From NCBI GenBank assembly GCA_963786955.1, contig CAWBAT010000006.1, forward strand, positions 96,001 to 160,000: a DNA stretch of 64,000 nucleotides, written 5' to 3'. Origin of the DNA: an uncultured Acidimicrobiia bacterium (GTDB lineage Bacteria > Acidobacteriota > Terriglobia > Versatilivoradales > Versatilivoraceae). Both the position numbers and the translations under genes were made by a program. This document shows positions 1 to 64,000 of this stretch, piece by piece. The notes below the pieces were generated by a model, which had not been told where the DNA came from, searched no databases, and saw only the letters and a list, made by a program, of their open reading frames with translations. The first letter of the stretch is position 1, and every line of letters starts with the position of its first letter.

Positions 1-640
1 CCTCGCCGGGGCATTGCATGCCAAGTACATATTGGTCGGCCAAAATTTCGTTTTCGGGCACAAACGATCCGGCAACGTCGCATTGCTTGCAACGCTTAAG
101 CCATGAGCTCGGTTACATCGTAAAGATTATCGAACCCGTGGTCGTGAGAGGGAATCGGGTCAGTAGCACCTGGGTCCGGCAGTTGATCCAATCCGGGAAA
201 ATCAGCATGGCAAACCGATTACTGGGCAGATACTACCGCCTCGTGGCTGCATTATTCCGGGAGACGGGATTGGACAGAAGCATTTGTACCCGACGCTGAA
301 CCTAAACCCCGAGAATGAGATTCTTCCCAAGATTGGAGTCTATGTGACACAAGTGACGATCCATGGGAAAGAATATCCGGCGGTGACCAATGTTGGGATG
401 CGCCCAACAGTGGCTGGGAAAACGCTCCGCATTGAAACCCACTTGATTCAACATCCTCTCGGGGAGGCGCCTCTTTCCATGGAGATTGAATTTCTTCACC
501 GGCTTCGGGATGAAATGAAATTCCTTTCGACCGAAGTACTGAAAGAACAAATTGGACGAGATGTCCGTCGGGCAATCCGTTTTTTTGAACGGCTGGAGTA
601 TTTTCGAAAAAGCCGCCTGACCAATCTGAAACCGTCCTGA
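1..640 (+). CDS. ribF: Bifunctional riboflavin kinase/FAD synthetase, 5'-partial, frameshifted
   Basis: ORFs 18..299 (RVSSTWVRQLIQSG..ANRLLGRYY) and 284..640 (PTLNL, GVYVT, NVGMRPT, IETHL, LRDEMKF) join into the RibF C-terminal half. Confidence 0.92.
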
Positions 641-675
641 TTCCCTCCCGTGGTTCCTGATCGAACGAGCCTCTC

Positions 676-1897
676 ATGAACATCGGCGAAGCGATAAACA
701 TTTCTTTAAGCTCCATCCATGCCAATAAGCTCCGCTCGTTCCTCACGCTTCTGGGCCTCATCATTGGAGTCATGACGTTGATTCTGGTTATGACTATTGT
801 CCAAGGAGCCAACCTGTATGTAGAAGAAAAAGTAGTGAATCTGGGAACCAACGTTTTTCAAGTTTCGAAGACTCCCCTGGTGTTGACTGATTTTGAGGAA
901 TACATTCGTGCCCAGCGTAACAAAGATATCCTCTTCGATGACATGGAAGCCCTACGAGCTCTATGTGCGGAATGCGCCGCGGTGGGTACCCAAATTACGG
1001 CCACCTCTACGGTCAAATATGAAAACGAGTCCGTGACCGATGTGAGCATCCGGGGCGTTACTGCCAATATGGCGGAAATCGGGACCATCACCATAGAATA
1101 CGGCCGATATCTCTCGCCCTTCGAAGAAGCCAGCACTCGGAATGTATGCGTCCTCGGGCGTGATGTGGTCGACCAGCTCTTTGGCCAGGTCAACGCCTTA
1201 GACAAGCTAATTCGGATCAATACCGCGGAATACCGCGTTGTGGGTATGGCAGAAAGAATTGGAAATGTCCTCGGGCAAAGTCAGGATAACTTTGTCCTGA
1301 TTCCCTCTGAGCGCATTCCTGAAGCAATTCGGTTCCCGGCGCAGCCTGACCCTTCAAGTGAAGGCGTATGACAGTACCCGAATCGATGCAGGCATCGCTC
1401 AGGTCAGAACAATTCTGCGCGGACGCCGCCATGTCGCCTATGACAGCCCCGACTCCTTTTATATCGCGACCTCTGACACATTCTTGTCTCTCTGGTCCAG
1501 CATCAGCTCGGCCTTCTTCATGATCTTCATCATGATCTCTTCGGTCGCTTCCATCGTGGGAGGCATTGTCATCATGAATATCATGCTCGTAACCGTGACC
1601 GAGAGGACTAAAGAGATCGGGATCCGACGCGCCGTTGGAGCCACGCGACGCGATATTTTGTTCCAGTTTCTGCTCGAAGCGCTCGTGCAATGCATCGTCG
1701 GCGGCGTCATCGGAATATTGTTAGGATTCATCCTGGCTCTGGCGGTCCGCCAGTTCACACCGTTTCCAGCCAGAGTGCAACTCTGGGTCGCGGTCCTCGG
1801 TTTTGTTTTGTCAACCCTGATCGGAATCTTCTTCGGACTGTATCCCGCAAGGAAGGCTGCAGCTTTGGATCCCATTGAAGCCTTGCGCCGGGAATAA
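676..1897 (+). CDS. ABC transporter permease, MacB/FtsX family (frameshift near 1310-1360)
   Basis: NKLRSFLTLLGLIIGV N-terminus; VGGIVIMNIMLVTVTERTKEIGIRRAVGA and LDPIEALRRE in second ORF 1358..1897. Confidence 0.9.
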
Positions 1898-1939
1898 AGT
1901 CGGAAAAGAATCAATAAAAGACTCTTGGCTGAGGACTTG

Positions 1940-2560
1940 CCTCTGATGGAGGGCGAAGCTCTGCGACGCCGAAAATAACACGGCCAGGTGGAATGTGCGC
2001 TCCGTCGCACATTCAAGTGCGCAGGGGGACGGCAGTCCCACGCACCTGCCCCACCCTGTAGCGGCGCTCTATGAGCGCCGACCTCTTCCCATAATTATGA
2101 GTCATCGGCTTCCCTCGCCCCAGCGCGGGAGAGGGGCCGGCGGGAGGGGGACCTCAAAAGAAGACTCATTGGTCATTGTTCACTGTTCATTTCTCGTTTT
2201 CCATTGAGAAGCTTCAATGAAAAATGGCAAATGGTAATTAACCAATGGCAAATGGAAATCCAGCGACAAGGACATCCCCTCTTCCAAGAGAGAGGTGTTC
2301 ATATTCCCCTCCGGCGGAGGGAAGGTGTGAAAGGATTGGCTGTAGCGGCGCCCTATGAGCGCCGTTTCTTTTCATTTGAACGGCTTGGCCGGCGCTCATA
2401 GAGCGGCGCTACAATTATTTCACATCTTCAGAGGTGTAGGGGTGGGTTCCCTTAACTGAGCCGTAGGATTGCTGCGTCCAAGACATCCCCCGCAGCCTAC
2501 GGCTGCTGCCCCCTTCAAAGGGGGACTCTTCTCAATTCCCCTCTGGCAGTGATAGGGCCT
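1940..2560. repeat. Stack of several REP-like palindromes and heptamer repeats
   Basis: TGTAGCGGCGCTCTATGAGCGCCG at 2057; CCCTC..GAGGGG palindromes; CATT-/AATG-type 7-mer runs at about 2166-2259; nested MITE at 2321. Confidence 0.8.
2321..2429. mobile_element. MITE family A (TIR GAAGGTGTGAA..TTCACAYCTTC) carrying an inverted REP doublet
   Basis: Near-identical to 52076..52181; flanks AGG/AGA; removing it restores the repeat GGAGGGGTGTAGG seen intact at about 8539. Confidence 0.8.
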
Positions 2561-2717
2561 CTAGCCTCAACACATCTCCCCGTATTAGAACTTCGACTCA
2601 GAGCTACAGGAACGAATATGAATAATCTTTATTTGTAGATTGATTTTCCTCACTATACAAACAGGGTCGCTTTAGCGTTCTTGGCGTTTCCACCTACTGC
2701 ATCACACTGGATGCACC

Positions 2718-3971
2718 ATGCCCCTCTTGCAAGTTCGTGAAAATCTCTCTATCGCTTGGGTAACCGTGCGAACGAACAAATTTCGCTCGTTTCTCACCAT
2801 TCTGGGTGTGGTGATCGGGGTCACCTCGGTGATTACGGTAGCCGCCCTCATTCAAGGCCTCAACAACCTGGTGGCAGACAAGGTGAATCAACTCGGGAGC
2901 CGCGTGTTCTTTGTCACTCGCATCCCTCCCCTCGTATTTTCCAGGCCTTCTGAGAAGATACGACAGCGCAAATACCTTCGCTATGAAGACTCGCGGGCCA
3001 TCGCGGAACAATGCCCTTCCATCCAAACGGCCACCGCATTTCAACAGCGGGCCGTCTTCATGGGATCTCCAAACCTCGTGAAATATGGCAATGAGAAAGT
3101 CGAAAGCGCCATTCTCAGAGGCGTGGAATCCAGCTTTGCTCGAGTGTTTAGCCTCTTTACCATCCGGGATGGCCGCTTCATCAGTGAGTTCGACAATGAA
3201 CACGCTGGAAAGGTATGCAATATTGGCGCCGGGATCGTGGATACACTATTCCCCTTAACTGACCCGGTGGGAAAAGAGATCAGTGTGAATGGAGATTCTT
3301 TCACCGTTGTCGGGACGTACGAACGGGAGCCAGGCCTGTTTGGAGGGCCGGGTGTCGATCAGTTTGTCGTTATCCCGTACAACACATTCCATAGGATGTA
3401 TCCGGAAATCGAGGATCATGTCATTGCCGTCAGTATCCGAGACCCCTCGGAGATGCAAAAGGCACAAGACGAAGTGACCGATGTCCTAAGGCGACGACGG
3501 AAGGTTCCGAGCCAGGAAGAAAATGACTTTGAGATCGCTTCTCCGGACCTATTGGCCTCAATCTGGCAGCAGCTCACCGGGGCCATCGTCATTTTGACTA
3601 TGCTCATCTCCTCCATTGGCTTGCTGGTTGGAGGGATTGGGGTTATGAACATCATGCTGGTTTCTGTTACGGAGAGAACACGCGAGATTGGGATTCGCAA
3701 AGCCGTCGGTGCGCAGCGACGGGATATATTGCAGCAATTCCTGATTGAGGCCATGACCTTGACAGGCGCCGGAGGAGTGATTGGAATTCTTTTGGGGGCC
3801 ATCATCAGTTATACGGTCAAGAGACTCGTCCCTTCCCTGCCCGCCCAAGTCTCCGTGTTTTGGATTGTTTTGGCTTTCGCCGTTTCGGTGGGGGTGGGAC
3901 TCTTCTTCGGTATTTTCCCCGCAAAGCGAGCTGCCGACCTCGACCCCATCGTCGCCCTTCGCTATGAATGA
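2718..3971 (+). CDS. ABC transporter permease, MacB/FtsX family
   Basis: Intact 417 aa ORF; NKFRSFLTILGVVIGV, VGGIGVMNIMLVSVTERTREIGIRKAVGA, LDPIVALRYE. Confidence 0.93.
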   Translation: MPLLQVRENLSIAWVTVRTNKFRSFLTILGVVIGVTSVITVAALIQGLNNLVADKVNQLGSRVFFVTRIPPLVFSRPSEKIRQRKYLRYEDSRAIAEQCPSIQTATAFQQRAVFMGSPNLVKYGNEKVESAILRGVESSFARVFSLFTIRDGRFISEFDNEHAGKVCNIGAGIVDTLFPLTDPVGKEISVNGDSFTVVGTYEREPGLFGGPGVDQFVVIPYNTFHRMYPEIEDHVIAVSIRDPSEMQKAQDEVTDVLRRRRKVPSQEENDFEIASPDLLASIWQQLTGAIVILTMLISSIGLLVGGIGVMNIMLVSVTERTREIGIRKAVGAQRRDILQQFLIEAMTLTGAGGVIGILLGAIISYTVKRLVPSLPAQVSVFWIVLAFAVSVGVGLFFGIFPAKRAADLDPIVALRYE

Positions 3972-4250
3972 TGTTTTTGGTAGCCACGATGAATCGCTTT
4001 TAAGTTCATCGTGGGCTTTTCTCGTCCCCCCTTCTTTCCAAAGGGAGACTTCAGGGGGGTGGCTTTTCAAACATGTCGATCGACCCTCATTTATGGAGGT
4101 AAAATGGGGCAGGACTAAGGGAAGTGCTGATCCGTGCCCTGCCCTCTACCTAACAGCACATACATCGGTAATTGAACTCAGAGTCATCAAAACGCCCTCG
4201 GATGCGGGTTCTCTTTGGAGTATCCTTTGTGATGAGGGAGGTTATCCATC

Positions 4251-4865
4251 ATGTCGAACAAAACGCATTGGGAGAACATTTACCGCACCAAGAACGCGAC
4301 ACAGGTTAGCTGGTTTCAAGAACATGCAGATTTATCGATGCGCTTCATACGAGGAACCAGGGTTGGGAAGACCGCTCAGATCATAGACGTCGGTGGGGGC
4401 ACCTCCACCCTGGTCGATGACCTGCTTGCTACAGGCTATGAGAACATCACTGTCCTCGATATTTCAGGGGCTGCGTTGAGCCGAGCTCAAGAACGACTTG
4501 GCGCCCTTGGATCGAGAGTTACATGGATTGAAGCTGACATCACGCAGGTCGATCTTCCGCCAGACTTCTATGCTGTGTGGCATGATCGAGCGGTCTTTCA
4601 CTTTCTTACGCGAGCTGAGGACCGTATTCGCTACGTCCAGGCGGTGAAGCGCTCCGTGAAGACGGGTGGCCATGTTATCGTGGCTTCATTTGGGCTTGGT
4701 GGGCCTGAGCATTGCAGTGGGTTAGACGTCGTTCGATATTGCTCTGAAACCATGCATGACGAGTTTGGACACGACTTCGAGCTAGTTGCTTCTACAGATG
4801 AAACCCATCACACGCCATTTGGTACAGATCAACAGTTTATCTACTGCTACTGCCGGAAGGCTTAG
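4251..4865 (+). CDS. Class I SAM-dependent methyltransferase
   Basis: IIDVGGGTS motif I, WHDRAVFHFL; GAGGGAGG RBS. Confidence 0.9.
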   Translation: MSNKTHWENIYRTKNATQVSWFQEHADLSMRFIRGTRVGKTAQIIDVGGGTSTLVDDLLATGYENITVLDISGAALSRAQERLGALGSRVTWIEADITQVDLPPDFYAVWHDRAVFHFLTRAEDRIRYVQAVKRSVKTGGHVIVASFGLGGPEHCSGLDVVRYCSETMHDEFGHDFELVASTDETHHTPFGTDQQFIYCYCRKA

Positions 4866-5070
4866 AACACCGCTCTAAGTGCAGCGAGATAACATAGAGC
4901 TTCCAGGCGGCTTTTTTATCTGAAGTGTTAAAATGTCATTGGCAATCTAAACGCTACTCGGCTAGGTCATGGTCGGGTTCGGGCGCCGCCTATCAACTTA
5001 ATAAAGCGACATCGCCCACTTCGAGCAAAAGATCCAGGCCACTCTTTCCCGCATCTGGAACGAGGACGAA

Positions 5071-5704
5071 AGCGCCAACGGCGCGAAACCATACCAGCCT
5101 GGGGCAACGCCCCAGGAAAACAACCCGAAACCAAACAAGGGCTGAAAGCCCGTTCCATTCCATGTCCCAATCACTCGACAACATCCTGCTGCACCTTGTC
5201 TTCAGCACGAAGGATCGCTTCCCCTGTCTTGGCGCGTCCGTCCGCCCCGCGCTCCACACCTATCTCGCCGCAGTGGTCCGCAACGCGGGATGCGAATGTC
5301 CCCGGGCCGGGGGTGTGGCGGATCACGTTCACCTGGCCGTCCAACTTTCGCGGACGATCACGGTCGCGGCTTTGGTTGAGGAGCTGAAGACCTCGTCATC
5401 GAAATGGCTCAAGACTCAATCGCCCGAGCTTTGCGGCTTCGCATGGCAACGTGGTTACGGTGTGTTCTCCGTGGGGCCGTCCGATTTGGATGCGCTACTG
5501 GATTACATCGACAATCAAGATGAGCATCATCGAACACGGACGTTCCAGGACGAGTATCGGGCATTTCTCACGAAATATCGGGTAGCATATGACGAACGAT
5601 ATGTCTGGGTCTGACCTATGGAACGGGCATTCAGCCCTTGACGCTTCTCATTCGGTAACCTGGGGCGTTGCCCCAGGCTTTTATTTCATCGGGGCGTTGC
5701 CCCT
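5071..5704 (+). mobile_element. IS200-like / REP-associated HUH element: tnpA flanked by about 85-bp inverted palindromic arms
   Basis: Left AGCCTGGGGCAACGCCCCAGG and AAGGGCTGAAAGCCCGTTCCAT mirrored on the right by ATGGAACGGGCATTCAGCCCTT and CCTGGGGCGTTGCCCCAGGCT. Confidence 0.8.
5162..5614 (+). CDS. tnpA: IS200/IS605-family Y1 (HUH) transposase
   Basis: HLVFSTKDR, GGVADHVHL (HUH), FAWQRGYGVFSV, YIDNQ.EHH catalytic Tyr helix. Confidence 0.92.
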   Translation: MSQSLDNILLHLVFSTKDRFPCLGASVRPALHTYLAAVVRNAGCECPRAGGVADHVHLAVQLSRTITVAALVEELKTSSSKWLKTQSPELCGFAWQRGYGVFSVGPSDLDALLDYIDNQDEHHRTRTFQDEYRAFLTKYRVAYDERYVWV

Positions 5705-6078
5705 CCAACTCCCACTCGCCAATGCGATCCAGGCGTATCAATAGAAGCCGGTGTGCGGCAAGGTCGTTCTCGCCATAATCCCGTGATGGGACTTTTTCTG
5801 CCGAGGAACCGCTGGCCTGCCGCGTAATCCCCGCTGAATTGTTTTGGGGAAAGTGAGGTCGGACCAAATATCGTTGACACAAGAATCTGGTCTGCATAAA
5901 ATCCCTGCTCCGTTGCGGTATACACCACGGGTTTAAACCGCGCAGTTTCTACTAGGACGACACCGTCCTCACTGCGATTCGCTCTCTCTCCAGGAAACTC
6001 GCCTTGATTACCAGCAGCGCGGCAGGGCCTGTTATCAGCCGCAGTTCCGCGGCGGTAGCATCCCCTATAACGTGGTGA

Positions 6079-6276
6079 ACTCCCCTGGGCACGATTGTTA
6101 AAGTGACCAGCCTGAAGAACAACGATAGTGTCGTCGTCCGTATCAATGATCGTGGACCCCATGGACCCAAAACCGAGATCATCGACGTTTCCGGCCGAGC
6201 GGCACAGGACCTCGATATGATCAAGGACGGCAGAGCCAAAGTTAAGCTTGAAGTCATTGAAGCCGCAAAGAAGTAA
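6079..6276 (+). pseudogene. rlpA: 5'-truncated RlpA-family (DPBB) lytic transglycosylase
   Basis: Hand translation PLGTIVKVTSLKNNDSVVVRINDRGP..IIDVSGRAAQDLDMIKDGRAKVKLEV; in-frame TGA at 6076 and no N-terminal half. Confidence 0.8.
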
Positions 6277-6356
6277 GGGATACTGCCCTGCCCGGCGCGG
6301 GCAGGCCGCAGTTGTTCTCAACCGAACGCATTTTAAAAAACAAAGGAGGAAAGTTT

Positions 6357-6560
6357 ATGCAATGGCAGATTATTGCGTTGAATTACATCTACGCTGGACT
6401 GGGATTAGTATTGATGTTTCTGGCCTACAAGATTTTCGATTGGCTATCGCCGAAAATCGACTTTGAAGACGAACTCAAGAAAGGGAACATTGCAGTCGCG
6501 ATATTTATCGCATCCATTTTCATCACGATCGGGATGGTCATTGGAGGAGCACTGAAATGA
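6357..6560 (+). CDS. Small membrane protein, DUF350-like
   Basis: Two TM helices with IDFEDELKKGNIAVAIF; AGGAGG RBS. Confidence 0.8.
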   Translation: MQWQIIALNYIYAGLGLVLMFLAYKIFDWLSPKIDFEDELKKGNIAVAIFIASIFITIGMVIGGALK

Positions 6561-7186
6561 GAAGGAGCTTCCTTTTTCTCATCTTGGCGTTGCTCTCCTC
6601 ATCGAGTGCATGGGCTCAAAAAGGGATGCCCAGCACCTATGATGAGATCTTTCGCAAGTATTCGAAGCAATACTTTGGAGTGGGCTTCGATTGGAAGGTC
6701 TTTAAAGCACAGGCCATGACGGAAAGTAATCTCAACCCAGAAGCCAAGAGCTGGGTTGGAGCCAAGGGTCTCATGCAACTCATGCCGGCAACCTATCAAG
6801 AGATACAAACCAAGAATCCGGATATCGGCGAAATCAATGATCCCAGATGGAATATCGCCGCCGGCATTTTTTATGACAGAAAGTTATGGAACGCCTGGAC
6901 GGAACATGACTCCCTCACCGACCGCTTAAGCTTTGTCTTGAGCAGTTACAACGCCGGAAGGGGGACTATCTTGAAAGCACAGGGCACAGCGGAAAAGGAG
7001 GGGCTCAATTCAAAAACATGGACCAGCGTGGAAAGCATTGCCCCCCGAGTACCTCGCTGGAGGTATGAAGAGACGCTCAACTACGTACGAAGAATTCAGG
7101 GATTCTATACAGACTTATCGAAGCGCAACGGATTTGAAGGTCTGCTGAATAATCCGGAGAGTAGTAGCCCGGAGGCTAAGAAGTAA
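6557..7186 (+). CDS. Secreted SLT-domain lytic transglycosylase (MltF-like catalytic domain)
   Basis: Signal peptide; TESN, GAKGLMQLMP, SYNAG, ETLNYV motifs. Confidence 0.9.
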   Translation: MRRSFLFLILALLSSSSAWAQKGMPSTYDEIFRKYSKQYFGVGFDWKVFKAQAMTESNLNPEAKSWVGAKGLMQLMPATYQEIQTKNPDIGEINDPRWNIAAGIFYDRKLWNAWTEHDSLTDRLSFVLSSYNAGRGTILKAQGTAEKEGLNSKTWTSVESIAPRVPRWRYEETLNYVRRIQGFYTDLSKRNGFEGLLNNPESSSPEAKK

Positions 7187-7245
7187 AGATACCAATAAAA
7201 ACCTAGATCTAAACAAACCAGTCAACCCTCTGGCCGGGGAGAAAC

Positions 7246-7353
7246 ATGCCAATTCTTATCAAGACGTTACTCAGCGCAGTGCTTATCATCGGCTGCGCAA
7301 AAACGCAGGTAGCGCAAGCCCTGCCTGCCGTTACCGTATTCGGGATAAAGTGA
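7246..7353 (+). pseudogene. Short lipoprotein or truncated lipoprotein remnant (35 aa)
   Basis: GGGGAG RBS; MPILIKTLLSAVLIIGC lipobox-like start, stop after 35 codons. Confidence 0.45.
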
Positions 7354-7549
7354 GGACAACCAAGCCAAGTATCCCTGCGACCGTTTCTTGGGTAGGCACG
7401 ATTGATGCGTATCTTTCATCAATCGTGGATCTCTGGATAGAACCATCGATAAACGCAACTGCGTGTTTGTCGTGGCTACGAAGGCCACCAGATTAAACGA
7501 GATCAAAATGTTCAGAGTGCGTTTGTATTAGAAGAACGCTCAAAAGTTA

Positions 7550-8422
7550 ATGACTCTACAAACCTTCATTCCCCTCGCGCTGAAAGCGAGCATTCTTCTC
7601 AACGTCTTTGCCATTGGGCTTAGAGCCAGTCTGCAGGACGCAACCTACCTGTTTCGCAGGCCCGGTCAACTCGTTCGTGCGCTGCTGGCCATGAACCTGC
7701 TGATGCCCTTGTTCGCCGTCGCCCTGGCAGTCCTATTTGATCTGAATCCGGCAGTAAAGATTGCGCTGGTAGCCCTGTCTGTTTCACCAATCCCTCCCGT
7801 GCTCCCGATAAAAATGATGAAAGCAGGAGGCACCAAGTCGTACTCGATTGGGGTGCTCGTGGCCGCAGGCCTTCTGGCAATCCTCTTCGTGCCCGCCGCG
7901 ATGGAGGTACTCCAGCGCGTGTTTGGGGTACCGCTGCAGATGACTGTGGCATCGATTGCCGCCCTCATCTTGAAGACGGTGCTGCTCCCCCTCGCTCTCG
8001 GTATTGTTCTACACAGCTTTGTCCCCGCCCTGGCTGAGCGCCTGGCAAAACCAATTTCACAGGTCGGTAGTGTAGGAGTGCTGGGGTGCGGCCTGATCAT
8101 TTTGTTTACGGCAGCGCCGCATATTCTGGCGCTCATTGGCAGTGGCACCCTTATCGCACTTGCTGCCTTTGTGCTTGTCGGGCTGGCGATTGGCCATTGG
8201 CTCGGGGGGCCAGAAGCGGAAAATCGCACGGCGTTGGCTTTCTCGACGGCTTTCCGTCATCCGGGAATTGCCATTGCCCTGGCACACGCAAACTTTCCGC
8301 AGCAAAAACTTGCCATGGCAGCGGTGCTTCTCTATCTGCTCATCAACACAATCGTTGCAGTGCCGTATCATTTCTGGACCAAGCGCCGCGGGGCGGCCGT
8401 CGCGAGTGCGGTGAAGGCATGA
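7550..8422 (+). CDS. Bile acid:sodium symporter (BASS) family transporter
   Basis: About 9-10 hydrophobic helices; LFRRPGQLVRALLAMN, ALAFSTAFRHPGIA. Confidence 0.8.
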   Translation: MTLQTFIPLALKASILLNVFAIGLRASLQDATYLFRRPGQLVRALLAMNLLMPLFAVALAVLFDLNPAVKIALVALSVSPIPPVLPIKMMKAGGTKSYSIGVLVAAGLLAILFVPAAMEVLQRVFGVPLQMTVASIAALILKTVLLPLALGIVLHSFVPALAERLAKPISQVGSVGVLGCGLIILFTAAPHILALIGSGTLIALAAFVLVGLAIGHWLGGPEAENRTALAFSTAFRHPGIAIALAHANFPQQKLAMAAVLLYLLINTIVAVPYHFWTKRRGAAVASAVKA

Positions 8423-8452
8423 AAAGCCTGCAAATCTGAAGGGAGAAACTTA

Positions 8453-9650
8453 ATGTCGATTCATGCACCAACAGTAACAAAAGAGTTTTTCATGCTGCCG
8501 CGCGGCGCTACGAGGGATGAAAATGAGTCCCCTCCGTTGGAGGGGTGTAGGAGTGGGTTGGCACCACGGGAGGACCCACCCCTGAAGGCTAAAGCCTTCT
8601 CCCTTCCCAAGAGGGGATTTTCAAGGGACACCCCCCACAGGCTTATGCCTGCCGCCCCCCTTCGAGGGGGGATTTTCAGCGCAAACCGCCGTTCGTGGCA
8701 CAGGTATTCTCTCGGTCATCCTGCCATCACTGCGGGTTGCCGTTTTCCTGACGCAGGGTATCGGAATCCTGCTGCCCGGTCGGGCGCTGGCCCAAGGCGA
8801 GGGTCCGAAGACGTACCAGCCGGCGCCCGACGGTACAAATGTTTTAGTGGTTACGTACATGAATTTGTCGACCAACATGAACTTCAACCAGTCCGCCGCA
8901 CTGAGAGACGCAAACATCAACATCAATCTCGTGGTGCCGACCTACAAGCATTTTTTCTCCGTGGGCGGTCATCTTGCGGAGTTTGTTGTCTCGCCGATCA
9001 TGGGTACCCTGGACGGCTCGGTCGCTGTCGCAAACCGTGAAATCAACGTGCCTCGGCAGACCGGCTTCTTCGACTCGTACGTCGGTGTTCGCGTGGGACT
9101 TTATGGGGCTCCCGCCCTGAAGCTGCCGGAGTTCATGAAGCACAAGCAGGGCCTCCAGATCTACGGCATTTTTGGCACCTACCTGCCGGTGGGCAAGTAC
9201 GATAGCTCGAACCCGGTGAATCTGGGAACCAACCGTTGGACATTTCGAACTGGCGCGGCGTTCGTTAAGCCGTTTGGGAAACCAACTCGGCCGGTTGCTC
9301 TTGAGGTAGTCCCGACTATTTCTTTCTTTACGGCCAATAACGACCCATTTGGACCAGCCCTTGAGACAACACAGAAACCGCTTTTTCAGATCGAGAACCA
9401 TGTCTCGTACAACCTGACCAAGAAGTTCTGGGGATCTTTAAATGCACGCTACCAGGTTGGCGCCGAAACAGAAACGGATGGTGTAAACCAGGACAATACT
9501 CTTAATCAGCTTGGCGGCGGTTTCACCGGCGGCTATCAGTTCACGCCTAAGTTCTCGGTTCAGGTGGGGTATGGATGGGTCTGGTTTAAGGGCGGGAACG
9601 ACGACAGCAAGTCAAATATGGTGCGGATCCGTGCCGTCTACGTATTCTGA
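8453..9650 (+). CDS. Probable outer-membrane transporter (MetA-pathway/phenol-degradation family); 5' end interrupted by a repeat
   Basis: PVGKYDSSNPVNLGTNRW, C-terminal aromatic (AVYVF); frame of ORF 8847 extends upstream to a signal-like LLPGRALA-QG; best RBS/ATG at 8453 is in another frame. Confidence 0.7.
8487..8678. repeat. Palindromic repeat cluster (CCCCTCC..GGAGGGG family)
   Basis: Multiple GC hairpins bounded by TTTTCA at 8487 and 8673; related to repeats at about 2305-2530, 4025-4062, 38384-38470. Confidence 0.7.
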
Positions 9651-9735
9651 GACGGCAACGCCATGAAGCTTAAAACGTGAAACATTTTTCTCGGATGGAC
9701 AGCCGAATTCGGAAGGAATCCAAGGGAGGCTTGAC

Positions 9736-12111
9736 ATGAAAATGAAACCAAACACACTGAAAACCATCATCGCTTCCCTCAGCCTCGCGCTGGGAGCGGT
9801 GTTCGCGTCAACGGCGGTAGCGCAGGAAATTCTGCCCTTCCCGCCCACCCCGTCTGCTTCCACGGCGGGACTGACGATGAAAGATTCCACCTACAAAAAG
9901 CGCGTCGAGCCGAAGCACCTGGCCGAAGGTGCACCGAACATTTTGATTATCCTGATGGACGACGTGGGACCGGGCACGCCCTCGACCTACGGCGGCGAGA
10001 TCAACACACCGACGCTCGACCGGGTGTCGAAGATGGGGATTTCTTTCAACCGTTTTCACTCCACCGCCATGTGCTCGCCCACGCGGGCTTCACTGCTCAC
10101 CGGGCGCAATCACACCTTTGTCGGCAATGGCCAGATCTCGGCGATTGCCAACGATTTTGACGGCTTCAGCGGGATCATCCCCAAGTCGTCAGCGACCGTC
10201 GCGGAAGTGCTCAAAGATTACGGCTACAACACCGGGGCCTGGGGCAAGTGGCACAACACACCCGAAGAGCAGATCACGGACAAAGGGCCGTTCGACTATT
10301 GGCCGACGGGTTATGGGTTCGAGTATTTCTATGGATTCCTCGCTGGTGAGGCCTCGCAGTATGAACCGACCCTGACGCGCAACACCACCCAGGTCACCGA
10401 AGAGAAACGAAAAGGCTACCACCTCACCGAGGACATCGCGGAGGACGCGGTTAAATGGCTCCGCGAACAGAAAGCCTACGCACCGGACAAGCCGTTCTTC
10501 ATATACTGGGCGCCGGGCGCTTCGCATGGCCCGCACCAGATCATGAAAGAGTGGGCCGACAAGTATAAGGGCAAGTTCGACGACGGCTGGGACAAGTACC
10601 GCGAGCGCACCTTCGCGCGGGCTAAAGCCATGGGCTGGATTCCGCAGAACGCGCAACTTACGCCGCGCCCCGCTTCCATGGCCTCCTGGGACTCCATCCC
10701 CGAGGCAGAGAGACCATTCCAGCGCCGCCTCATGGAGGTCTTCGCCGGGTTTACAGAGCACGCCGACTATAACGCCGGCCGGGTCATCGACGAGATCGAG
10801 AAGGAAGGCAAGCTGAACAATACATTGATCTTCTACATCTGGGGCGACAACGGCTCCTCCTCAGAGGGCCTGAACGGCACCATCAGCGAGCAACTGGCTC
10901 AGAACGGAATTCCGACCAAGATCTCGCAGCATATCGAGGCGTTGAATCAGCTCGGCGGCCTTGATGCTCTCGGCGGCCCCAAGACCGACAACATGTTCCA
11001 CGCCGGATGGGCGTGGGCGGGCAGCACTCCATACCAGGGCACCAAACTCATGGGTGCCTACTTCGGCGGCATCCGCCAGCCGATGGCCGTCGCCTGGCCG
11101 AACCGCATCAAGGCAGATCCGACGCCCCGGCCGCAGTTCCACCATGTCATCGACATTGTGCCGACGATCTACGAACTGACGAAGATCACGCCTCCACGCG
11201 TTGTCAACGGATTCGAACAGGACCCGATCGCCGGCGTCAGTATGGTCTATTCGTTTGGCGATCCCAAGGCAAAGGGCACGCGAACGACCCAGTTCTTTGA
11301 CATCATGGCCAGCCGCGGGATCTACCATGACGGCTGGTTCGCGAGCGCCCCGGGTCCGCGTGAGCCGTGGGTTAGCGGAATGCCGAAGGGAATTAAGGAA
11401 TGGTCGCCCCTGACGGACAAGTGGGAGCTCTACAACATTGATGAGGACTGGAGCCAGGCGAGCGACCTCGCCGCCACAAACCCCAAGAAACTCGAGGAGA
11501 TGAAGTTGCTCTTCCTGCTCGAATCCACCAAGAACAAGAACCTCCCCATTGGCGGCGGCATGTGGTCCACAGCCATGTTTCATCCGGAGGACGCTCCCGC
11601 ACCGTCCCTTACCGAATGGAGCTTTGATGCGCCTATTACCCGAATGCCGGAATCGGCTGCTCCCAAGCTGGGAAAGAATAGCAGCCTGGTGACCATGGAA
11701 TTGGACGTGCCGGCGAACGCGAACGGCGTGCTGTACGCGCTGGCTGGTTTTTCCGGAGGCGTTACGTGCTACATGAAGGACGGCGTCCTCAGTTACGAGT
11801 TCAACCTGTTCGAGGTGCAGCGCACGAAGATCAAGGCCAAGGACAAGCTGCCCTCAGGCAAAGTAAAAGTAGAGGTCGAATCGAAGCTGGCCGCCAAGAT
11901 CGGTGGGCCGATGGATGTCACGCTGAAGGTGAATGGCAACGTCGTGGCGCAGGGCCGGGTGCCGGCCGCCATGTCGCTCCACTTCACCTCCAATGCGACA
12001 TTCGATATCGGAGTCGACCTGGATTCACCTGTGTCGCTCGACTACTTCGACCAGGCGCCGTTTGCCTTCAATGGGACGATCGGTAAGACGAAGATCTCGT
12101 ATCTAAAGTAG
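9736..12111 (+). CDS. Secreted arylsulfatase (Cys-type)
   Basis: Signal peptide; PNILIILMDD, CSPTRASLLTGR, GKWH, GDNG. Confidence 0.95.
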   Translation: MKMKPNTLKTIIASLSLALGAVFASTAVAQEILPFPPTPSASTAGLTMKDSTYKKRVEPKHLAEGAPNILIILMDDVGPGTPSTYGGEINTPTLDRVSKMGISFNRFHSTAMCSPTRASLLTGRNHTFVGNGQISAIANDFDGFSGIIPKSSATVAEVLKDYGYNTGAWGKWHNTPEEQITDKGPFDYWPTGYGFEYFYGFLAGEASQYEPTLTRNTTQVTEEKRKGYHLTEDIAEDAVKWLREQKAYAPDKPFFIYWAPGASHGPHQIMKEWADKYKGKFDDGWDKYRERTFARAKAMGWIPQNAQLTPRPASMASWDSIPEAERPFQRRLMEVFAGFTEHADYNAGRVIDEIEKEGKLNNTLIFYIWGDNGSSSEGLNGTISEQLAQNGIPTKISQHIEALNQLGGLDALGGPKTDNMFHAGWAWAGSTPYQGTKLMGAYFGGIRQPMAVAWPNRIKADPTPRPQFHHVIDIVPTIYELTKITPPRVVNGFEQDPIAGVSMVYSFGDPKAKGTRTTQFFDIMASRGIYHDGWFASAPGPREPWVSGMPKGIKEWSPLTDKWELYNIDEDWSQASDLAATNPKKLEEMKLLFLLESTKNKNLPIGGGMWSTAMFHPEDAPAPSLTEWSFDAPITRMPESAAPKLGKNSSLVTMELDVPANANGVLYALAGFSGGVTCYMKDGVLSYEFNLFEVQRTKIKAKDKLPSGKVKVEVESKLAAKIGGPMDVTLKVNGNVVAQGRVPAAMSLHFTSNATFDIGVDLDSPVSLDYFDQAPFAFNGTIGKTKISYLK

Positions 12112-12225
12112 TGGCAATAATCCAAGGGTAGTTTATAAAACCGATCTGAAGCTCGCGGGCGACGGGCGCTCGAAGTGCTGTACCTGGAACGTTAGAACGG
12201 GGCGCTCAAGTAAAGGAGAAATAGG

Positions 12226-14625
12226 ATGAGAGTAAGAATGATGAAACTTGCGCTGCGTGGAACCCTAAAGATGGCCGTGGTCATCGCGGTGGTGATATCA
12301 CTTGTAACACCATCCTTCTTGCTGGCCCAGACGTCCGCCAGACCCAACGACGGCTCTGTCCTTCCATTCCCGTCGGCCCCTTCGGCTAGTACCGCCGGTG
12401 AAAGCCTGGCGGAAAGTAAGCACGTACGCCGGACGGAAGCCAACCACTTGCCTAAGGCTGCCCCCAATATTGTAGTCATATTGATGGATGATGTTGGCTT
12501 TGGTACGCCTTCTACGTTTGGCGGTGAGATCAATACACCAACGCTATCGAGGGTTTACAACGAGGGTATTGCTTATAACGAATTTCACACGACCTCAATC
12601 TGTTCTCCCACCCGCGCCGCTCTTTTGACCGGGCGCAATCATACACGGGTAGGCAATGGTACCATTGCGGAGAGAGCTGTGGATTGGGATGGCTATGTTG
12701 GCGTGATGCCCAAAGAGGCCGCTACGGTTGCCGAAGTATTGAAAGATTACGGTTACAGCACTTCGGCATTTGGAAAATGGCACAACACTCCCGCCACCCA
12801 AACCACCAATGCGGGGCCATACGATTATTGGCCCAATGGCTATGGCTTCCAGCATTTTTATGGCTTCCTTTCAGGCGAAGTGACGCAATACGAACCAGGG
12901 CTGGTCGAAAACTACAACCAGGTGGAATTGCCTAAAAACGAAAAATACCATCTTTCAACTGACCTCGCCGACCACGCGATCACGTGGCTAAACCAACACC
13001 GGTCCTATCAGGCTGACAAACCGTTCCTTCTCTATTTTGCTCCGGGCGCAGGTCATGGCCCGCACCATATCTTCAAAGAATGGGCGGATAAGTACAAAGG
13101 CAAATTCGATGATGGCTGGGACGACTACCGCGAGAGAGTATTTAAACGCCAAAAAGCGATGGGTTGGATACCGGCCAGCGCACAACTTACATCACGAGAT
13201 AAAACCATGCCAGGCTGGGACAGCATCCCCGAAGCGCAAAGACCGTTCCAGCGACGGTTGATGGAAGTATTTGCCGGCTTTGTAGAACATGCTGATGCTC
13301 AGATTGGCCGGGTATTAGATGCTATCGAAGCCAATGGTCAAAAAGATAACACGATGGTTATCTTTATCTGGGGAGACAACGGTTCGAGTGCCGAAGGGCA
13401 AAACGGTTCGATCAGTGAACTGCTGGCGCAAAACAATATTCCGAATACCATCGAACAGCAAATGGCCGCGCTCGATAAGATGGGTGGATTGGATGTCCTG
13501 GGTACGAGTCTGACAGACAATATGTATCACGCGGGCTGGGCATGGGCCGGCAATACGCCCTTCAAGCATACGAAGCTCATCGCATCGCATTTTGGCGGTA
13601 CCCGCAATCCGATGGTCATCGCGTGGCCCGGTCATATCACACCCGACAAAACGCCGCGTGCGCAGTTTTCTCACGTGAACGACATTGTGCCCACTATCTA
13701 TGATGTGTTGGGCATCACCCCGCCGAAAGTTGTGAACGGATTTCCGCAGATGAAGATCGATGGCATCAGCCTGAAATATACGTTCAACACTGCTAAGGCG
13801 CCGCCGGCGGCCAAGACACAATTCTTCGATAACAACGGCAGCCGCGGCATCTATCACGATGGCTGGTACGCCTGCACGTTCGGTCCGCTTTTCCCCTGGA
13901 TACCCGCACAAGCGGGGCTCGACAAATGGGATTCGAAAAAAAACGTGTGGGAACTTTACAACCTGAATGATGACTACTCTCAATTCAACGATCTGGCAGC
14001 CAAAGAGCCCGCACGGCTAAAGAAAATGAAGGCTCTATTCCTGAAACAGGCAAAAGACAACTTGGATTTGCCGATTGGCGCCGGCATCTGGCTAAGACTC
14101 CATCCGGAAGATGTGCAGAGGTCTCCTTACAACAGCTGGGTCTTTGATGAGAGCACCAGACGGATGCCTGAATTCGCCGCTCCGGGTCTTGGTAAGAGAA
14201 GCAATAAGGTCGTTGTTGATGTGAATGTGCCGGCCAATGCAAACGGAGTGCTCTACGCACTGGGCGGTGCGGGTGCGGGGCTTACGGTGTTTATGGAGAA
14301 CGGCAAGCTGGTGTACGAGTACAACATGATGATCATCGAGCGGTACACCATAGAAAGCAACGCAGCGATTACCCCCGGCAGACACCAGATCGAGGTCACC
14401 TCGATCATTCCCAAGCCCATGGGCCCCGGCGATATCACCATCAAGGTGGATGGCGTGGAAGTGGTGAAAGGAACAGTGAAACGTACAGTTCCGGCCGCTT
14501 TCAGCGCCAGCGAAAGTTTTGACGTGGGTCTTGATATGGGCGCTCCTGTGTCGCTCCGCTATCACAAGAAAGCACCATTTAAATTCAATGGAAAGATCTA
14601 CACCGTGAAAGTGAATCTACTGTAA
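12226..14625 (+). CDS. Secreted arylsulfatase (Cys-type), paralog of previous gene
   Basis: PNIVVILMDD, CSPTRAALLTGR, GKWH, GDNG; colinear with 9736..12111. Confidence 0.95.
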   Translation: MRVRMMKLALRGTLKMAVVIAVVISLVTPSFLLAQTSARPNDGSVLPFPSAPSASTAGESLAESKHVRRTEANHLPKAAPNIVVILMDDVGFGTPSTFGGEINTPTLSRVYNEGIAYNEFHTTSICSPTRAALLTGRNHTRVGNGTIAERAVDWDGYVGVMPKEAATVAEVLKDYGYSTSAFGKWHNTPATQTTNAGPYDYWPNGYGFQHFYGFLSGEVTQYEPGLVENYNQVELPKNEKYHLSTDLADHAITWLNQHRSYQADKPFLLYFAPGAGHGPHHIFKEWADKYKGKFDDGWDDYRERVFKRQKAMGWIPASAQLTSRDKTMPGWDSIPEAQRPFQRRLMEVFAGFVEHADAQIGRVLDAIEANGQKDNTMVIFIWGDNGSSAEGQNGSISELLAQNNIPNTIEQQMAALDKMGGLDVLGTSLTDNMYHAGWAWAGNTPFKHTKLIASHFGGTRNPMVIAWPGHITPDKTPRAQFSHVNDIVPTIYDVLGITPPKVVNGFPQMKIDGISLKYTFNTAKAPPAAKTQFFDNNGSRGIYHDGWYACTFGPLFPWIPAQAGLDKWDSKKNVWELYNLNDDYSQFNDLAAKEPARLKKMKALFLKQAKDNLDLPIGAGIWLRLHPEDVQRSPYNSWVFDESTRRMPEFAAPGLGKRSNKVVVDVNVPANANGVLYALGGAGAGLTVFMENGKLVYEYNMMIIERYTIESNAAITPGRHQIEVTSIIPKPMGPGDITIKVDGVEVVKGTVKRTVPAAFSASESFDVGLDMGAPVSLRYHKKAPFKFNGKIYTVKVNLL

Positions 14626-14944
14626 ACCGGCTGCCTATGTGTGGCTGTCGCCAAATGCGAACGCAGACCAGCGAGTGCAGGAGGTGACGGCCTCACAACA
14701 GGCAATGAAGCCGACGCGTTTCAGAATCGTTTCTGGAGGTGAGATTGTGAGATTCCTCATAAGAACAACTCCGCGAGTTTGGGCAGCCGGTCCGCTTCTC
14801 TGTCAACCGCAGTATAACGCCCGCAGCGTTTTCGGCGCACCGCACCGGACGATCCGCTTTAGCAGGGCAATTCTAGCACCGGGAAATAAAGACCGTTTTG
14901 ACTGAGTTGAACAAATTTTAACAAATAAAAAGGAGAAACAAATC

Positions 14945-15388
14945 ATGAAGACACTTACAATAATCGCCGTCCTGCTGGCTTCGCTTACGTCCGTGGTGAC
15001 CGCGGCGGACCGCAAGGGTGGGGCCAACATCCAGGAAACCACCAACACCATCAATGACTGCGAGAAGAGGACAAACAAGTTCAGAAAGACTCTGGACAAA
15101 GCCTTGGCTAGAGACAATGTTCGAGCCGGCCAGGGGCGGGAAGATCAACTCAACAATGATGCCAACCGCCTTGAAAACCAATTGGACAAGGTCGGCGACT
15201 CCTGGAACAAAAACCACAGCATAGACCAGACCCGGCAGCATGTTAGCGTCGCAATCGCAATCGCAAACGATATCAACAAGGCGATGCGCAACTGGAAAAT
15301 GGGTGGCGATGCAGAGTCCGAATGGGCTGCGATACGCGGGGAACTGAACCGTCTCGCGCAGACGTTTGGGGTCCCGAAAATCCGCTAA
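14945..15388 (+). CDS. Secreted helical hypothetical protein
   Basis: AAGGAG RBS, signal peptide MKTLTIIAVLLASLTSVVTA, amphipathic helices. Confidence 0.75.
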   Translation: MKTLTIIAVLLASLTSVVTAADRKGGANIQETTNTINDCEKRTNKFRKTLDKALARDNVRAGQGREDQLNNDANRLENQLDKVGDSWNKNHSIDQTRQHVSVAIAIANDINKAMRNWKMGGDAESEWAAIRGELNRLAQTFGVPKIR

Positions 15389-15394
15389 CTTGTA

Positions 15395-15437
15395 GCCGAC
15401 TGCGTCGAGGCTGAGATCTTCGCAGAACGCAGTCGGC
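15395..15437. terminator. Hairpin downstream of 14945..15388 (terminator or REP)
   Basis: GCCGACTGCGT..ACGCAGTCGGC perfect 11-bp stem; no U tract. Confidence 0.4.
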
Positions 15438-15591
15438 GTAAGGCAGGAGGTTTCAAATGGCATCGCCCGGGGAAAGATGGATCAGTGGCCGCTGAAAGGT
15501 TCTGCGTCAGGCCCACTCGACTGATCGCGACAGCAGGAGGACTTGCGTAGTTTCCGCGGTGTTAGTATTCTTAAGAGGGAGGGAAGTACTT

Positions 15592-15789
15592 ATGGTTCAT
15601 ATCACTGTTGCTCTCCCTGAGGACCATTTGCAAAAGTTGGAAGAGATTGCAGCACGCTTCAACGTTTCTCCGGAGACACTCGTTCGTGTCAGTGTCGAGG
15701 AATTGTTGGCCAAACCTGACGAGAGTTTCCAAAACGCTATAGATTATGTCCTGAAGAAGAACGCGGAACTTTATCGTCGGCTGGCATAA
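15592..15789 (+). CDS. Putative antitoxin (RHH-like DNA-binding protein)
   Basis: 65 aa, MVHITVALPEDHLQKL.., C-terminal KNAELYRRLA; overlaps Doc start (TAATG). Confidence 0.8.
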   Translation: MVHITVALPEDHLQKLEEIAARFNVSPETLVRVSVEELLAKPDESFQNAIDYVLKKNAELYRRLA

Positions 15790-16181
15790 TGCGCTTCCTC
15801 ACGCTAAGCGAAGTACTCGAGCTTCATCGCCGAGTGGCGGAGCCGTCTGGCGGCCTGATGGGGATTCGAGATTTGGGTGGGTTGGAATCTTCTCTGGCTC
15901 AGCCACGTATGACTTTTGGCGGTGCAGATCTCTATCCGAATCTTATCGAAAAGGCTTCGGCATTAGGTTTTTCAATCATCCAGAACCACCCTTTTGTCGA
16001 CGGGAATAAACGCACCGCCCATGCAGCGATGGAGACCTTCCTTATTTTGAATGGGTCCGAAATCCGGGCCGACCTGCACGAACAAGAGACAACTATTATC
16101 CAGCTGGCTTCCGGAACCATCAGTCGGGAAGACTTCGCCAATTGGCTTCGGAAACATGTCGTTCAAAGAGGGATAAGCTAA
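15789..16181 (+). CDS. doc: Fic/Doc-family (death-on-curing) toxin
   Basis: GIRDLGGLESSLAQP and HPFVDGNKRTA Fic/Doc motif. Confidence 0.9.
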   Translation: MRFLTLSEVLELHRRVAEPSGGLMGIRDLGGLESSLAQPRMTFGGADLYPNLIEKASALGFSIIQNHPFVDGNKRTAHAAMETFLILNGSEIRADLHEQETTIIQLASGTISREDFANWLRKHVVQRGIS

Positions 16182-16427
16182 ACAGCGCTACAGGGCGTAA
16201 GCGAGATGTGCAACCTCGGACGACAGGCGGGAACGCCTGTCGCCGCAACAAGTAGTAGCAACAGGTCTTCAGATCTGTTGTCCCGGGGCCAGCGGCTCCG
16301 GCTGCAACTAAACCTTCCAGCACTGGAAAGCTGAATTTCCGCACATCCCAGAAAAAGACCTTACCGGTGAGTCGTGCTTATGCAAGAATTGAGACTGCAA
16401 TCTTGGAAAGGTCCACCTCTCGTTTCG

Positions 16428-17599
16428 ATGCCTCACAATCCAATCCCATTAGCAAATTCAATACTCGGCGTTTCTCCCTCGAAAATTAGGGAGCTTGCCA
16501 ATATAGCGTTCGGAATGGACGGGGTGCTGCGTCTTTATTTCGGCGAATCGAACGCACCGACACCGCCATTCATTAAAGACGCGGCAATCACTGCATTGCA
16601 GGAAGGCTATACATTTTACACCCACAACGCGGGTCTGCAAGCCTTCGCCAGGCGATTGCTGATAAATATCAAGAACTTCATTCAGTCCATTTAGATCCTG
16701 CTTCGGAAGTCGTCGTCACGGCTTCTGGAGTTCAGGCGCTCAACGTGACGATCCGCTGCCTTCTCGATCCTGGTGATGAAGCGATCATTCTGACTCCGGC
16801 CTGGCCGAATGCCACTTCCATCGTTCAGATGTGCTCCGCTCTTCCTCTTGAAATTCCGCTTCACTCCAAGGCGAACGCTATGCAATCGATTTTGGCCTGT
16901 TGCGAAAAAGCTTGACCTCTAAGACTCGCCTTCTTATTTACACTTCCCCATCAAACCCATTAGGCTGGGTTGCCAGCCTCTCAGATCAGCGTAACCTGCT
17001 TTCATTTTGCCGTGAAAACAATCTCTGGTTGTTGGCCGATGAGGTCTATGAACGCCTCTACTATGAGGGAACGGTAGCCCCCTCAATCCTGAGACTCTGC
17101 AATCGCGACATACGCCGTGGTCGTGGTCAACTCCTTTTCGAAAACCTATTGCATGACGGGATGGCGTCTCGGTTGGTTGGTGGCGCCCCAAAAACTGGCT
17201 TCAAAGACGACGGAAATGAATGAATTTATCATTTCACATGCTCCTTCCATGGTTCAACGGGCAGGAGAAGTTGCCTTGCGAGAAGGCGAGAATGCAATTA
17301 GGGAGATGGTCCGGGAACTCCAGAAGAAGAGAGACTTCTGCCAGCAAGCATTGAAATCGATGCGCGGCGTCATTTTACCCAAGCCAGAGGGTGCCTTTTA
17401 TCTCTTCCCGAAGATCCTTGGACTGATCGATTCTTTTGAGTTTTGCCGTCAATTATTATTGAAAAAAAAGGTTGGGATTGCTCCAGGTGTGGCCTTTGGC
17501 GCCGGAGGAGAAGGGTACATTCGGATTTGTTACGCTGCCGACCGGACTGTCCTTGAGCCCGCAATGGAACGATTAGCTGAATTCCTGGAGAATTGGTAA
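16428..17599 (+). CDS. PLP-dependent class I/II aminotransferase (several frameshifts)
   Basis: FGES, YTHNAG, SPSNPLG, DEVYE, NSFSKTYCMTGWRLG, YIRICYA across ORFs 16374, 16900, 17117. Confidence 0.9.
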
Positions 17600-17730
17600 T
17601 CAATCGATCATGCCGATAATTTTCGAATTCGGTTTGTCAAAGGAGCCTCTCGTTCTGAATACCCGTCACCTGGTCCAGACGGACCACCATTTCCCCCAAG
17701 GGAGAATTCAATTTGTTAATTCTATTTTTT

Positions 17731-17870
17731 CTATAAACAGGGTGCCCCGCTGGGGCTGGGACGGACGTCGCTCATAGAGCGCCGCTACAGGGGCGGAGGG
17801 TAAACGACCACCCCTCCTCGTTGCCCTTCGCCCACGAACTTTCCCCTCCATAGCAAAAGAGGGAATATAA
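17731..17870. repeat. REP-like cluster
   Basis: Reverse copy of the 2057 REP (GCTCATAGAGCGCCGCTACA) plus CCCCTCC-family palindromes. Confidence 0.7.
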
Positions 17871-18107
17871 AAGTGCATCGTGATTGATCCCCTGCCGATT
17901 CCCCCTAACAACGCTCGCGCAAATTCGTAACGGGTTGACACACTGTCCGCAATTCAGAGGACAAGGTCCACCATCTCTTAGTTTGTTCTCATCACTGCGC
18001 ACGGGGTGAATTTCCGTAAGGAATGATGCTACTATTCTGGCGGTATTCGGGATTCATCAGTTGCAGGCTCATTTCATCCGATCTGATTGGAGGTTTTTTA
18101 AAAGCAT

Positions 18108-19468
18108 ATGAAAGAGGCACTCAAGAAGTATCTGGATCGTCGCGATTTATTTAAGTTCGCAGGCAAGACGGCGACTGGTGTTGGCTTAGCCAGTTTCTTT
18201 GCGACAAGCGAAGACATTGAAGCTGCGATGCAAAACGTCAGCAGAAACTCAAACCTACCGAACTGAAAATTACTGACATGCGCGTGGCTGTAGTGGCTAA
18301 ATCGCCCATGAATTGCCCCATCATCCGGATTGATACGAATCAGGATATCTATGGCCTGGGAGAAGTTCGCGACGGAGCCGACCCAAATTACGCTCTCATA
18401 CTGAAGAGCCGCATACTCGGCGAGAATCCCTGCAATGTCGAGAAAGTTTTCCGCAAGATCAAACAATTTGGCGGCCACGCCCGTCAGGCGGGTGGAGTCT
18501 GTGCAGTGGAAATGGCGCTCTGGGATCTGGCGGGTAAAGCCTACAACGTTCCCGCCTATCAATTGCTGGGTGGAAAATACCGGGACAAAATCCGCTGTTA
18601 TGCCGACACGGAGGAAGCTAAAGATCCTAAAGTAACGGCCCATCGGATGAAAGAACGAATGGCCAAGGGTTTCACTTTCGTCAAGACAGACTTCGGAGTC
18701 AGTCTCATTTCCGATGTTCCAGGCACATTGACCGAGCCAAAGGGCGTAGATAATGTTGACTTGGAGCACCCTTTCACAGGCATTGAGTTGACGGACAAGG
18801 GAATTGCTCTGCTGGCTGATTATGTGGGACAGGTTCGAGAAATTATCGGGATGGAGATCCCGTTGGCGGGAGATCACTTTGGTCATATCGGAGTCAACAG
18901 TTGCATCCGTCTGGCCCGAGCGCTCGAGAAATACAACATGGCCTGGTTGGAAGATATGATTCCCTGGTTTTACACGGACTTGTTGAAGAAAATCACCGAT
19001 TCCGTCGACGTCCCAATTCTAACGGGAGAGGATATTTATCTGAAGGAAGGATTTGCCAAATTGGTAGAAGCTCACGCCGTCGATATGATCCAGCCGGATC
19101 TGGCGACTTCCGGGGGATTGTTAGAGACGAAAAAAATCGGGGATTATGCCGAGGAACATGGCGTTGCCATGGCCATGCATTTTGCAGGAACTCCGGTATC
19201 GTGTATGGCCAATGTCCATTGTGCCGCTGCCACTCGAAACTTCGTGGCTCTCGAGAACCATTCCGTGGATGTTCCCTGGTGGGACGATCTGGTGAACGGG
19301 ATACCCAAACCCATTTTGCAGAACGGATTCATCACTGTTCCGGAAGGCCCAGGGCTGGGAGTGACCCTCAATGAAGAGGTTGTCAAACAGCACCTGCTCG
19401 TACCCGGCTATTTTGAGCCGACGCCGCAGTGGAACAAGGAAAGCAGTCACGATCGGCTTTGGAGTTAG
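18108..19468 (+). CDS. Mandelate racemase/muconate lactonizing (enolase superfamily) enzyme with Tat signal (frameshift near 18260)
   Basis: DRRDLFKF twin-arginine leader; EMALWDLAGK, WLED, TGEDIY, LENHSVD. Confidence 0.88.
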
Positions 19469-19485
19469 ACCGGCTCGGAGCGATT

Positions 19486-19895
19486 GTAGATAAGCGGCGT
19501 CGCAGAGTCTGCCCTCAAGGTATGATTCATTTGGCGGGTCGAATTCCTGCGAGACCGGATCACCGATGTAGTAGGGACAGGCCTCCCGGCCTGTCCAGTG
19601 GCTGAAAGCCACCTCTGGCCACGCAACAGCGTTGCTCGACAGGCCAGGAGGCCTGTCGCTACCAAGCTGGCGTCGCAAGGCTCCACCCTGCAAACAATCC
19701 CAATCATGTAGGATCTAGTTTCTGTGACCGGCCTCGGAAACTCCTGATCAGAAAGCCCACGATTGCCGTACGAAGCACGTCAATCGTGGCTTCCAGAAAT
19801 CCACTCTGTAGGCCGGGTCACCCGACCCGGCGTTTAATCGTCCATAAGCGAGATCGCCGCTGAGGTTAGGCTTTGAGACACGCGAAGCCTACAAC
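19486..19895. repeat. REP/BIME-like cluster between convergent genes
   Basis: GTAGGGACAGGCCTCCCGGCCTGTCC..GACAGGCCAGGAGGCCTGTCGCTAC doublet; TGTAGGCCGGGTCACCCGACCCGGCG also at about 34507. Confidence 0.75.
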
Positions 19896-19914
19896 AGATA
19901 TTCAAACCGGTCTT

Positions 19915-21022
19915 TCAATCCGGGACTATCTTTATCTCGGCTCCAAACTTCCGGTATTTCTTGAATTCAATCACATTTTTGGTCTGAATTTTTGTTGCGC
20001 CTTCCGCCAGGATGACTTCGGCGTGCACAGGCAACCAGTACTTGATTCCCGCGATTTCTGCCAGGTCATAATCTACTGAACTTTCAGCTCGCGTGACCGG
20101 GAAGCTTAACGGAATATTCATGGCTTTGCTCTCAAGCCGCACGACGTTATGGGAGGCGGGATCCACCCAGCATCGTCCTCGATAAGCTGCGACAATGGTG
20201 CGCTCTTTGTTATAAGTGATCGTATACTTCGAATTTTCGAGACGACACTTGAAACCCAACCGAACCGTTTCATGGCCATTGCTCTGGTCAGCCCCTTCGA
20301 GACGAAAGTTGGCATTCGTTGAAGGGTCGAATAATTCGCGCAGCGAAGTTCCGAACTCCCCGGTCGACGTGGTTCCTGACATTTTTTCAATGGTCATGTC
20401 GGTCGCAATCTTGTTGGAAACTGTCAATACCTTGTAGTGTTCACGCCCATCATAATAGGATAGTTCCGCCACGAAATTATCCTCCTGCCGCCATCCCCCG
20501 GGAAGAAAACGAACAAACCTTTGAGTAATCTGGGTGCAAATAAAATTCGGCAATTGCTCGGTATAGCCTAATGCTTTCCCGCGGGTGTTCTTCGAGGAAC
20601 TCGGGCCATTCTGATTCCGAGATCGGAGGCAGAAATCTTTCCGATTTCCGCTGGTTGTAGTGCTGGAAGGCACATTTCTATTTTGGGGAGAATCTTTCGG
20701 CGCCTGCGGAGTCCCCGGAACGAAATCTTTCCCTTTATTACGAATCTGCCGCAAGGTCTCAATGATGGCGACGTCGGCTTCCCGTGCCTTCAATTCCACC
20801 AGGAAGACATCTGTCACAGAGAACTTGACTCCTCGAAGTTGGATCAGCTCGACAACCCGGTTGACTGGGAGCTCCCCGAGACGCGATGAAGTGACTAACG
20901 ACAAGACTTCGTCTTCACTGAGCGGCTGTTTGGGCTGTTCCTGACTCGCCATGAAAGGCATACCCGCACAACAAAACCAGGATCACCGTCCCGCTGACAA
21001 TCTTGCTAAATAAATTTCTCAT
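19915..21022 (-). CDS. Exported hypothetical protein (frameshifted near 5' end)
   Basis: Signal-like MRNLFSKIVSGTVILVLLC in ORF 20915..21127 joins ORF 19915..20961 (LPNFICTQ, STGEFG, GRCWVDP, YWLP). Confidence 0.65.
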
Positions 21023-21280
21023 GGACCTTTTCTGGGAAGCAGATCGAGAGTTCGAACAGAAGGCCCGCCCGTAAGACACATCATATTTTGACATCACTTG
21101 CCGTATCTTGGAATCATATTTCAACAATTCCGAATCCGGAAGTTGAGTCAGGGCTCTTTTACTTTGGGCTGTATTGTCGAGTGCTCTTCAAACACTCCAA
21201 AGGAGGGAAATATTCCGGTGGTAGGCGAGCGTGGGATGAAGCAATGATCCAACGATTAAGGGATCGTTGGCTCGCTTCAA

Positions 21281-22192
21281 TCAGGCACTGGCCGCTTGTT
21301 CCCGCATGAATTGAAGTGTCTCTTCGTAGGTGGGTATTCCGGCTCGTCCTCCGAGCTTCTTGCAGGACAGAGCCGCAACAGCGGAGGCTAATCCAATCGA
21401 TTCAGGTACTTCAAAACCCCGCGAAAGGGCAAAACAAAACGCACCGTGGAAAGAATCACCCGCGCCAGTAGTATCCACGACTCTTACCTTGAAAGCAGGC
21501 ACTTTGAATATTTTGTCCTGGTAGAGATAAGTGCATCCCTCCTCTCCTAAGTAATGATAGGGACTTTGACACCTTTAGACTTCATGGCATGTAAAGCACT
21601 GGCATAATCACCTTTCCCGCCAAAAAACTCTGCCAGCGGTTTGGGCACAATGGCGTAGTCGGCCAGGCTTAATAGCTCTAGACTCGGTTGGTTTGGCTCG
21701 TGCACATCAGCGACTACGGAAATCCCATGGGACTTGGCAAAATGAGCCGCTATTTGTGCCGCTTCAATCCAGGAAGCATCGATCAGAAGCATTTTGGCTT
21801 TTCGAATTCGCTCCAAATTGAGCTGATTCAAATCCACGTAGAGATTTTTTTGGGAATGGACGACGAAGGCTCTTTTGCCGCTGTCGGCTTGAACCATCAC
21901 AAAACAAACACCTGTCTTTCCATCCGGCACCATATGGACTTGAGACGTGTTCACGTTGAATGCCTTTAGTTCTTTCAACCACAGCATGCCCCGTTTCGTC
22001 ATCTCCCAGGCGTCCCCATAGTTCAGTGCTTGCGCCCAGGTGCTGAGCAGTGGCAAGGGCGGTAGCAACCATCCCTCCCCCTTGGATTTCATACTGCGAG
22101 CTTGGAGTGACGCCTTCCCGGCTGGGAAATTCCGGAACAATCATCAGATGGTCCAACACCGCTAGCCCGATACCAATAATTTCTGAGTGCAT
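21281..22192 (-). CDS. PfkB-family carbohydrate kinase (frameshifted)
   Basis: GIGLAVLD, QGGGMVATA, GRLGDDETG; C-terminal VDTTGAGDSFHGAF. Confidence 0.9.
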
Positions 22193-22287
22193 CAATCATG
22201 ACCCGCCATAGTGAATTGGTCCTACTGTAAGGCAAGTCAGTATAATGACTTCCAATTATCCCCGTCAACGGCAATCGGCCCCAGCTA

Positions 22288-22455
22288 GTAATGCGTCAGT
22301 TACGGGGGGAAATCTGTAAGGGCAATGCCTTCGGTGACGATTTGAGATTGTCGCTTCTGTAGCGGCTGAGTGGGTAGGGACGGACCGCCGGGCCGTCCGC
22401 GGCGCGCTCGGCGAGCGCGCCCTACCAGAAATTCCCCCGATAACTAACGCATAAC
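22288..22455. mobile_element. MITE family B, 168 bp, about 30-bp TIRs, 8-bp TSD
   Basis: GTAATGCGTCAGTTACGGGGGGAAATCTG..CAGAAATTCCCCCGATAACTAACGCATAAC; perfect TSD CCCAGCTA; second copy at 46665. Confidence 0.9.
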
Positions 22456-22518
22456 CCCAGCTAATCCAGATTGGACGGAATGCGTTGGAGCCCGACTGTT
22501 CAAACGGACCTCCTGCTC

Positions 22519-22772
22519 GGGGGGCGGAGTTCCACGACGCCGTTGTCAACCAGTGTACGCACGCACAGGAGCGTTGTCCCCAATCGGGCATTCATCATTG
22601 ATCAAGCGTGCGCAGGAGCGCCCGCTCCACCCCTACCAAATGACAGTCGATCGGATACAGCATGTGGAATCATACGGCCTCGTGGAACTCGGCCCCCCAA
22701 CTCGAAACGTCGATTGGAGGATGCATTCTGTCGGGCGTTCAACGGGGGTGCGCAGGAGCGCCCGCTCCACCT
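22519..22772. repeat. REP-like cluster
   Basis: GCGCAGGAGCGCCCGCTCCACC twice; GGGGGCGGAGTTCCACGA mirrored by TCGTGGAACTCGGCCCCCC. Confidence 0.7.
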
Positions 22773-22873
22773 AATAAGGATTCGGGCTATGAAATGTTCT
22801 TGGAAATTAAGGGAGAGAGGCTCTGCCAGGCAAAGAAAGGGATTGAACACCAGAACTGGGGAGGCTTGCAATA

Positions 22874-23907
22874 TTATCGGCCGCGAGAGTGACTAACAGA
22901 CGCACCACGGCTTTGTACCGCACTCCCCGAAGCTGCCAGAACGGGATGTGGAAGATGTTGACGGAGAGCGGGTCGGACTGGGTTGAGTACATAGTGGGAC
23001 GCTGCGATCCGGTCCCTCCGGTATTTCCCTGTGACGCAGTTCCCCGCCTCCCCATATCCTCGATAGAGTCGATAAGGATTGTAGCCTAGGTAGGAGAACC
23101 CGTAAGGAGAATAATAATTTGAGCCAAAAGGAATGAAGGTGAACATCTGAAAGAAAGGATCGAAATACCAGCCGCCTCGAAAACCACGTTGACGCGTAGG
23201 ATGAATACCAGGAATTCGACGCCCATGAGGAAGAGCGGTCGCTGGCCGCGACCAGATACTGAGCCCGGCGCATGCTCCAATTGTCGAGGTTATCCACTTG
23301 TTCTTTGCGGATATTTGCATACTGGAGCTCACCACCCGCCGAACTGACCGGGAGCTGAAAGCGCTTGCCGGACTTCAATGTTACTTGGGGCTTGCCTTCG
23401 GGCAGCCACTGAGCCTTGCCCCGACGAATCAGCGACATCCACTGCGTCTGTTCCGGATCTGCTTCAAAACGGTAGAGACCCTCTTTCTGGATGGCTATTT
23501 CGCCGGCGGCCGTCTCAATTCTCAGAGCGTGAACTTTCTTGTCGAAAACTGCGGACTCTACAATGACTGTCCCTTTGTCTAACGCAACCCTCACATTATC
23601 CAGTTTCGTTTCATTGATCCGCACAATGGAGTTCTCCGCCACTCGCAGGTAGCTTCCCGGGTTCAGCAAAATTTCAACCCGGTCCATTTGTCCCGTTTCG
23701 ATCCGACTCATGGGTTGGATCATGGTGCGGGACAACAGGGGTTTGCTTATCGACTGCTCTGCCGTGAAAATAACGGGATTCCCATCAACATGGTTTACTA
23801 GCCCTGCCCGCGCCCCAATAAATTAATGAAGGGTCGTCACCCAGAAGCCGGGATGCAGAGAACCCAAACCAGAAAAGAAGAAAAACCGAGATGGTTCTTG
23901 CATTCAT
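22874..23907 (-). CDS. FecR-domain exported protein (frameshifted; start approximate)
   Basis: ARAGLVNHVDG, RIETGQMDRVEILLNPGSYLRVAENS, GLYRF, LDNWSMRR, Tyr/Gly-rich tail. Confidence 0.7.
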
Positions 23908-24151
23908 AGAAACCAACCGGATTTTTGGTTAGGGCGAGGGATCGACTCATGGGATAGTTCATTTTCATTATACCCCCTCCCCTTGCCAAATCAACGGAAT
24001 AAAGATCTATGTGACATGGCCTTCCTCAATAAATCCTCTTATCCGTCCCAGTTGGGGTTAGATGCACTCAGTATTCAAAAGGTTAGCGGGGTTTTTAAGG
24101 GATAATTAGACCTGCCCTTGGTGTTCTCGATCCGTTTCTGGCGGGAGGCTA

Positions 24152-25309
24152 TTAGTAGAGGAACATGGGTTTCCCGTCGACATTCCTGACCTTGGGGCGG
24201 TACTGTTCCTGGTCATACAATTCTTCGACGTCCACTCGCTTCAGGCCTTGAGACACAATGCTCATTGGGACATTGGTGTAAATCCCGTTCTTCATCGCCA
24301 TCATCTTTCCAAACTGTTTCTTCAAGATGAGTGACATGGCCATGTTCGCGTAGTTGAGGGAGACCATCAGGTCGAGAGCATCCGGCGCGCCACTTCGCAT
24401 CAAATAGGATAGTGGCTGGTAAATAATGCTCTGGCCGGTCAGGTTTTTCAGAACTTCGCCTAGCTGAGCGCCGATCCCGCCTAACTTTCGATGGCCATAG
24501 GCATCGGCCTCCCCGGATTCAACGATCACTCCGCCCACCATCTGAGCCCCTTCTGAGATGGTCACCATGGCGTAATTGCTCGGATTGGAGTTTTTGTCTT
24601 CCATCACGAGTTTGGACAGTTTCTCGGGGTTGAAAGGGACTTCCGAAATGATCGCGCGGTCCACGCCGGCCAGGTAGGAGGAAATCAGAGAGGTTTCGCC
24701 GCTGTTTCGCCCAAAAAGTTCCACTACGGCGATCCTTTCATGCGATCCTGCCGAGGTTCTTAGCTGATGCAGAAAATTGACGCTCCGGGTCACAGCAGTC
24801 GAGAAGCCAATACAATAATCCGTCCCGAAGACGTCGTTGTCCATGGTCTTCGGGATCGCAACGACCGGAAATTTTTCTTTGTGCAATCGCTCTCCATAAC
24901 TCAACGTGTCATCGCCTCCGATCACGATCATCACGTCAATCGCCAGCCGCGCCAGATTGCTGAGAACATGCGGCGTAAAATCGCGAACTCCAGCTGCCTT
25001 GGGGTTCCAATCGGGTCCTCGTAGAAACTCCGGTGTGTCGGCAATCTTCACGTTCGAAGGATTGGTACGGGAGGTATGAAGGAAAGTTCCTCCGCTGCGG
25101 TCAATTGTACGCACCACATTGGTGTCGAGCTTGATGGTGCACTTTGCCATAGAGTTAGGATCATCCGGGTTTAAGTGGAGCAGTCCCCACCAACCCCGGC
25201 GGATGCCAGTTACCGAAATTCCCTCAGCTTCCGCCCGATTCACAACCGCTTTAATACAGGGATTCAAGCCCGGGACGTCCCCCCCTCCGGTTAAAATGCC
25301 AATACGCAT
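24152..25309 (-). CDS. pfkA: 6-phosphofructokinase family, PPi-dependent signature
   Basis: [41 protein letters not shown]. Confidence 0.92.
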
Positions 25310-25451
25310 GCGTCTCTCCTTATGACACTATGAAATGAGTTGAATGGTTAAAGACAGCCAAACAGGCAGGCCAACACATCCTGTTCGCATTCTAGCATCG
25401 AATCCTCGATCGTCCGCCTGCCTGATCGAGGAGTCCACGTTATTTCCTGCC

Positions 25452-28233
25452 TTATTTCTTTTTCCCTTTTCCCTTTTTCTTGGCCGTTTTTGATTTCTTG
25501 GGCGCCTGGCTTTTGCTTGCTGCTTTTTCGCGAAGTGCCGCGCGGGCTGCGGCCAGACGCGCAATAGGAACGCGGAATGGAGAACAGCTGACATAATCCA
25601 GGCCGATCGTATGGCAGAACTCGACACTGGAAGGCTCGCCTCCGTGCTCACCGCAGATCCCGATCTTCAGCTTTGGCCGCGTGACTCTCCCCTTTTCCAC
25701 GGCAATCTTCATGAGTGCGCCGACCCCGTCCTGGTCAATAGCCTCAAACGGATCCTTGGGATAAATATCCAGCTGAACATACGGAACAAGAAATCTGCCG
25801 GAATCATCCCGGCTAATCCCCAAGGTTGTCTGGGTGAGGTCATTGGTTCCAAAACTAAAGAATTCGGCAGTCATGGCAATCTTGTCGGCTGTAATGGCCC
25901 CTCGAGGAATTTCGATCATTGTTCCGACTAAGTAGGGAAATTTTATTTTCTGTTGCTTCATCACTTCCTCTGCAACTTTGTGAACAATGGCAGATTGATT
26001 GTCTAGTTCTTTGATATGGCCAACCAGCGGAATCATGACTTCCGGTTCGACTTTAGTCCCCTTCTTGCGGACATTCGCGGCAGCCTCAAAGATAGCCCGG
26101 GCCTGCATTTCGGTAATTTCGGGATACACGATGCCCAGGCGGCAACCACGGAAACCGAGCATTGGGTTGAATTCATGGAGCGACTCAACCCGCTGCTTGA
26201 CCTTTTCGTAAGGAATACCCATCTCGGCGGCTAATTCTCTCTGCGCCTCCTCTTCATGGGGAACAAATTCATGCAGGGGGGGATCGATCGTCCGGATGGT
26301 TACTGGCCTTCCCGCCATGACTTCAAAGATTCCTTCAAAATCCGCCCGCTGCAAGGGGAGTAACTTCTCCAGAGCCTGACGACGCGCTTCCAGTGTGTCC
26401 GATAGGATCATTTCCCGCATGGGACCAATCTTTCCCTCCCCAAAAAACATATGTTCGGTCCGGCATAACCCGATTCCTTCAGCCCCAAAGGCAATGGCCG
26501 TGGCGGCCTGGTCGGGCTGGTCGGCGTTGGTCCGAATTTTAAGGGATCGATAACGGTCCGCCCATTTCATGATCTTGGCGTACTCCTGATAGACAGCAGA
26601 CTGAGCCGGATCGAGAGACTTTCCAATCACAACTTGTAAGACTTCCGAAGGCTTGGTTTTGAGTTCGCCAAAGATGACTTCGCCGGTGGAACCATCAATC
26701 GAAATATAGTCTCCTTCCCGTACCAGCTGGTTTCCTGCTTTCATCTCCCGTCTGGCATAATCAATATTCAAAGCGGCGCACCCCGCCACGCAGACCTTTC
26801 CCATCTGACGCGCAACCAGCGCAGCGTGAGAGGTTGCGCCTCCGCGGGCGGTCAGGATTCCTTCAGCGGCATCCATCCCTTTGATGTCTTCGGGAGACGT
26901 TTCAATCCGGGTCAGGATGACCCGTTCGCCACGTTTCTTCCATTCTTCCGCATCGGGCGCATTAAATACAACGCGGCCGCAAGCGGCACCAGGTCCTGCA
27001 TTCAGGCCTTTTGCCAGAAGCCGACCCTCTTCAATCGCCTTCTTTTTTTCAACGGTGTCAAAGATCGGTCGCAGTAATTGATTGAGCTGATCCGGCTCAA
27101 TGCGCAACAAAGCTTCTTTTTCGGAAATGAGTTTCTCATCCACCATATCCACGGCGATCTTGATCGCTGCAAAAGCCGTTCTTTTTCCTACCCGGCACTG
27201 CAGCATGTAGAGCTTTCCCTGTTGGATGGTGAATTCAATGTCGAGCATGTCGCGGTAATGCTCTTCCAAAATCCTGCGGACTTTATCCAGCTGCCGATAG
27301 ACCTTGGGATTTTCTTTCGCCAATTCCTGGATGGGCTTCGGTGTCCTCGCACCCGAGACGACATCTTCACCTTGCGCATTATTGAGGTATTCTCCGTAGA
27401 AAATATCTGCCCCGGTCGCGGCATCGCGGGTAAAGGCAACACCGGAACCGGAATCTTCTCCCATGTTCCCGAAAACCATGGTTTGCACATTGACGGCAGT
27501 CCCCCAAGAAGCGGGAATATCGTTCATTTTCCGGTAGGCGATGGCTCTTTCATTCATCCAGGAGCTAAACACTGCCCCAACGGATCCCCAGAGCTGCTCG
27601 TAGGGGTCATTGGGAAAATCAATGTTCAAGCGGGCCTTGATGGCTTTTTTAAATCGTCTGACTAATTCCTGTAGATCACTGGTTTCAAGTTCTGTATCCA
27701 GTTGAACTCTCTTTTGCTTTTTGACTTCCTCGATGATGTGTTCAAAAGGATCAATCTCATCTTTGTGCTGCGGCTTCAGTCCCAATACAACGTCACCGTA
27801 CATTTGTACGAAGCGGCGGTAAGAATCCCAGGCAAAGCGCTCATTGCCCGTTTTTTGAATCAACCCCTGAATGGTGTTGTCACTCAACCCAAGATTCAGG
27901 ATCGTGTCCATCATGCCGGGCATCGACGCGCGCGCTCCGGACCGGACAGAAATGAGCAAAGGGTTTTTCGCATTGCCAAATTTCATTCCCAGAGATTTCT
28001 CGAGTTTGCGAAGCGCGTCTTCCACTTGCTTAGAAAGCTCCTTGGGATACTTTTTTCTTGTTGGCATAGTAGTAAGTACAGACTTCCGTGGAGATCGTGA
28101 ATCCGGGGGGCACAGGGAGTCCAATATTGGTCATCTCTGCGAGGTTGGCGCCCTTTCCGCCCAGCAGCCCTTTCATGTCAGCCTTTCCATCTGCTTTTCC
28201 ATCGCCGAAGTAGTAAACGTATTTATTTCCCAT
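25452..28233 (-). CDS. ppdK: Pyruvate, phosphate dikinase (frameshift near 28050-28100)
   Basis: [57 protein letters not shown]. Confidence 0.97.
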
Positions 28234-28298
28234 TTCGTATAAGCCTCTCCTTTTTTGAATCAATCAAATAGATGGACACCGACACAGCGATGCGGTCG

Positions 28299-30407
28299 TC
28301 ACGCCGACATGGCCCCTGTGTTCAAGACGACTTCTGAAACGTCAGCCACTCGATAGAAGACCGCAAGCAAACTCCCTAATAGAGATAAACGGTTTCTCTG
28401 GACCTCTGGATTTTCTGCCATCACAAGAACCTTATCGAAAAACAGGTCAATGGCAGGTCTCAGCGAGGCCATCAACTCGAATGCTTTTCGATACTCATGT
28501 TTAGCTGCTGCTCGTTTCACCTTTGGTTTAATCTGGTCCACGAGCCGTCCCAATACCCTCTCTTCCTCTGTTTCGAAGAGTGAAGGATCAACCGTAAAGG
28601 TCGAATCCATCTGCAGCCCTGCTTTTAAAACGATATTCTTCATTCTCTTAAAGCTCATGGAAACTGCATAAAAGTCTTCGCTTTCGCGCATGGCCGAAAT
28701 CGCGGAAATTTTTTCAAGGCATTCCAATGGGTTATCGACTCCTATCTCAACAATTGCATTAATCTCGTCATAGCGATAACCCATCTCCTTGAAGATGTTC
28801 CGCAATCGCTCTTTGAAAAATAGATGGAGATCGGCCCGGACGTCTTCATAACTCCGCTTAGCCTTCTTACGCACCAACGCAAAGGCCTTTCGAAAAAGAG
28901 CCTCCAGAGAGATACTCAACCTCTTGTTGAGAATTAGATTCAGAATCCCAAGAGTCTGGCGCCGAAGTCCTTGGGGGTCTTTGGATCCAGAAGGAACCCA
29001 TCCCACCGAGAATAGTCCGACAATCGTATCCAGTTTGTCGGCGATCGAAAGGACCGTGCCTCCGGCGCTCTGCGGAGGCTTGTCTTCCCAAGAGTTGGGT
29101 CGGTAGTGCTCATAAATCGCAGTGGCAGCCGTCTCGCACACTCCTTGGGCCTTGGAGTAAAGCCCCCCCATGATACCCTGCAGATCCGTGAACTCCTTGA
29201 CCATTTCTGTCGCTAAATCCGTCTTGCACAGCCGCGCGGCGAGGCGCAGGTCGGCAGCTTTTTCAGAACAGCGGAGTAGACGGGCGAGCGGTCCGACCAG
29301 ACTCACCAGCCTTTGGGTTTTCTCAAACAGGGTCCCGAGGTCAGAATGAAAAACAATCTTCTTAAGTTCCTCAACCCGCGACTCCAAAGGGATGTGGCTA
29401 TCCACTTCCCAAAAGAAACTGGCATCTTCCAGCCGGGCTTTCAAGACCCGCTCATGGCCCGATACGATGGACGCCTCAAATCTTGGATCCGCGTCCACCA
29501 CGGCCAGAAATTTGGGAATGAGCTGGTCCGCCGAATCCAGTATCGAGAAATACTTCTGGTGCTCCCTCATCACCGTCACCAGCACTTCTTGAGGAAGGCG
29601 GAGAAACCTGGGGTCAAAACCGCCTGAGACAACCGATGGGGACTCATGCAGATGGGTTACCTGGTCTAAAAGGCCTACGTCCTGGAGAAGCCTGGACGAA
29701 TGGCGGTTACAGGTCGCATCAAGGTCTTTCTGTATCCCCGTGCGCCGCTTTTCTTGATTAATCTCAACCGATAGGCCCTTTAATTTCTGGTAATAATCAC
29801 CAAAATGATTCACCGTTACTTTATGGTTATTGGCGAGGAACCGGTGGCCAAAAGTAAAGTTTGAAGATTCTATCCCCGCGACAGAAAAAGTAACCACCTC
29901 TCCACCCAGCAGACACAATATCCAGCGAATGGGCCTGACAAAAACAAAGCGAGATTTTTCCCAGCGCATCCCTTTTGGAAATTCCAGCTCACCGAGCAGT
30001 TGCGGTAAGGCCTCCCTGAGCAGATCGATCGTTTGCACGCCCGGGACTTTTTTCTCAAAGCCCAAGTATTTTCCTTTGGCAGTGTCGACAACCTGGACTT
30101 GATCCAAAGCGACCTGGTATTTATTGGCGAACCCTAGGGCTGCCTTGGTCGGCTGCCCTTCGGAGTCGTAAGAGGCTGAAAAGGGTGGACCCGTGACGGA
30201 CTCACTGCGATCGGGCTGTTTCTCAGTCACTTGTTCAATCACAATGACCAGTCGACGAGGTGTGCCATAAAGCTGAGGCGGTAGATGAGAGACCGTGCTC
30301 TCATCGAGTCTGCCCGATATCTTCGAGCCAAGTTGCTCAAGAAGGGATGGAATCAGGCGGGCGGGGATTTCCTCACAACCCACTTCAAATAAGAATTCCA
30401 AACTCAA
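28299..30407 (-). CDS. glyS: Glycine--tRNA ligase beta subunit
   Basis: FEVGCEEIP, TPRRL, FVRPIRW, EFTDLQGIMG, SGSKDP.GLRR, NRLSLL. Confidence 0.96.
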   Translation of the reverse strand: MSLEFLFEVGCEEIPARLIPSLLEQLGSKISGRLDESTVSHLPPQLYGTPRRLVIVIEQVTEKQPDRSESVTGPPFSASYDSEGQPTKAALGFANKYQVALDQVQVVDTAKGKYLGFEKKVPGVQTIDLLREALPQLLGELEFPKGMRWEKSRFVFVRPIRWILCLLGGEVVTFSVAGIESSNFTFGHRFLANNHKVTVNHFGDYYQKLKGLSVEINQEKRRTGIQKDLDATCNRHSSRLLQDVGLLDQVTHLHESPSVVSGGFDPRFLRLPQEVLVTVMREHQKYFSILDSADQLIPKFLAVVDADPRFEASIVSGHERVLKARLEDASFFWEVDSHIPLESRVEELKKIVFHSDLGTLFEKTQRLVSLVGPLARLLRCSEKAADLRLAARLCKTDLATEMVKEFTDLQGIMGGLYSKAQGVCETAATAIYEHYRPNSWEDKPPQSAGGTVLSIADKLDTIVGLFSVGWVPSGSKDPQGLRRQTLGILNLILNKRLSISLEALFRKAFALVRKKAKRSYEDVRADLHLFFKERLRNIFKEMGYRYDEINAIVEIGVDNPLECLEKISAISAMRESEDFYAVSMSFKRMKNIVLKAGLQMDSTFTVDPSLFETEEERVLGRLVDQIKPKVKRAAAKHEYRKAFELMASLRPAIDLFFDKVLVMAENPEVQRNRLSLLGSLLAVFYRVADVSEVVLNTGAMSA

Positions 30408-30461
30408 CTATTTCAATCTCCCATTTAAAAAATATAAAGTGTTACTTTATATAAGAGCGGG

Positions 30462-31332
30462 TTATATTCGTGAAACCTCAGTACCCTCCCCCTGCGATTG
30501 GAGGGAGAGTGCGGCAACTTTGCAGGCCAAGTTACGAACCCGTTGAATCATCCTGGCGCGCTCAGAAACACTGATGGCCCCGCGCGCATCGAGAATGTTA
30601 AAGACATGTGAGCACTTAAGACAATAATCGTAGGCAGGCAGGAATAATCCTTCTTCCAGCAGGCGAGCCGCTTCTGTCTCATACTGCTCAAACCAACTGA
30701 AATGAAGTTTCACATCGGCCGACTCGAAATAGTATTTCGAGAACTGCCTTTCATCTTCATAGCGGATACTCCGGTAACTGTGTTTCTGGTTCCAGGGCAA
30801 TTCGAAACAGTTATCGATATTATTCAGGAACATTGCGATTCGCTCCAGGCCATAGGTCAACTCTACCGAGCACGGCTCCAGATCGATGCCTCCCGCTTGC
30901 TGGAAGTAAGTAAACTGGGTAATTTCCAAGCCGTCGAGCAGAACCTGCCATCCCACTCCCCATGCTCCCAAAGTAGGCGACTCCCAGTTATCCTCTTCAA
31001 ATCGGATATCATGTGCCTGAAGACGAATCCCGATCTCCTCCAAACTATTCAGATACACTGCCTGAATATCCGCTGGAGAGGGCTTCATGATCACTTGCAG
31101 TTGATGGTGCTTTCTCTAAGCGATTAGGGTTTTCACCATAACGGCCATCGGCAGGCCGGCGGCTAGGTTCAACATAAGCCACCGCATAAGGCTTGGGACC
31201 GAGCACGCGCAGGAAAGTTTCGGGATTCATAGTCCCGGCACCTTTTTCCACATCATAAGGAAGTTGAATCACGCAACCCTTTTCAGCCCAATATCGGAGG
31301 AGTCGCATGAACAGTTCTTGAAACTCCATCAT
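30462..31332 (-). CDS. glyQ: Glycine--tRNA ligase alpha subunit (frameshift near 31100)
   Basis: [50 protein letters not shown]. Confidence 0.96.
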
Positions 31333-32087
31333 CGGGGATTAAGATCCTTCCCTTCTGAGCAGCTGCAGGCATTGAAAATGACGCTCAAAATTTGTTTCCA
31401 GCATATCCTCCGCCAGTTCTGAGAGATCAGCGATCGGGCGTGAATCGGTCCATTCATCCATAAATCATCCAACGAATACTGCCGGATCGCGGTCCACAGC
31501 CGATATGCCGGCAACGAGATTCGTCGATCTTGTGAAACACGGCAAGATCCGCACACTAAACCAGTAAAGCCGCTCACAATAAATACCTCCTCAGACCCAG
31601 CAAGAGGTTTCCCACATTTCTGACAGACGCGAGTGGCTGGAAGTAATCCCGCGATTTTCAGGTACCAAACTTTAAAGTACAACCCCGCCAAAGGTCCACG
31701 GTCAGCCTTCTCAAAATGAGGTAAAACTAACAAGAGCAAACGATACAGATCGTCATTGGGTTCACGTTCCGGAGAGGTTTCCAGGAGAATCTCCGCGATC
31801 AGGCTCAAGTGCAGAAAATTCTGATAGGAGGGCAATTTCGCGCCAAACGCATGGAGGAGCTCAACACTTCGAAATTTCACCAACTCCCGTTGTGCCTGCA
31901 TGAGGAGGATAATCTCCACGAGGCCAAAAGGTTCCAACCTGCCTACGTTGTGGCGGGAACCTTGTGCGACACCGGAAACAACCCCACTGATTTTGCCTAG
32001 ACCCCGAGTATAAACCACAATAATCCTATCCTTTTCAGCGAGTGGATAGGCTCTCAGAATAAGTCCATCGGTCTTGACCGTTTCCAC
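31329..32087 (-). CDS. recO: DNA repair protein RecO
   Basis: GTG start after AAGGAAG; [24 protein letters not shown], CxxC..CxxC zinc finger; upstream of glyQ. Confidence 0.88.
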
Positions 32088-32923
32088 AACTTCCTTCTTA
32101 TGGGCAATTACTTGGCAGGGACTCAACAAACAAACCGGCCAAACGATGCCACCAACACGATCGACCTTCAGGAAAAAGTCGGCACGTCGACATTTATAGA
32201 CCGCAACTCGTTGATACTGAGCGCCCACCATTTATCCTTGGGAACAGGAGGCAAGGCTCTCAATTAAAAGGGGAAAGTTAACACACTCTGGGCGGATTTT
32301 AAAGAGAAAAGCCAGCCTCTATTAGGCCATGTCTAAAAACCTCTCAGGGGTGCGATTCTCTGAGTTCCTCATGATGAGCCAATATGGAAAATTGCTCGCC
32401 GATTATAAAACCGTATAAATAGTAAACTATTAAATCAATATAACTGATTTATCTACCTTATATAACAACACTAAACAGATTACTAACACAAAGCGGAGGG
32501 TTAAATTTCCAGCCGAGAGTCTATTTCGCAAAGAACAAGGATAGCCCCATCCAAATTTCACCTTCGGGGCAGAAACTTCGAATCGAAATTTGGGCAACCC
32601 CAGCCACCCTAGACACTCCAAGAGATCCACCTGACTTATTTCTCAGCGCAACGCAAGGACTATTTTATATAGTGTTTATCCAGTTTATATAATCTATTAC
32701 ATTATATTATTATGTAAACTACAGTACAATTTCAAGAGTTTTATCAGACGTTATGTCGGCATGCCGACAAGCTCATCTTTTTTGCCAAGCCATGAGTCTA
32801 GCTTTGCTTTCACTTTGGATTAGGGGGAATCATTGAAATGTTTTGACCGAGTTCGGTCGAGTTGGTATGATCTGCTCTAAATTCCACTGTCTATTTCTTG
32901 CTGTTGCGCATTCTGAGTTTATT

Positions 32924-34403
32924 ATGGCTGGTTTCCCTTCCCCATTCCGCATCGGATTGCGAGCCAAACTGATGTCACTGACTGGATTCTTACTCTCACT
33001 TGTGGTCCTCCTGATCATCCTCCTGCTAAGCCGAAAGATTAAGCATGTCATTGTGGATGAAAGTCACAGTCGCGGGGTTGCGATTGCCCAGCTATTTGGA
33101 GCCACCAATGTGAACCACTTGAAATCGTACCACCTCTTACCCATTCAGCAGAATGCGATGCTTGCCAAAAAAGAGAATCAGTTGGGCTATTTGATCGTAT
33201 ATGACAAAGAGGGCCGTATTGTCGCTCATACCGAGGAGCCGGGGCGATCTTACATTTCCTAGCGAACCAGACACCAAAACACTTCTGTCCCTGGCCAGGC
33301 CATATTTCGGGAAAAGGCTTCGTTTCCTTCTCAGACGAACGTTGGCGAAGGTTACTTTGAGATCTATTCTACCCAGTTACCGCACCCGAGTCGGCCAAGC
33401 GCTGGGGAACGGTCCAGTTGGGGATTTCAACTCGTTCCCGATCGAAAAGACTGCTCCATGAGACCCAAGTTCACATAATTTTCCTGGGTGTGCTTTGTCT
33501 CGCCCTGGGGTTGATTGGCGCCGCTTCGTTAGCCGCGCGGATCACGACTCCCATCCTGAAACTTGCTAAAGGATCCCTTCAGGCAGCCCAAGGGGATTTG
33601 TCGGTGCGTATTGAAGTCAAGTCCGGCGATGAGATCGAGACGCTGGCTGAGAATTTTAATTATATGATTGGACAGATTCGGGCTCACCAGGAGGCTCGGG
33701 TTAAGGCTGAAAAAGCTGCCGCTATCGGCAATCTTGTCAATACGATTGTTCATGATTGCCGCACTCCGTTGACAGTGATCAAAGGTTTGCAAGTTTATTT
33801 CAATGAGTCGGATACGCCGCCCCAAAACCTCAAAGAATGCCTGCAACTGATCCAATGCGAGGTCGAACGACTGGAGCGAATGGTTGATGAAATTCTAGAC
33901 TTCCCGTTGGCCGGAACGTCTTCCCTGAAACTGGAGCGGGTAAATCTGGATGAATTTGTTGCTGAATGTTGCGTCGAAATTCATGCGCTGCTGCAACGTT
34001 CGGAAGTATCAGTTTGGCACGGGATTTGAAAGCAAATGTTCCGGTGATGTTGGACAAGAACCAAATGCGTCGTGCCGTTCTAAATCTCGTGGGCAACGCT
34101 CAAGAAGCCATCAAAGGGGCCGGAATTATCCGCATTTCCACCGAAGTGACCGATTCGCGGTCTATTCTACGAGTTGCCGACAACGGGCAAGGAATTCCTT
34201 TGGAATTGCAACCCAAACTCTTCGAGCCCTTTTTCACTCATGGCAAAACTCGCGGTCATGGACTTGGCATGTCCATTACAAAACGCATTGTCGAAGAGCA
34301 TTCCGGTAGTATCTCTTTTGAATCCGTTCCTGGCCACGGTACTGTTTTCACAATTGCCATTCCAGTAACCGCCGAAACAAAAAAGCGTTCTGCTGCGGTT
34401 TAA
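32924..34403 (+). CDS. HAMP-domain sensor histidine kinase (frameshifted), no adjacent response regulator
   Basis: TM, SGDEIETLAENFN (HAMP), IVHDCRTPL H-box, NLVGNA, DNGQGI, FEPFFT, GHGLGM. Confidence 0.88.
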
Positions 34404-34479
34404 ACTTCCCATTTGTCTAGACGCACTAATACTAAGTACTGCTATTCGTAATCGCGGTGACGTATCTTACGATAGGCGC

Positions 34480-34640
34480 CGCGTGGGGTCACGCGGCCTA
34501 CAAAGTTGTAGGCCGGGTCACCGACCCGGCGTTAACGTTACCGTATTTATGAAAAGCAGTACTAAGTTGCACAAATTCGCGGTAATTGTTGTAGCCGGGG
34601 ACGTTGACCCCGGCTGGCCCCAGCGGGGCCAGCTACAACA
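34480..34640. repeat. GTAG-type REP cluster between convergent genes
   Basis: TGTAGGCCGGGTCACCGACCCGGCG; TGTAGCCGGGGACGTTGACCCCGGCT..GCTACA. Confidence 0.7.
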
Positions 34641-34660
34641 CGGACTTCTGCAAATGTGCA

Positions 34661-35557
34661 CTATGCCCGCGGATGGTGCCTCTGATAAAGACTTTTGAGG
34701 CGGTCCTTGAGAATGTGGGTGTAGATTTCTGTGGTGGAAATGTCAGCATGTCCAAGCATGGACTGAACGGCTCGAAGATCTGCTCCCTCTCTGCAGGAGA
34801 TGAGTCGCGAATGAATGCCGCAAAAGATGAGGGCGTAGCTGAATCGAAATTTGCGCCTTCCTTCCGTACTCTCGAATGATTTTCCAAAACCCTTGACGTG
34901 TCATGGCAATACCTCGCGTATTCAGGAATAGGTCTTCGGCCCTCTTTCGCTTTTCCAGCGCTGGGCGGCTAATTTTCAAATATTCCCCAAAGCACGAAGT
35001 GCGGACTTGCCCAACGGAACCACTCGAATTTTCCCTCCTTTCCCCGAACAAGTGATATATCCCAGATCGGACCGAATATCTTGGAGGCTGAGCTGAGTCA
35101 GCTCTGAAACTCGTACACCGGTGGCATACATAACCTCAAGCATTGCTTTATCTCTTATGCCTTTATTTGTTGATAAATCAGGTTGTTTAAGCAATTTATC
35201 AACTTCCTCCAGGGAAAGGATTTTCGGCAGCGGTTTCCATGCCTTAGGCGACTCGATAAACTGACATGGATTTTCCGACATCCGGCCCTCGAATACAAGA
35301 AAATCGAAAATCTGCCGCAGCGAGACAAGAACCCGTGCCATGGATCTCGGATTGTGTCCGATTTTCTTGCAGAGTTTTAAGATACTGTCGGACGATTTGC
35401 GGATTGCTGGATCGGATCGGCTTTCCGCCTTCACGGTGTCCAGGAAGAGACGGAACTTTTCAATGTCTCCGGTATAGGCCGAGATTGTGTTCTGAGAAAG
35501 TCCTCTTTCTACAGTAATATGTGTAATAAAACCTGAGATATCACTTTCATTGCTCAT
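34661..35557 (-). CDS. xerD: Tyrosine recombinase XerD (frameshifted)
   Basis: [73 protein letters not shown]. Confidence 0.92.
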
Positions 35558-35679
35558 CGAGTTTTCCGCTTCAATGGTTGTCGAAAGTATGGAATGATCC
35601 CTTGACACCCGTTAGTCCTTCTTATAGCATCTTTTGCTTCTCCGACGCGATTCTTTTGAACTTGTCAACTTCGGAACGT

Positions 35680-36704
35680 ATGCGCCTCTCTGAGATTGCG
35701 GAACGGATCAATTGCAGCCTAGATGGAGACGGTTCTATCGAGATTGATGGCGTCGCGACCGTGGAGGAAGCCGTTGCTGGCAAGTTGACGTTCCTGTCGA
35801 ATACAAAATATCTGGGGAAATTGAAGCACACCAAAGCATCGGCTGTCATTGTTTCAAACGATTTCCCCTCTTCGTTAATCAGCAAACTTCGGACGGACAA
35901 TCCCTATTTGGCATTTGCACGCAGCATCGATTTATTTTTTTCCCCTCCCCTCCCGCGTCCTGGAATTCACGCAACCGCCGTCATTTCGAAGTCGGCCCGC
36001 ATTGGGAGGAATTCCCGTATTGGCCCGTACTGTTTCATCGATGAGGACGTTGTCATCGGCGACCATGCCGTGCTCCACTCGCATGTGGTCATCTATCGTG
36101 GGGTCGAGATCGGAAATTATTTTCACTGTCATTCCCACGTCAATATCCGGGAATTTACTCAGGATTGGACATCGGGTGATCCTTCAGAATGGTGTGACGC
36201 TCGGAGCTGACGGGTTTGGATTTGCGAAACGTGACGACCAAAGCTACGAGAAGATTACGCAATCGGGACACGTCGTCATTGGAGATGACGTTGAAGTACA
36301 GGCCGGTGCGACGGTGGACCGAGCGGCCATAGGAGAAACCCGGATTGAAAAAGGGGTTAAGATTGATAATCTCGTTCAGGTCGGCCATGGCTCAAAAGTC
36401 GGCGAAAACACACTCCTGTGCTCCCAAGTCGGACTGGCGGGAAGCACCAATCGTGGGCAAAAATGTCATTCTGACAGGTCAGGTCGGCGTTGCAGGTCAT
36501 TGCGAGATTGGGGACAATGTGATCGCGACGGCGCAATCAGGAATTCCTTCTGATGTTCCTGCCGGAATGATGGTTTCAGGGTATCCCGCCATTGAGAACA
36601 AAAATTGGCTCAAGAGTTCCGTAATCTTTGCCAAGCTCCCCGAACTCCACAAAACCATTTTGAGGATTCAGAAAGACCTCGCCGAGCTAAAGAAAAGGGA
36701 CTGA
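35680..36704 (+). CDS. lpxD: UDP-3-O-(3-hydroxyacyl)glucosamine N-acyltransferase (frameshifted)
   Basis: NPYLAFA, hexapeptide repeats, [22 protein letters not shown]. Confidence 0.95.
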
Positions 36705-36723
36705 CGGTTTCCCTTCAATCCGA

Positions 36724-38308
36724 ATGCCACATGCCTCCCACCACATCGCTAAATCCGCCAGCCTGATTAGTGTGGCTACTTTGGTGAGCCGTCTCCTAGG
36801 CTTGGTCCGGGAGCAACTCATTGCTTACCTGTTTTCGCGAACCGCTACTGACGCTTTCTATGTAGCCTTTCGCATCCCGAATCTTCTGCGGGATCTCTTT
36901 GCCGAAGGGGCCATGAGTTCCGCTTTTGTCCCGACGTTCACCGAGTACATCAAGAAACGTACGCTGAAAGAAGCCTGGCAGTTGGCTTCCAATGTCCTGA
37001 CCTTGCTGTTGATTGCGCTCAGTATCCTCTGCGCCGTTGGGATTTTTTTTTCCAATGGAATCATCGGCAAGTTTGCGGGAGAGTATCGTGCGGTCCCGGA
37101 GAAGTTTGGCATGACAGTGGCCATGACAGAGATCATGTTCCCTTTCCTACCAATCATTGCGTTGTCCGCCGTGGTCATGGGGATCCTCAACTCCAGAGGA
37201 ACTTTTTTCCTGGCCTGCTTTGGCTCCGGCACTCTTCAACGTCGGATCGATCCTTGTCGCTCTCGCGCTTTACGGCTGGCTCAAGAGCCAAGGGATCAAT
37301 CCCGTTTATGGCATGGCCATCGGGACACTGGTCGGGGGGTTGCTCCAATTCGGCGTCCAGATTCCTCCCTTGTTGCGCTCCGGTTTTCGCTATACTTTTG
37401 AAATAAACCTTCGGCATCCCGGAGTTCAGCGAATCTTGTTGCTTCTGGGACCCGGAACCATTGGCCTGGCATCTACCCAAGTCAACATCCTAGTGAACAC
37501 ATGGCTTGCCACCAGCCAGGGAGAAGGTCCGGTCTCCTGGTTGAACTATGCCTTCCGCCTCATGCAGTTTCCTCTTGGGATCTTCGGAGTCGCCATCGCG
37601 ACGGCCGCCTTGCCTACGATCTCGGCCCACGTTGCCAATCGAGATCATCAAAGTCTCGGGAAAGCGATTTCCGATGCCCTGCGAATGGTGCTCCTGATTA
37701 ACATCCCAGCCAGTGTCGGACTCATGGTTTTGAGCCGTCCAATCATCGCGCTGATTTATCAGCACGGAAGATTTAAAGCTTCCGATACCATTGAGACATC
37801 CAACGCATTGATATTCTATTCCATTGGTCTATTTGCCTATTCCGCAATCAAGGTTCTTGTTCCGGCTTTTTACGCTTTGGGTCGCTCGCATGTCCCTGTC
37901 ATCATCAGCGCTGTGACGGTTGCATTTAATATCGCCTGCAATCTGGCACTCATCGGGCCTTTGGGATTCCGGGGCTTGGCGCTTGGAACTTCCATCGCCT
38001 CTATTCTCAATTTGGTTCTACTACTTTGTTGGATAAGAAAGGATTCTGTTCCATTGGATTATCGGGCAAATCTTAAAGTGATGATTAAGATCTTGATGGC
38101 GTCGGGATTGATGGGGCTCGCTTGCTTGGCGAGTTACTCCTGGATGGAGTCCATCACGGCGTCGGTCGGCACCTGGAACCTTGGTTTGTCTCTTGCCGTT
38201 TCGATTGGATTGGGCCTCGTGACCCTATTTGTTACGTCCAAGGCCCTTCAGATTCGCGAACTGGATTCTGCCATTCAGTTGGTGATGAAGAAACTGCGGC
38301 CGCGTTGA
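36724..38308 (+). CDS. murJ: Lipid II flippase MurJ (frameshift near 37205)
   Basis: SRLLGLVRE, AFRIPNLLRDLFAEGA, YAFRLMQFPLG. Confidence 0.95.
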
Positions 38309-38358
38309 GTTGAAGCGGATGTCGTCACAACGACATCCCGCGATCCCCCATTGCGAGG

Positions 38359-38514
38359 GAAGGTGTGAAGAAATTCAATTCCGGTTCCCCTCCTTGCTAA
38401 GGAGGGGGCCAGGGGGTGGTCGTAAGTCCTCATTCACAAACCCCCTGTAGTCCCCTTTAACCAAGGGGGACACTCGCAGAGCGACACCGAAACCAATCCT
38501 TATCACACCTCTTC
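38359..38514. mobile_element. MITE family A ends with different internal cargo
   Basis: GAAGGTGTGAA..TCACACCTCTTC with AGG on both flanks; interior is a CCCCTCC-family palindrome pair. Confidence 0.65.
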
Positions 38515-38521
38515 AGGGTGA

Positions 38522-38728
38522 TCATAAATACCCACCGCCAACGAATTGGACTATTTCAATCCGATCGCCTTGTTTCAGCGTGGACGTGGCCCATTGTTCT
38601 CTTTTGATGATCTGCAGATTGAGTTCGACAGCCAAACGGTCCGCGGCGAATCCCAACTGCTGGACAAGATCCAGGACGCTCAGCCCTTCGGTGAGATTTC
38701 GGTTTTCACCGTTCAAGATAATTTCCAT
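38522..38728 (-). CDS. thiS: Sulfur carrier protein ThiS
   Basis: ILNGE, AVELN, GDRIEIVQFVGGG. Confidence 0.88.
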   Translation of the reverse strand: MEIILNGENRNLTEGLSVLDLVQQLGFAADRLAVELNLQIIKREQWATSTLKQGDRIEIVQFVGGGYL

Positions 38729-38746
38729 GTCTCCACTTTCTTGTCC

Positions 38747-39571
38747 CTAACGTCGTTTGATCAGGTACTTAATTTCGTCGCCACCAGCGGAAGTGGTTGC
38801 CTGAAGGATCAGAGCAGCGCTTCCAGCAGAGAAAGTGGGGAGACTAAATGTCATGCGGAGATTGCCCGTCTTGTCGGTCTTTCCGGCATAGAGGCGGGGT
38901 GTGAAGGTTGTCCCAATCACTTTGACCAAGACCTGAACATTCTCTAAGCGCGCCTTCTCAAGACGAGTCTGCACAAACAAATCCAGTTCCACCTGATTCC
39001 CGGCCTTGAATTCCTTGGATCCTGTGACGACGATTTCGATCCCACTCGCCTCAGTAACCATGAAGGCTGGAGTCACGTCTAGGTCTGAAGGAAGAAAGCC
39101 CGCTTTCGATGGACCTTCTGCGATGTTATAGGCAGTAGACCCTGGCCGTTCGCCCCGGACATCCTGGCTCAACCGCTGCGAATCTGGACTCGACAGCGCA
39201 GACTTCTCAGGCCCGCTTTCAGGTTGAACAACCGGATGACCCGCGTCGTTAGCGGAGATTGTCGGAGGCTGGAAGTTAAAAACAAAGTCCCCGTCAACAT
39301 AGTCTTCCAGCCGCATCCCTTTCTGGTATTTTCCTTTCCGTATGGATCCGACAATCTGTCGATGCTGGGATTCCAGGATTCGCTGGAGGAGGACTTCCTT
39401 GAAATCAGCTGAATTGAGAAACGTCGCGTAATAGGTCCGATACGAATCCAGGATGGCGCCCTTCACGTAGATCAACGATTCAATCAACGGATTCGCGGTA
39501 CCCTTATCTTCTGTCTGCACATGGTAGACGGTGTCGGCAACTTTGACGTCAGTATTGAACCCAGTGATCAT
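38747..39571 (-). CDS. Hypothetical protein (N-terminal YHVQTED domain, linker, beta-rich C-terminal domain)
   Basis: 274 aa ORF, MITGFNTDV..YHVQTEDKG..PLIESLIY; same strand and just upstream of thiS. Confidence 0.75.
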   Translation of the reverse strand: MITGFNTDVKVADTVYHVQTEDKGTANPLIESLIYVKGAILDSYRTYYATFLNSADFKEVLLQRILESQHRQIVGSIRKGKYQKGMRLEDYVDGDFVFNFQPPTISANDAGHPVVQPESGPEKSALSSPDSQRLSQDVRGERPGSTAYNIAEGPSKAGFLPSDLDVTPAFMVTEASGIEIVVTGSKEFKAGNQVELDLFVQTRLEKARLENVQVLVKVIGTTFTPRLYAGKTDKTGNLRMTFSLPTFSAGSAALILQATTSAGGDEIKYLIKRR

Positions 39572-39691
39572 CTTAGCGACTGCGTTCCCCTCAACGGCTC
39601 AGATTGGTGAAACAAGAAAGGCTATACCCGCTCGGCAGGATAATAATCGTGATCCTAGTTCGGATACTCTTTCCCAATCAACAAAATAATC

Positions 39692-39720
39692 TTGACAAAC
39701 AACGGGTAGCCCGTTATTTT
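39692..39720 (+). promoter_or_regulatory. Putative sigma70 promoter for the nuo cluster
   Basis: TTGACA-N17-TATTTT, about 270 bp upstream of nuoE. Confidence 0.5.
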
Positions 39721-39990
39721 TAGCGAGATTTTAGAAACGTTATGTGTTTGAAAACTATGCGCTTCTACTCCTTCTGAAAGAACAGCACAAAGCCGGTCCA
39801 TTATCACTCTTCGTCGGAGTAAAACTCAACTTTAAGATCTTTAAGTAGTCCCGACTTCCACGCATTTTATCATGGGAAAATGGTTTTCCCCTATGCCCTT
39901 AAATTGATAGAAGGCAGCCGATCATAACTCAACCCTCCGGATGGACTTTTCTCCTTTTCAAATACGTTGTTTTGCGAACACCTGTCGAGC

Positions 39991-40468
39991 ATGAAGATTC
40001 CTGACAGCCTTCTAGCCCAGTTTCAATCTATACTCCAGAAATATCCTTTGCGAAGATCGGCGCTCATTCCTATCCTCCTGACAACCCAGGAGGAATTGGG
40101 TTACATTCCAGTAGAGATGATTCACGATCTTGCCCGGTTTGTAGACGTTCCAGAGATTGATGTTCATGAGGTGATTACCTTTTACAGTATGCTGCGAACC
40201 CACCCCGTGGGAAAGCATCACATCCAGGTCTGCACGAATATCTCCTGCATGCTATTGGGTGGCGAAGAGATTTTTTCCGCGCCTTTCCGAAAAGCTTGGG
40301 ATATCGGAAGGAGAATTGACCGAAGACGGTCGATTCTCATTAACAGAAGTCGAATGCTTGGGGGCGTGCTGCAATGCACCGGCCATGCAGGTCAATTACA
40401 AATACCACGAAGATCTAACGCTTGAAAAAGTCGAACGTATTTTGAATGAGTTGAAAAACGAATCTTAA
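39991..40468 (+). CDS. nuoE: NADH-quinone oxidoreductase subunit E (frameshift near 40275)
   Basis: RSALIPIL, TFYSM, VCTNISCML, VECLGACCNAPAMQVN. Confidence 0.93.
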
Positions 40469-40522
40469 GTCGTAGAGGGAAACGGCTTCTTTCCCGGACA
40501 TTTTTTCTTTTAATTCACGAAA

Positions 40523-41029
40523 ATGGAAACACTGATTTTCATCATTCTTGCGGTAATCGCGACGGCAAGTGCCATGAACATTCTGGTGCAAAGACACCCC
40601 ATTTATAGCGCCCTTTCTCTGATACTCACGTTTATAGCCCTGGCTGGCATCTACATTCAGATGCACGCCGAATTTATTGCCGTCATGCAAATCGTGGTTT
40701 ATACCGGTGCGATCATGGTGTTGTTCGTGTTTGTGATCATGCTGCTCAACGTCCGTGAAGAGCCTGTCTCCAACCCATCACTCCACCTGATCAATTACTT
40801 TGGTTTACCCTTATCGATTCTATTGATGTTTCAAGTTTCTTTTATCTTGTTTAAGGCTTTTTCCGGATACGGGATTTCTCTTTCCCCCTCCGCACTCAAC
40901 ATGGCCGGGAACACCGCGGCCATCGGCAAGGAACTTTATACTCGTTATGTTCTTCCTTTTGAAGTGACCTCGATTCTACTCTTGGTGGCAATCATCGGGG
41001 CGATTGTCATGGCCAAAAAGGAGATTTAA
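40523..41029 (+). CDS. nuoJ: NADH-quinone oxidoreductase subunit J
   Basis: AEFIAVMQIVVYTGAIMVLFVFVIML, LPFEVTSILLLVAIIGA. Confidence 0.95.
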   Translation: METLIFIILAVIATASAMNILVQRHPIYSALSLILTFIALAGIYIQMHAEFIAVMQIVVYTGAIMVLFVFVIMLLNVREEPVSNPSLHLINYFGLPLSILLMFQVSFILFKAFSGYGISLSPSALNMAGNTAAIGKELYTRYVLPFEVTSILLLVAIIGAIVMAKKEI

Positions 41030-41035
41030 TCGGAA

Positions 41036-41339
41036 ATGATTTCCCTGACCTACTATTTGATTCTGAGTGGCGTTCTCTTCTGCGATCGGCGTCTTTGGCT
41101 TTCTGCTCAAGAGAAATATCATCACGATTTTCATGTGTGTTGAGCTGATGTTCAATGCCGTGAATTTAACATTTGTTGCTTTTGCGCGGTTTTACGGCGA
41201 CCTGGCCGGACAGGTATTCGTCTTTTTTGTCATGGCGGTTGCTGCCGCTGAAGCCGCTGTAGGCTTAGGAATTATTATCGCGCTTTTCCGCAATCGGCAG
41301 TCCTTGAATATTGACAGTGCCCGTCTGATGCACTGGTGA
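41036..41339 (+). CDS. nuoK: NADH-quinone oxidoreductase subunit K (frameshift near 5' end)
   Basis: [23 protein letters not shown]. Confidence 0.95.
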
Positions 41340-41565
41340 CTTAATGGGTACCCTGAGGACGATTCGTATTTTGATGGATCGATAGGCTGAGATATTTTAC
41401 TGGGTGGCGACGTGAGGCGGGGGCTTTACGGAAACCCGAAAACGGCAACAGTGTAGGCATGGGCTATTAGCGGCGGTTCATTCCCACCGCGCGTGTCGGT
41501 TAGCGCATTCATGAAACGCAGAACTTAGTCATTTTCTTTTTTTTCGGATAATTAGAAAGTCATTC

Positions 41566-43512
41566 ATGTCTCTCTCAGATCGATTATTACTCGTTGCTTT
41601 GTTGCCTCTTTTCGGATGCTGTCGCTGAACGGTTTTTTTGGAAATAAACTTCGCAACTCTTCTGTCCGCTTCATCGCCTGTTCGTCCACCGGCCTTTCAT
41701 TCTTTCTTGCGTTACCGCCTTCTGGACTCTCCTTCAGACACCTCATGAATCGGTTTCCAATTTGAATTTCAATTATTTCCACTGGATTCAAGCAGGCGGA
41801 TTCAATGCAAATTTTGGTTTCATGTTTGACCCGCTCTCGGCCGTCATGGTCCTGGTTGTCACCGGAGTAGGGTTCCTCATCCATATTTATTCCGCCGGTT
41901 ACATGGCCCATGAAGAAGGTTATTACCGCTTCTTCACCTATCTGAACCTGTTCATGTTTTCCATGTTGACCTTGGTTCTCGCCAATAACTTTTTGTTGAT
42001 GTTTGTGGGCTGGGAAGGAGTAGGACTTTGCTCTTATCTATTGATCGGGTTTTGGTACCTCAAGAAGAGCGCTTGCGATGCCGGGAAGAAAGCTTTCATC
42101 GTCAATCGCATCGGTGACTTCGGATTCATCCTGGGCATCTTTTTGACATTTTGGACGTTTAAGAGTGTCGATTTTCAGCAAGTCTTTGCTCTCGCTCCGC
42201 AGCAAAGCCATGAAGCCTTCGGTGAAGTAGGCATCCTCTCAACCATCTGCATCCTGTTGTTTATTGGAGCGATGGGCAAGTCCGCCCAGGTCCCGCTCTA
42301 CGTCTGGTTGCCGGATGCCATGGAAGGTCCGACCCCGGTCAGTGCCTTGATTCATGCGGCGACGATGGTGACGGCGGGAGTCTACATGGTGGCCCGTTGC
42401 AACGCCTTGTTTGGGCTGGCTCCGACGGCCATGGAACTGGTCGCGGTGGTGGGGGCGTTGACGGCCATCTTTGCGGCCTCGATCGGGCTGGTGCAAAACG
42501 ACATCAAGAAGGTGCTGGCCTATTCAACGGTGAGTCAGTTGGGCTACATGTTTCTGGGTTGCGGGGTGGGAGCCTTCGGGGCGGGCATTTTTCATTTGAT
42601 GACCCACGCCTTTTTCAAGGCACTGCTGTTTTTGGGAGCGGGCAGCGTGATTCATGCCATGGGAGGCGAACAGGACATTCGGAAGATGGGCGGGATTGAA
42701 AGAGCAAGATCCGGACAACCTGGTGGACGATGCTGGTGGGGACGGTGGCGATAGCAGGATTTCCGCCACTGGCGGGATTTTTCAGTAAAGATGAGATCTT
42801 GTGGCGGACGTTTTCCAGCGGACACCGGCTGTTGTGGCTGGTGGCGGCAGTGTCGGCCGGGATGACGTCGTTTTACATGTTTCGGATGCTGATTTTGACG
42901 TTCTACGGGAAGCCGCGGATGTCGCCTGAGGTGGAGCATCATGTGCACGAATCGCCGGGGAGCATGACGGGACCGCTACAGATTCTGGCGATCGGATCGA
43001 TTGTGGCCGGCTGGCTGGGGATTCCGCCGCTGATCGGGCATTACCTGGGAGACGTGCCGCATGTTTTGGAGCGGTTTATGGAGCCGGTGTTTGCACCGTC
43101 ATTAGGGGAAGAGGTGCTGCATGGGAGCGAGGCGATGGAGTGGGGGATGACGGGGGTAGCGTTGGGAATAGCCGTCGTGGGATTCCTTCTGGCCCGTGCC
43201 TTCTATGTCGAGAATCCGGAGTTGCCGGAACGGCTCATGGCCCGCTATCGCGGACTCTATCTTACCCTGCTCAATAAGTATTGGGTCGATGAGATCTATG
43301 ATGCGTTGATTGTAAACCCGATCCAATGGATTTCCACAAACCTGTTGTGGCATTTTGTGGATGTCAAAGTCATCGACGGAACAGTCAATGGGACCGGCGA
43401 ATTGGTGCGAGGCAGCGGTTCGCCCTCAGAAGACTCCAGTCAGGATACATCCGATCCTATGCGTCTGGATCTTGCTGGGCGCTGTGTTGTTGTAGCATTG
43501 TTATCTTTCTAA
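41566..43512 (+). CDS. nuoL: NADH-quinone oxidoreductase subunit L (frameshifted)
   Basis: [65 protein letters not shown]. Confidence 0.95.
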
Positions 43513-43545
43513 AATCGAAACCTTCAGAATCAAGGGACCCTTTTC

Positions 43546-45054
43546 TTGAAACCGCTCTTGCTTACCGTCATCACTTTTTTCCCCATTCTGGGAGTACTAT
43601 TTCTCCTCCTGACTCCAAAGGAGATGAAAAGAGCAATCCGGAACGTGGCCCTCGCGTTCTCTACTCTGACATTTCTTCTTTCATTGATCTTGGTTCTTCA
43701 ATTTGATCGGTCCACCGCGCGAATGCAGTTTGAGCTGGCTGTTCCTTGGATCCAAAGCTTTGGAATCCACTATCATGTCGGGATTGATGGCATTAGCCTG
43801 CTGCTCATTTTGCTGACAACATTTTTGACTCCGTTGGCCATTCTGAGCTCATGGCAATCCATTCAGTCGGAGGTAAAAGAATATTTCATTTTGATGCTGG
43901 TGTTGGAAACAGGAATGATCGGCACCTTCGTCGCCCTGGATTTCTTCCTATTCTACGTTTTTTGGGAAATCATGCTGGTTCCCATGTACTTTTTAATCGG
44001 GGTGTGGGGCGGAGAGCGCAGAATTTATGCTGCCATCAAATTCTTTCTGTATACCATGGTGGGTTCTGTTCTCATGCTGGTGGCTATCATCAGTCTTTAC
44101 CTGATGAACGGATCGACGAGCTTTGACTTTCTCGAAATTCTCCGAAACATTCAAAATGGACAGATTGTCTTAAAACCCCCTCAACAACACTGGCTTTTCC
44201 TGGCTTTTTTCTTCGCCTTTGCGATTAAGGTTCCCTTGTTTCCTTTTCATACCTGGCTGCCCGACGCACACGTTGAAGCGCCAACGGCCGGGTCTGTCAT
44301 TCTGGCTGGCGTGTTGCTGAAAATGGGGACTTATGGGATTGTACGGTTCTGCCTCCCGCTTTTTCCTGAATCCGCAGTGACCTTTGCCCCATACATATCC
44401 GTCCTGGCCATTATTGGAATCATTTATGGAGCCCTGGTCGCCATGGTTCAGCCAGACGTCAAAAAACTCGTGGCTTACTCCTCGGTGAGTCACTTGGGCT
44501 TTGTCGTATTAGGGATCTTCGCTTTCAACATACAGGGACTAGAAGGCGCCATGATTCAGATGGTGAACCACGGGATCTCGACAGGCGGGCTTTTCCTTAT
44601 GGTGGGGATGATTTATGACCGTCGCCATACCCGTCAAATCGGTGAGTTTGGCGGTTTGGCAACCTCAATGCCGGTTTTCTCAACCTTCTTCATGCTCATC
44701 ACACTCTCATCCATCGGACTGCCGATGATGAATGGGTTTGTCGGCGAATTTTTGGTGCTGCTGGGAGCTTTCAAGGCAAATTTCACCTTCGCGGCCTTGG
44801 CAGCCACTGGCATTATCCTATCCGCGGTCTACATGCTATGGATGTACCAGCGGGTTGTTTTCGGCCCAATCATCAATCTGAAGAACCTCGCCCTGGCAGA
44901 TCTTAGCTTTCGCGAAAAATTTATTCTGGTGCCGATCATTGTGATGATCTTTTGGATCGGCATTGGTTCCGGTTCCTTCTTGAGGACTATGGATTACTCT
45001 GTCAACCAAATCCTGCAGCCGTTTCAGGCTCAGTCACTTTTCGTGCATAAGTAA
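43546..45054 (+). CDS. nuoM: NADH-quinone oxidoreductase subunit M
   Basis: [46 protein letters not shown]. Confidence 0.96.
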
Positions 45055-45086
45055 GCGATTTATTTCGGAGCAGGTCGGACTCATTC

Positions 45087-46541
45087 ATGCAAGATAGTTC
45101 ACTTTTTGAAATTCAACATATCCTTCCTGAAATCGTCCTCTCCTTGTTTGGCATCGCGGTGATCCTCGTCGACACCTTCTTGTCGAAAGCCCATCGAGAT
45201 AGGACTGGCGTCCTCGCCCTGGTTGGAATACTCGTCACCGCGCTCTCAACGCTTTTCCTGGTCAACGAAGAGGGCAGTTATATCTTCGGGATGACCACCG
45301 TCGATGACTTTGGTCTCTACTTTCGTTTCACGTTTTTGATCATTGGGGCACTGACCATTCTGGCTTCGATGAGCTACCTCCAAAGAGAACAGTTGGTGAC
45401 TGGCGAGTACTACGCCCTGATTCTTTTTGCCATTGTCGGCATGAATCTCATGGCGACATCCAATGAACTCATCATGATTTTCCTTGGGTTGGAAACTCTT
45501 TCGATTTCGACCTATATCTTGCTTGGAGTCATGCGAACCGATTTAAGATCGAATGAATCTGCCTTGAAGTATTTTCTGTTGGGATCCTTTTCCTCGGCAT
45601 TTCTGCTGTATGGAATTGCCTTGGTTTATGGCATAACCCGGACGACCAACCTGGAACTCATCGGGCGGGAAATTGCCCGCGGCAACGTGAGCGCGCCCGT
45701 ACTGTATCTCTCTGCAGCCTTGATGTTGGTGGGATTTGGCTTCAAGATTGCGGTTGCACCTTTTCACATCTGGGCTCCGGACGTGTATGAAGGAGCTCCG
45801 ACACCGATTTCTGCCTTTATGTCGGTAGGCCCTAAAGCTGCCGGATTTGCGATGTTATTTCGCGTGTTTTTCGAGGCCTTCCCTGCCCTTGCCAACAAAT
45901 GGCTTGTCGCAGCCTGGATATTTTCCGCGCTGACGATGTGCGTTGGGAATTTTGCCGCGATCGTCCAGAGCAATATTAAGCGGATTCTGGCCTACTCCTC
46001 GATAGCCCATGCGGGTTATATTCTGGTGGCTTTTGTTTCGGGTAGTGCAGGAAGGAGAAGCGGCCGCCTTATTTTACCTGCTGGCATATGCACTGATGAA
46101 TATCGGGGCTTTTGCCCTCGTGACAATTGTCAGTGGCGAGGGTGACAAACGAGTCCAGTATCGAAGATTTTGCCGGGATCGGGACCTCCCATCCCATCTT
46201 GGCCGCCAGCATGTCGATTTTTCTTCTGTCATTGGCCGGAATTCCCCTCACCGCTGGTTTTACTGGAAAATTTTTCATCTTTCGCGCTTCTTTAGGATCG
46301 CATCTTGATCTGGTTGACGATCATCGGTGTCCTCAATAGCGCGATTTCCGTTTACTATTACCTGCGCGTCATCGTCAGCATGTACATGAAAGAGCCCGCA
46401 GAGAATGCCCCATTGATTCTGGTTTCACCAACCCTAAAATCGGTCCTGCTGATTTCCGTGACTCGGGGTGTTGTTTTTAGGGATCTTTCCCGAACTGGAT
46501 CAATCAACCTGGCTAGAAATTCGATCCTGAATCTTCGATGA
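45087..46541 (+). CDS. nuoN: NADH-quinone oxidoreductase subunit N (frameshifts in 3' third)
   Basis: ESALKYFLLGS, PFHIWAPDVYEGAPTP, KRILAYSSIAHAGY, SLAGIPLTAGF, SVYYYLRV. Confidence 0.95.
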
Positions 46542-46664
46542 ACTTCCGATCTGCCCCTGGCGATCGAGGTTCGGCCGGGTATAACACCCTGGCGATTTCA
46601 TTCCAGGTATTGCAGAACATCGATATTTCAAACTGAAACTTAGGTGCCTCTCATTGAGTTCGCG

Positions 46665-46832
46665 GTAATGCGTTAGTTACGGGGGGAAATCTGTACGGGC
46701 AAGGCATTCGGTGACGATTTGAAATTGTCGCTTCTGTAGCGGCTGAGTGGGTAGGGACGGACCGCCGGGCCGTCCGCGGCGCGCTCGGCGAGCGCGCCCT
46801 ACCAGAAATTCCCCCGATAACTAACGCATAAC
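46665..46832. mobile_element. MITE family B, second copy (168 bp)
   Basis: A few substitutions vs 22288..22455; flanks AGTTCGCG / AGTTTACG (6 of 8 match, decayed TSD). Confidence 0.9.
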
Positions 46833-46851
46833 AGTTTACGCTGAGTTATCC

Positions 46852-46881
46852 TTGACAATCCCAGAGCCGATTCCCTATAGT
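46852..46881 (+). promoter_or_regulatory. Putative sigma70 promoter
   Basis: TTGACA-N18-TATAGT. Confidence 0.6.
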
Positions 46882-46887
46882 ATCTTC

Positions 46888-46970
46888 AGTCCGACGATTG
46901 AGCTGTATGTTCCTGATCGTCCTCTCTCCAAAAGTGCTCATCTCCTTGAAACGGATGAGCACTTTTTTTT
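46888..46970 (+). ncRNA. Candidate small RNA (about 80 nt)
   Basis: Between promoter and intrinsic terminator, no ORF; GACGAT..ATCGTC stem followed by CTCTCTCC. Confidence 0.45.
46930..46970 (+). terminator. Rho-independent terminator
   Basis: AAAAGTGCTCATC..GATGAGCACTTTTTTTT. Confidence 0.85.
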
Positions 46971-47009
46971 GAATAATTGAAATTCGCGCTTTTTTGGCGT
47001 GCGATCCAA

Positions 47010-47085
47010 GCCGACGTAGCTCAGTTGGTAGAGCAGCCGATTCGTAATCGGCAGGTCATCGGTTCAAGTCCGATCGTCGGCTCCA
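47010..47085 (+). tRNA. tRNA-Thr (CGT)
   Basis: 76-nt cloverleaf GCCGACG..CGTCGGC-TCCA, anticodon loop TTCGTAA, GGTTCAAGTCC T arm, encoded CCA. Confidence 0.98.
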
Positions 47086-47397
47086 TTTTATCAACCCCTT
47101 ACAGAATATAATTTTCCATGCGAATATCTTGGTTGCGGGCGGACTGGGGATTTTAGCTAATTTTTTTGGGGCTATGTATTATCCGTTTAACCGAAAAACC
47201 TCATATTTGTTTGTCTATAACGATTTAGAAAAGTCATGAAGCCAGTCCACCTCTTACCGTACTAGTTCATGAGAACAGTCAGACCCACTATTTGCCCTGT
47301 GTTGGAGTCCATGCGATTAGCTGTGGAACTTAAGGGCGAATTCCCCCGTCGGCAGAGAGTTACAACACCGCTTTGGCGTCACTCGCCGTCATGTGGC

Positions 47398-47469
47398 CGT
47401 ATTACGGCGTACTCGGGAACTGACACGTGTTCGAAAGACAAGCTATTCTCAGTTTCCGGTTACGCGACT
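47398..47469 (+). repeat. 71-72-bp hairpin element, copy 1 (subtype I)
   Basis: CGTATTACGGCGTACTCGGGAACTGA..TCAGTTTCCGGTTACGCGACT. Confidence 0.8.
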
Positions 47470-47507
47470 ACGCAACCGCTGAATGGATCAGTAAAGCTAC
47501 GGCGTTA

Positions 47508-48446
47508 CTATCGAGTGCCGGTGAACCCGCGCTTCGACAGAGCGTCTCGGAGTGCGTGCAGAACTGCCTCACACTTAGGAATCACTTTTCCCTTTTCGTT
47601 CAGCGAGAGTGCCAGCGAACGCACATTCGTGTTGCGGCGCGAAAGGGAAATGATCTCTTGGTTGACAACCATGAATCGGTCCAAAGCGGCATTGGCAGCG
47701 ACGATCTGTGGCTGGAACCTGGGCTCAACGAGGGATGAGAGCGTTGTCAGTGCGTTCCGCCCGGTCGCCTCCGACGTCGCCATGCTTTTCTCCATGCGCG
47801 TCATGACTGCCTCGTCGGCATCCGCAATATGGGGCGCCTGAAGCACCTGAATCTCCCGAACCGTTGCGACGGCGGTTGCGACGAGCGCTTCGACGCGCCA
47901 CTTATCCGCAGGGACTCGGGGGGCAACTGGCTTGAGGGAATCGCGGAAAGAATCAGCTGCCTCCTGCGCGGGGCCGAAAGAAAGGCGCTGGGCCTTGAGG
48001 TTAGTATTCTCGACAGCCAGGTCGAGAATGCGACGATCCAGCTCACAATATTCCCTAAATCGATTGACGAATTCCTGGAGCAAACGGCCCTCGTCAGAGT
48101 AGTGAAGATCTTCGAGAAGGGGTTTTAACGAGTCGATGTCTATCTGGACCTTCTCCTTTGCTTGTTCGGCTTCACGAGCAAACGCTATGGACGCTTCGTC
48201 AGTGTCTGCCATCACGGCTTTGTTAGCGGTATCAGCGGCCTTGGTAAATTGAACGAGAAGATCTGCGGCAATGTGGCGTGCCTGCGACACCCGCTGCAAA
48301 GCAGAATTGACGTCGCAGCCAATCATCGCACCCAAGGAGAAGACCATCAGGGCCATCCAGCTCGCCCCGGCTCGGGCGCGAAACAACGCCAGGGAACTGA
48401 CTGCTCGACCGAAACGCACCTTCTCCAAAATGCCAAAAAATAACAT
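47508..48446 (-). CDS. Stand-alone four-helix-bundle (MCP-like ligand-binding) exported protein, possibly lipoprotein
   Basis: Hydrophobic segment ending MIGC, then all-helical region with repeated AVENTN / SRRNTN segments; no signalling domain; start uncertain. Confidence 0.6.
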   Translation of the reverse strand: MLFFGILEKVRFGRAVSSLALFRARAGASWMALMVFSLGAMIGCDVNSALQRVSQARHIAADLLVQFTKAADTANKAVMADTDEASIAFAREAEQAKEKVQIDIDSLKPLLEDLHYSDEGRLLQEFVNRFREYCELDRRILDLAVENTNLKAQRLSFGPAQEAADSFRDSLKPVAPRVPADKWRVEALVATAVATVREIQVLQAPHIADADEAVMTRMEKSMATSEATGRNALTTLSSLVEPRFQPQIVAANAALDRFMVVNQEIISLSRRNTNVRSLALSLNEKGKVIPKCEAVLHALRDALSKRGFTGTR

Positions 48447-49022
48447 GAGCAGAGTCTCACCGCCGCGGACAGGGATGAACAAGAGAAATTTGTTCACGTG
48501 AAGGCTTCTGATGGAACCACGAGGACCCATTCTCGCAGCTTTCGTTAGCGCCAGGCCGTCCAAATGATCTACTAATTCTCTTTTCGAATCGAGTACATGG
48601 CATCGCGGATCTGAAGCGACGCCGCCCAAGTCGGTACTCGTCGAAGCCCGAACTAAAAGTCGTACTTTGCTTGCCCCGCAACCAGCCTTCGCCCTTTCTT
48701 TCTGTCTCGGCTTTCCCGATTAGCTTTTCCGTTGGGTCAGTTTTGTCGTGCGTTCACTGCATTGCCCACTGAATCGTCCTAGTCTACCAGATTCTTGCCA
48801 CCAAGCCTGGCGAATCTCCGGGCAATCTTCGGGTTGGGAAGAGGTGCCCGATACGCCGGTAGGATATTTCAAAAAAGGTCAGTGAAACTTGGCTTGCTGA
48901 AACAAGCCGGAAAGTAACCGTGAATCCCACGTGCCTTGGCTGGGTTCAGCCCGTGCTGGCTTCGGGGCCAAACATAGGTCCTCATAAGCCACCCAGTATT
49001 TACCAAGACCAAGTCAAGTTGA

Positions 49023-49093
49023 CGTATCACGGCTACTCGGAAACTGACACCTGCTCGGAGGAGCTACAATTTCAAGTTTCCGATTACGCAACT
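49023..49093 (+). repeat. 71-72-bp hairpin element, copy 2 (subtype I)
   Basis: CGTATCACGGCTACTCGGAAACTGA..AAGTTTCCGATTACGCAACT. Confidence 0.8.
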
Positions 49094-49162
49094 ATACATT
49101 CATCTAAACGAACAATAGGCCTTTCGGGATCCAGACAAAATAAACAAATGATATCCCACTTA

Positions 49163-50293
49163 TACACAGCGTCATAAATACTTGCGCATAACAAAAAGTT
49201 CCGCTATCCTTGACGTATCTTTCGGTCAAGGGGGCGGATCGTGCAAAAGCTGAGCATCGAGAATCCTGACATCATGCGAATTGCACTCCAGCAAGAGATT
49301 GCCCGGTCTGAAGAATCTCGTTACGATCACCGGCTGCACGGGATCTTGCTGGTGTGCGCGGGGAGAAGCTGTTATGAGGTGGCCGAACTGCTGGGCCACA
49401 GTCCTCGAACTGTCCAGAACTGGGTGGCGCGTTTCGACCGCAGCGGTTTTGCTGGCCTGCAAGAGGAGGAACGTCCGGGACGACCGACGGGACTGGACGA
49501 AAAGTCTCGCCGTCGAATTGGTCAGGATCTGCGACACTCGCCGCGCGATTTGGGGTACTCTCAGAACCTCTGGGATGGCAAACTGCTCAGCCACCATCTC
49601 GAGCGAAGCTTCGGGGTGGGATTGGGTGTTCGCCAATGTCAACGGCTGTTTCGGCAGTTGGGGTTTCGGCGCCGCAAACCCCGACCGCTGATTGCTCAGG
49701 CCGAGCCGGGGGCCCAACAGGCATATAAAAAAACTCCGACGTCTGGCCGCAAGAAAGGACCTGGACATTTGGTTTGAAGACGAATGCCACTTTACACAAC
49801 ACGGATCACGCTGTGCCATGTGGGTTCCTCCAGAGGACGTCGATCCGATTGTACTGCACGCTCCCACCCGCAAGAGTGTGGCGTTCTTTGGAGCGGTTTG
49901 TGCCGGGGACGGCCGCTGGGCCAGTCAAGCGGCAGAGACGTTTAACGCGATGAGCTTTCAGGCCTTTCTCAGTTACCTGTTGCGGAGGTATCGGCCCAGA
50001 CGCCAAATGGTGGTGGTGGTCGACAATGCTCGCTGGCATCACGCCCGTCAATTGCGGCCGTGGCTCAAAGAATATCGCAAACAGTTGCGTCTGGACTTCC
50101 TGCCACCCTACAGCCCAGACTTGAACGCGGTGGAACGTGTTTGGAAGTTGACGCGGCGCTTGTGTACCCATAACCAATACTTCGCGGAATTGGATGAATT
50201 GCTTGAGCGGGTTCAAGATCAGTTCGATTTTTGGACGAAAACCCATAATCAAGTCCTGCACACTCTATGCGCAATTATTTAAGACGTTGTGTA
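49163..50293 (+). mobile_element. IS630-family insertion sequence, complete
   Basis: TIRs TACACAGCGTCATAAATACTTGCGCATA / TATGCGCAATTATTTAAGACGTTGTGTA, TA duplication on both sides. Confidence 0.95.
49241..50282 (+). CDS. IS630 transposase in two ORFs joined by a probable -1 programmed frameshift
   Basis: HTH ORF 49241..49777; DDE ORF (WFEDE, VVDNARWH, LPPYSPDLNAVERVW); A7 run at 49727-49733. Confidence 0.93.
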
Positions 50294-50363
50294 TAGAAGC
50301 AGTGCATGGTACAAACCGACGACGTCGCAACCAGGTTTTCTGCATCCTTTGAGTGGATTCGAT

Positions 50364-50485
50364 TCAAGAAGGTCCCACGCCGTTCGTTTGCATCGAGCTG
50401 GTGGCCTTCGAATCTGCAAAGGTACTCCAGGGGGCTGACATCTCAGTACCCTTCCCCGCGTGAGAATGAGCATCAATAATTAAAT
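50364..50485 (-). pseudogene. Possible amidohydrolase N-terminal remnant
   Basis: LIIDAHSHAGKG metal-binding start motif, then frame degenerates. Confidence 0.35.
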
Positions 50486-50795
50486 CGGTTTTTACATCGG
50501 TCGACTTTGCGTCCAATCTTTTGAAAATCGTGGCACCCCAACTACGGTAAACATTTGTTTCAACCACTTACGGCGTTTCTTTATTGCACCTCCTAGTGCT
50601 ATTACAAAATTGTATTACCGGGGACCAATTCGCCCCTACAGGAAGTCTCAAGTGAATTACCCAGGATGTACTCGGACCCTATATTAACTATCCTATTCAT
50701 TCTGTTGCAGGAGACCTGCACAAAAACCCCTTCAAAGATGGCAGCAAAAGTGTCTGGTTACTAGGAGTTCTGCCTTTTTACATAAAGGGGTTACT

Positions 50796-51902
50796 ATGAA
50801 GTACAACCAGCCACTTGTATTGGTCTCATTGCTCTTTTTCTGCATGTGCCGCTGGTGTCTCGCATCAACTTGCGACTTCAATGGGGACGGAACCACCAAT
50901 GTCATGGATTTGCAGATGTTGGTCAACGGTATTCTGGCCTCATCGACCTCCAGCAGCTTGGATATCAATCAGGACGGCAAAGTGGACGTTCTCGATCTCC
51001 AGCGATTGGCAAACGTGATCCTGGGGATCCAGTCCTGTCCCGGACAAGGAGGGGTTTCACCTCAAATCGAAGGCGTCGAGATATTCCCTCCTGACAACCC
51101 CTGGAACCGGGATATTTCCAATGACCCGGTTGATCCAAACTCGGCCAATTACATAACCAACATGAATGGCGGGACCAAGTATCTTCATGCTGATTTTGGT
51201 TCGAATCCGGATTACGGAATCCCCTTTGTCGTAGTTCCCGGAACCCAGCCTAAAGTCCCAGTGGTTTTTGACTATGCAGACGAGAGCGATCCGGGGCCAT
51301 ATCCTATTCCGCCCAATGCGCCCATTGAGGGTGGCGCCAGTTCTAGCGGAGACCGCCACGTCCTGGTTCTCGACAAGGACAACCACAAACTCTATGAGAC
51401 CTTTAGTTCCTATTACGTTGGCCCGGGATGGCAATGCGGGTCAGGAGCCATCTTCGATCTCACCTCAAACAGTCTGCGTCCCGACTATTGGACTTCGGCA
51501 GATGCCGCAGGCCTTCCGATCCTCCCCGGCCTTGTCCGCTACGACGAAGCTGCGGTTGCCGGCGAAATCAGGCATGCAGTCAGGTTCACTGTGGCCCGCA
51601 CCCAAAAAGCCTTCATTCATCCGGCGACTCATTATGCGAGCAGTTCTACCGAACCCAATTTGCCACCCATGGGACTCCGTGTTCGATTGAATGCCAACTA
51701 CGACCTCACCCGCTTCACTGGCGCTGCCCACGCCATCTTGGTGGCCCTCAAGAAATACGGCATGTTACTGGCTGACAACGGATCAGACTGGTACATCACG
51801 GGAGCCAGTGATCCCCGCTGGGACGACAATGATCTGAACCAGTTGAAGACTGTCCCAGCCAGCGCCTTCGAGGTGGTGCAGTCAGGGGCAATCATCAAAT
51901 AA
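50796..51902 (+). CDS. Secreted protein: dockerin-like duplicated Ca-binding repeat plus uncharacterised domain
   Basis: Signal peptide; DFNGDGTTNVMDLQMLVN and DINQDGKVDVLDLQRLAN; FPPDNPWN, GDRHVLV, SADAAGLP. Confidence 0.85.
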   Translation: MKYNQPLVLVSLLFFCMCRWCLASTCDFNGDGTTNVMDLQMLVNGILASSTSSSLDINQDGKVDVLDLQRLANVILGIQSCPGQGGVSPQIEGVEIFPPDNPWNRDISNDPVDPNSANYITNMNGGTKYLHADFGSNPDYGIPFVVVPGTQPKVPVVFDYADESDPGPYPIPPNAPIEGGASSSGDRHVLVLDKDNHKLYETFSSYYVGPGWQCGSGAIFDLTSNSLRPDYWTSADAAGLPILPGLVRYDEAAVAGEIRHAVRFTVARTQKAFIHPATHYASSSTEPNLPPMGLRVRLNANYDLTRFTGAAHAILVALKKYGMLLADNGSDWYITGASDPRWDDNDLNQLKTVPASAFEVVQSGAIIK

Positions 51903-52027
51903 TCGGTCACTAGACAGCTCACTTCGAGTCCAAAGTTCACGGTCCAATGTCCAAAGTGACCAAGCTGTTCTTCAAATGAGCCTGGTCTGCCGCCGGCGAC
52001 TAACTGCGTCATTTCTCCCTGGACCAC

Positions 52028-52713
52028 AAAAATCGGGCATTACCCGCGGATGGTTTTCCGCACTCACCGGCCAGGGAAGGTGTGAAAAAATTGGCTGTAG
52101 CGGCGCTCTATGAGCGCCGCTACTTTTCATTTCAACGGCTTGGCCGGCGCTCATAGAGCGCCGCTACAATTTCTTCACACCAGTGTGCCAAGGGAGAGTG
52201 GCAAGTCATCGCGGATGCTACTGCCCCTCGAAACCCAATGTTATCGCGCAGTTGTCCGCAGACACTACGGACTACCGGTTTCCTTTGGCCATCGCCAACA
52301 ACACGACCTACAAAGACCCCGACATGTCTGTCCGTTTCAAGACGATTTCAGGGAAGGAAGACCAGGGAGCCGGTTTGGTGTGGCGGTACTGGGATGCCAA
52401 CAACTACTATATTGTCCGGGCCAATGCACTCGAAGACAATGTGGTCCTCTACAAGGTGGAAAACGGCAAGCGTATCTCGCTGGCCCCGAAAGGGACACCG
52501 GTGAAAACCTATGGCATAAAGACAAAGGTTCCCGGAAATACCTGGAACAAGCTCAGTGTAAAAGTGATTGGGAATCTATTCACTGTTTCGTTTAATGATC
52601 AGAAGCTTTACGAGGTAGAGGACAACAGCTTTACTCAAGCAGGCCATGTCGGCCTCTCGACTAAAGCGGATTCAATTATTCACTTTGATGATTTCACATT
52701 AGACAGTAAGTGA
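52028..52713 (+). pseudogene. DUF1080/ConA-like beta-sandwich protein interrupted by a MITE (start not resolved)
   Basis: GWFSALTGQG upstream and AKGEWQVIADATA downstream of the insertion; GAGLVWRY.DANNYYIVRANALEDN, GHVGL.TKADS..FDDF. Confidence 0.7.
52076..52181. mobile_element. MITE family A carrying REP doublet
   Basis: GAAGGTGTGAA..TTCACACC; near-identical to 2321..2429; flanks AGG/AGT. Confidence 0.82.
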
Positions 52714-52831
52714 GCGGAGCTTCCGACTTGCATCTCTGATTTCCTCACCGGACCGAGGGGAAAATCGATATGCCCAAGTGATCTTTGTTCCGCTGATCAG
52801 TTTGAGTCAAGGCAACAAAGAGTTCACCATA

Positions 52832-52903
52832 CTTATAACGCCGTTATCGGAGACTGACAGCTGCTCGAATGGGCTACCATTTCATGTTTCCGGTTAGCCG
52901 ACT
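52832..52903 (+). repeat. 71-72-bp hairpin element, copy 3 (subtype I)
   Basis: CTTATAACGCCGTTATCGGAGACTGA..TGTTTCCGGTTAGCCGACT. Confidence 0.8.
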
Positions 52904-53201
52904 ACACAACCATTGGATGGCCGTCAGTCGTCCTGGTGGAGCCTACAAGGTTTTGATTTTATTTGGAGACACTCCTATTACCCGCCGTCGGGCGCATTTT
53001 CTATCCTGCTGCGGTTCAAAAGCATATAATATTTGAACTGTGCAGGGTTTTCTAGTGCCTGGTCCCGATGCTCTCTAAAGGCTGCAACCATTGAGATTCC
53101 TAACCATCGAAGCGTCTCTATAATGCCCACGAGTGCCGAGTAAACAGGGTAAATTATCATTAGTTTTTGAGCGGATGGAGTTTTTGCGAAGGAAGGTGTG
53201 T

Positions 53202-56200
53202 ATGCGCAAGCTGAATTTTGTTCCGTTATTTCTGTTTATTGCTTTTGCGTCATTCTGGGCAAGCGCGCCGAATTCGACGCCGAACCTGACGAAACAGCCT
53301 ACCCTCTATGTCGTCCCTTATGCCCACCTCGACACGCAATGGCGGTGGGATTACGTGCAGACCATCAATGAGTATCTCCCCGCTACTATGCATGACAATT
53401 TCGTGCTCTTCGAGAAATACCCGCACTATGTATTCAACTTCAGCGGCGCCAATCGCTATCGCATGATGAAGGAGTACTATCCGGAGGACTACGCCAAAGT
53501 AAAGCAATATGTTGCCGCGGGACGATGGTTCCCATCCGGCTCCTCAATGGAAGAGAGCGACGTGAACTCACCGTCGGCAGAGTCGCTGATCCGCCAACTC
53601 CTATACGGCACGCAGTTCTTCCGCCGCGAATTCGGCAAGACCAGCGCCGAGTATATGCTGCCCGACTGCTTTGGCTTTCCTGCGTCGCTCCCGAGCATCC
53701 TGGCGCACATGGGTATAAAGGGCTTCTCAACCCAGAAACTTTCATGGCATTCGAGCGCACGTGTAGGGGGGCCGGGTTCGCCGCAGGATACGCCCCAGGG
53801 AATCCCGTTCAACGTCGGCTACTGGGAAGGCCTCGACGGCAAGGGCGTCATTGCAGCCTTGAACGCCACCGATTACGGGTCCGACGTTACCGAAGACCTC
53901 AGTAAAAGCGACACTTGGCGCCATCGCGTGCAGAAGAATGGGGACTCGAGCGGACTCTTCGTTGATTACCGCTATTATGGTACCGGCGACATGGGCGGGG
54001 CTCCCCGGGAAGCCTCAGTGAAGGCAATGGAAGCGATCTTGACAAGGACGGCCGCGGTGTTTCCGAAGCAACATTCCGACAGCGAGCAAGCGCCACCAAC
54101 AGAGGCCAGTCACGCTGTGCAGGTTGGCGATGGACCACTCACGGTCTTGCAGACGACAGCTGAGCAAATGTTCATTGACATTCCCGCAGAAAAGATCTCG
54201 GCGCTGCCGAAATATAAAGGCGACCTCGAACTGACGGAGCACTCAGCGGGATCATTGACATCGCAGGCTTATATGAAGCATTTGAATCGCAAGAATGAAT
54301 TGCTGGCGGACGCCGCCGAACGCGTGTCGGTTGCCGCCGCCTGGCTCGACGGACGCGTATACCCGCAGCAGCGCCTGAACAACGCATGGACGCTCGTCAT
54401 GGGCGGACAATTTCATGATATCATTCCCGGCACGAGCATCCCGAAAGCTTACGAATATTCGTGGAACGACGAAGTGCTGGCAATGAACCAATTCGCAGGC
54501 GTGCTGACCAGCGCAGTCGAGGCGGTTGCATCGGGGATGAACACGCAGGGCAAGGGGACGCCGGTCGTTGTTTACAATCCGCTGGGTGTGGAGCGGGAGG
54601 ATGTGGTCGAAGCTACTGTTGCATTGCCTGCTGAAACGAAAACTGTCCGCGTTCTCGCACCCGACGGCAGAGCAACTCCAGCGCAGTTGGAGAAAGGGAA
54701 CAAGGTCTTGTTCCTGGCCAAGGTGCCGTCGGTTGGATTCTCAGTATACGATGTGCAGCCCGCAGACACCGGCAGTGTGCCTTCAGCGCTAACGGCGACT
54801 GCATCATCGCTGGAAAATGCGCGCTATCACATCAAGCTGGATCAAAACGGCGATGCGGCCGGAATCTTTGACAAAAAGCTAAACAAGGAACTGCTCGCCG
54901 CACCCGCCCGGCTGGCCATCAAAAACGACAAGCCGGAAGAATGGCCGGCATGGAACATAGACTGGGCCGACCAGCAGAAGCCGCCTCGCGCGTACGTCAG
55001 CGGACCTGCAAAAGTGCGCGTCGTCGAAAGAGGGCCCGTGCGCGTTGCCGTCGAGATCCTGCGCGAAACGGAAGGATCGCAATTCGCGCAAACCATCAGG
55101 CTGTCGGCAGGCGATGCCGGCAATCGCGTCGAGTTCAGCAACGTTATCGACTGGAGAACCAGCTCGGCCAACCTGAAAGCTACGTTTCCTCTGACCGCGT
55201 CGAATACGATCGCGACTTACAACTGGGATGTCGGCACAATCGAACGCGGCAACAACGACGAGAAGCAATATGAAGTTGGATCGCATCAATGGTTCGATCT
55301 TACCGATAAAAGCGGCGCGTTCGGTGTTACCGTACTCTCCGATTGCAAAACCGGTTCAGACAAGCCCGACGACAGTACACTTCGGCTGACTCTGCTGCGT
55401 ACTCCGGGAATCAGCGACTGGGGGTGGTGGCTCACCGACCAGGCAACTCAGGACTGGGGGCGGCACAAGATCTTCTACGGACTGATGGGGCACGCCGGTG
55501 ATTGGCGCCGGGAACAGAGCGACTGGCAGGCATTACGCCTCAATCAGCGGTTGATTGCGTTTAGCACAACCAGGCACGCGGGCGAGCTCGGCAAAAGCTT
55601 TTCGCTTTTGAAACTGAGCAGTTCCCGCGTACGCGTGCTGGCGGTCAAGAAGGCCGAAGAGAGCGCTGATATCATCGTGCGTCTTGTCGAACTCGACGGC
55701 AAGACGCAGCAGAACGTAAGCGTGACATTCGCGGCCCCTATCGCATCAGCGCGTGAGCTGAATGGCCAGGAACAACCGCTGGGCCAGGCATTGGTAGATA
55801 AAGGCGAGCTGCGGATAGACTTTGCGCCGTATCAGCTGCGAACATTTGCGTTGAAGCTGGAGACATCAAGCGCAAAACTCGCTCCGCCAAACTTCCGGCC
55901 GATTGTTCTCGCTTATGATCAGGCGATTGCGAGCCTCGACGGCACAAAATCACAAGGCGGTTTCGATGCAGCCGGCCGGGCGTTTCCGGCCGAGATGCTG
56001 TTGCGCGACTTGGCATTTGGCAGCATCCACTTCCAGCTCGGACCGGCAACGGAGCGGAATGCCGTCGTGGCACGCGGCCAGAGTATTGCGCTGCCTGAGG
56101 GACAATTCGCGCGTGTGTATGTGTTGGCGGCCGCCGATGGTGATCAGAAGGCCACATTCTACGCGGGCAAGAAAGCGGTCGAACTGACAATCCAGGATTG

Positions 56201-56570
56201 GGGCGGCTACATCGGACAATGGGATAATCGTGTGTTGAATGAGAAAGAGGTCACGCTATCCGCGACAGACGGTCAACCGGCGCGCAAGGTAAAAGTCATG
56301 GAATATGCGGGCCTCAAGCCGGGGTACATCAAATTTGCGCCGGTGGCCTGGTTTGCATCGCACCGGCATACGGCCGAGGGTAAGAATGAAGCCTACGCCT
56401 ATTGTTATCTGTTTGCGTATGAGATTCGCCTGCCTATAAACACAAAGACTTTGACCCTGCCGAATAACGACAAAATCCGCGTGCTGGCTGTAACGGCATC
56501 GGGAGAAGGTGCACCGGTATTCCCGGCGCAGCCGCTCTACGACACACTCGAGAAAACAGCAGAAAAGTAG
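53202..56570 (+). CDS. Secreted alpha-mannosidase, GH38
   Basis: AHLDTQWRW, LPDCFGF, YGTGDMGG, QFHDIIPGTSI, TLRLTLLRTP. Confidence 0.93.
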   Translation: MRKLNFVPLFLFIAFASFWASAPNSTPNLTKQPTLYVVPYAHLDTQWRWDYVQTINEYLPATMHDNFVLFEKYPHYVFNFSGANRYRMMKEYYPEDYAKVKQYVAAGRWFPSGSSMEESDVNSPSAESLIRQLLYGTQFFRREFGKTSAEYMLPDCFGFPASLPSILAHMGIKGFSTQKLSWHSSARVGGPGSPQDTPQGIPFNVGYWEGLDGKGVIAALNATDYGSDVTEDLSKSDTWRHRVQKNGDSSGLFVDYRYYGTGDMGGAPREASVKAMEAILTRTAAVFPKQHSDSEQAPPTEASHAVQVGDGPLTVLQTTAEQMFIDIPAEKISALPKYKGDLELTEHSAGSLTSQAYMKHLNRKNELLADAAERVSVAAAWLDGRVYPQQRLNNAWTLVMGGQFHDIIPGTSIPKAYEYSWNDEVLAMNQFAGVLTSAVEAVASGMNTQGKGTPVVVYNPLGVEREDVVEATVALPAETKTVRVLAPDGRATPAQLEKGNKVLFLAKVPSVGFSVYDVQPADTGSVPSALTATASSLENARYHIKLDQNGDAAGIFDKKLNKELLAAPARLAIKNDKPEEWPAWNIDWADQQKPPRAYVSGPAKVRVVERGPVRVAVEILRETEGSQFAQTIRLSAGDAGNRVEFSNVIDWRTSSANLKATFPLTASNTIATYNWDVGTIERGNNDEKQYEVGSHQWFDLTDKSGAFGVTVLSDCKTGSDKPDDSTLRLTLLRTPGISDWGWWLTDQATQDWGRHKIFYGLMGHAGDWRREQSDWQALRLNQRLIAFSTTRHAGELGKSFSLLKLSSSRVRVLAVKKAEESADIIVRLVELDGKTQQNVSVTFAAPIASARELNGQEQPLGQALVDKGELRIDFAPYQLRTFALKLETSSAKLAPPNFRPIVLAYDQAIASLDGTKSQGGFDAAGRAFPAEMLLRDLAFGSIHFQLGPATERNAVVARGQSIALPEGQFARVYVLAAADGDQKATFYAGKKAVELTIQDWGGYIGQWDNRVLNEKEVTLSATDGQPARKVKVMEYAGLKPGYIKFAPVAWFASHRHTAEGKNEAYAYCYLFAYEIRLPINTKTLTLPNNDKIRVLAVTASGEGAPVFPAQPLYDTLEKTAEK

Positions 56571-56671
56571 CCTGGCCAGTGAAGATGTCTTGCCCGAAAA
56601 TGACGCTTGGCTATCCGGAATTGGTAAACGGTCCAGATACGGCGTTGTGAGATGTAGCGAAGTCAAGTGGA

Positions 56672-56742
56672 CGTAATACGGCTTGACCGGAGATTGGGGA
56701 GCTGTCGAACGGCAGTGGCTCCCACTCTCCGGCCAGCCGACC
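56672..56742 (+). repeat. 71-72-bp hairpin element, copy 4 (subtype II)
   Basis: CGTAATACGGCTTGACCGGAGATTGGGGAGCTGTCGAACGGCAGTGGCTCCCACTCTCCGGCCAGCCGACC. Confidence 0.8.
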
Positions 56743-57023
56743 ATCCGAAATTTACTGGTCCTCGTTCCTCTATAAGGTCGCAGTGTCTTGGGCGAAAGCG
56801 CGAGCGCCAAACATGGCAACAACAGCGCTCCGCCCTTCGATACTCCACCTGCAGTCGAGAGCTTGCGAGTGACAACGCGACTTGGCCCACCGGATGGATC
56901 TGTAGGGCTACACTGAGTTGAGTGCCAGGTCACGACGGGTCGCCCGTAGGGTACTAGACTCCGAGCCTGGTGCTTGGGCCCAAAATACTGGCGACGCTCA
57001 GGATCGGAGCGTAAAATCGGTTC

Positions 57024-58811
57024 ATGAATTCGACCGCACACCGCTTGACCTTTGCACTTCTTGCCCTGCACGGGATCCTGCTTCTCGTCACACTGCCGGA
57101 TTACTTTGTCAGCATCGATTCGGGTTACCACGTGTCGCTGGCGCGCTGGTATGGCGAACATGGTACTGCCTGGTGGGACCATATCAACTATGGCCCCGGC
57201 GGTCGGCCGAATCTGCAGGGCCCGCTGATGCACATGGCCATCGGGTACCTGGGCCGCATGCTGGGCGGCGACGGCATGGATTATGTGCATGCCAATGCGA
57301 TGCTAGCGCTGTTTCAATGGGCGGCCGCCATGTTTACGGCTTGGTTCTTCGCCAGGCGCTGTGGGGGCGATTGGGCTGCGCTGTTCACCATCGCGCTGCT
57401 TTCCGGTGCGCTGTTCGCTTCGATCTCCTTCGCGGTTGGCATCCCTTCCGGCTGGATCTTCATCTTCTCGGCATGGGCGGCCTGGTATTTCGTCGAGGGT
57501 CGGCTGCCGCTTGCCATCCTGTTCACAACAGCTGCCATCTATACGCATCTTGGGGGTTACGCGATGGCGCCGGTGGCCGTGTTCGTCGCGGCGGTGATTA
57601 CCCGCAGGTGGAGAGCTCTCGTAATCGTGGGGGCTGCAACGGCGATTCTCACCAGCCCGTATACCGTTCATTTCCTGGGCAACCTCGAGTGGTACCGCGG
57701 AAGACGCGGTGACGAGGCTCTGATGCTAGCTCCGCTCACCTACATCCCTGCCGCCTTCGGGATCGTTCAGCTGCTGCGCGAGCCCCGCAAAAACGTTTTC
57801 CTGCTGGCATGGCTCGCGGCCCCGACGGCCTGGATCGCGCAAGACTACAAGAGATTCCTGCTGCAGGCACCCCTCGTGCTCGCAGTGATCGCCGGTGTCG
57901 AGCTCGCCAGGATGCGTGAACAGATAGCGCCTCGGTTTCGAAATGCCTTTGTGGCCAGCCTGGTTGCGCTCGCCACAATCTTTCCTCTGACGCTGCCCGC
58001 CTGGGCATTTGAGCTGATGTGGAATTTTGGCCCGCGCAGCCCGCGGATGCTCGACTGGAACGAACGGAAACAGCTCGCGGAGGTGATCGGCCGCGCAAGT
58101 TTGAACGATCGGCTCGTAAACGTGTGGAACCCGACGCAGTGCATCGCGATGGCCGTGTTTGTACCGATGATGTTTGAGGGCGGCCACTGGGTAGAGGTTC
58201 AGCCGCGCGTGTATTCCGCGCGGCTGCTTTCCGCTGGCGTGAAGGTCTACGCGCTCCCCGTCCCGCCGGACGATCCGGTCCTCCGCGATCTCGCAGGAGC
58301 GGGTTTTCTCACGATCCATGGTGGCACGTCGCTGAACTCGATCACGACACTGAACGGTCCGGCGCCACTCGAGGCCGCGGCCCGGAGCTTGGCGCGCATC
58401 GGAGCCCAGGAGGCTGACTGGCTGGCAAAATACTCGGAGAACAACCGCATGCCGAGTGTCAGGGAGTTGCTCTCGGTCGAGGCCGTGAGGCGTTACCGTT
58501 CCCGCGCCCGCGAGCAGCGGACCCGCGCCGGCCGGATTAAGACAGCCATCCTGGTGTACGCGTATGCGCTCGAAAAGGATTACCCGGACCATGCGCGCGG
58601 AGCACGCGGCTCAGCCGACGGTTTCGGCGAACTGGCGAACCTTCTGGGGGACGAAGCAACTCTCGACTTCCGGACCGAAGCCGATCACCGGCAGCTCAAG
58701 GCCAACCTTGCCCAATTTGCGCGTGAGATCCGTTGTTTCGATACACAGGTGTTGCCCACCGCTGAAATGGACCGTATCAACCAAAAGGTATTCCACGAGT
58801 ACTTCCGGTAA
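57024..58811 (+). CDS. Polytopic membrane protein, GT-C (AglB/STT3-like N-terminus) candidate
   Basis: TM1 then SIDSGYH..WWDHINYGPGGRP loop, about 10 TM helices, soluble C-terminal domain. Confidence 0.55.
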   Translation: MNSTAHRLTFALLALHGILLLVTLPDYFVSIDSGYHVSLARWYGEHGTAWWDHINYGPGGRPNLQGPLMHMAIGYLGRMLGGDGMDYVHANAMLALFQWAAAMFTAWFFARRCGGDWAALFTIALLSGALFASISFAVGIPSGWIFIFSAWAAWYFVEGRLPLAILFTTAAIYTHLGGYAMAPVAVFVAAVITRRWRALVIVGAATAILTSPYTVHFLGNLEWYRGRRGDEALMLAPLTYIPAAFGIVQLLREPRKNVFLLAWLAAPTAWIAQDYKRFLLQAPLVLAVIAGVELARMREQIAPRFRNAFVASLVALATIFPLTLPAWAFELMWNFGPRSPRMLDWNERKQLAEVIGRASLNDRLVNVWNPTQCIAMAVFVPMMFEGGHWVEVQPRVYSARLLSAGVKVYALPVPPDDPVLRDLAGAGFLTIHGGTSLNSITTLNGPAPLEAAARSLARIGAQEADWLAKYSENNRMPSVRELLSVEAVRRYRSRAREQRTRAGRIKTAILVYAYALEKDYPDHARGARGSADGFGELANLLGDEATLDFRTEADHRQLKANLAQFAREIRCFDTQVLPTAEMDRINQKVFHEYFR

Positions 58812-58841
58812 GTTGCGACGCCCACCCGCAATGGCTCTGGT

Positions 58842-58912
58842 CGTATTACGGCGTAACCGGAGTTTGAGGAGCTGTCGAACGGCATTGGCTCCCAATCTCC
58901 GGTTTATCGACT
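58842..58912 (+). repeat. 71-72-bp hairpin element, copy 5 (subtype II)
   Basis: CGTATTACGGCGTAACCGGAGTTTGAGGAGCTGTCGAACGGCATTGGCTCCCAATCTCCGGTTTATCGACT. Confidence 0.8.
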
Positions 58913-59169
58913 GTTGAGGATTTATGCCAAGGACTCAAGGCAAACCTTGTTGAATCAATCTCGTGTACCCTGATAAATTCGCGACTGTGCAACTCGGTCT
59001 CAAAACGAAATGAAATAAGGATTTCTACACAAGCATTACGTCAATTCTGCCATTTGCCTTTCAGCCTGAACTGCAATAGTTTTGTGTAGTGAGATTTTTT
59101 ATGGCTACCGTGGAAGTGAGGCAGGCGTACTCTCTCCGTCGCGATTCCCACCCAATAAGGAGCACACTT

Positions 59170-61484
59170 ATGAAGATGAACTCTTTCCTCCTCTTCGCTC
59201 TTCCTGTCTTTCTCCTGTGCGGCTTTCACACCAATTTTTCCTTTTCACTGCCTCGTCAGGAGCGAAGCCCCGATCCCTTTCAGAACGGATTTCTCTCGGC
59301 TGAGATCAAGATGTACAACGGTGCCCCAACTCTCTTCTTGGATGGAAGACCTGTGTTCTATGGTGCATGGTGGGTTTCTCCCCCCACAAACGAGGGATGG
59401 GCTGCCTCCGATGTTACGAAGATGAACGCGGTGGAGACAGGCATTCACATCTATGCTTTCGACGTCGGTTCGACGGAGTGGTGCGGTCCCGCTTGGGGCC
59501 GACTAGCCCACTACGATTTTTCTACCGTACAAGCGCGATTCAATCGAATCCTTGAAGCAGATCCCAAAGCCCTATTTCACTTGCGAATCAACCTCGAGAT
59601 GAGCGAGCCGCAGTCCCAATGGTGGCACAATCTCTACCCGGAAGAACGGGAGATCCTCTCCGATGGTACTCCACACAGACAGTCCTTCGCGTCCGCCGTG
59701 TGGCGTGAACAGGTAAAGGATTTTCTACGGGCATACGTCGCTCATCTTAAGAAAATCGGTGTCTTCAATCGCGTTGTCTCTTATCAGGTGGGAGCCGGTC
59801 ACACAGGCGAATGGGTGAAAGGCAAGCTATCGATGTTCTTCCTGACCGGTGACTACAGCAAGCCGATGAAGCGTCACTTCCAGGCATGGCTGCGAGAGCA
59901 CTACAACAATGATGAAGGAGCGCTGAGGAAAGCATGGAACAAACCTGAGTACAGTTTTGAGATTGCGGAAGTTCCCTCAGGCCTCGAGCAATTCGAAACA
60001 AAGCAGATGACGTTCCGCGACCCGAATCAGGAACAGAACGTCATCGACTACTACCTTTGTCTCGCAGATCTCTGCGGAAGCCTCGTCGTCGACTTCTGTC
60101 GCACGGTGAAGGAAGCGACCGGAGGTAAAGCTCTAGCGGGTGCTTTCTTTGGCTATCTGATGGAGCTTGCATGGAATGCAGGTTTCTTTGCCGAGGGACC
60201 GGCAAGTCCGTACTCGACGTATCAACGGAGCGGACACTTGGGGCTGGGACACGTTCTTGAATCGTCCTCTGTCGATTTCCTGGTGAGCCCATACAGTTAT
60301 GGCTTCCGCGGCATCGGGGGCGAAGGATGCAGCATGCTCCCCACAGAGTCGCTCCGCCTCCACAACAAGATCTACCTCATGGAGGATGACACACGCACTC
60401 ACATGGATAATGATCCTGCTTATGGACGCGCGCGCAATCTGGCGGAATCACGTACGATTCTCCGCCGCAACTTCGGCTACGTGGCCACTCACGGACAAGG
60501 GCTCTGGTGGTTGGTGAACAAGGGCGCAGTGGAGAGCAGTCTCGAGCCCGCATTCACCCCGATGCTCAAGGAGTTTCAGCAGCTGGGTAACTTCGCGCTC
60601 AAAACAGACCGGTCGCCAAGCGCTGAGATCGCCGTGCTTCTAGATGATGAAAGTTTCTTCTACGAGACGGTCCGGAATGAGCTGGACGTGCCGCTGATCT
60701 TCCACCAGAGGCTGATAGGGCTTCCCCGTTTGGGCGCTCCCTATGACGTCTATCTCCTCAATGATTTCATCAAGGGCCGGCTCCGGCCCTACAAGCTCTA
60801 CATTTTCCTGAATGCGTTTAGATTGGATGGGACCCGGAGAGAGTCTCTGAAAAACAGCGCAAGGATGGCCGGACAGCAGTGTGGATCTATGCCCCCGGGT
60901 ACATCAAGGACACAGCGTCAGTCGAACACATGAAGGATCTTACCGGTTTCACTTTTGTGGAGAACAGCCATCCGTGGCCGAGCTTCCTCCACATCACGAA
61001 TTTCAATCATCCCATCACGGCTCGTCTTCCTCAAGATCTCTTCTGGAACACCGACAGCTACCTCGGTCCGCTCTTCCATCTGGCAGACAGCGACGCTCAA
61101 GTGCTCGGCGACGTCGTTATCGCGCAGGGGACTTGCCAACCCGGATTTGCAGTCAAGGCGTTCCCAACCTGGACATCGATCTATGTGGCAGTACCGAACA
61201 TCCCTGCGCAAGTCTTGAGGGGAATCGCCCGTTTTGCCAAAGTCCACATCTATAACGACGAAGGCGATGTGCTGGATGCAAGTCGGAACCTGCTGAGCGT
61301 CCATACCGTCTCAGGCGGAGAACGAACCTTCAACTTGCCTTCGAAGGCCGAAGTTGTGTATGACCTTTTCGAAAGGAAGGTCATCGGCAGAGATACGGAT
61401 CGCTTCAGGGTAACGCTCTCGCCGGGTTCAACGGCGCTTTACTTCGCCGGCAAGGAGTCGCTCATTGTGCAATTTCGAAAATGA
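59170..61484 (+). CDS. Secreted beta-galactosidase-like glycoside hydrolase (clan GH-A/GH42-like; frameshift near 60850)
   Basis: SFASAVW, GAGHTGEW, FQAWLREHY..LRKAW, DFLVSPYSY, MEDDTRTH, trimerisation-like C-terminal domain in ORF 60879..61484. Confidence 0.75.
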
Positions 61485-61678
61485 AGCCCGGGTCGCCCCC
61501 GCGCCGAACAAGAAGGAAACTCGTAGGCGGACAACAGGTCAGCGCTTGCCAGCCCGATGCGGCACGCAGCGCCGGTGACAGGGGCTACACGAGCTGTGAG
61601 GTTCACCTTCATCCTGCTACCAGACTGGCATCCTCGAACCAGCAAGTTCAACCCGCGTTTTGTTCTTTGCGCATGAGT

Positions 61679-62749
61679 TCAAAGCTGGTCCGCCCATGGC
61701 GTTGGTGTCAGCAACCTTTTCGCCACTTGTTCGATCTCTAACCGGGGGCCACGAAAGGCCCACACCTGCGCTGCGTCCTCGCACCTCGTCTGTCCCGTGC
61801 CGTAGCCGATGGCTGGGATGTGGTATTCCAGTTCGCTGAACGCGCCGAGCTGGCTGTTCACGTTGCAGGCCTGAACCGCAAAGCCGAAATAGTCGGTTTC
61901 CCTCCAGGGCACATCCACGTACTCACCAGATGGGTTCACGAGAAGATTGCGGATGATCAGCGCCCAGCGGTCGCCCGTCTGGTAGAGGTAGCCGATGCGA
62001 TTGCAGATGGACACCGCGCGAACGCTAATCTTGTGCTCGCCTTTTTGTCTCATGCGATAGCGGATCAAGCGGTCGGTCGTAATCAGATCCTCAGGCGGGA
62101 TCGTTCCCAACGTGCTAAAGATGTGGCGCGGTTCGGTGCGGCCGAACGTGGGCATCAAGAGATCACCTCCATGTGGCATCTGGATGAGATTCCAGAGGCC
62201 AACCTGGTCATGCGTGCGGCGGCTCGCACCGAGGAGTGCGAGCGACGTGTACTGAGTGTAACCGGCATAATCGACGCCTTGAAGCTTTAGCCCCCGTTCG
62301 TGCCGCAACGGGTTCGACGCCGGGCCAAAGCTTTTCGTGATCTTCAGGTTTAAGTTCTTCTTTGACCGTGAGAAGTTCACCGTGAGGCGGTTTACCAGTT
62401 TGATTCCGTCCCGGGTTTCAACCACTTGGTAGCTACCAGGATCAAGTGAACGCTGCTGGAAGTACTTGTCGAGGTTGGGAAAGTTTGGGAAAAACAAGTC
62501 GACCTCGGGTCCAAGCCAGGTGCGGTCGCCGCCGGAATTGTGCCACTGGTCGCTCGCATAAAACTCCCTGGCGGCCTGCACCGTCTCCAAGGCCGTGTTT
62601 GTCCAGTAAAAATTCTCGTGGCTGTTGGCAGAAAACAGGCCGAGCACGCGGCCACCGTAAGACAGCACGAGTACCCTCGTGCCGTCAGGGGTGTGGTAAA
62701 GCTCCGTCGGTTTGCCAACCTTGCGGAGGACGTCGACAAGTTTTTTCAT
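61679..62749 (-). CDS. Hypothetical beta-rich protein (possible mutarotase-like fold)
   Basis: VLSYGGRVLGL, WHNSGGDRTWLGPE, FSELEYH; directly downstream of rhaT-like gene. Confidence 0.7.
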   Translation of the reverse strand: MKKLVDVLRKVGKPTELYHTPDGTRVLVLSYGGRVLGLFSANSHENFYWTNTALETVQAAREFYASDQWHNSGGDRTWLGPEVDLFFPNFPNLDKYFQQRSLDPGSYQVVETRDGIKLVNRLTVNFSRSKKNLNLKITKSFGPASNPLRHERGLKLQGVDYAGYTQYTSLALLGASRRTHDQVGLWNLIQMPHGGDLLMPTFGRTEPRHIFSTLGTIPPEDLITTDRLIRYRMRQKGEHKISVRAVSICNRIGYLYQTGDRWALIIRNLLVNPSGEYVDVPWRETDYFGFAVQACNVNSQLGAFSELEYHIPAIGYGTGQTRCEDAAQVWAFRGPRLEIEQVAKRLLTPTPWADQL

Positions 62750-62763
62750 GGCACGGAACTCGG

Positions 62764-63804
62764 TCAGGACTTGGCCAGATTGCTGGAATAGGCCATGATA
62801 ATTGCGGCAATGATCAGAATGATGATGGCCGTGTACATCTGCCGGCGCGGCTTGCCCTGCACGCCGCGCCACTCGCCGCTGATGAATCCGAGGCCCTGTC
62901 CGCCGAGCATTTGCGACGCCTGCTGGATGCCGAAGCCGACCGAGGCCCCCAGCGCTCCGAACAGCAACATGCCTTTACCCATCAGCACAATGCCAAGGGC
63001 CATGTTCGCGCCGATGATCGCGGCCAGTCCGAGTTCTTTTCCACTCCGCGCGAGCACACCCAACGACTTGTTCCTGGCCATCAGGTAAAGCGGATAGATC
63101 AGATTGATCAGTGCGCCACCAAGCAGACCCACGGACCAGACGGCGAACGTGGCCGGGACATCACCTGCACCGTTGGCTTTCATGGCGGCAACGATCGGTC
63201 CCTGTCCATAAACAAAAGCCAGCGCCATTCCGCAGGAAAGAACCCCCGCCACAATCGTCATCACGAGTCCGCCGGAAAAACTACCTGAGGTCTGCTGCAG
63301 ATTCTGCAACAGCGCGTCTCGACCAAAGCCGGCCAGCGACGCAAATACAACGCCAACAAGCATCACCGCCACCCCGGCCAGCGCCGTCAGTCCGGCGGGT
63401 GAGCCGAGGTCCGGCGCGTCCTGGAACAGGCCCGAACCCTTCACGATCATCGGCACCGTCACACCCACCGAAACGCCCAAGCCGGTAAGGATGGCCCCCG
63501 TGAGCGCCACGCCGATCCGCACAAAGCAAAGGCCGCACAACACGTTGGCTACACCCCACCCGGCGGCCCACAGGTTAGCTGTGATCAAGCTCCGGACCGG
63601 TACCCGGCCGTAAGCAGAGAAAGCCCCGGGACACCCCAGCAATGTCACGGTCCAGGGGACGATCACCAAACCGACTAACATGCCAATGAACCACCAGTGC
63701 TCAAACTGGAACTTCTTGATCAGTTTCATCGGCCAGGCACCGCTGCCGATCAACAGGCCCGCAAAAGCAACGAGCACGATTCCTAGAAGCTGAGCGGATG
63801 ACAT
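62764..63804 (-). CDS. rhaT: L-rhamnose/proton symporter RhaT family
   Basis: PMKLIKKFQFEHWW, WGVANVLCG, GFISGEWRG; about 10 TM helices. Confidence 0.85.
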   Translation of the reverse strand: MSSAQLLGIVLVAFAGLLIGSGAWPMKLIKKFQFEHWWFIGMLVGLVIVPWTVTLLGCPGAFSAYGRVPVRSLITANLWAAGWGVANVLCGLCFVRIGVALTGAILTGLGVSVGVTVPMIVKGSGLFQDAPDLGSPAGLTALAGVAVMLVGVVFASLAGFGRDALLQNLQQTSGSFSGGLVMTIVAGVLSCGMALAFVYGQGPIVAAMKANGAGDVPATFAVWSVGLLGGALINLIYPLYLMARNKSLGVLARSGKELGLAAIIGANMALGIVLMGKGMLLFGALGASVGFGIQQASQMLGGQGLGFISGEWRGVQGKPRRQMYTAIIILIIAAIIMAYSSNLAKS

Positions 63805-63831
63805 GGTGTTACTTTCGCTCGTACAGACCTT

Positions 63832-64000
63832 TCAAACTCTGGACACGCAGCCTTGGCCGAAATGCGCGCTAGATTCGTTGCGGAAGTCGGAGATGAACTA
63901 GATCCGGGACGTCGTGCCGCCGTCCGCAATTATCATCTGGCCGATGAAGTTGCCAACATCCTCCGAGCAGAGAAGGACCGCGAGCTTGACGATCTCGACC
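63832..64000 (-). CDS. C-terminal end of SDR-family oxidoreductase (partial; in-frame TAG at 63898-63900)
   Basis: VEIVKLAVLLCSEDVGNFIGQMIIADGG; frame continues 21 codons past the TAG to TGA. Confidence 0.7.

Follow-up and report, generated by a model that had tools for sequence, protein, structure and literature searches.

What are the hairpins that punctuate the tRNA-Thr island of this bacterial genome, and did they join the genes that lie between them? The window, that is the whole stretch of 64,000 nucleotides that was analysed, was initially annotated with five same-orientation hairpin copies, and all five were found. Repeat finding recovered them as two sub-families (47400, 49024 and 52834; 56668 and 58838). 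Copies within one array were 62-88% alike, and the mean column identity across the five aligned window copies was 70%. Model R1 of the element returned all of them on the + strand at 77-90 bits (E 3e-19 to 4.5e-16). The sole extra match in the 64-kb window at E<=1 with default filters was a reverse-strand echo of copy 2 (22 bits), so no element is present in bases 1-47,000, as had been claimed. The 3' motif of the initial consensus occurred three times against 0.33 expected.

The tRNA-Thr island and its modules

The extent of the elements and of the array had to be revised. The unit had been given as 71-72 bp, but it measures about 97 nt when the outer stem is included (spans of model R2). The array had been taken to end at 58912, but a sixth copy on the same strand was found past the window end. 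Elements and the blocks between them, here called modules, are as follows.

47010-47085, + strand: tRNA-Thr (CGU); ARAGORN, Rfam tRNA 73.5 bits
47388-47484 (R2 span; core 47398-47472), + strand: element copy 1; R1 90.3, R2 84.5 bits; fold z -2.39
47508-48629, - strand, opposite to the elements: module 1, 373-aa ORF (ORF list), no family assigned
49013-49108, + strand: element copy 2; R1 81.4, R2 70.3 bits
49161-50293, + strand: IS630-family insertion sequence in two frames; DDE_3, and NF033545 IS630 in both ORFs
50796-52713, + strand: rest of module 2, dockerin/FG-GAP protein and DUF1080-like protein (Pfam)
52822-52918, + strand: element copy 3; R1 81.1, R2 62.2 bits
53133-56570, + strand: module 3, GH38 alpha-mannosidase-like gene (Pfam Glyco_hydro_38N/C); GC 0.58
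56662-56757, + strand: element copy 4; R1 77.4, R2 67.8 bits; fold z -4.49
57024-58811, + strand: module 4, 595-aa ORF without family match (ORF list, Pfam, NCBIfam)
58832-58927, + strand: element copy 5; R1 78.3, R2 61.0 bits
59089-64000, continuing to copy 6, mixed strands: module 5, 614-aa and 201-aa ORFs (+), DUF6786 (-), RhaT (-)
G000:C6:162518-162614, equivalent to window 66518-66614, same strand as copies 1-5: element copy 6, 2.5 kb past the window end
C3:319614-319710, another contig of the same genome (G000), - strand: element copy 7

The tRNA-Thr gene is the left boundary (attL side) of an island of about 22 kb. Bases 47040-47078 recur outside the window at G000:C6:164968-165006 (window-equivalent 68968-69006) as a tRNA-derived direct repeat of 39 nt, 92.3% identical (E 3.6e-8). 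The proposed tie of the elements to this island held in part: the array of copies 1-6 fills it, but single and half copies were found elsewhere. At the same tRNA the congeneric genome G002 carries a different island, which includes a fragment of a tyrosine recombinase as well as a tRNA repeat.

The blocks between copies are mutually unrelated, have genes on both strands and show a GC content of 0.56-0.59 compared to 0.51-0.52 for the genome. Copies 3-5 do follow stop codons, the ORFs ending at 52713, 56570 and 58811 and the element cores lying about 113, 96 and 25 nt downstream. Copy 2 is followed by more than one gene, namely the IS630 element and three further genes (Pfam and NCBIfam scans). 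The IS630 element is inserted about 50 nt past copy 2 and is outside the element family; one metagenome contig omits exactly its 1,133-nt stretch, TA..TA. For the 373-aa ORF of module 1 a sub-threshold 4HB_MCP_1 match was obtained, and nothing in NCBIfam. A GTAG-type REP doublet lies between the dockerin/FG-GAP and DUF1080-like genes, with a REP-like terminator hairpin at 52097-52123, and module 5 includes an MFS gene (-) past the window end.

Fold, distribution and polarity of the elements

Each unit consists of an outer stem of 9-14 bp, a conserved 4x4 internal loop, a middle stem of about 17 bp and a variable tip. Additional conserved extensions of 30-50 nt flank the unit on both sides in some lineages; copy 2 carries a 5' extension of about 42 nt (type A) that is common to copies in four genera. 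The internal loop is asymmetric and its letters are nearly invariant, with ACG on the 5' side (A in 39, C in 36 and G in 39 of 40 copies) and GAC on the 3' side (G in 36, A in 40 and C in 40). Covariation in the stems had been claimed from the window copies, and it was confirmed in an alignment of 40 copies: paired cells made up 69.7% of 1,194, compared to 30-38% with the partners slid, double changes occurred in 25 of 30 base pairs, and 0 of 500 shuffles matched the observed values. This shows that the fold has been kept by compensatory change across the 40 copies. The middle helix was 80% paired, and the arms are inverted repeats, of the terminal kind by which MITEs are defined. Tip stems closed by a tetraloop starting with G were seen in the folds of all five window copies, as described, but are not general in the wider family.

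The hairpins belong to a family of long palindromic DNA repeats, not described before, that occurs in the class Planctomycetia. No element match was obtained in Rfam at the gathering score in the whole window, or at E<=5 in 46500-60000; the five copies belong to none of its families, a point on which the initial annotation had wanted a check. R1 or R2 matched 12 of the 61 relatives; within the order 11 of 31 genomes were positive, and within the class 28 of 151, with 1-23 copies per positive genome. The spread is patchy (17 of 87 genera), and the element core is conserved at low copy number in at least 9 of the 13 families of the class. Of the 151 class genomes searched, 123 gave no match to the element, which is thus dispensable; in genus g4 it was detected in 0 of 14 genomes, 8 of them closed (single contig). 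Copy number differs widely between congeners: one in G001, seven in G000 and 20-23 in G002. Copies sit between genes, mostly in variable or accessory DNA, and single and half copies are scattered through G000 and other genomes. Tip and extension subtypes are common to different genera, which fits whole-element copying as well as site recombination.

No preference for either strand was observed. The mean folding energy was -39.7 kcal/mol for the + strand and -41.1 kcal/mol for the - strand, the + strand folded better in 15 of 42 copies, and the wobble test gave 79 G-T against 88 A-C cells. Among the 26 copies between co-directional genes, 13 run with the gene direction and 13 against it. The absent strand bias and this even gene orientation indicate that the element acts as DNA and not as a strand-specific RNA. 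A "new structured RNA family" had been offered as the alternative; by the same measurements a strand-specific structured RNA, whether a small RNA gene, a cis-regulatory leader or a terminator or stabiliser, is now a highly improbable explanation. It could account for the compensatory changes, and in the window most copies face as the flanking genes do, copies 1, 3 and 5 also folding somewhat better on the + strand. Neither preference extends to the family, though. Terminator-like features (a GC-rich hairpin and U run) were flagged in 0 of 5 window copies, which have no U-tail; promoter-like matches were at chance level (6 against 6.3 expected), and Rfam was silent even at the permissive threshold. 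No element was visibly covered among the listed contigs of one metatranscriptome, a weak test as it comprises contigs, and of these the ones listed.

The elements have a direction. In all 30 adjacent pairs no more than 20 kb apart (18 clusters in 9 genomes) the two copies had the same orientation, however the genes run; for pairs more than 20 kb apart, 7 had the same and 6 different orientation. The polarity of the elements is local. Fork-direction bias is a known route to polarity of mobile repeats, but orientation of the elements did not track GC skew: G002:C1 holds + and - copies in DNA of one skew sign, three loci, assessed over 64-88 kb, run against the skew trend, and G053:C2 has no skew switch.

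Homology breaks, candidate enzymes and explanations

Window 58837-61553 was 94% identical over 2,721 nt to G002:C11:244073-246793. Copy 5 is the left end of this common unit; its left neighbour differs in G002, where the unit is flanked by elements on both sides. In G000 the homology stops at 61553, the right end of the unit, and no element is present there. Homology between G002 and G000 also ended 2, 24 and 31 nt inside three elements. In genus g26, an element together with an MFS module (98.8% identical over 1,493 nt) was found at unrelated loci of two genomes. Four copies are hybrids, with the 5' arm and tip of one subtype and the 3' arm of another, and the bulk of the element moves with the downstream block, not with the upstream block.

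The expectation that breaks between related genomes coincide with elements was thus met by homology that repeatedly ends in or at them. A fixed breakpoint base had also been expected, but junctions were spread along the element: some coincide with its 5' edge, others are 2-31 nt internal, and further ones lie in the 3' arm and at the hairpin tip, where one deletion begins. Two G002 indels, of 3.9 and 4.3 kb, carry the element internally, 346 and 1,062 nt from the edge of the additional sequence. No clean empty site or target duplication was found, the orthologous sites compared differing by deletions or replacements. Metagenome contigs from three DNA runs gave no joint at an element, a comparison of low power because contigs drop rare variants; contigs from two runs cross copy 4 unbroken. 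In genus g26 an element sits centrally in a second palindromic repeat, and two copies of the family contain a group II intron in antisense orientation.

The absence of a cognate enzyme from the window, noted initially, extends to every neighbourhood examined: no recombinase, transposase or other gene recurred beside arrays when about 400 proteins of some 20 neighbourhoods were scanned. No transposase was found between a 5' half and a 3' half at the loci read, and the nearby IS630, IS3, IS4 and IS21 elements have ends other than the hairpins. The suggested resemblance of TATTAC to HUH cleavage motifs proved a weak lead, as the fourth letter is variable and Y1 genes neither flank nor co-occur with the elements. 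Y1 transposase (PF01797) was found in 51 of 61 genomes, with and without the element alike; G045 has 10 elements and 0 PF01797 matches, and genus g4 has PF01797 in 12 of its 14 genomes. Among the 9 of 18 Y1 matches listed for G000, the closest to a copy were 38 and 42 kb away.

The same-facing position of the elements at the joints of swapped-in blocks gives them the look of sites at which DNA is joined, rather than of RNA genes or integron sites. We tentatively favour polar sites at which gene modules are joined or recombined, a reading to which we give slightly less than an even chance. The element would function as DNA, either as a folded single strand or as a two-box duplex site, with polarity supplied by the asymmetric loop. 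A gene module would recombine into or beside an existing element, through a joining enzyme acting in trans, and the step would leave same-facing copies flanking the module. Repeated, this would build islands in which unrelated modules follow one another head to tail. Later gene conversion, and deletions between copies stimulated by the hairpins, may have blurred the junctions. What is supported of the originally proposed recombination sites is the behaviour as DNA-level, polar sites between unrelated modules of the tRNA-Thr island; the fixed base is not.

The main rival to joining sites is a selfish, non-autonomous mobile palindrome of the MITE or REPIN type, which we regard as rather unlikely. 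Such an element would copy itself, prefer hairpins or DNA by existing copies and accumulate in tolerant islands, and the synteny breaks would arise secondarily, as repeats and palindromes promote deletion and gene conversion. Multiple copies in a patchy set of genera with subtypes that cross them, the half copies scattered in G000, the spread of breakpoints with the deletion from a hairpin tip, and the avoidance of divergent (promoter) gaps (5 copies, compared to 14 in convergent gaps) are all as expected of it. So are the nesting in genus g26, as with hairpin-seeking mobile DNA, and the IS630 element and group II intron beside or in elements. The complete local co-orientation would be unexpected of cut-and-paste MITEs, however, and fork-direction bias finds no support in the skew data. 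Target duplication, clean empty site and parent element were all not found at the loci compared, Y1 genes occur regardless of the element, and both the copy number and the likeness of array copies are low. In a further explanation the elements are sites of host chromosome architecture or protein binding: a DNA-binding protein of the host would bind the cruciform or the pair of 20-bp boxes, and the site could, for example, act in the nucleoid, as an insulator or as a barrier to replication or transcription. Selection on the host would maintain the elements, and mosaic DNA would merely bring them along. Conservation of the core across families at low copy number, the nearly invariant loop letters (36-40 of 40) and the lack of strand bias are in its favour, but the element was not found in most class genomes, including all 14 of genus g4, clusters in accessory DNA and varies widely in number between congeners, and we judge this improbable.

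Comparison with known systems

The elements resemble integron attC sites and CALIN arrays, which are attC clusters without an integrase, in their form, an imperfect hairpin of some 60-140 nt in which two stems enclose an unpaired centre and the tip varies, in uniform facing with unrelated genes between, in arrays without adjacent integrase and in hybrid sites. Sites for gene capture of this kind are defined by paired R'' (RYYYAAC) and R' (GTTRRRY) boxes at the hairpin base, and class C group II introns target them. If the elements were divergent attC sites, forming a CALIN on which an integron integrase acts from elsewhere, the co-oriented hairpins between unrelated genes would be explained, and the antisense intron may recall the class C type. 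AAC and GTT do stand in paired arms of the family consensus (AAC in 19, GTT in 23 and both in 14 of 40 aligned copies), and intI sequences exist: a 146-residue N-terminal fragment (190 bits) in G000, on a different contig from the array, and three intact genes in G004. Nevertheless, RYYYAAC and GTTRRRY each fit 0 of 40 copies at the arm positions, and TIGR02249 (intI) was above cut-off in only one of five element-rich genomes, G004. No element was found within 19-20 kb of these intI loci; R1 with filters off gave a best score of 9.8 bits (E 3.2) in the 66 kb around them. Unlike attC sites, the elements have their conserved letters in the internal loop (ACG/GAC) and no strand bias, and their bulk goes with the downstream block. 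Cassettes between attC sites are short, co-oriented and mostly single-gene, whereas the modules can hold several genes on both strands and reach 7-16 kb, with 1.2-16 kb between neighbouring copies. The initial exclusion of attC sites is supported by these results, and this explanation is now the least credible of those considered.

REPs are described by Di Nocera et al. (2013, PMC3733652) as stem-loops of 20-40 nt with an unpaired GTAG or CGTC tag, often in inverted dimers; the CGTC type likewise has no dedicated transposase in that account, which also mentions dRS3 repeats. The likeness to REPs, BIMEs and REPINs as presented there is that of old, patchy, intergenic palindromes that prefer gene ends and may nest in palindromes. 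Against REPs so described (PMC3733652), the element is a single three-helix hairpin of about 97 nt whose halves are not hairpins themselves, has 1-23 copies and not hundreds, and is strictly co-oriented, REP dimers being mostly head-to-head. In the elements GACG/CGTC occurs only within the paired outer stem of some copies, and the GTAG-type REP of G000 itself (window 52097-52167) is a different sequence. Unlike RAYT-linked REPs, the elements are neither adjoined nor accompanied by Y1 transposases. That they are not GTAG REPs had been stated correctly; no test of REP or RAYT membership placed them there.

Correia and ERIC MITEs and the intergenic mosaic elements of Neisseria, with their dRS3 repeats, have inverted-repeat arms, about 100-150 nt taken together, that form one long hairpin. 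The present elements are likewise intergenic, within mosaic variable regions, and attract other mobile DNA. No target duplication or parent transposase was found at the loci examined. Unlike in MITEs, their arms co-vary and do not just stay alike, and they have a uniform cluster orientation and a conserved asymmetric loop. From the att sites of tandem islands they differ in not being tRNA-derived, in also lying far from tRNA genes and in modules without integrase in the neighbourhoods scanned. With the att sites of tRNA islands they share direct repeats that bound each block, and the array itself lies within a tRNA-Thr island with a 39-nt repeat.

Hairpin copies, fold and strand

The initial annotation had described five hairpins of one orientation in the window. 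These were confirmed by repeat finding, by alignment (mean column identity 70%) and by R1, a covariance model derived from the element copies, which scored the five at 77-90 bits, each on the + strand. Repeat finding in the window separated two sub-families, one at 47400, 49024 and 52834 and the other at 56668 and 58838. Over the whole window, R1 at E<=1 matched besides these only a reverse-strand echo of copy 2; bases 1-47,000 therefore hold no copy, as had been stated for the preceding 47 kb. The array itself was found to be longer than the five copies first reported, with a sixth copy beyond the window.

Copies of the element in the source genome (window coordinates)
47388-47484, + strand, copy 1
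49013-49108, + strand, copy 2
52822-52918, + strand, copy 3
56662-56757, + strand, copy 4
58832-58927, + strand, copy 5
66518-66614 (window-equivalent), same strand as copies 1-5, copy 6, beyond the window
Contig C3, copy 7

ORF ends at 52713, 56570 and 58811 precede copies 3, 4 and 5 by 113, 96 and 25 nt. Half copies were observed in the source genome, G000, on contigs C9, C7, C2 and C4. On C9, three partial elements lie within 13 kb (291.4-304.7 kb), all on the - strand. One is a 5' half, one is a 3' half that carries an extension, and the third is a variant with a short stem and the type A extension. Together they may be a decayed second array.

Viewing 47 matches with their flanks gave a unit of about 97 nt, in which a 9-14-bp outer stem is followed by a 4x4 internal loop, then by a middle stem of about 17 bp and a variable tip. 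The outer stem is perfect in elements of the genus g26. The tip stems described initially were present in the + strand folds of all five window copies, whose fold z-scores were -2.4, -3.9, -1.2, -4.5 and -4.3 (copies 1-5). In an alignment of 40 copies, 69.7% of 1,194 cells were paired, compared to 30-38% with slid partners, and double changes occurred at 25 of 30 pairs; none of 500 shuffles reached these values. The best-conserved letters are those of the internal loop, with A, C and G in 39, 36 and 39 of the 40 copies on the 5' side, and G, A and C in 36, 40 and 40 on the 3' side.

Conserved extensions have been added to the element in some lineages. An extension of about 42 nt on the 5' side is common to copies from four genera, and in g26 the extensions on either side of the element together make up a second palindromic repeat, in whose centre the element sits. 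This second repeat also stands alone, after an aldo-keto-reductase gene, in the g26 genomes G053 and G061. Several other repeats of 100-200 nt occur in dozens of copies in g26 genomes, for example at L041:8450-8582 and L041:17399-17604.

Loci of the second palindromic repeat in g26
L108:3380-3600
L109:4640-4760
L110:4800-4920

A structured RNA family had been offered as an alternative. Mean folding energy was -39.7 kcal/mol for the + strand and -41.1 for the - strand; the + strand folded better in 15 of 42 copies, and the strand energies did not differ in the expected direction. G-T cells numbered 79 vs 88 A-C cells in the named helices. Crude ORF calls were made around 47 copies, of which 45 were flanked by an ORF on both sides: 26 between genes of one direction (13 pointing the same way as the genes, 13 the opposite way), 14 between convergent and 5 between divergent genes. 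With no strand bias in energy or wobble and a 13:13 gene orientation, an RNA made from one strand is very improbable. The Rfam search that had been proposed gave no match on the elements, at the gathering score over the whole window or at E<=5 over 46500-60000. No window copy (0 of 5) resembles a terminator. Sigma-54 and sigma-70 promoters, considered by eye for the 5' part, were rejected; promoter-like matches were no commoner than chance.

Distribution and polarity

PSCyt1/2, PSD1, DUF1501 and dockerin domains show that gene content puts the genome in the Planctomycetota. R1 (E<=0.01) matched 12 of 61 relatives, and within the order a second covariance model, R2, matched 11 of 31 genomes, none of them among the 14 genomes of genus g4. 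In the class Planctomycetia, the element was found in 28 of 151 genomes, which represent 17 of the 87 genera and 9 of the 13 families. Genomes carry few copies: at least five were counted in only seven of them, and many of the remaining positive genomes have one weak match each. A degenerate-consensus pattern scan of genome contigs matched four loci, all in one MAG record, so no wider taxonomy came from that scan. No description of the element was found in the available portions of the literature on Planctomycetes integrons and attC, Planctomycetes palindromic intergenic repeats and Rhodopirellula MITEs, or of PMC3733652.

Copies per genome
G000, 7
G002, 20-23
G004, 9-15
G016, 6
G045, 10
G053, 12
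G061, 6

Orientation was counted from forward R2 matches. All 30 adjacent pairs separated by at most 20 kb share one orientation; at larger distances, 7 pairs agree and 6 do not. Genomes that are related do not count as independent, but the 30 pairs represent 18 clusters from 9 genomes. At 14 of 20 loci the sign of the GC skew was the reverse of the element orientation; in skew windows of 64-88 kb, three firm exceptions appeared. On contig C1 of the congeneric genome G002, one + and one - copy lie in DNA of the same skew sign, and on G053:C2 no skew switch was found at the point of the orientation flip. These cases rule out replication-strand polarity as a rule; polarity belongs to clusters, not to the replichore.

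The tRNA-Thr island and its joints

Bases 47040-47078 of the tRNA-Thr gene are repeated directly (39 nt) at window-equivalent 68968-69006 (G000:C6:164968-165006). The right-hand repeat, from the 3' part of the tRNA, marks where the island ends on that side; it is flanked by an unknown gene of 328 aa and a holin-like gene, with kdpABC downstream. A tRNA-Thr island of about 22 kb, in which no integrase was found, thus encloses all six copies. Island GC reaches 0.56-0.59 vs 0.51-0.52 for the contigs. At the same tRNA, G002 has a different island, with a tRNA repeat and a tyrosine-recombinase fragment. The island blocks are mutually unrelated.

Blocks of the island
373-aa ORF, - strand
IS630 with dockerin and DUF1080-like genes
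GH38 gene
Two membrane-size ORFs without known family
DUF6786, RhaT and MFS genes, - strand
NmrA-like gene

Other features of the window
34703-35509 (G000:C6:130703-131509), - strand, tyrosine recombinase fragments, TGA-interrupted, 12 kb upstream of tRNA-Thr
49161-50293, insertion of the IS630 family, with two overlapping frames, roughly 50 nt beyond copy 2
52097-52167, GTAG-tagged, terminator-like REP hairpin doublet, within the 448-nt stretch 51975-52422

The two IS630 frames, as read from the sequence, likely indicate frameshift expression. About 110 nt around the REP doublet (52067-52184) occur in at least eight copies in G002. The GTAG-tagged hairpin is probably the true REP family of the genome, which would fit its 18 Y1 (RAYT-like) matches.

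Window 58837-61553 is 94% identical to G002:C11:244073-246793, starting at the first base of copy 5. In G002 an element stands on either side of this unit, and its left neighbour differs from that in G000; its right end in G000 is without an element. Copy 6 of G000 is followed by the NmrA block, which in G002 comes before an element; the homology of this block begins only 12 nt before the start codon. Homology between G002 and G000 stops 31, 2 and 24 nt inside three G002 elements. At one collinear site G000 retains only the 5' half of the element, and a 190-nt deletion begins at the hairpin tip. In two indels of G002 (3.9 and 4.3 kb), the element lies within the additional DNA, 346 and 1,062 nt from its edge. 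The fixed breakpoint base that the initial annotation had proposed looking for was thus not found; junctions cluster at elements, not at one base.

In g26, blocks of one G045 array are dispersed in G053 and G061. An MFS block (98.8% over 1,493 nt) has an element upstream in both genomes, and an aldo-keto-reductase block (94%) has one only in G045. Four g26 copies are hybrids, whose 3' arm belongs to a different subtype from their 5' arm and tip.

Island sequence was also found in sediment metagenomes. The comparison with 20 kb of the island covered contigs from one metatranscriptome and from three DNA runs on sediment. Contigs of two runs cross copy 4 unbroken. One metagenome contig is without IS630, joining 49160 exactly to 50294 with TA at both ends; the insertion is therefore polymorphic in nature. 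The 448 nt at 51975-52422 are missing from contigs of two runs, one DNA and one RNA. These two indels were the only informative joints; no joint ended in an element among the contigs, which hide rare variants. None of the RNA contigs listed covers an element, and contigs cannot show strand or RNA ends.

Enzymes and possible roles of the element

An integrase or Y1 transposase co-occurring with the motif had been suggested as a partner; neither TIGR02249 nor PF01797 was linked to the elements. Of five genomes searched with the integron integrase model TIGR02249, only G004 had matches above cut-off, and these lie at a distance from all elements. No link emerged when the surroundings of the intI loci were scanned with R1 and for repeats, and it is scarcely credible that the elements are true attC sites. 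An N-terminal 146-residue integrase fragment (190 bits on the integron-integrase model, 179-aa frame) lies at G000:C4:289913-290350, - strand; no attC-like or element array was found beside it. Y1 transposases (PF01797) were present in 51 of 61 genomes, element-free ones included, and missing from G045; with neither co-occurrence nor adjacency, a RAYT link was rejected. One of the 18 G000 matches, a Y1_Tnp (IS200/RAYT-like) gene with a 238-aa frame, lies at window 5177-5518 (G000:C6:101177-101518), 42 kb from the array. Pfam or NCBIfam searches on ORFs in about 20 neighbourhoods gave no gene family recurring beside arrays.

A group II intron (RVT_1 and GIIM) was found in two different G002 elements at the same point, immediately behind the 3' loop, so the homing site of the intron is part of the element. 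Identity between the two intron copies is 97.9% over 2,340 nt.

Group II intron copies
L036:1784-4121 (G002:C11), antisense to the element
L039:6925-9263 (G002:C18), antisense to the element

The best fit to the data, held tentatively, is that the elements are polar joining sites acting at the DNA level, because co-oriented copies flank unrelated multi-gene blocks, hybrids exist and blocks recur with the element elsewhere. A selfish MITE- or REPIN-like repeat is somewhat unlikely; the failure to find an enzyme for the elements, the scattered breakpoints and the shared subtypes are in its favour, and current MITE/REP models would leave the strict local polarity of such palindromes unexplained. 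A site for a host protein is improbable. Planctomycete genomes are large and plastic, and their means of gene acquisition are poorly understood. It is rather doubtful that the joining sites belong to a non-integron system of gene capture, in which a putative trans-acting enzyme would read the folded ACG/GAC loop and insert multi-gene modules head-to-tail, building planctomycete accessory islands.

The element is a conserved and easily searched DNA signature of swapped-block joints in at least nine families of the class, and a handle to find and delimit accessory islands. Should these joints be products of site-directed recombination, they would represent a second, integron-independent way to string gene modules.
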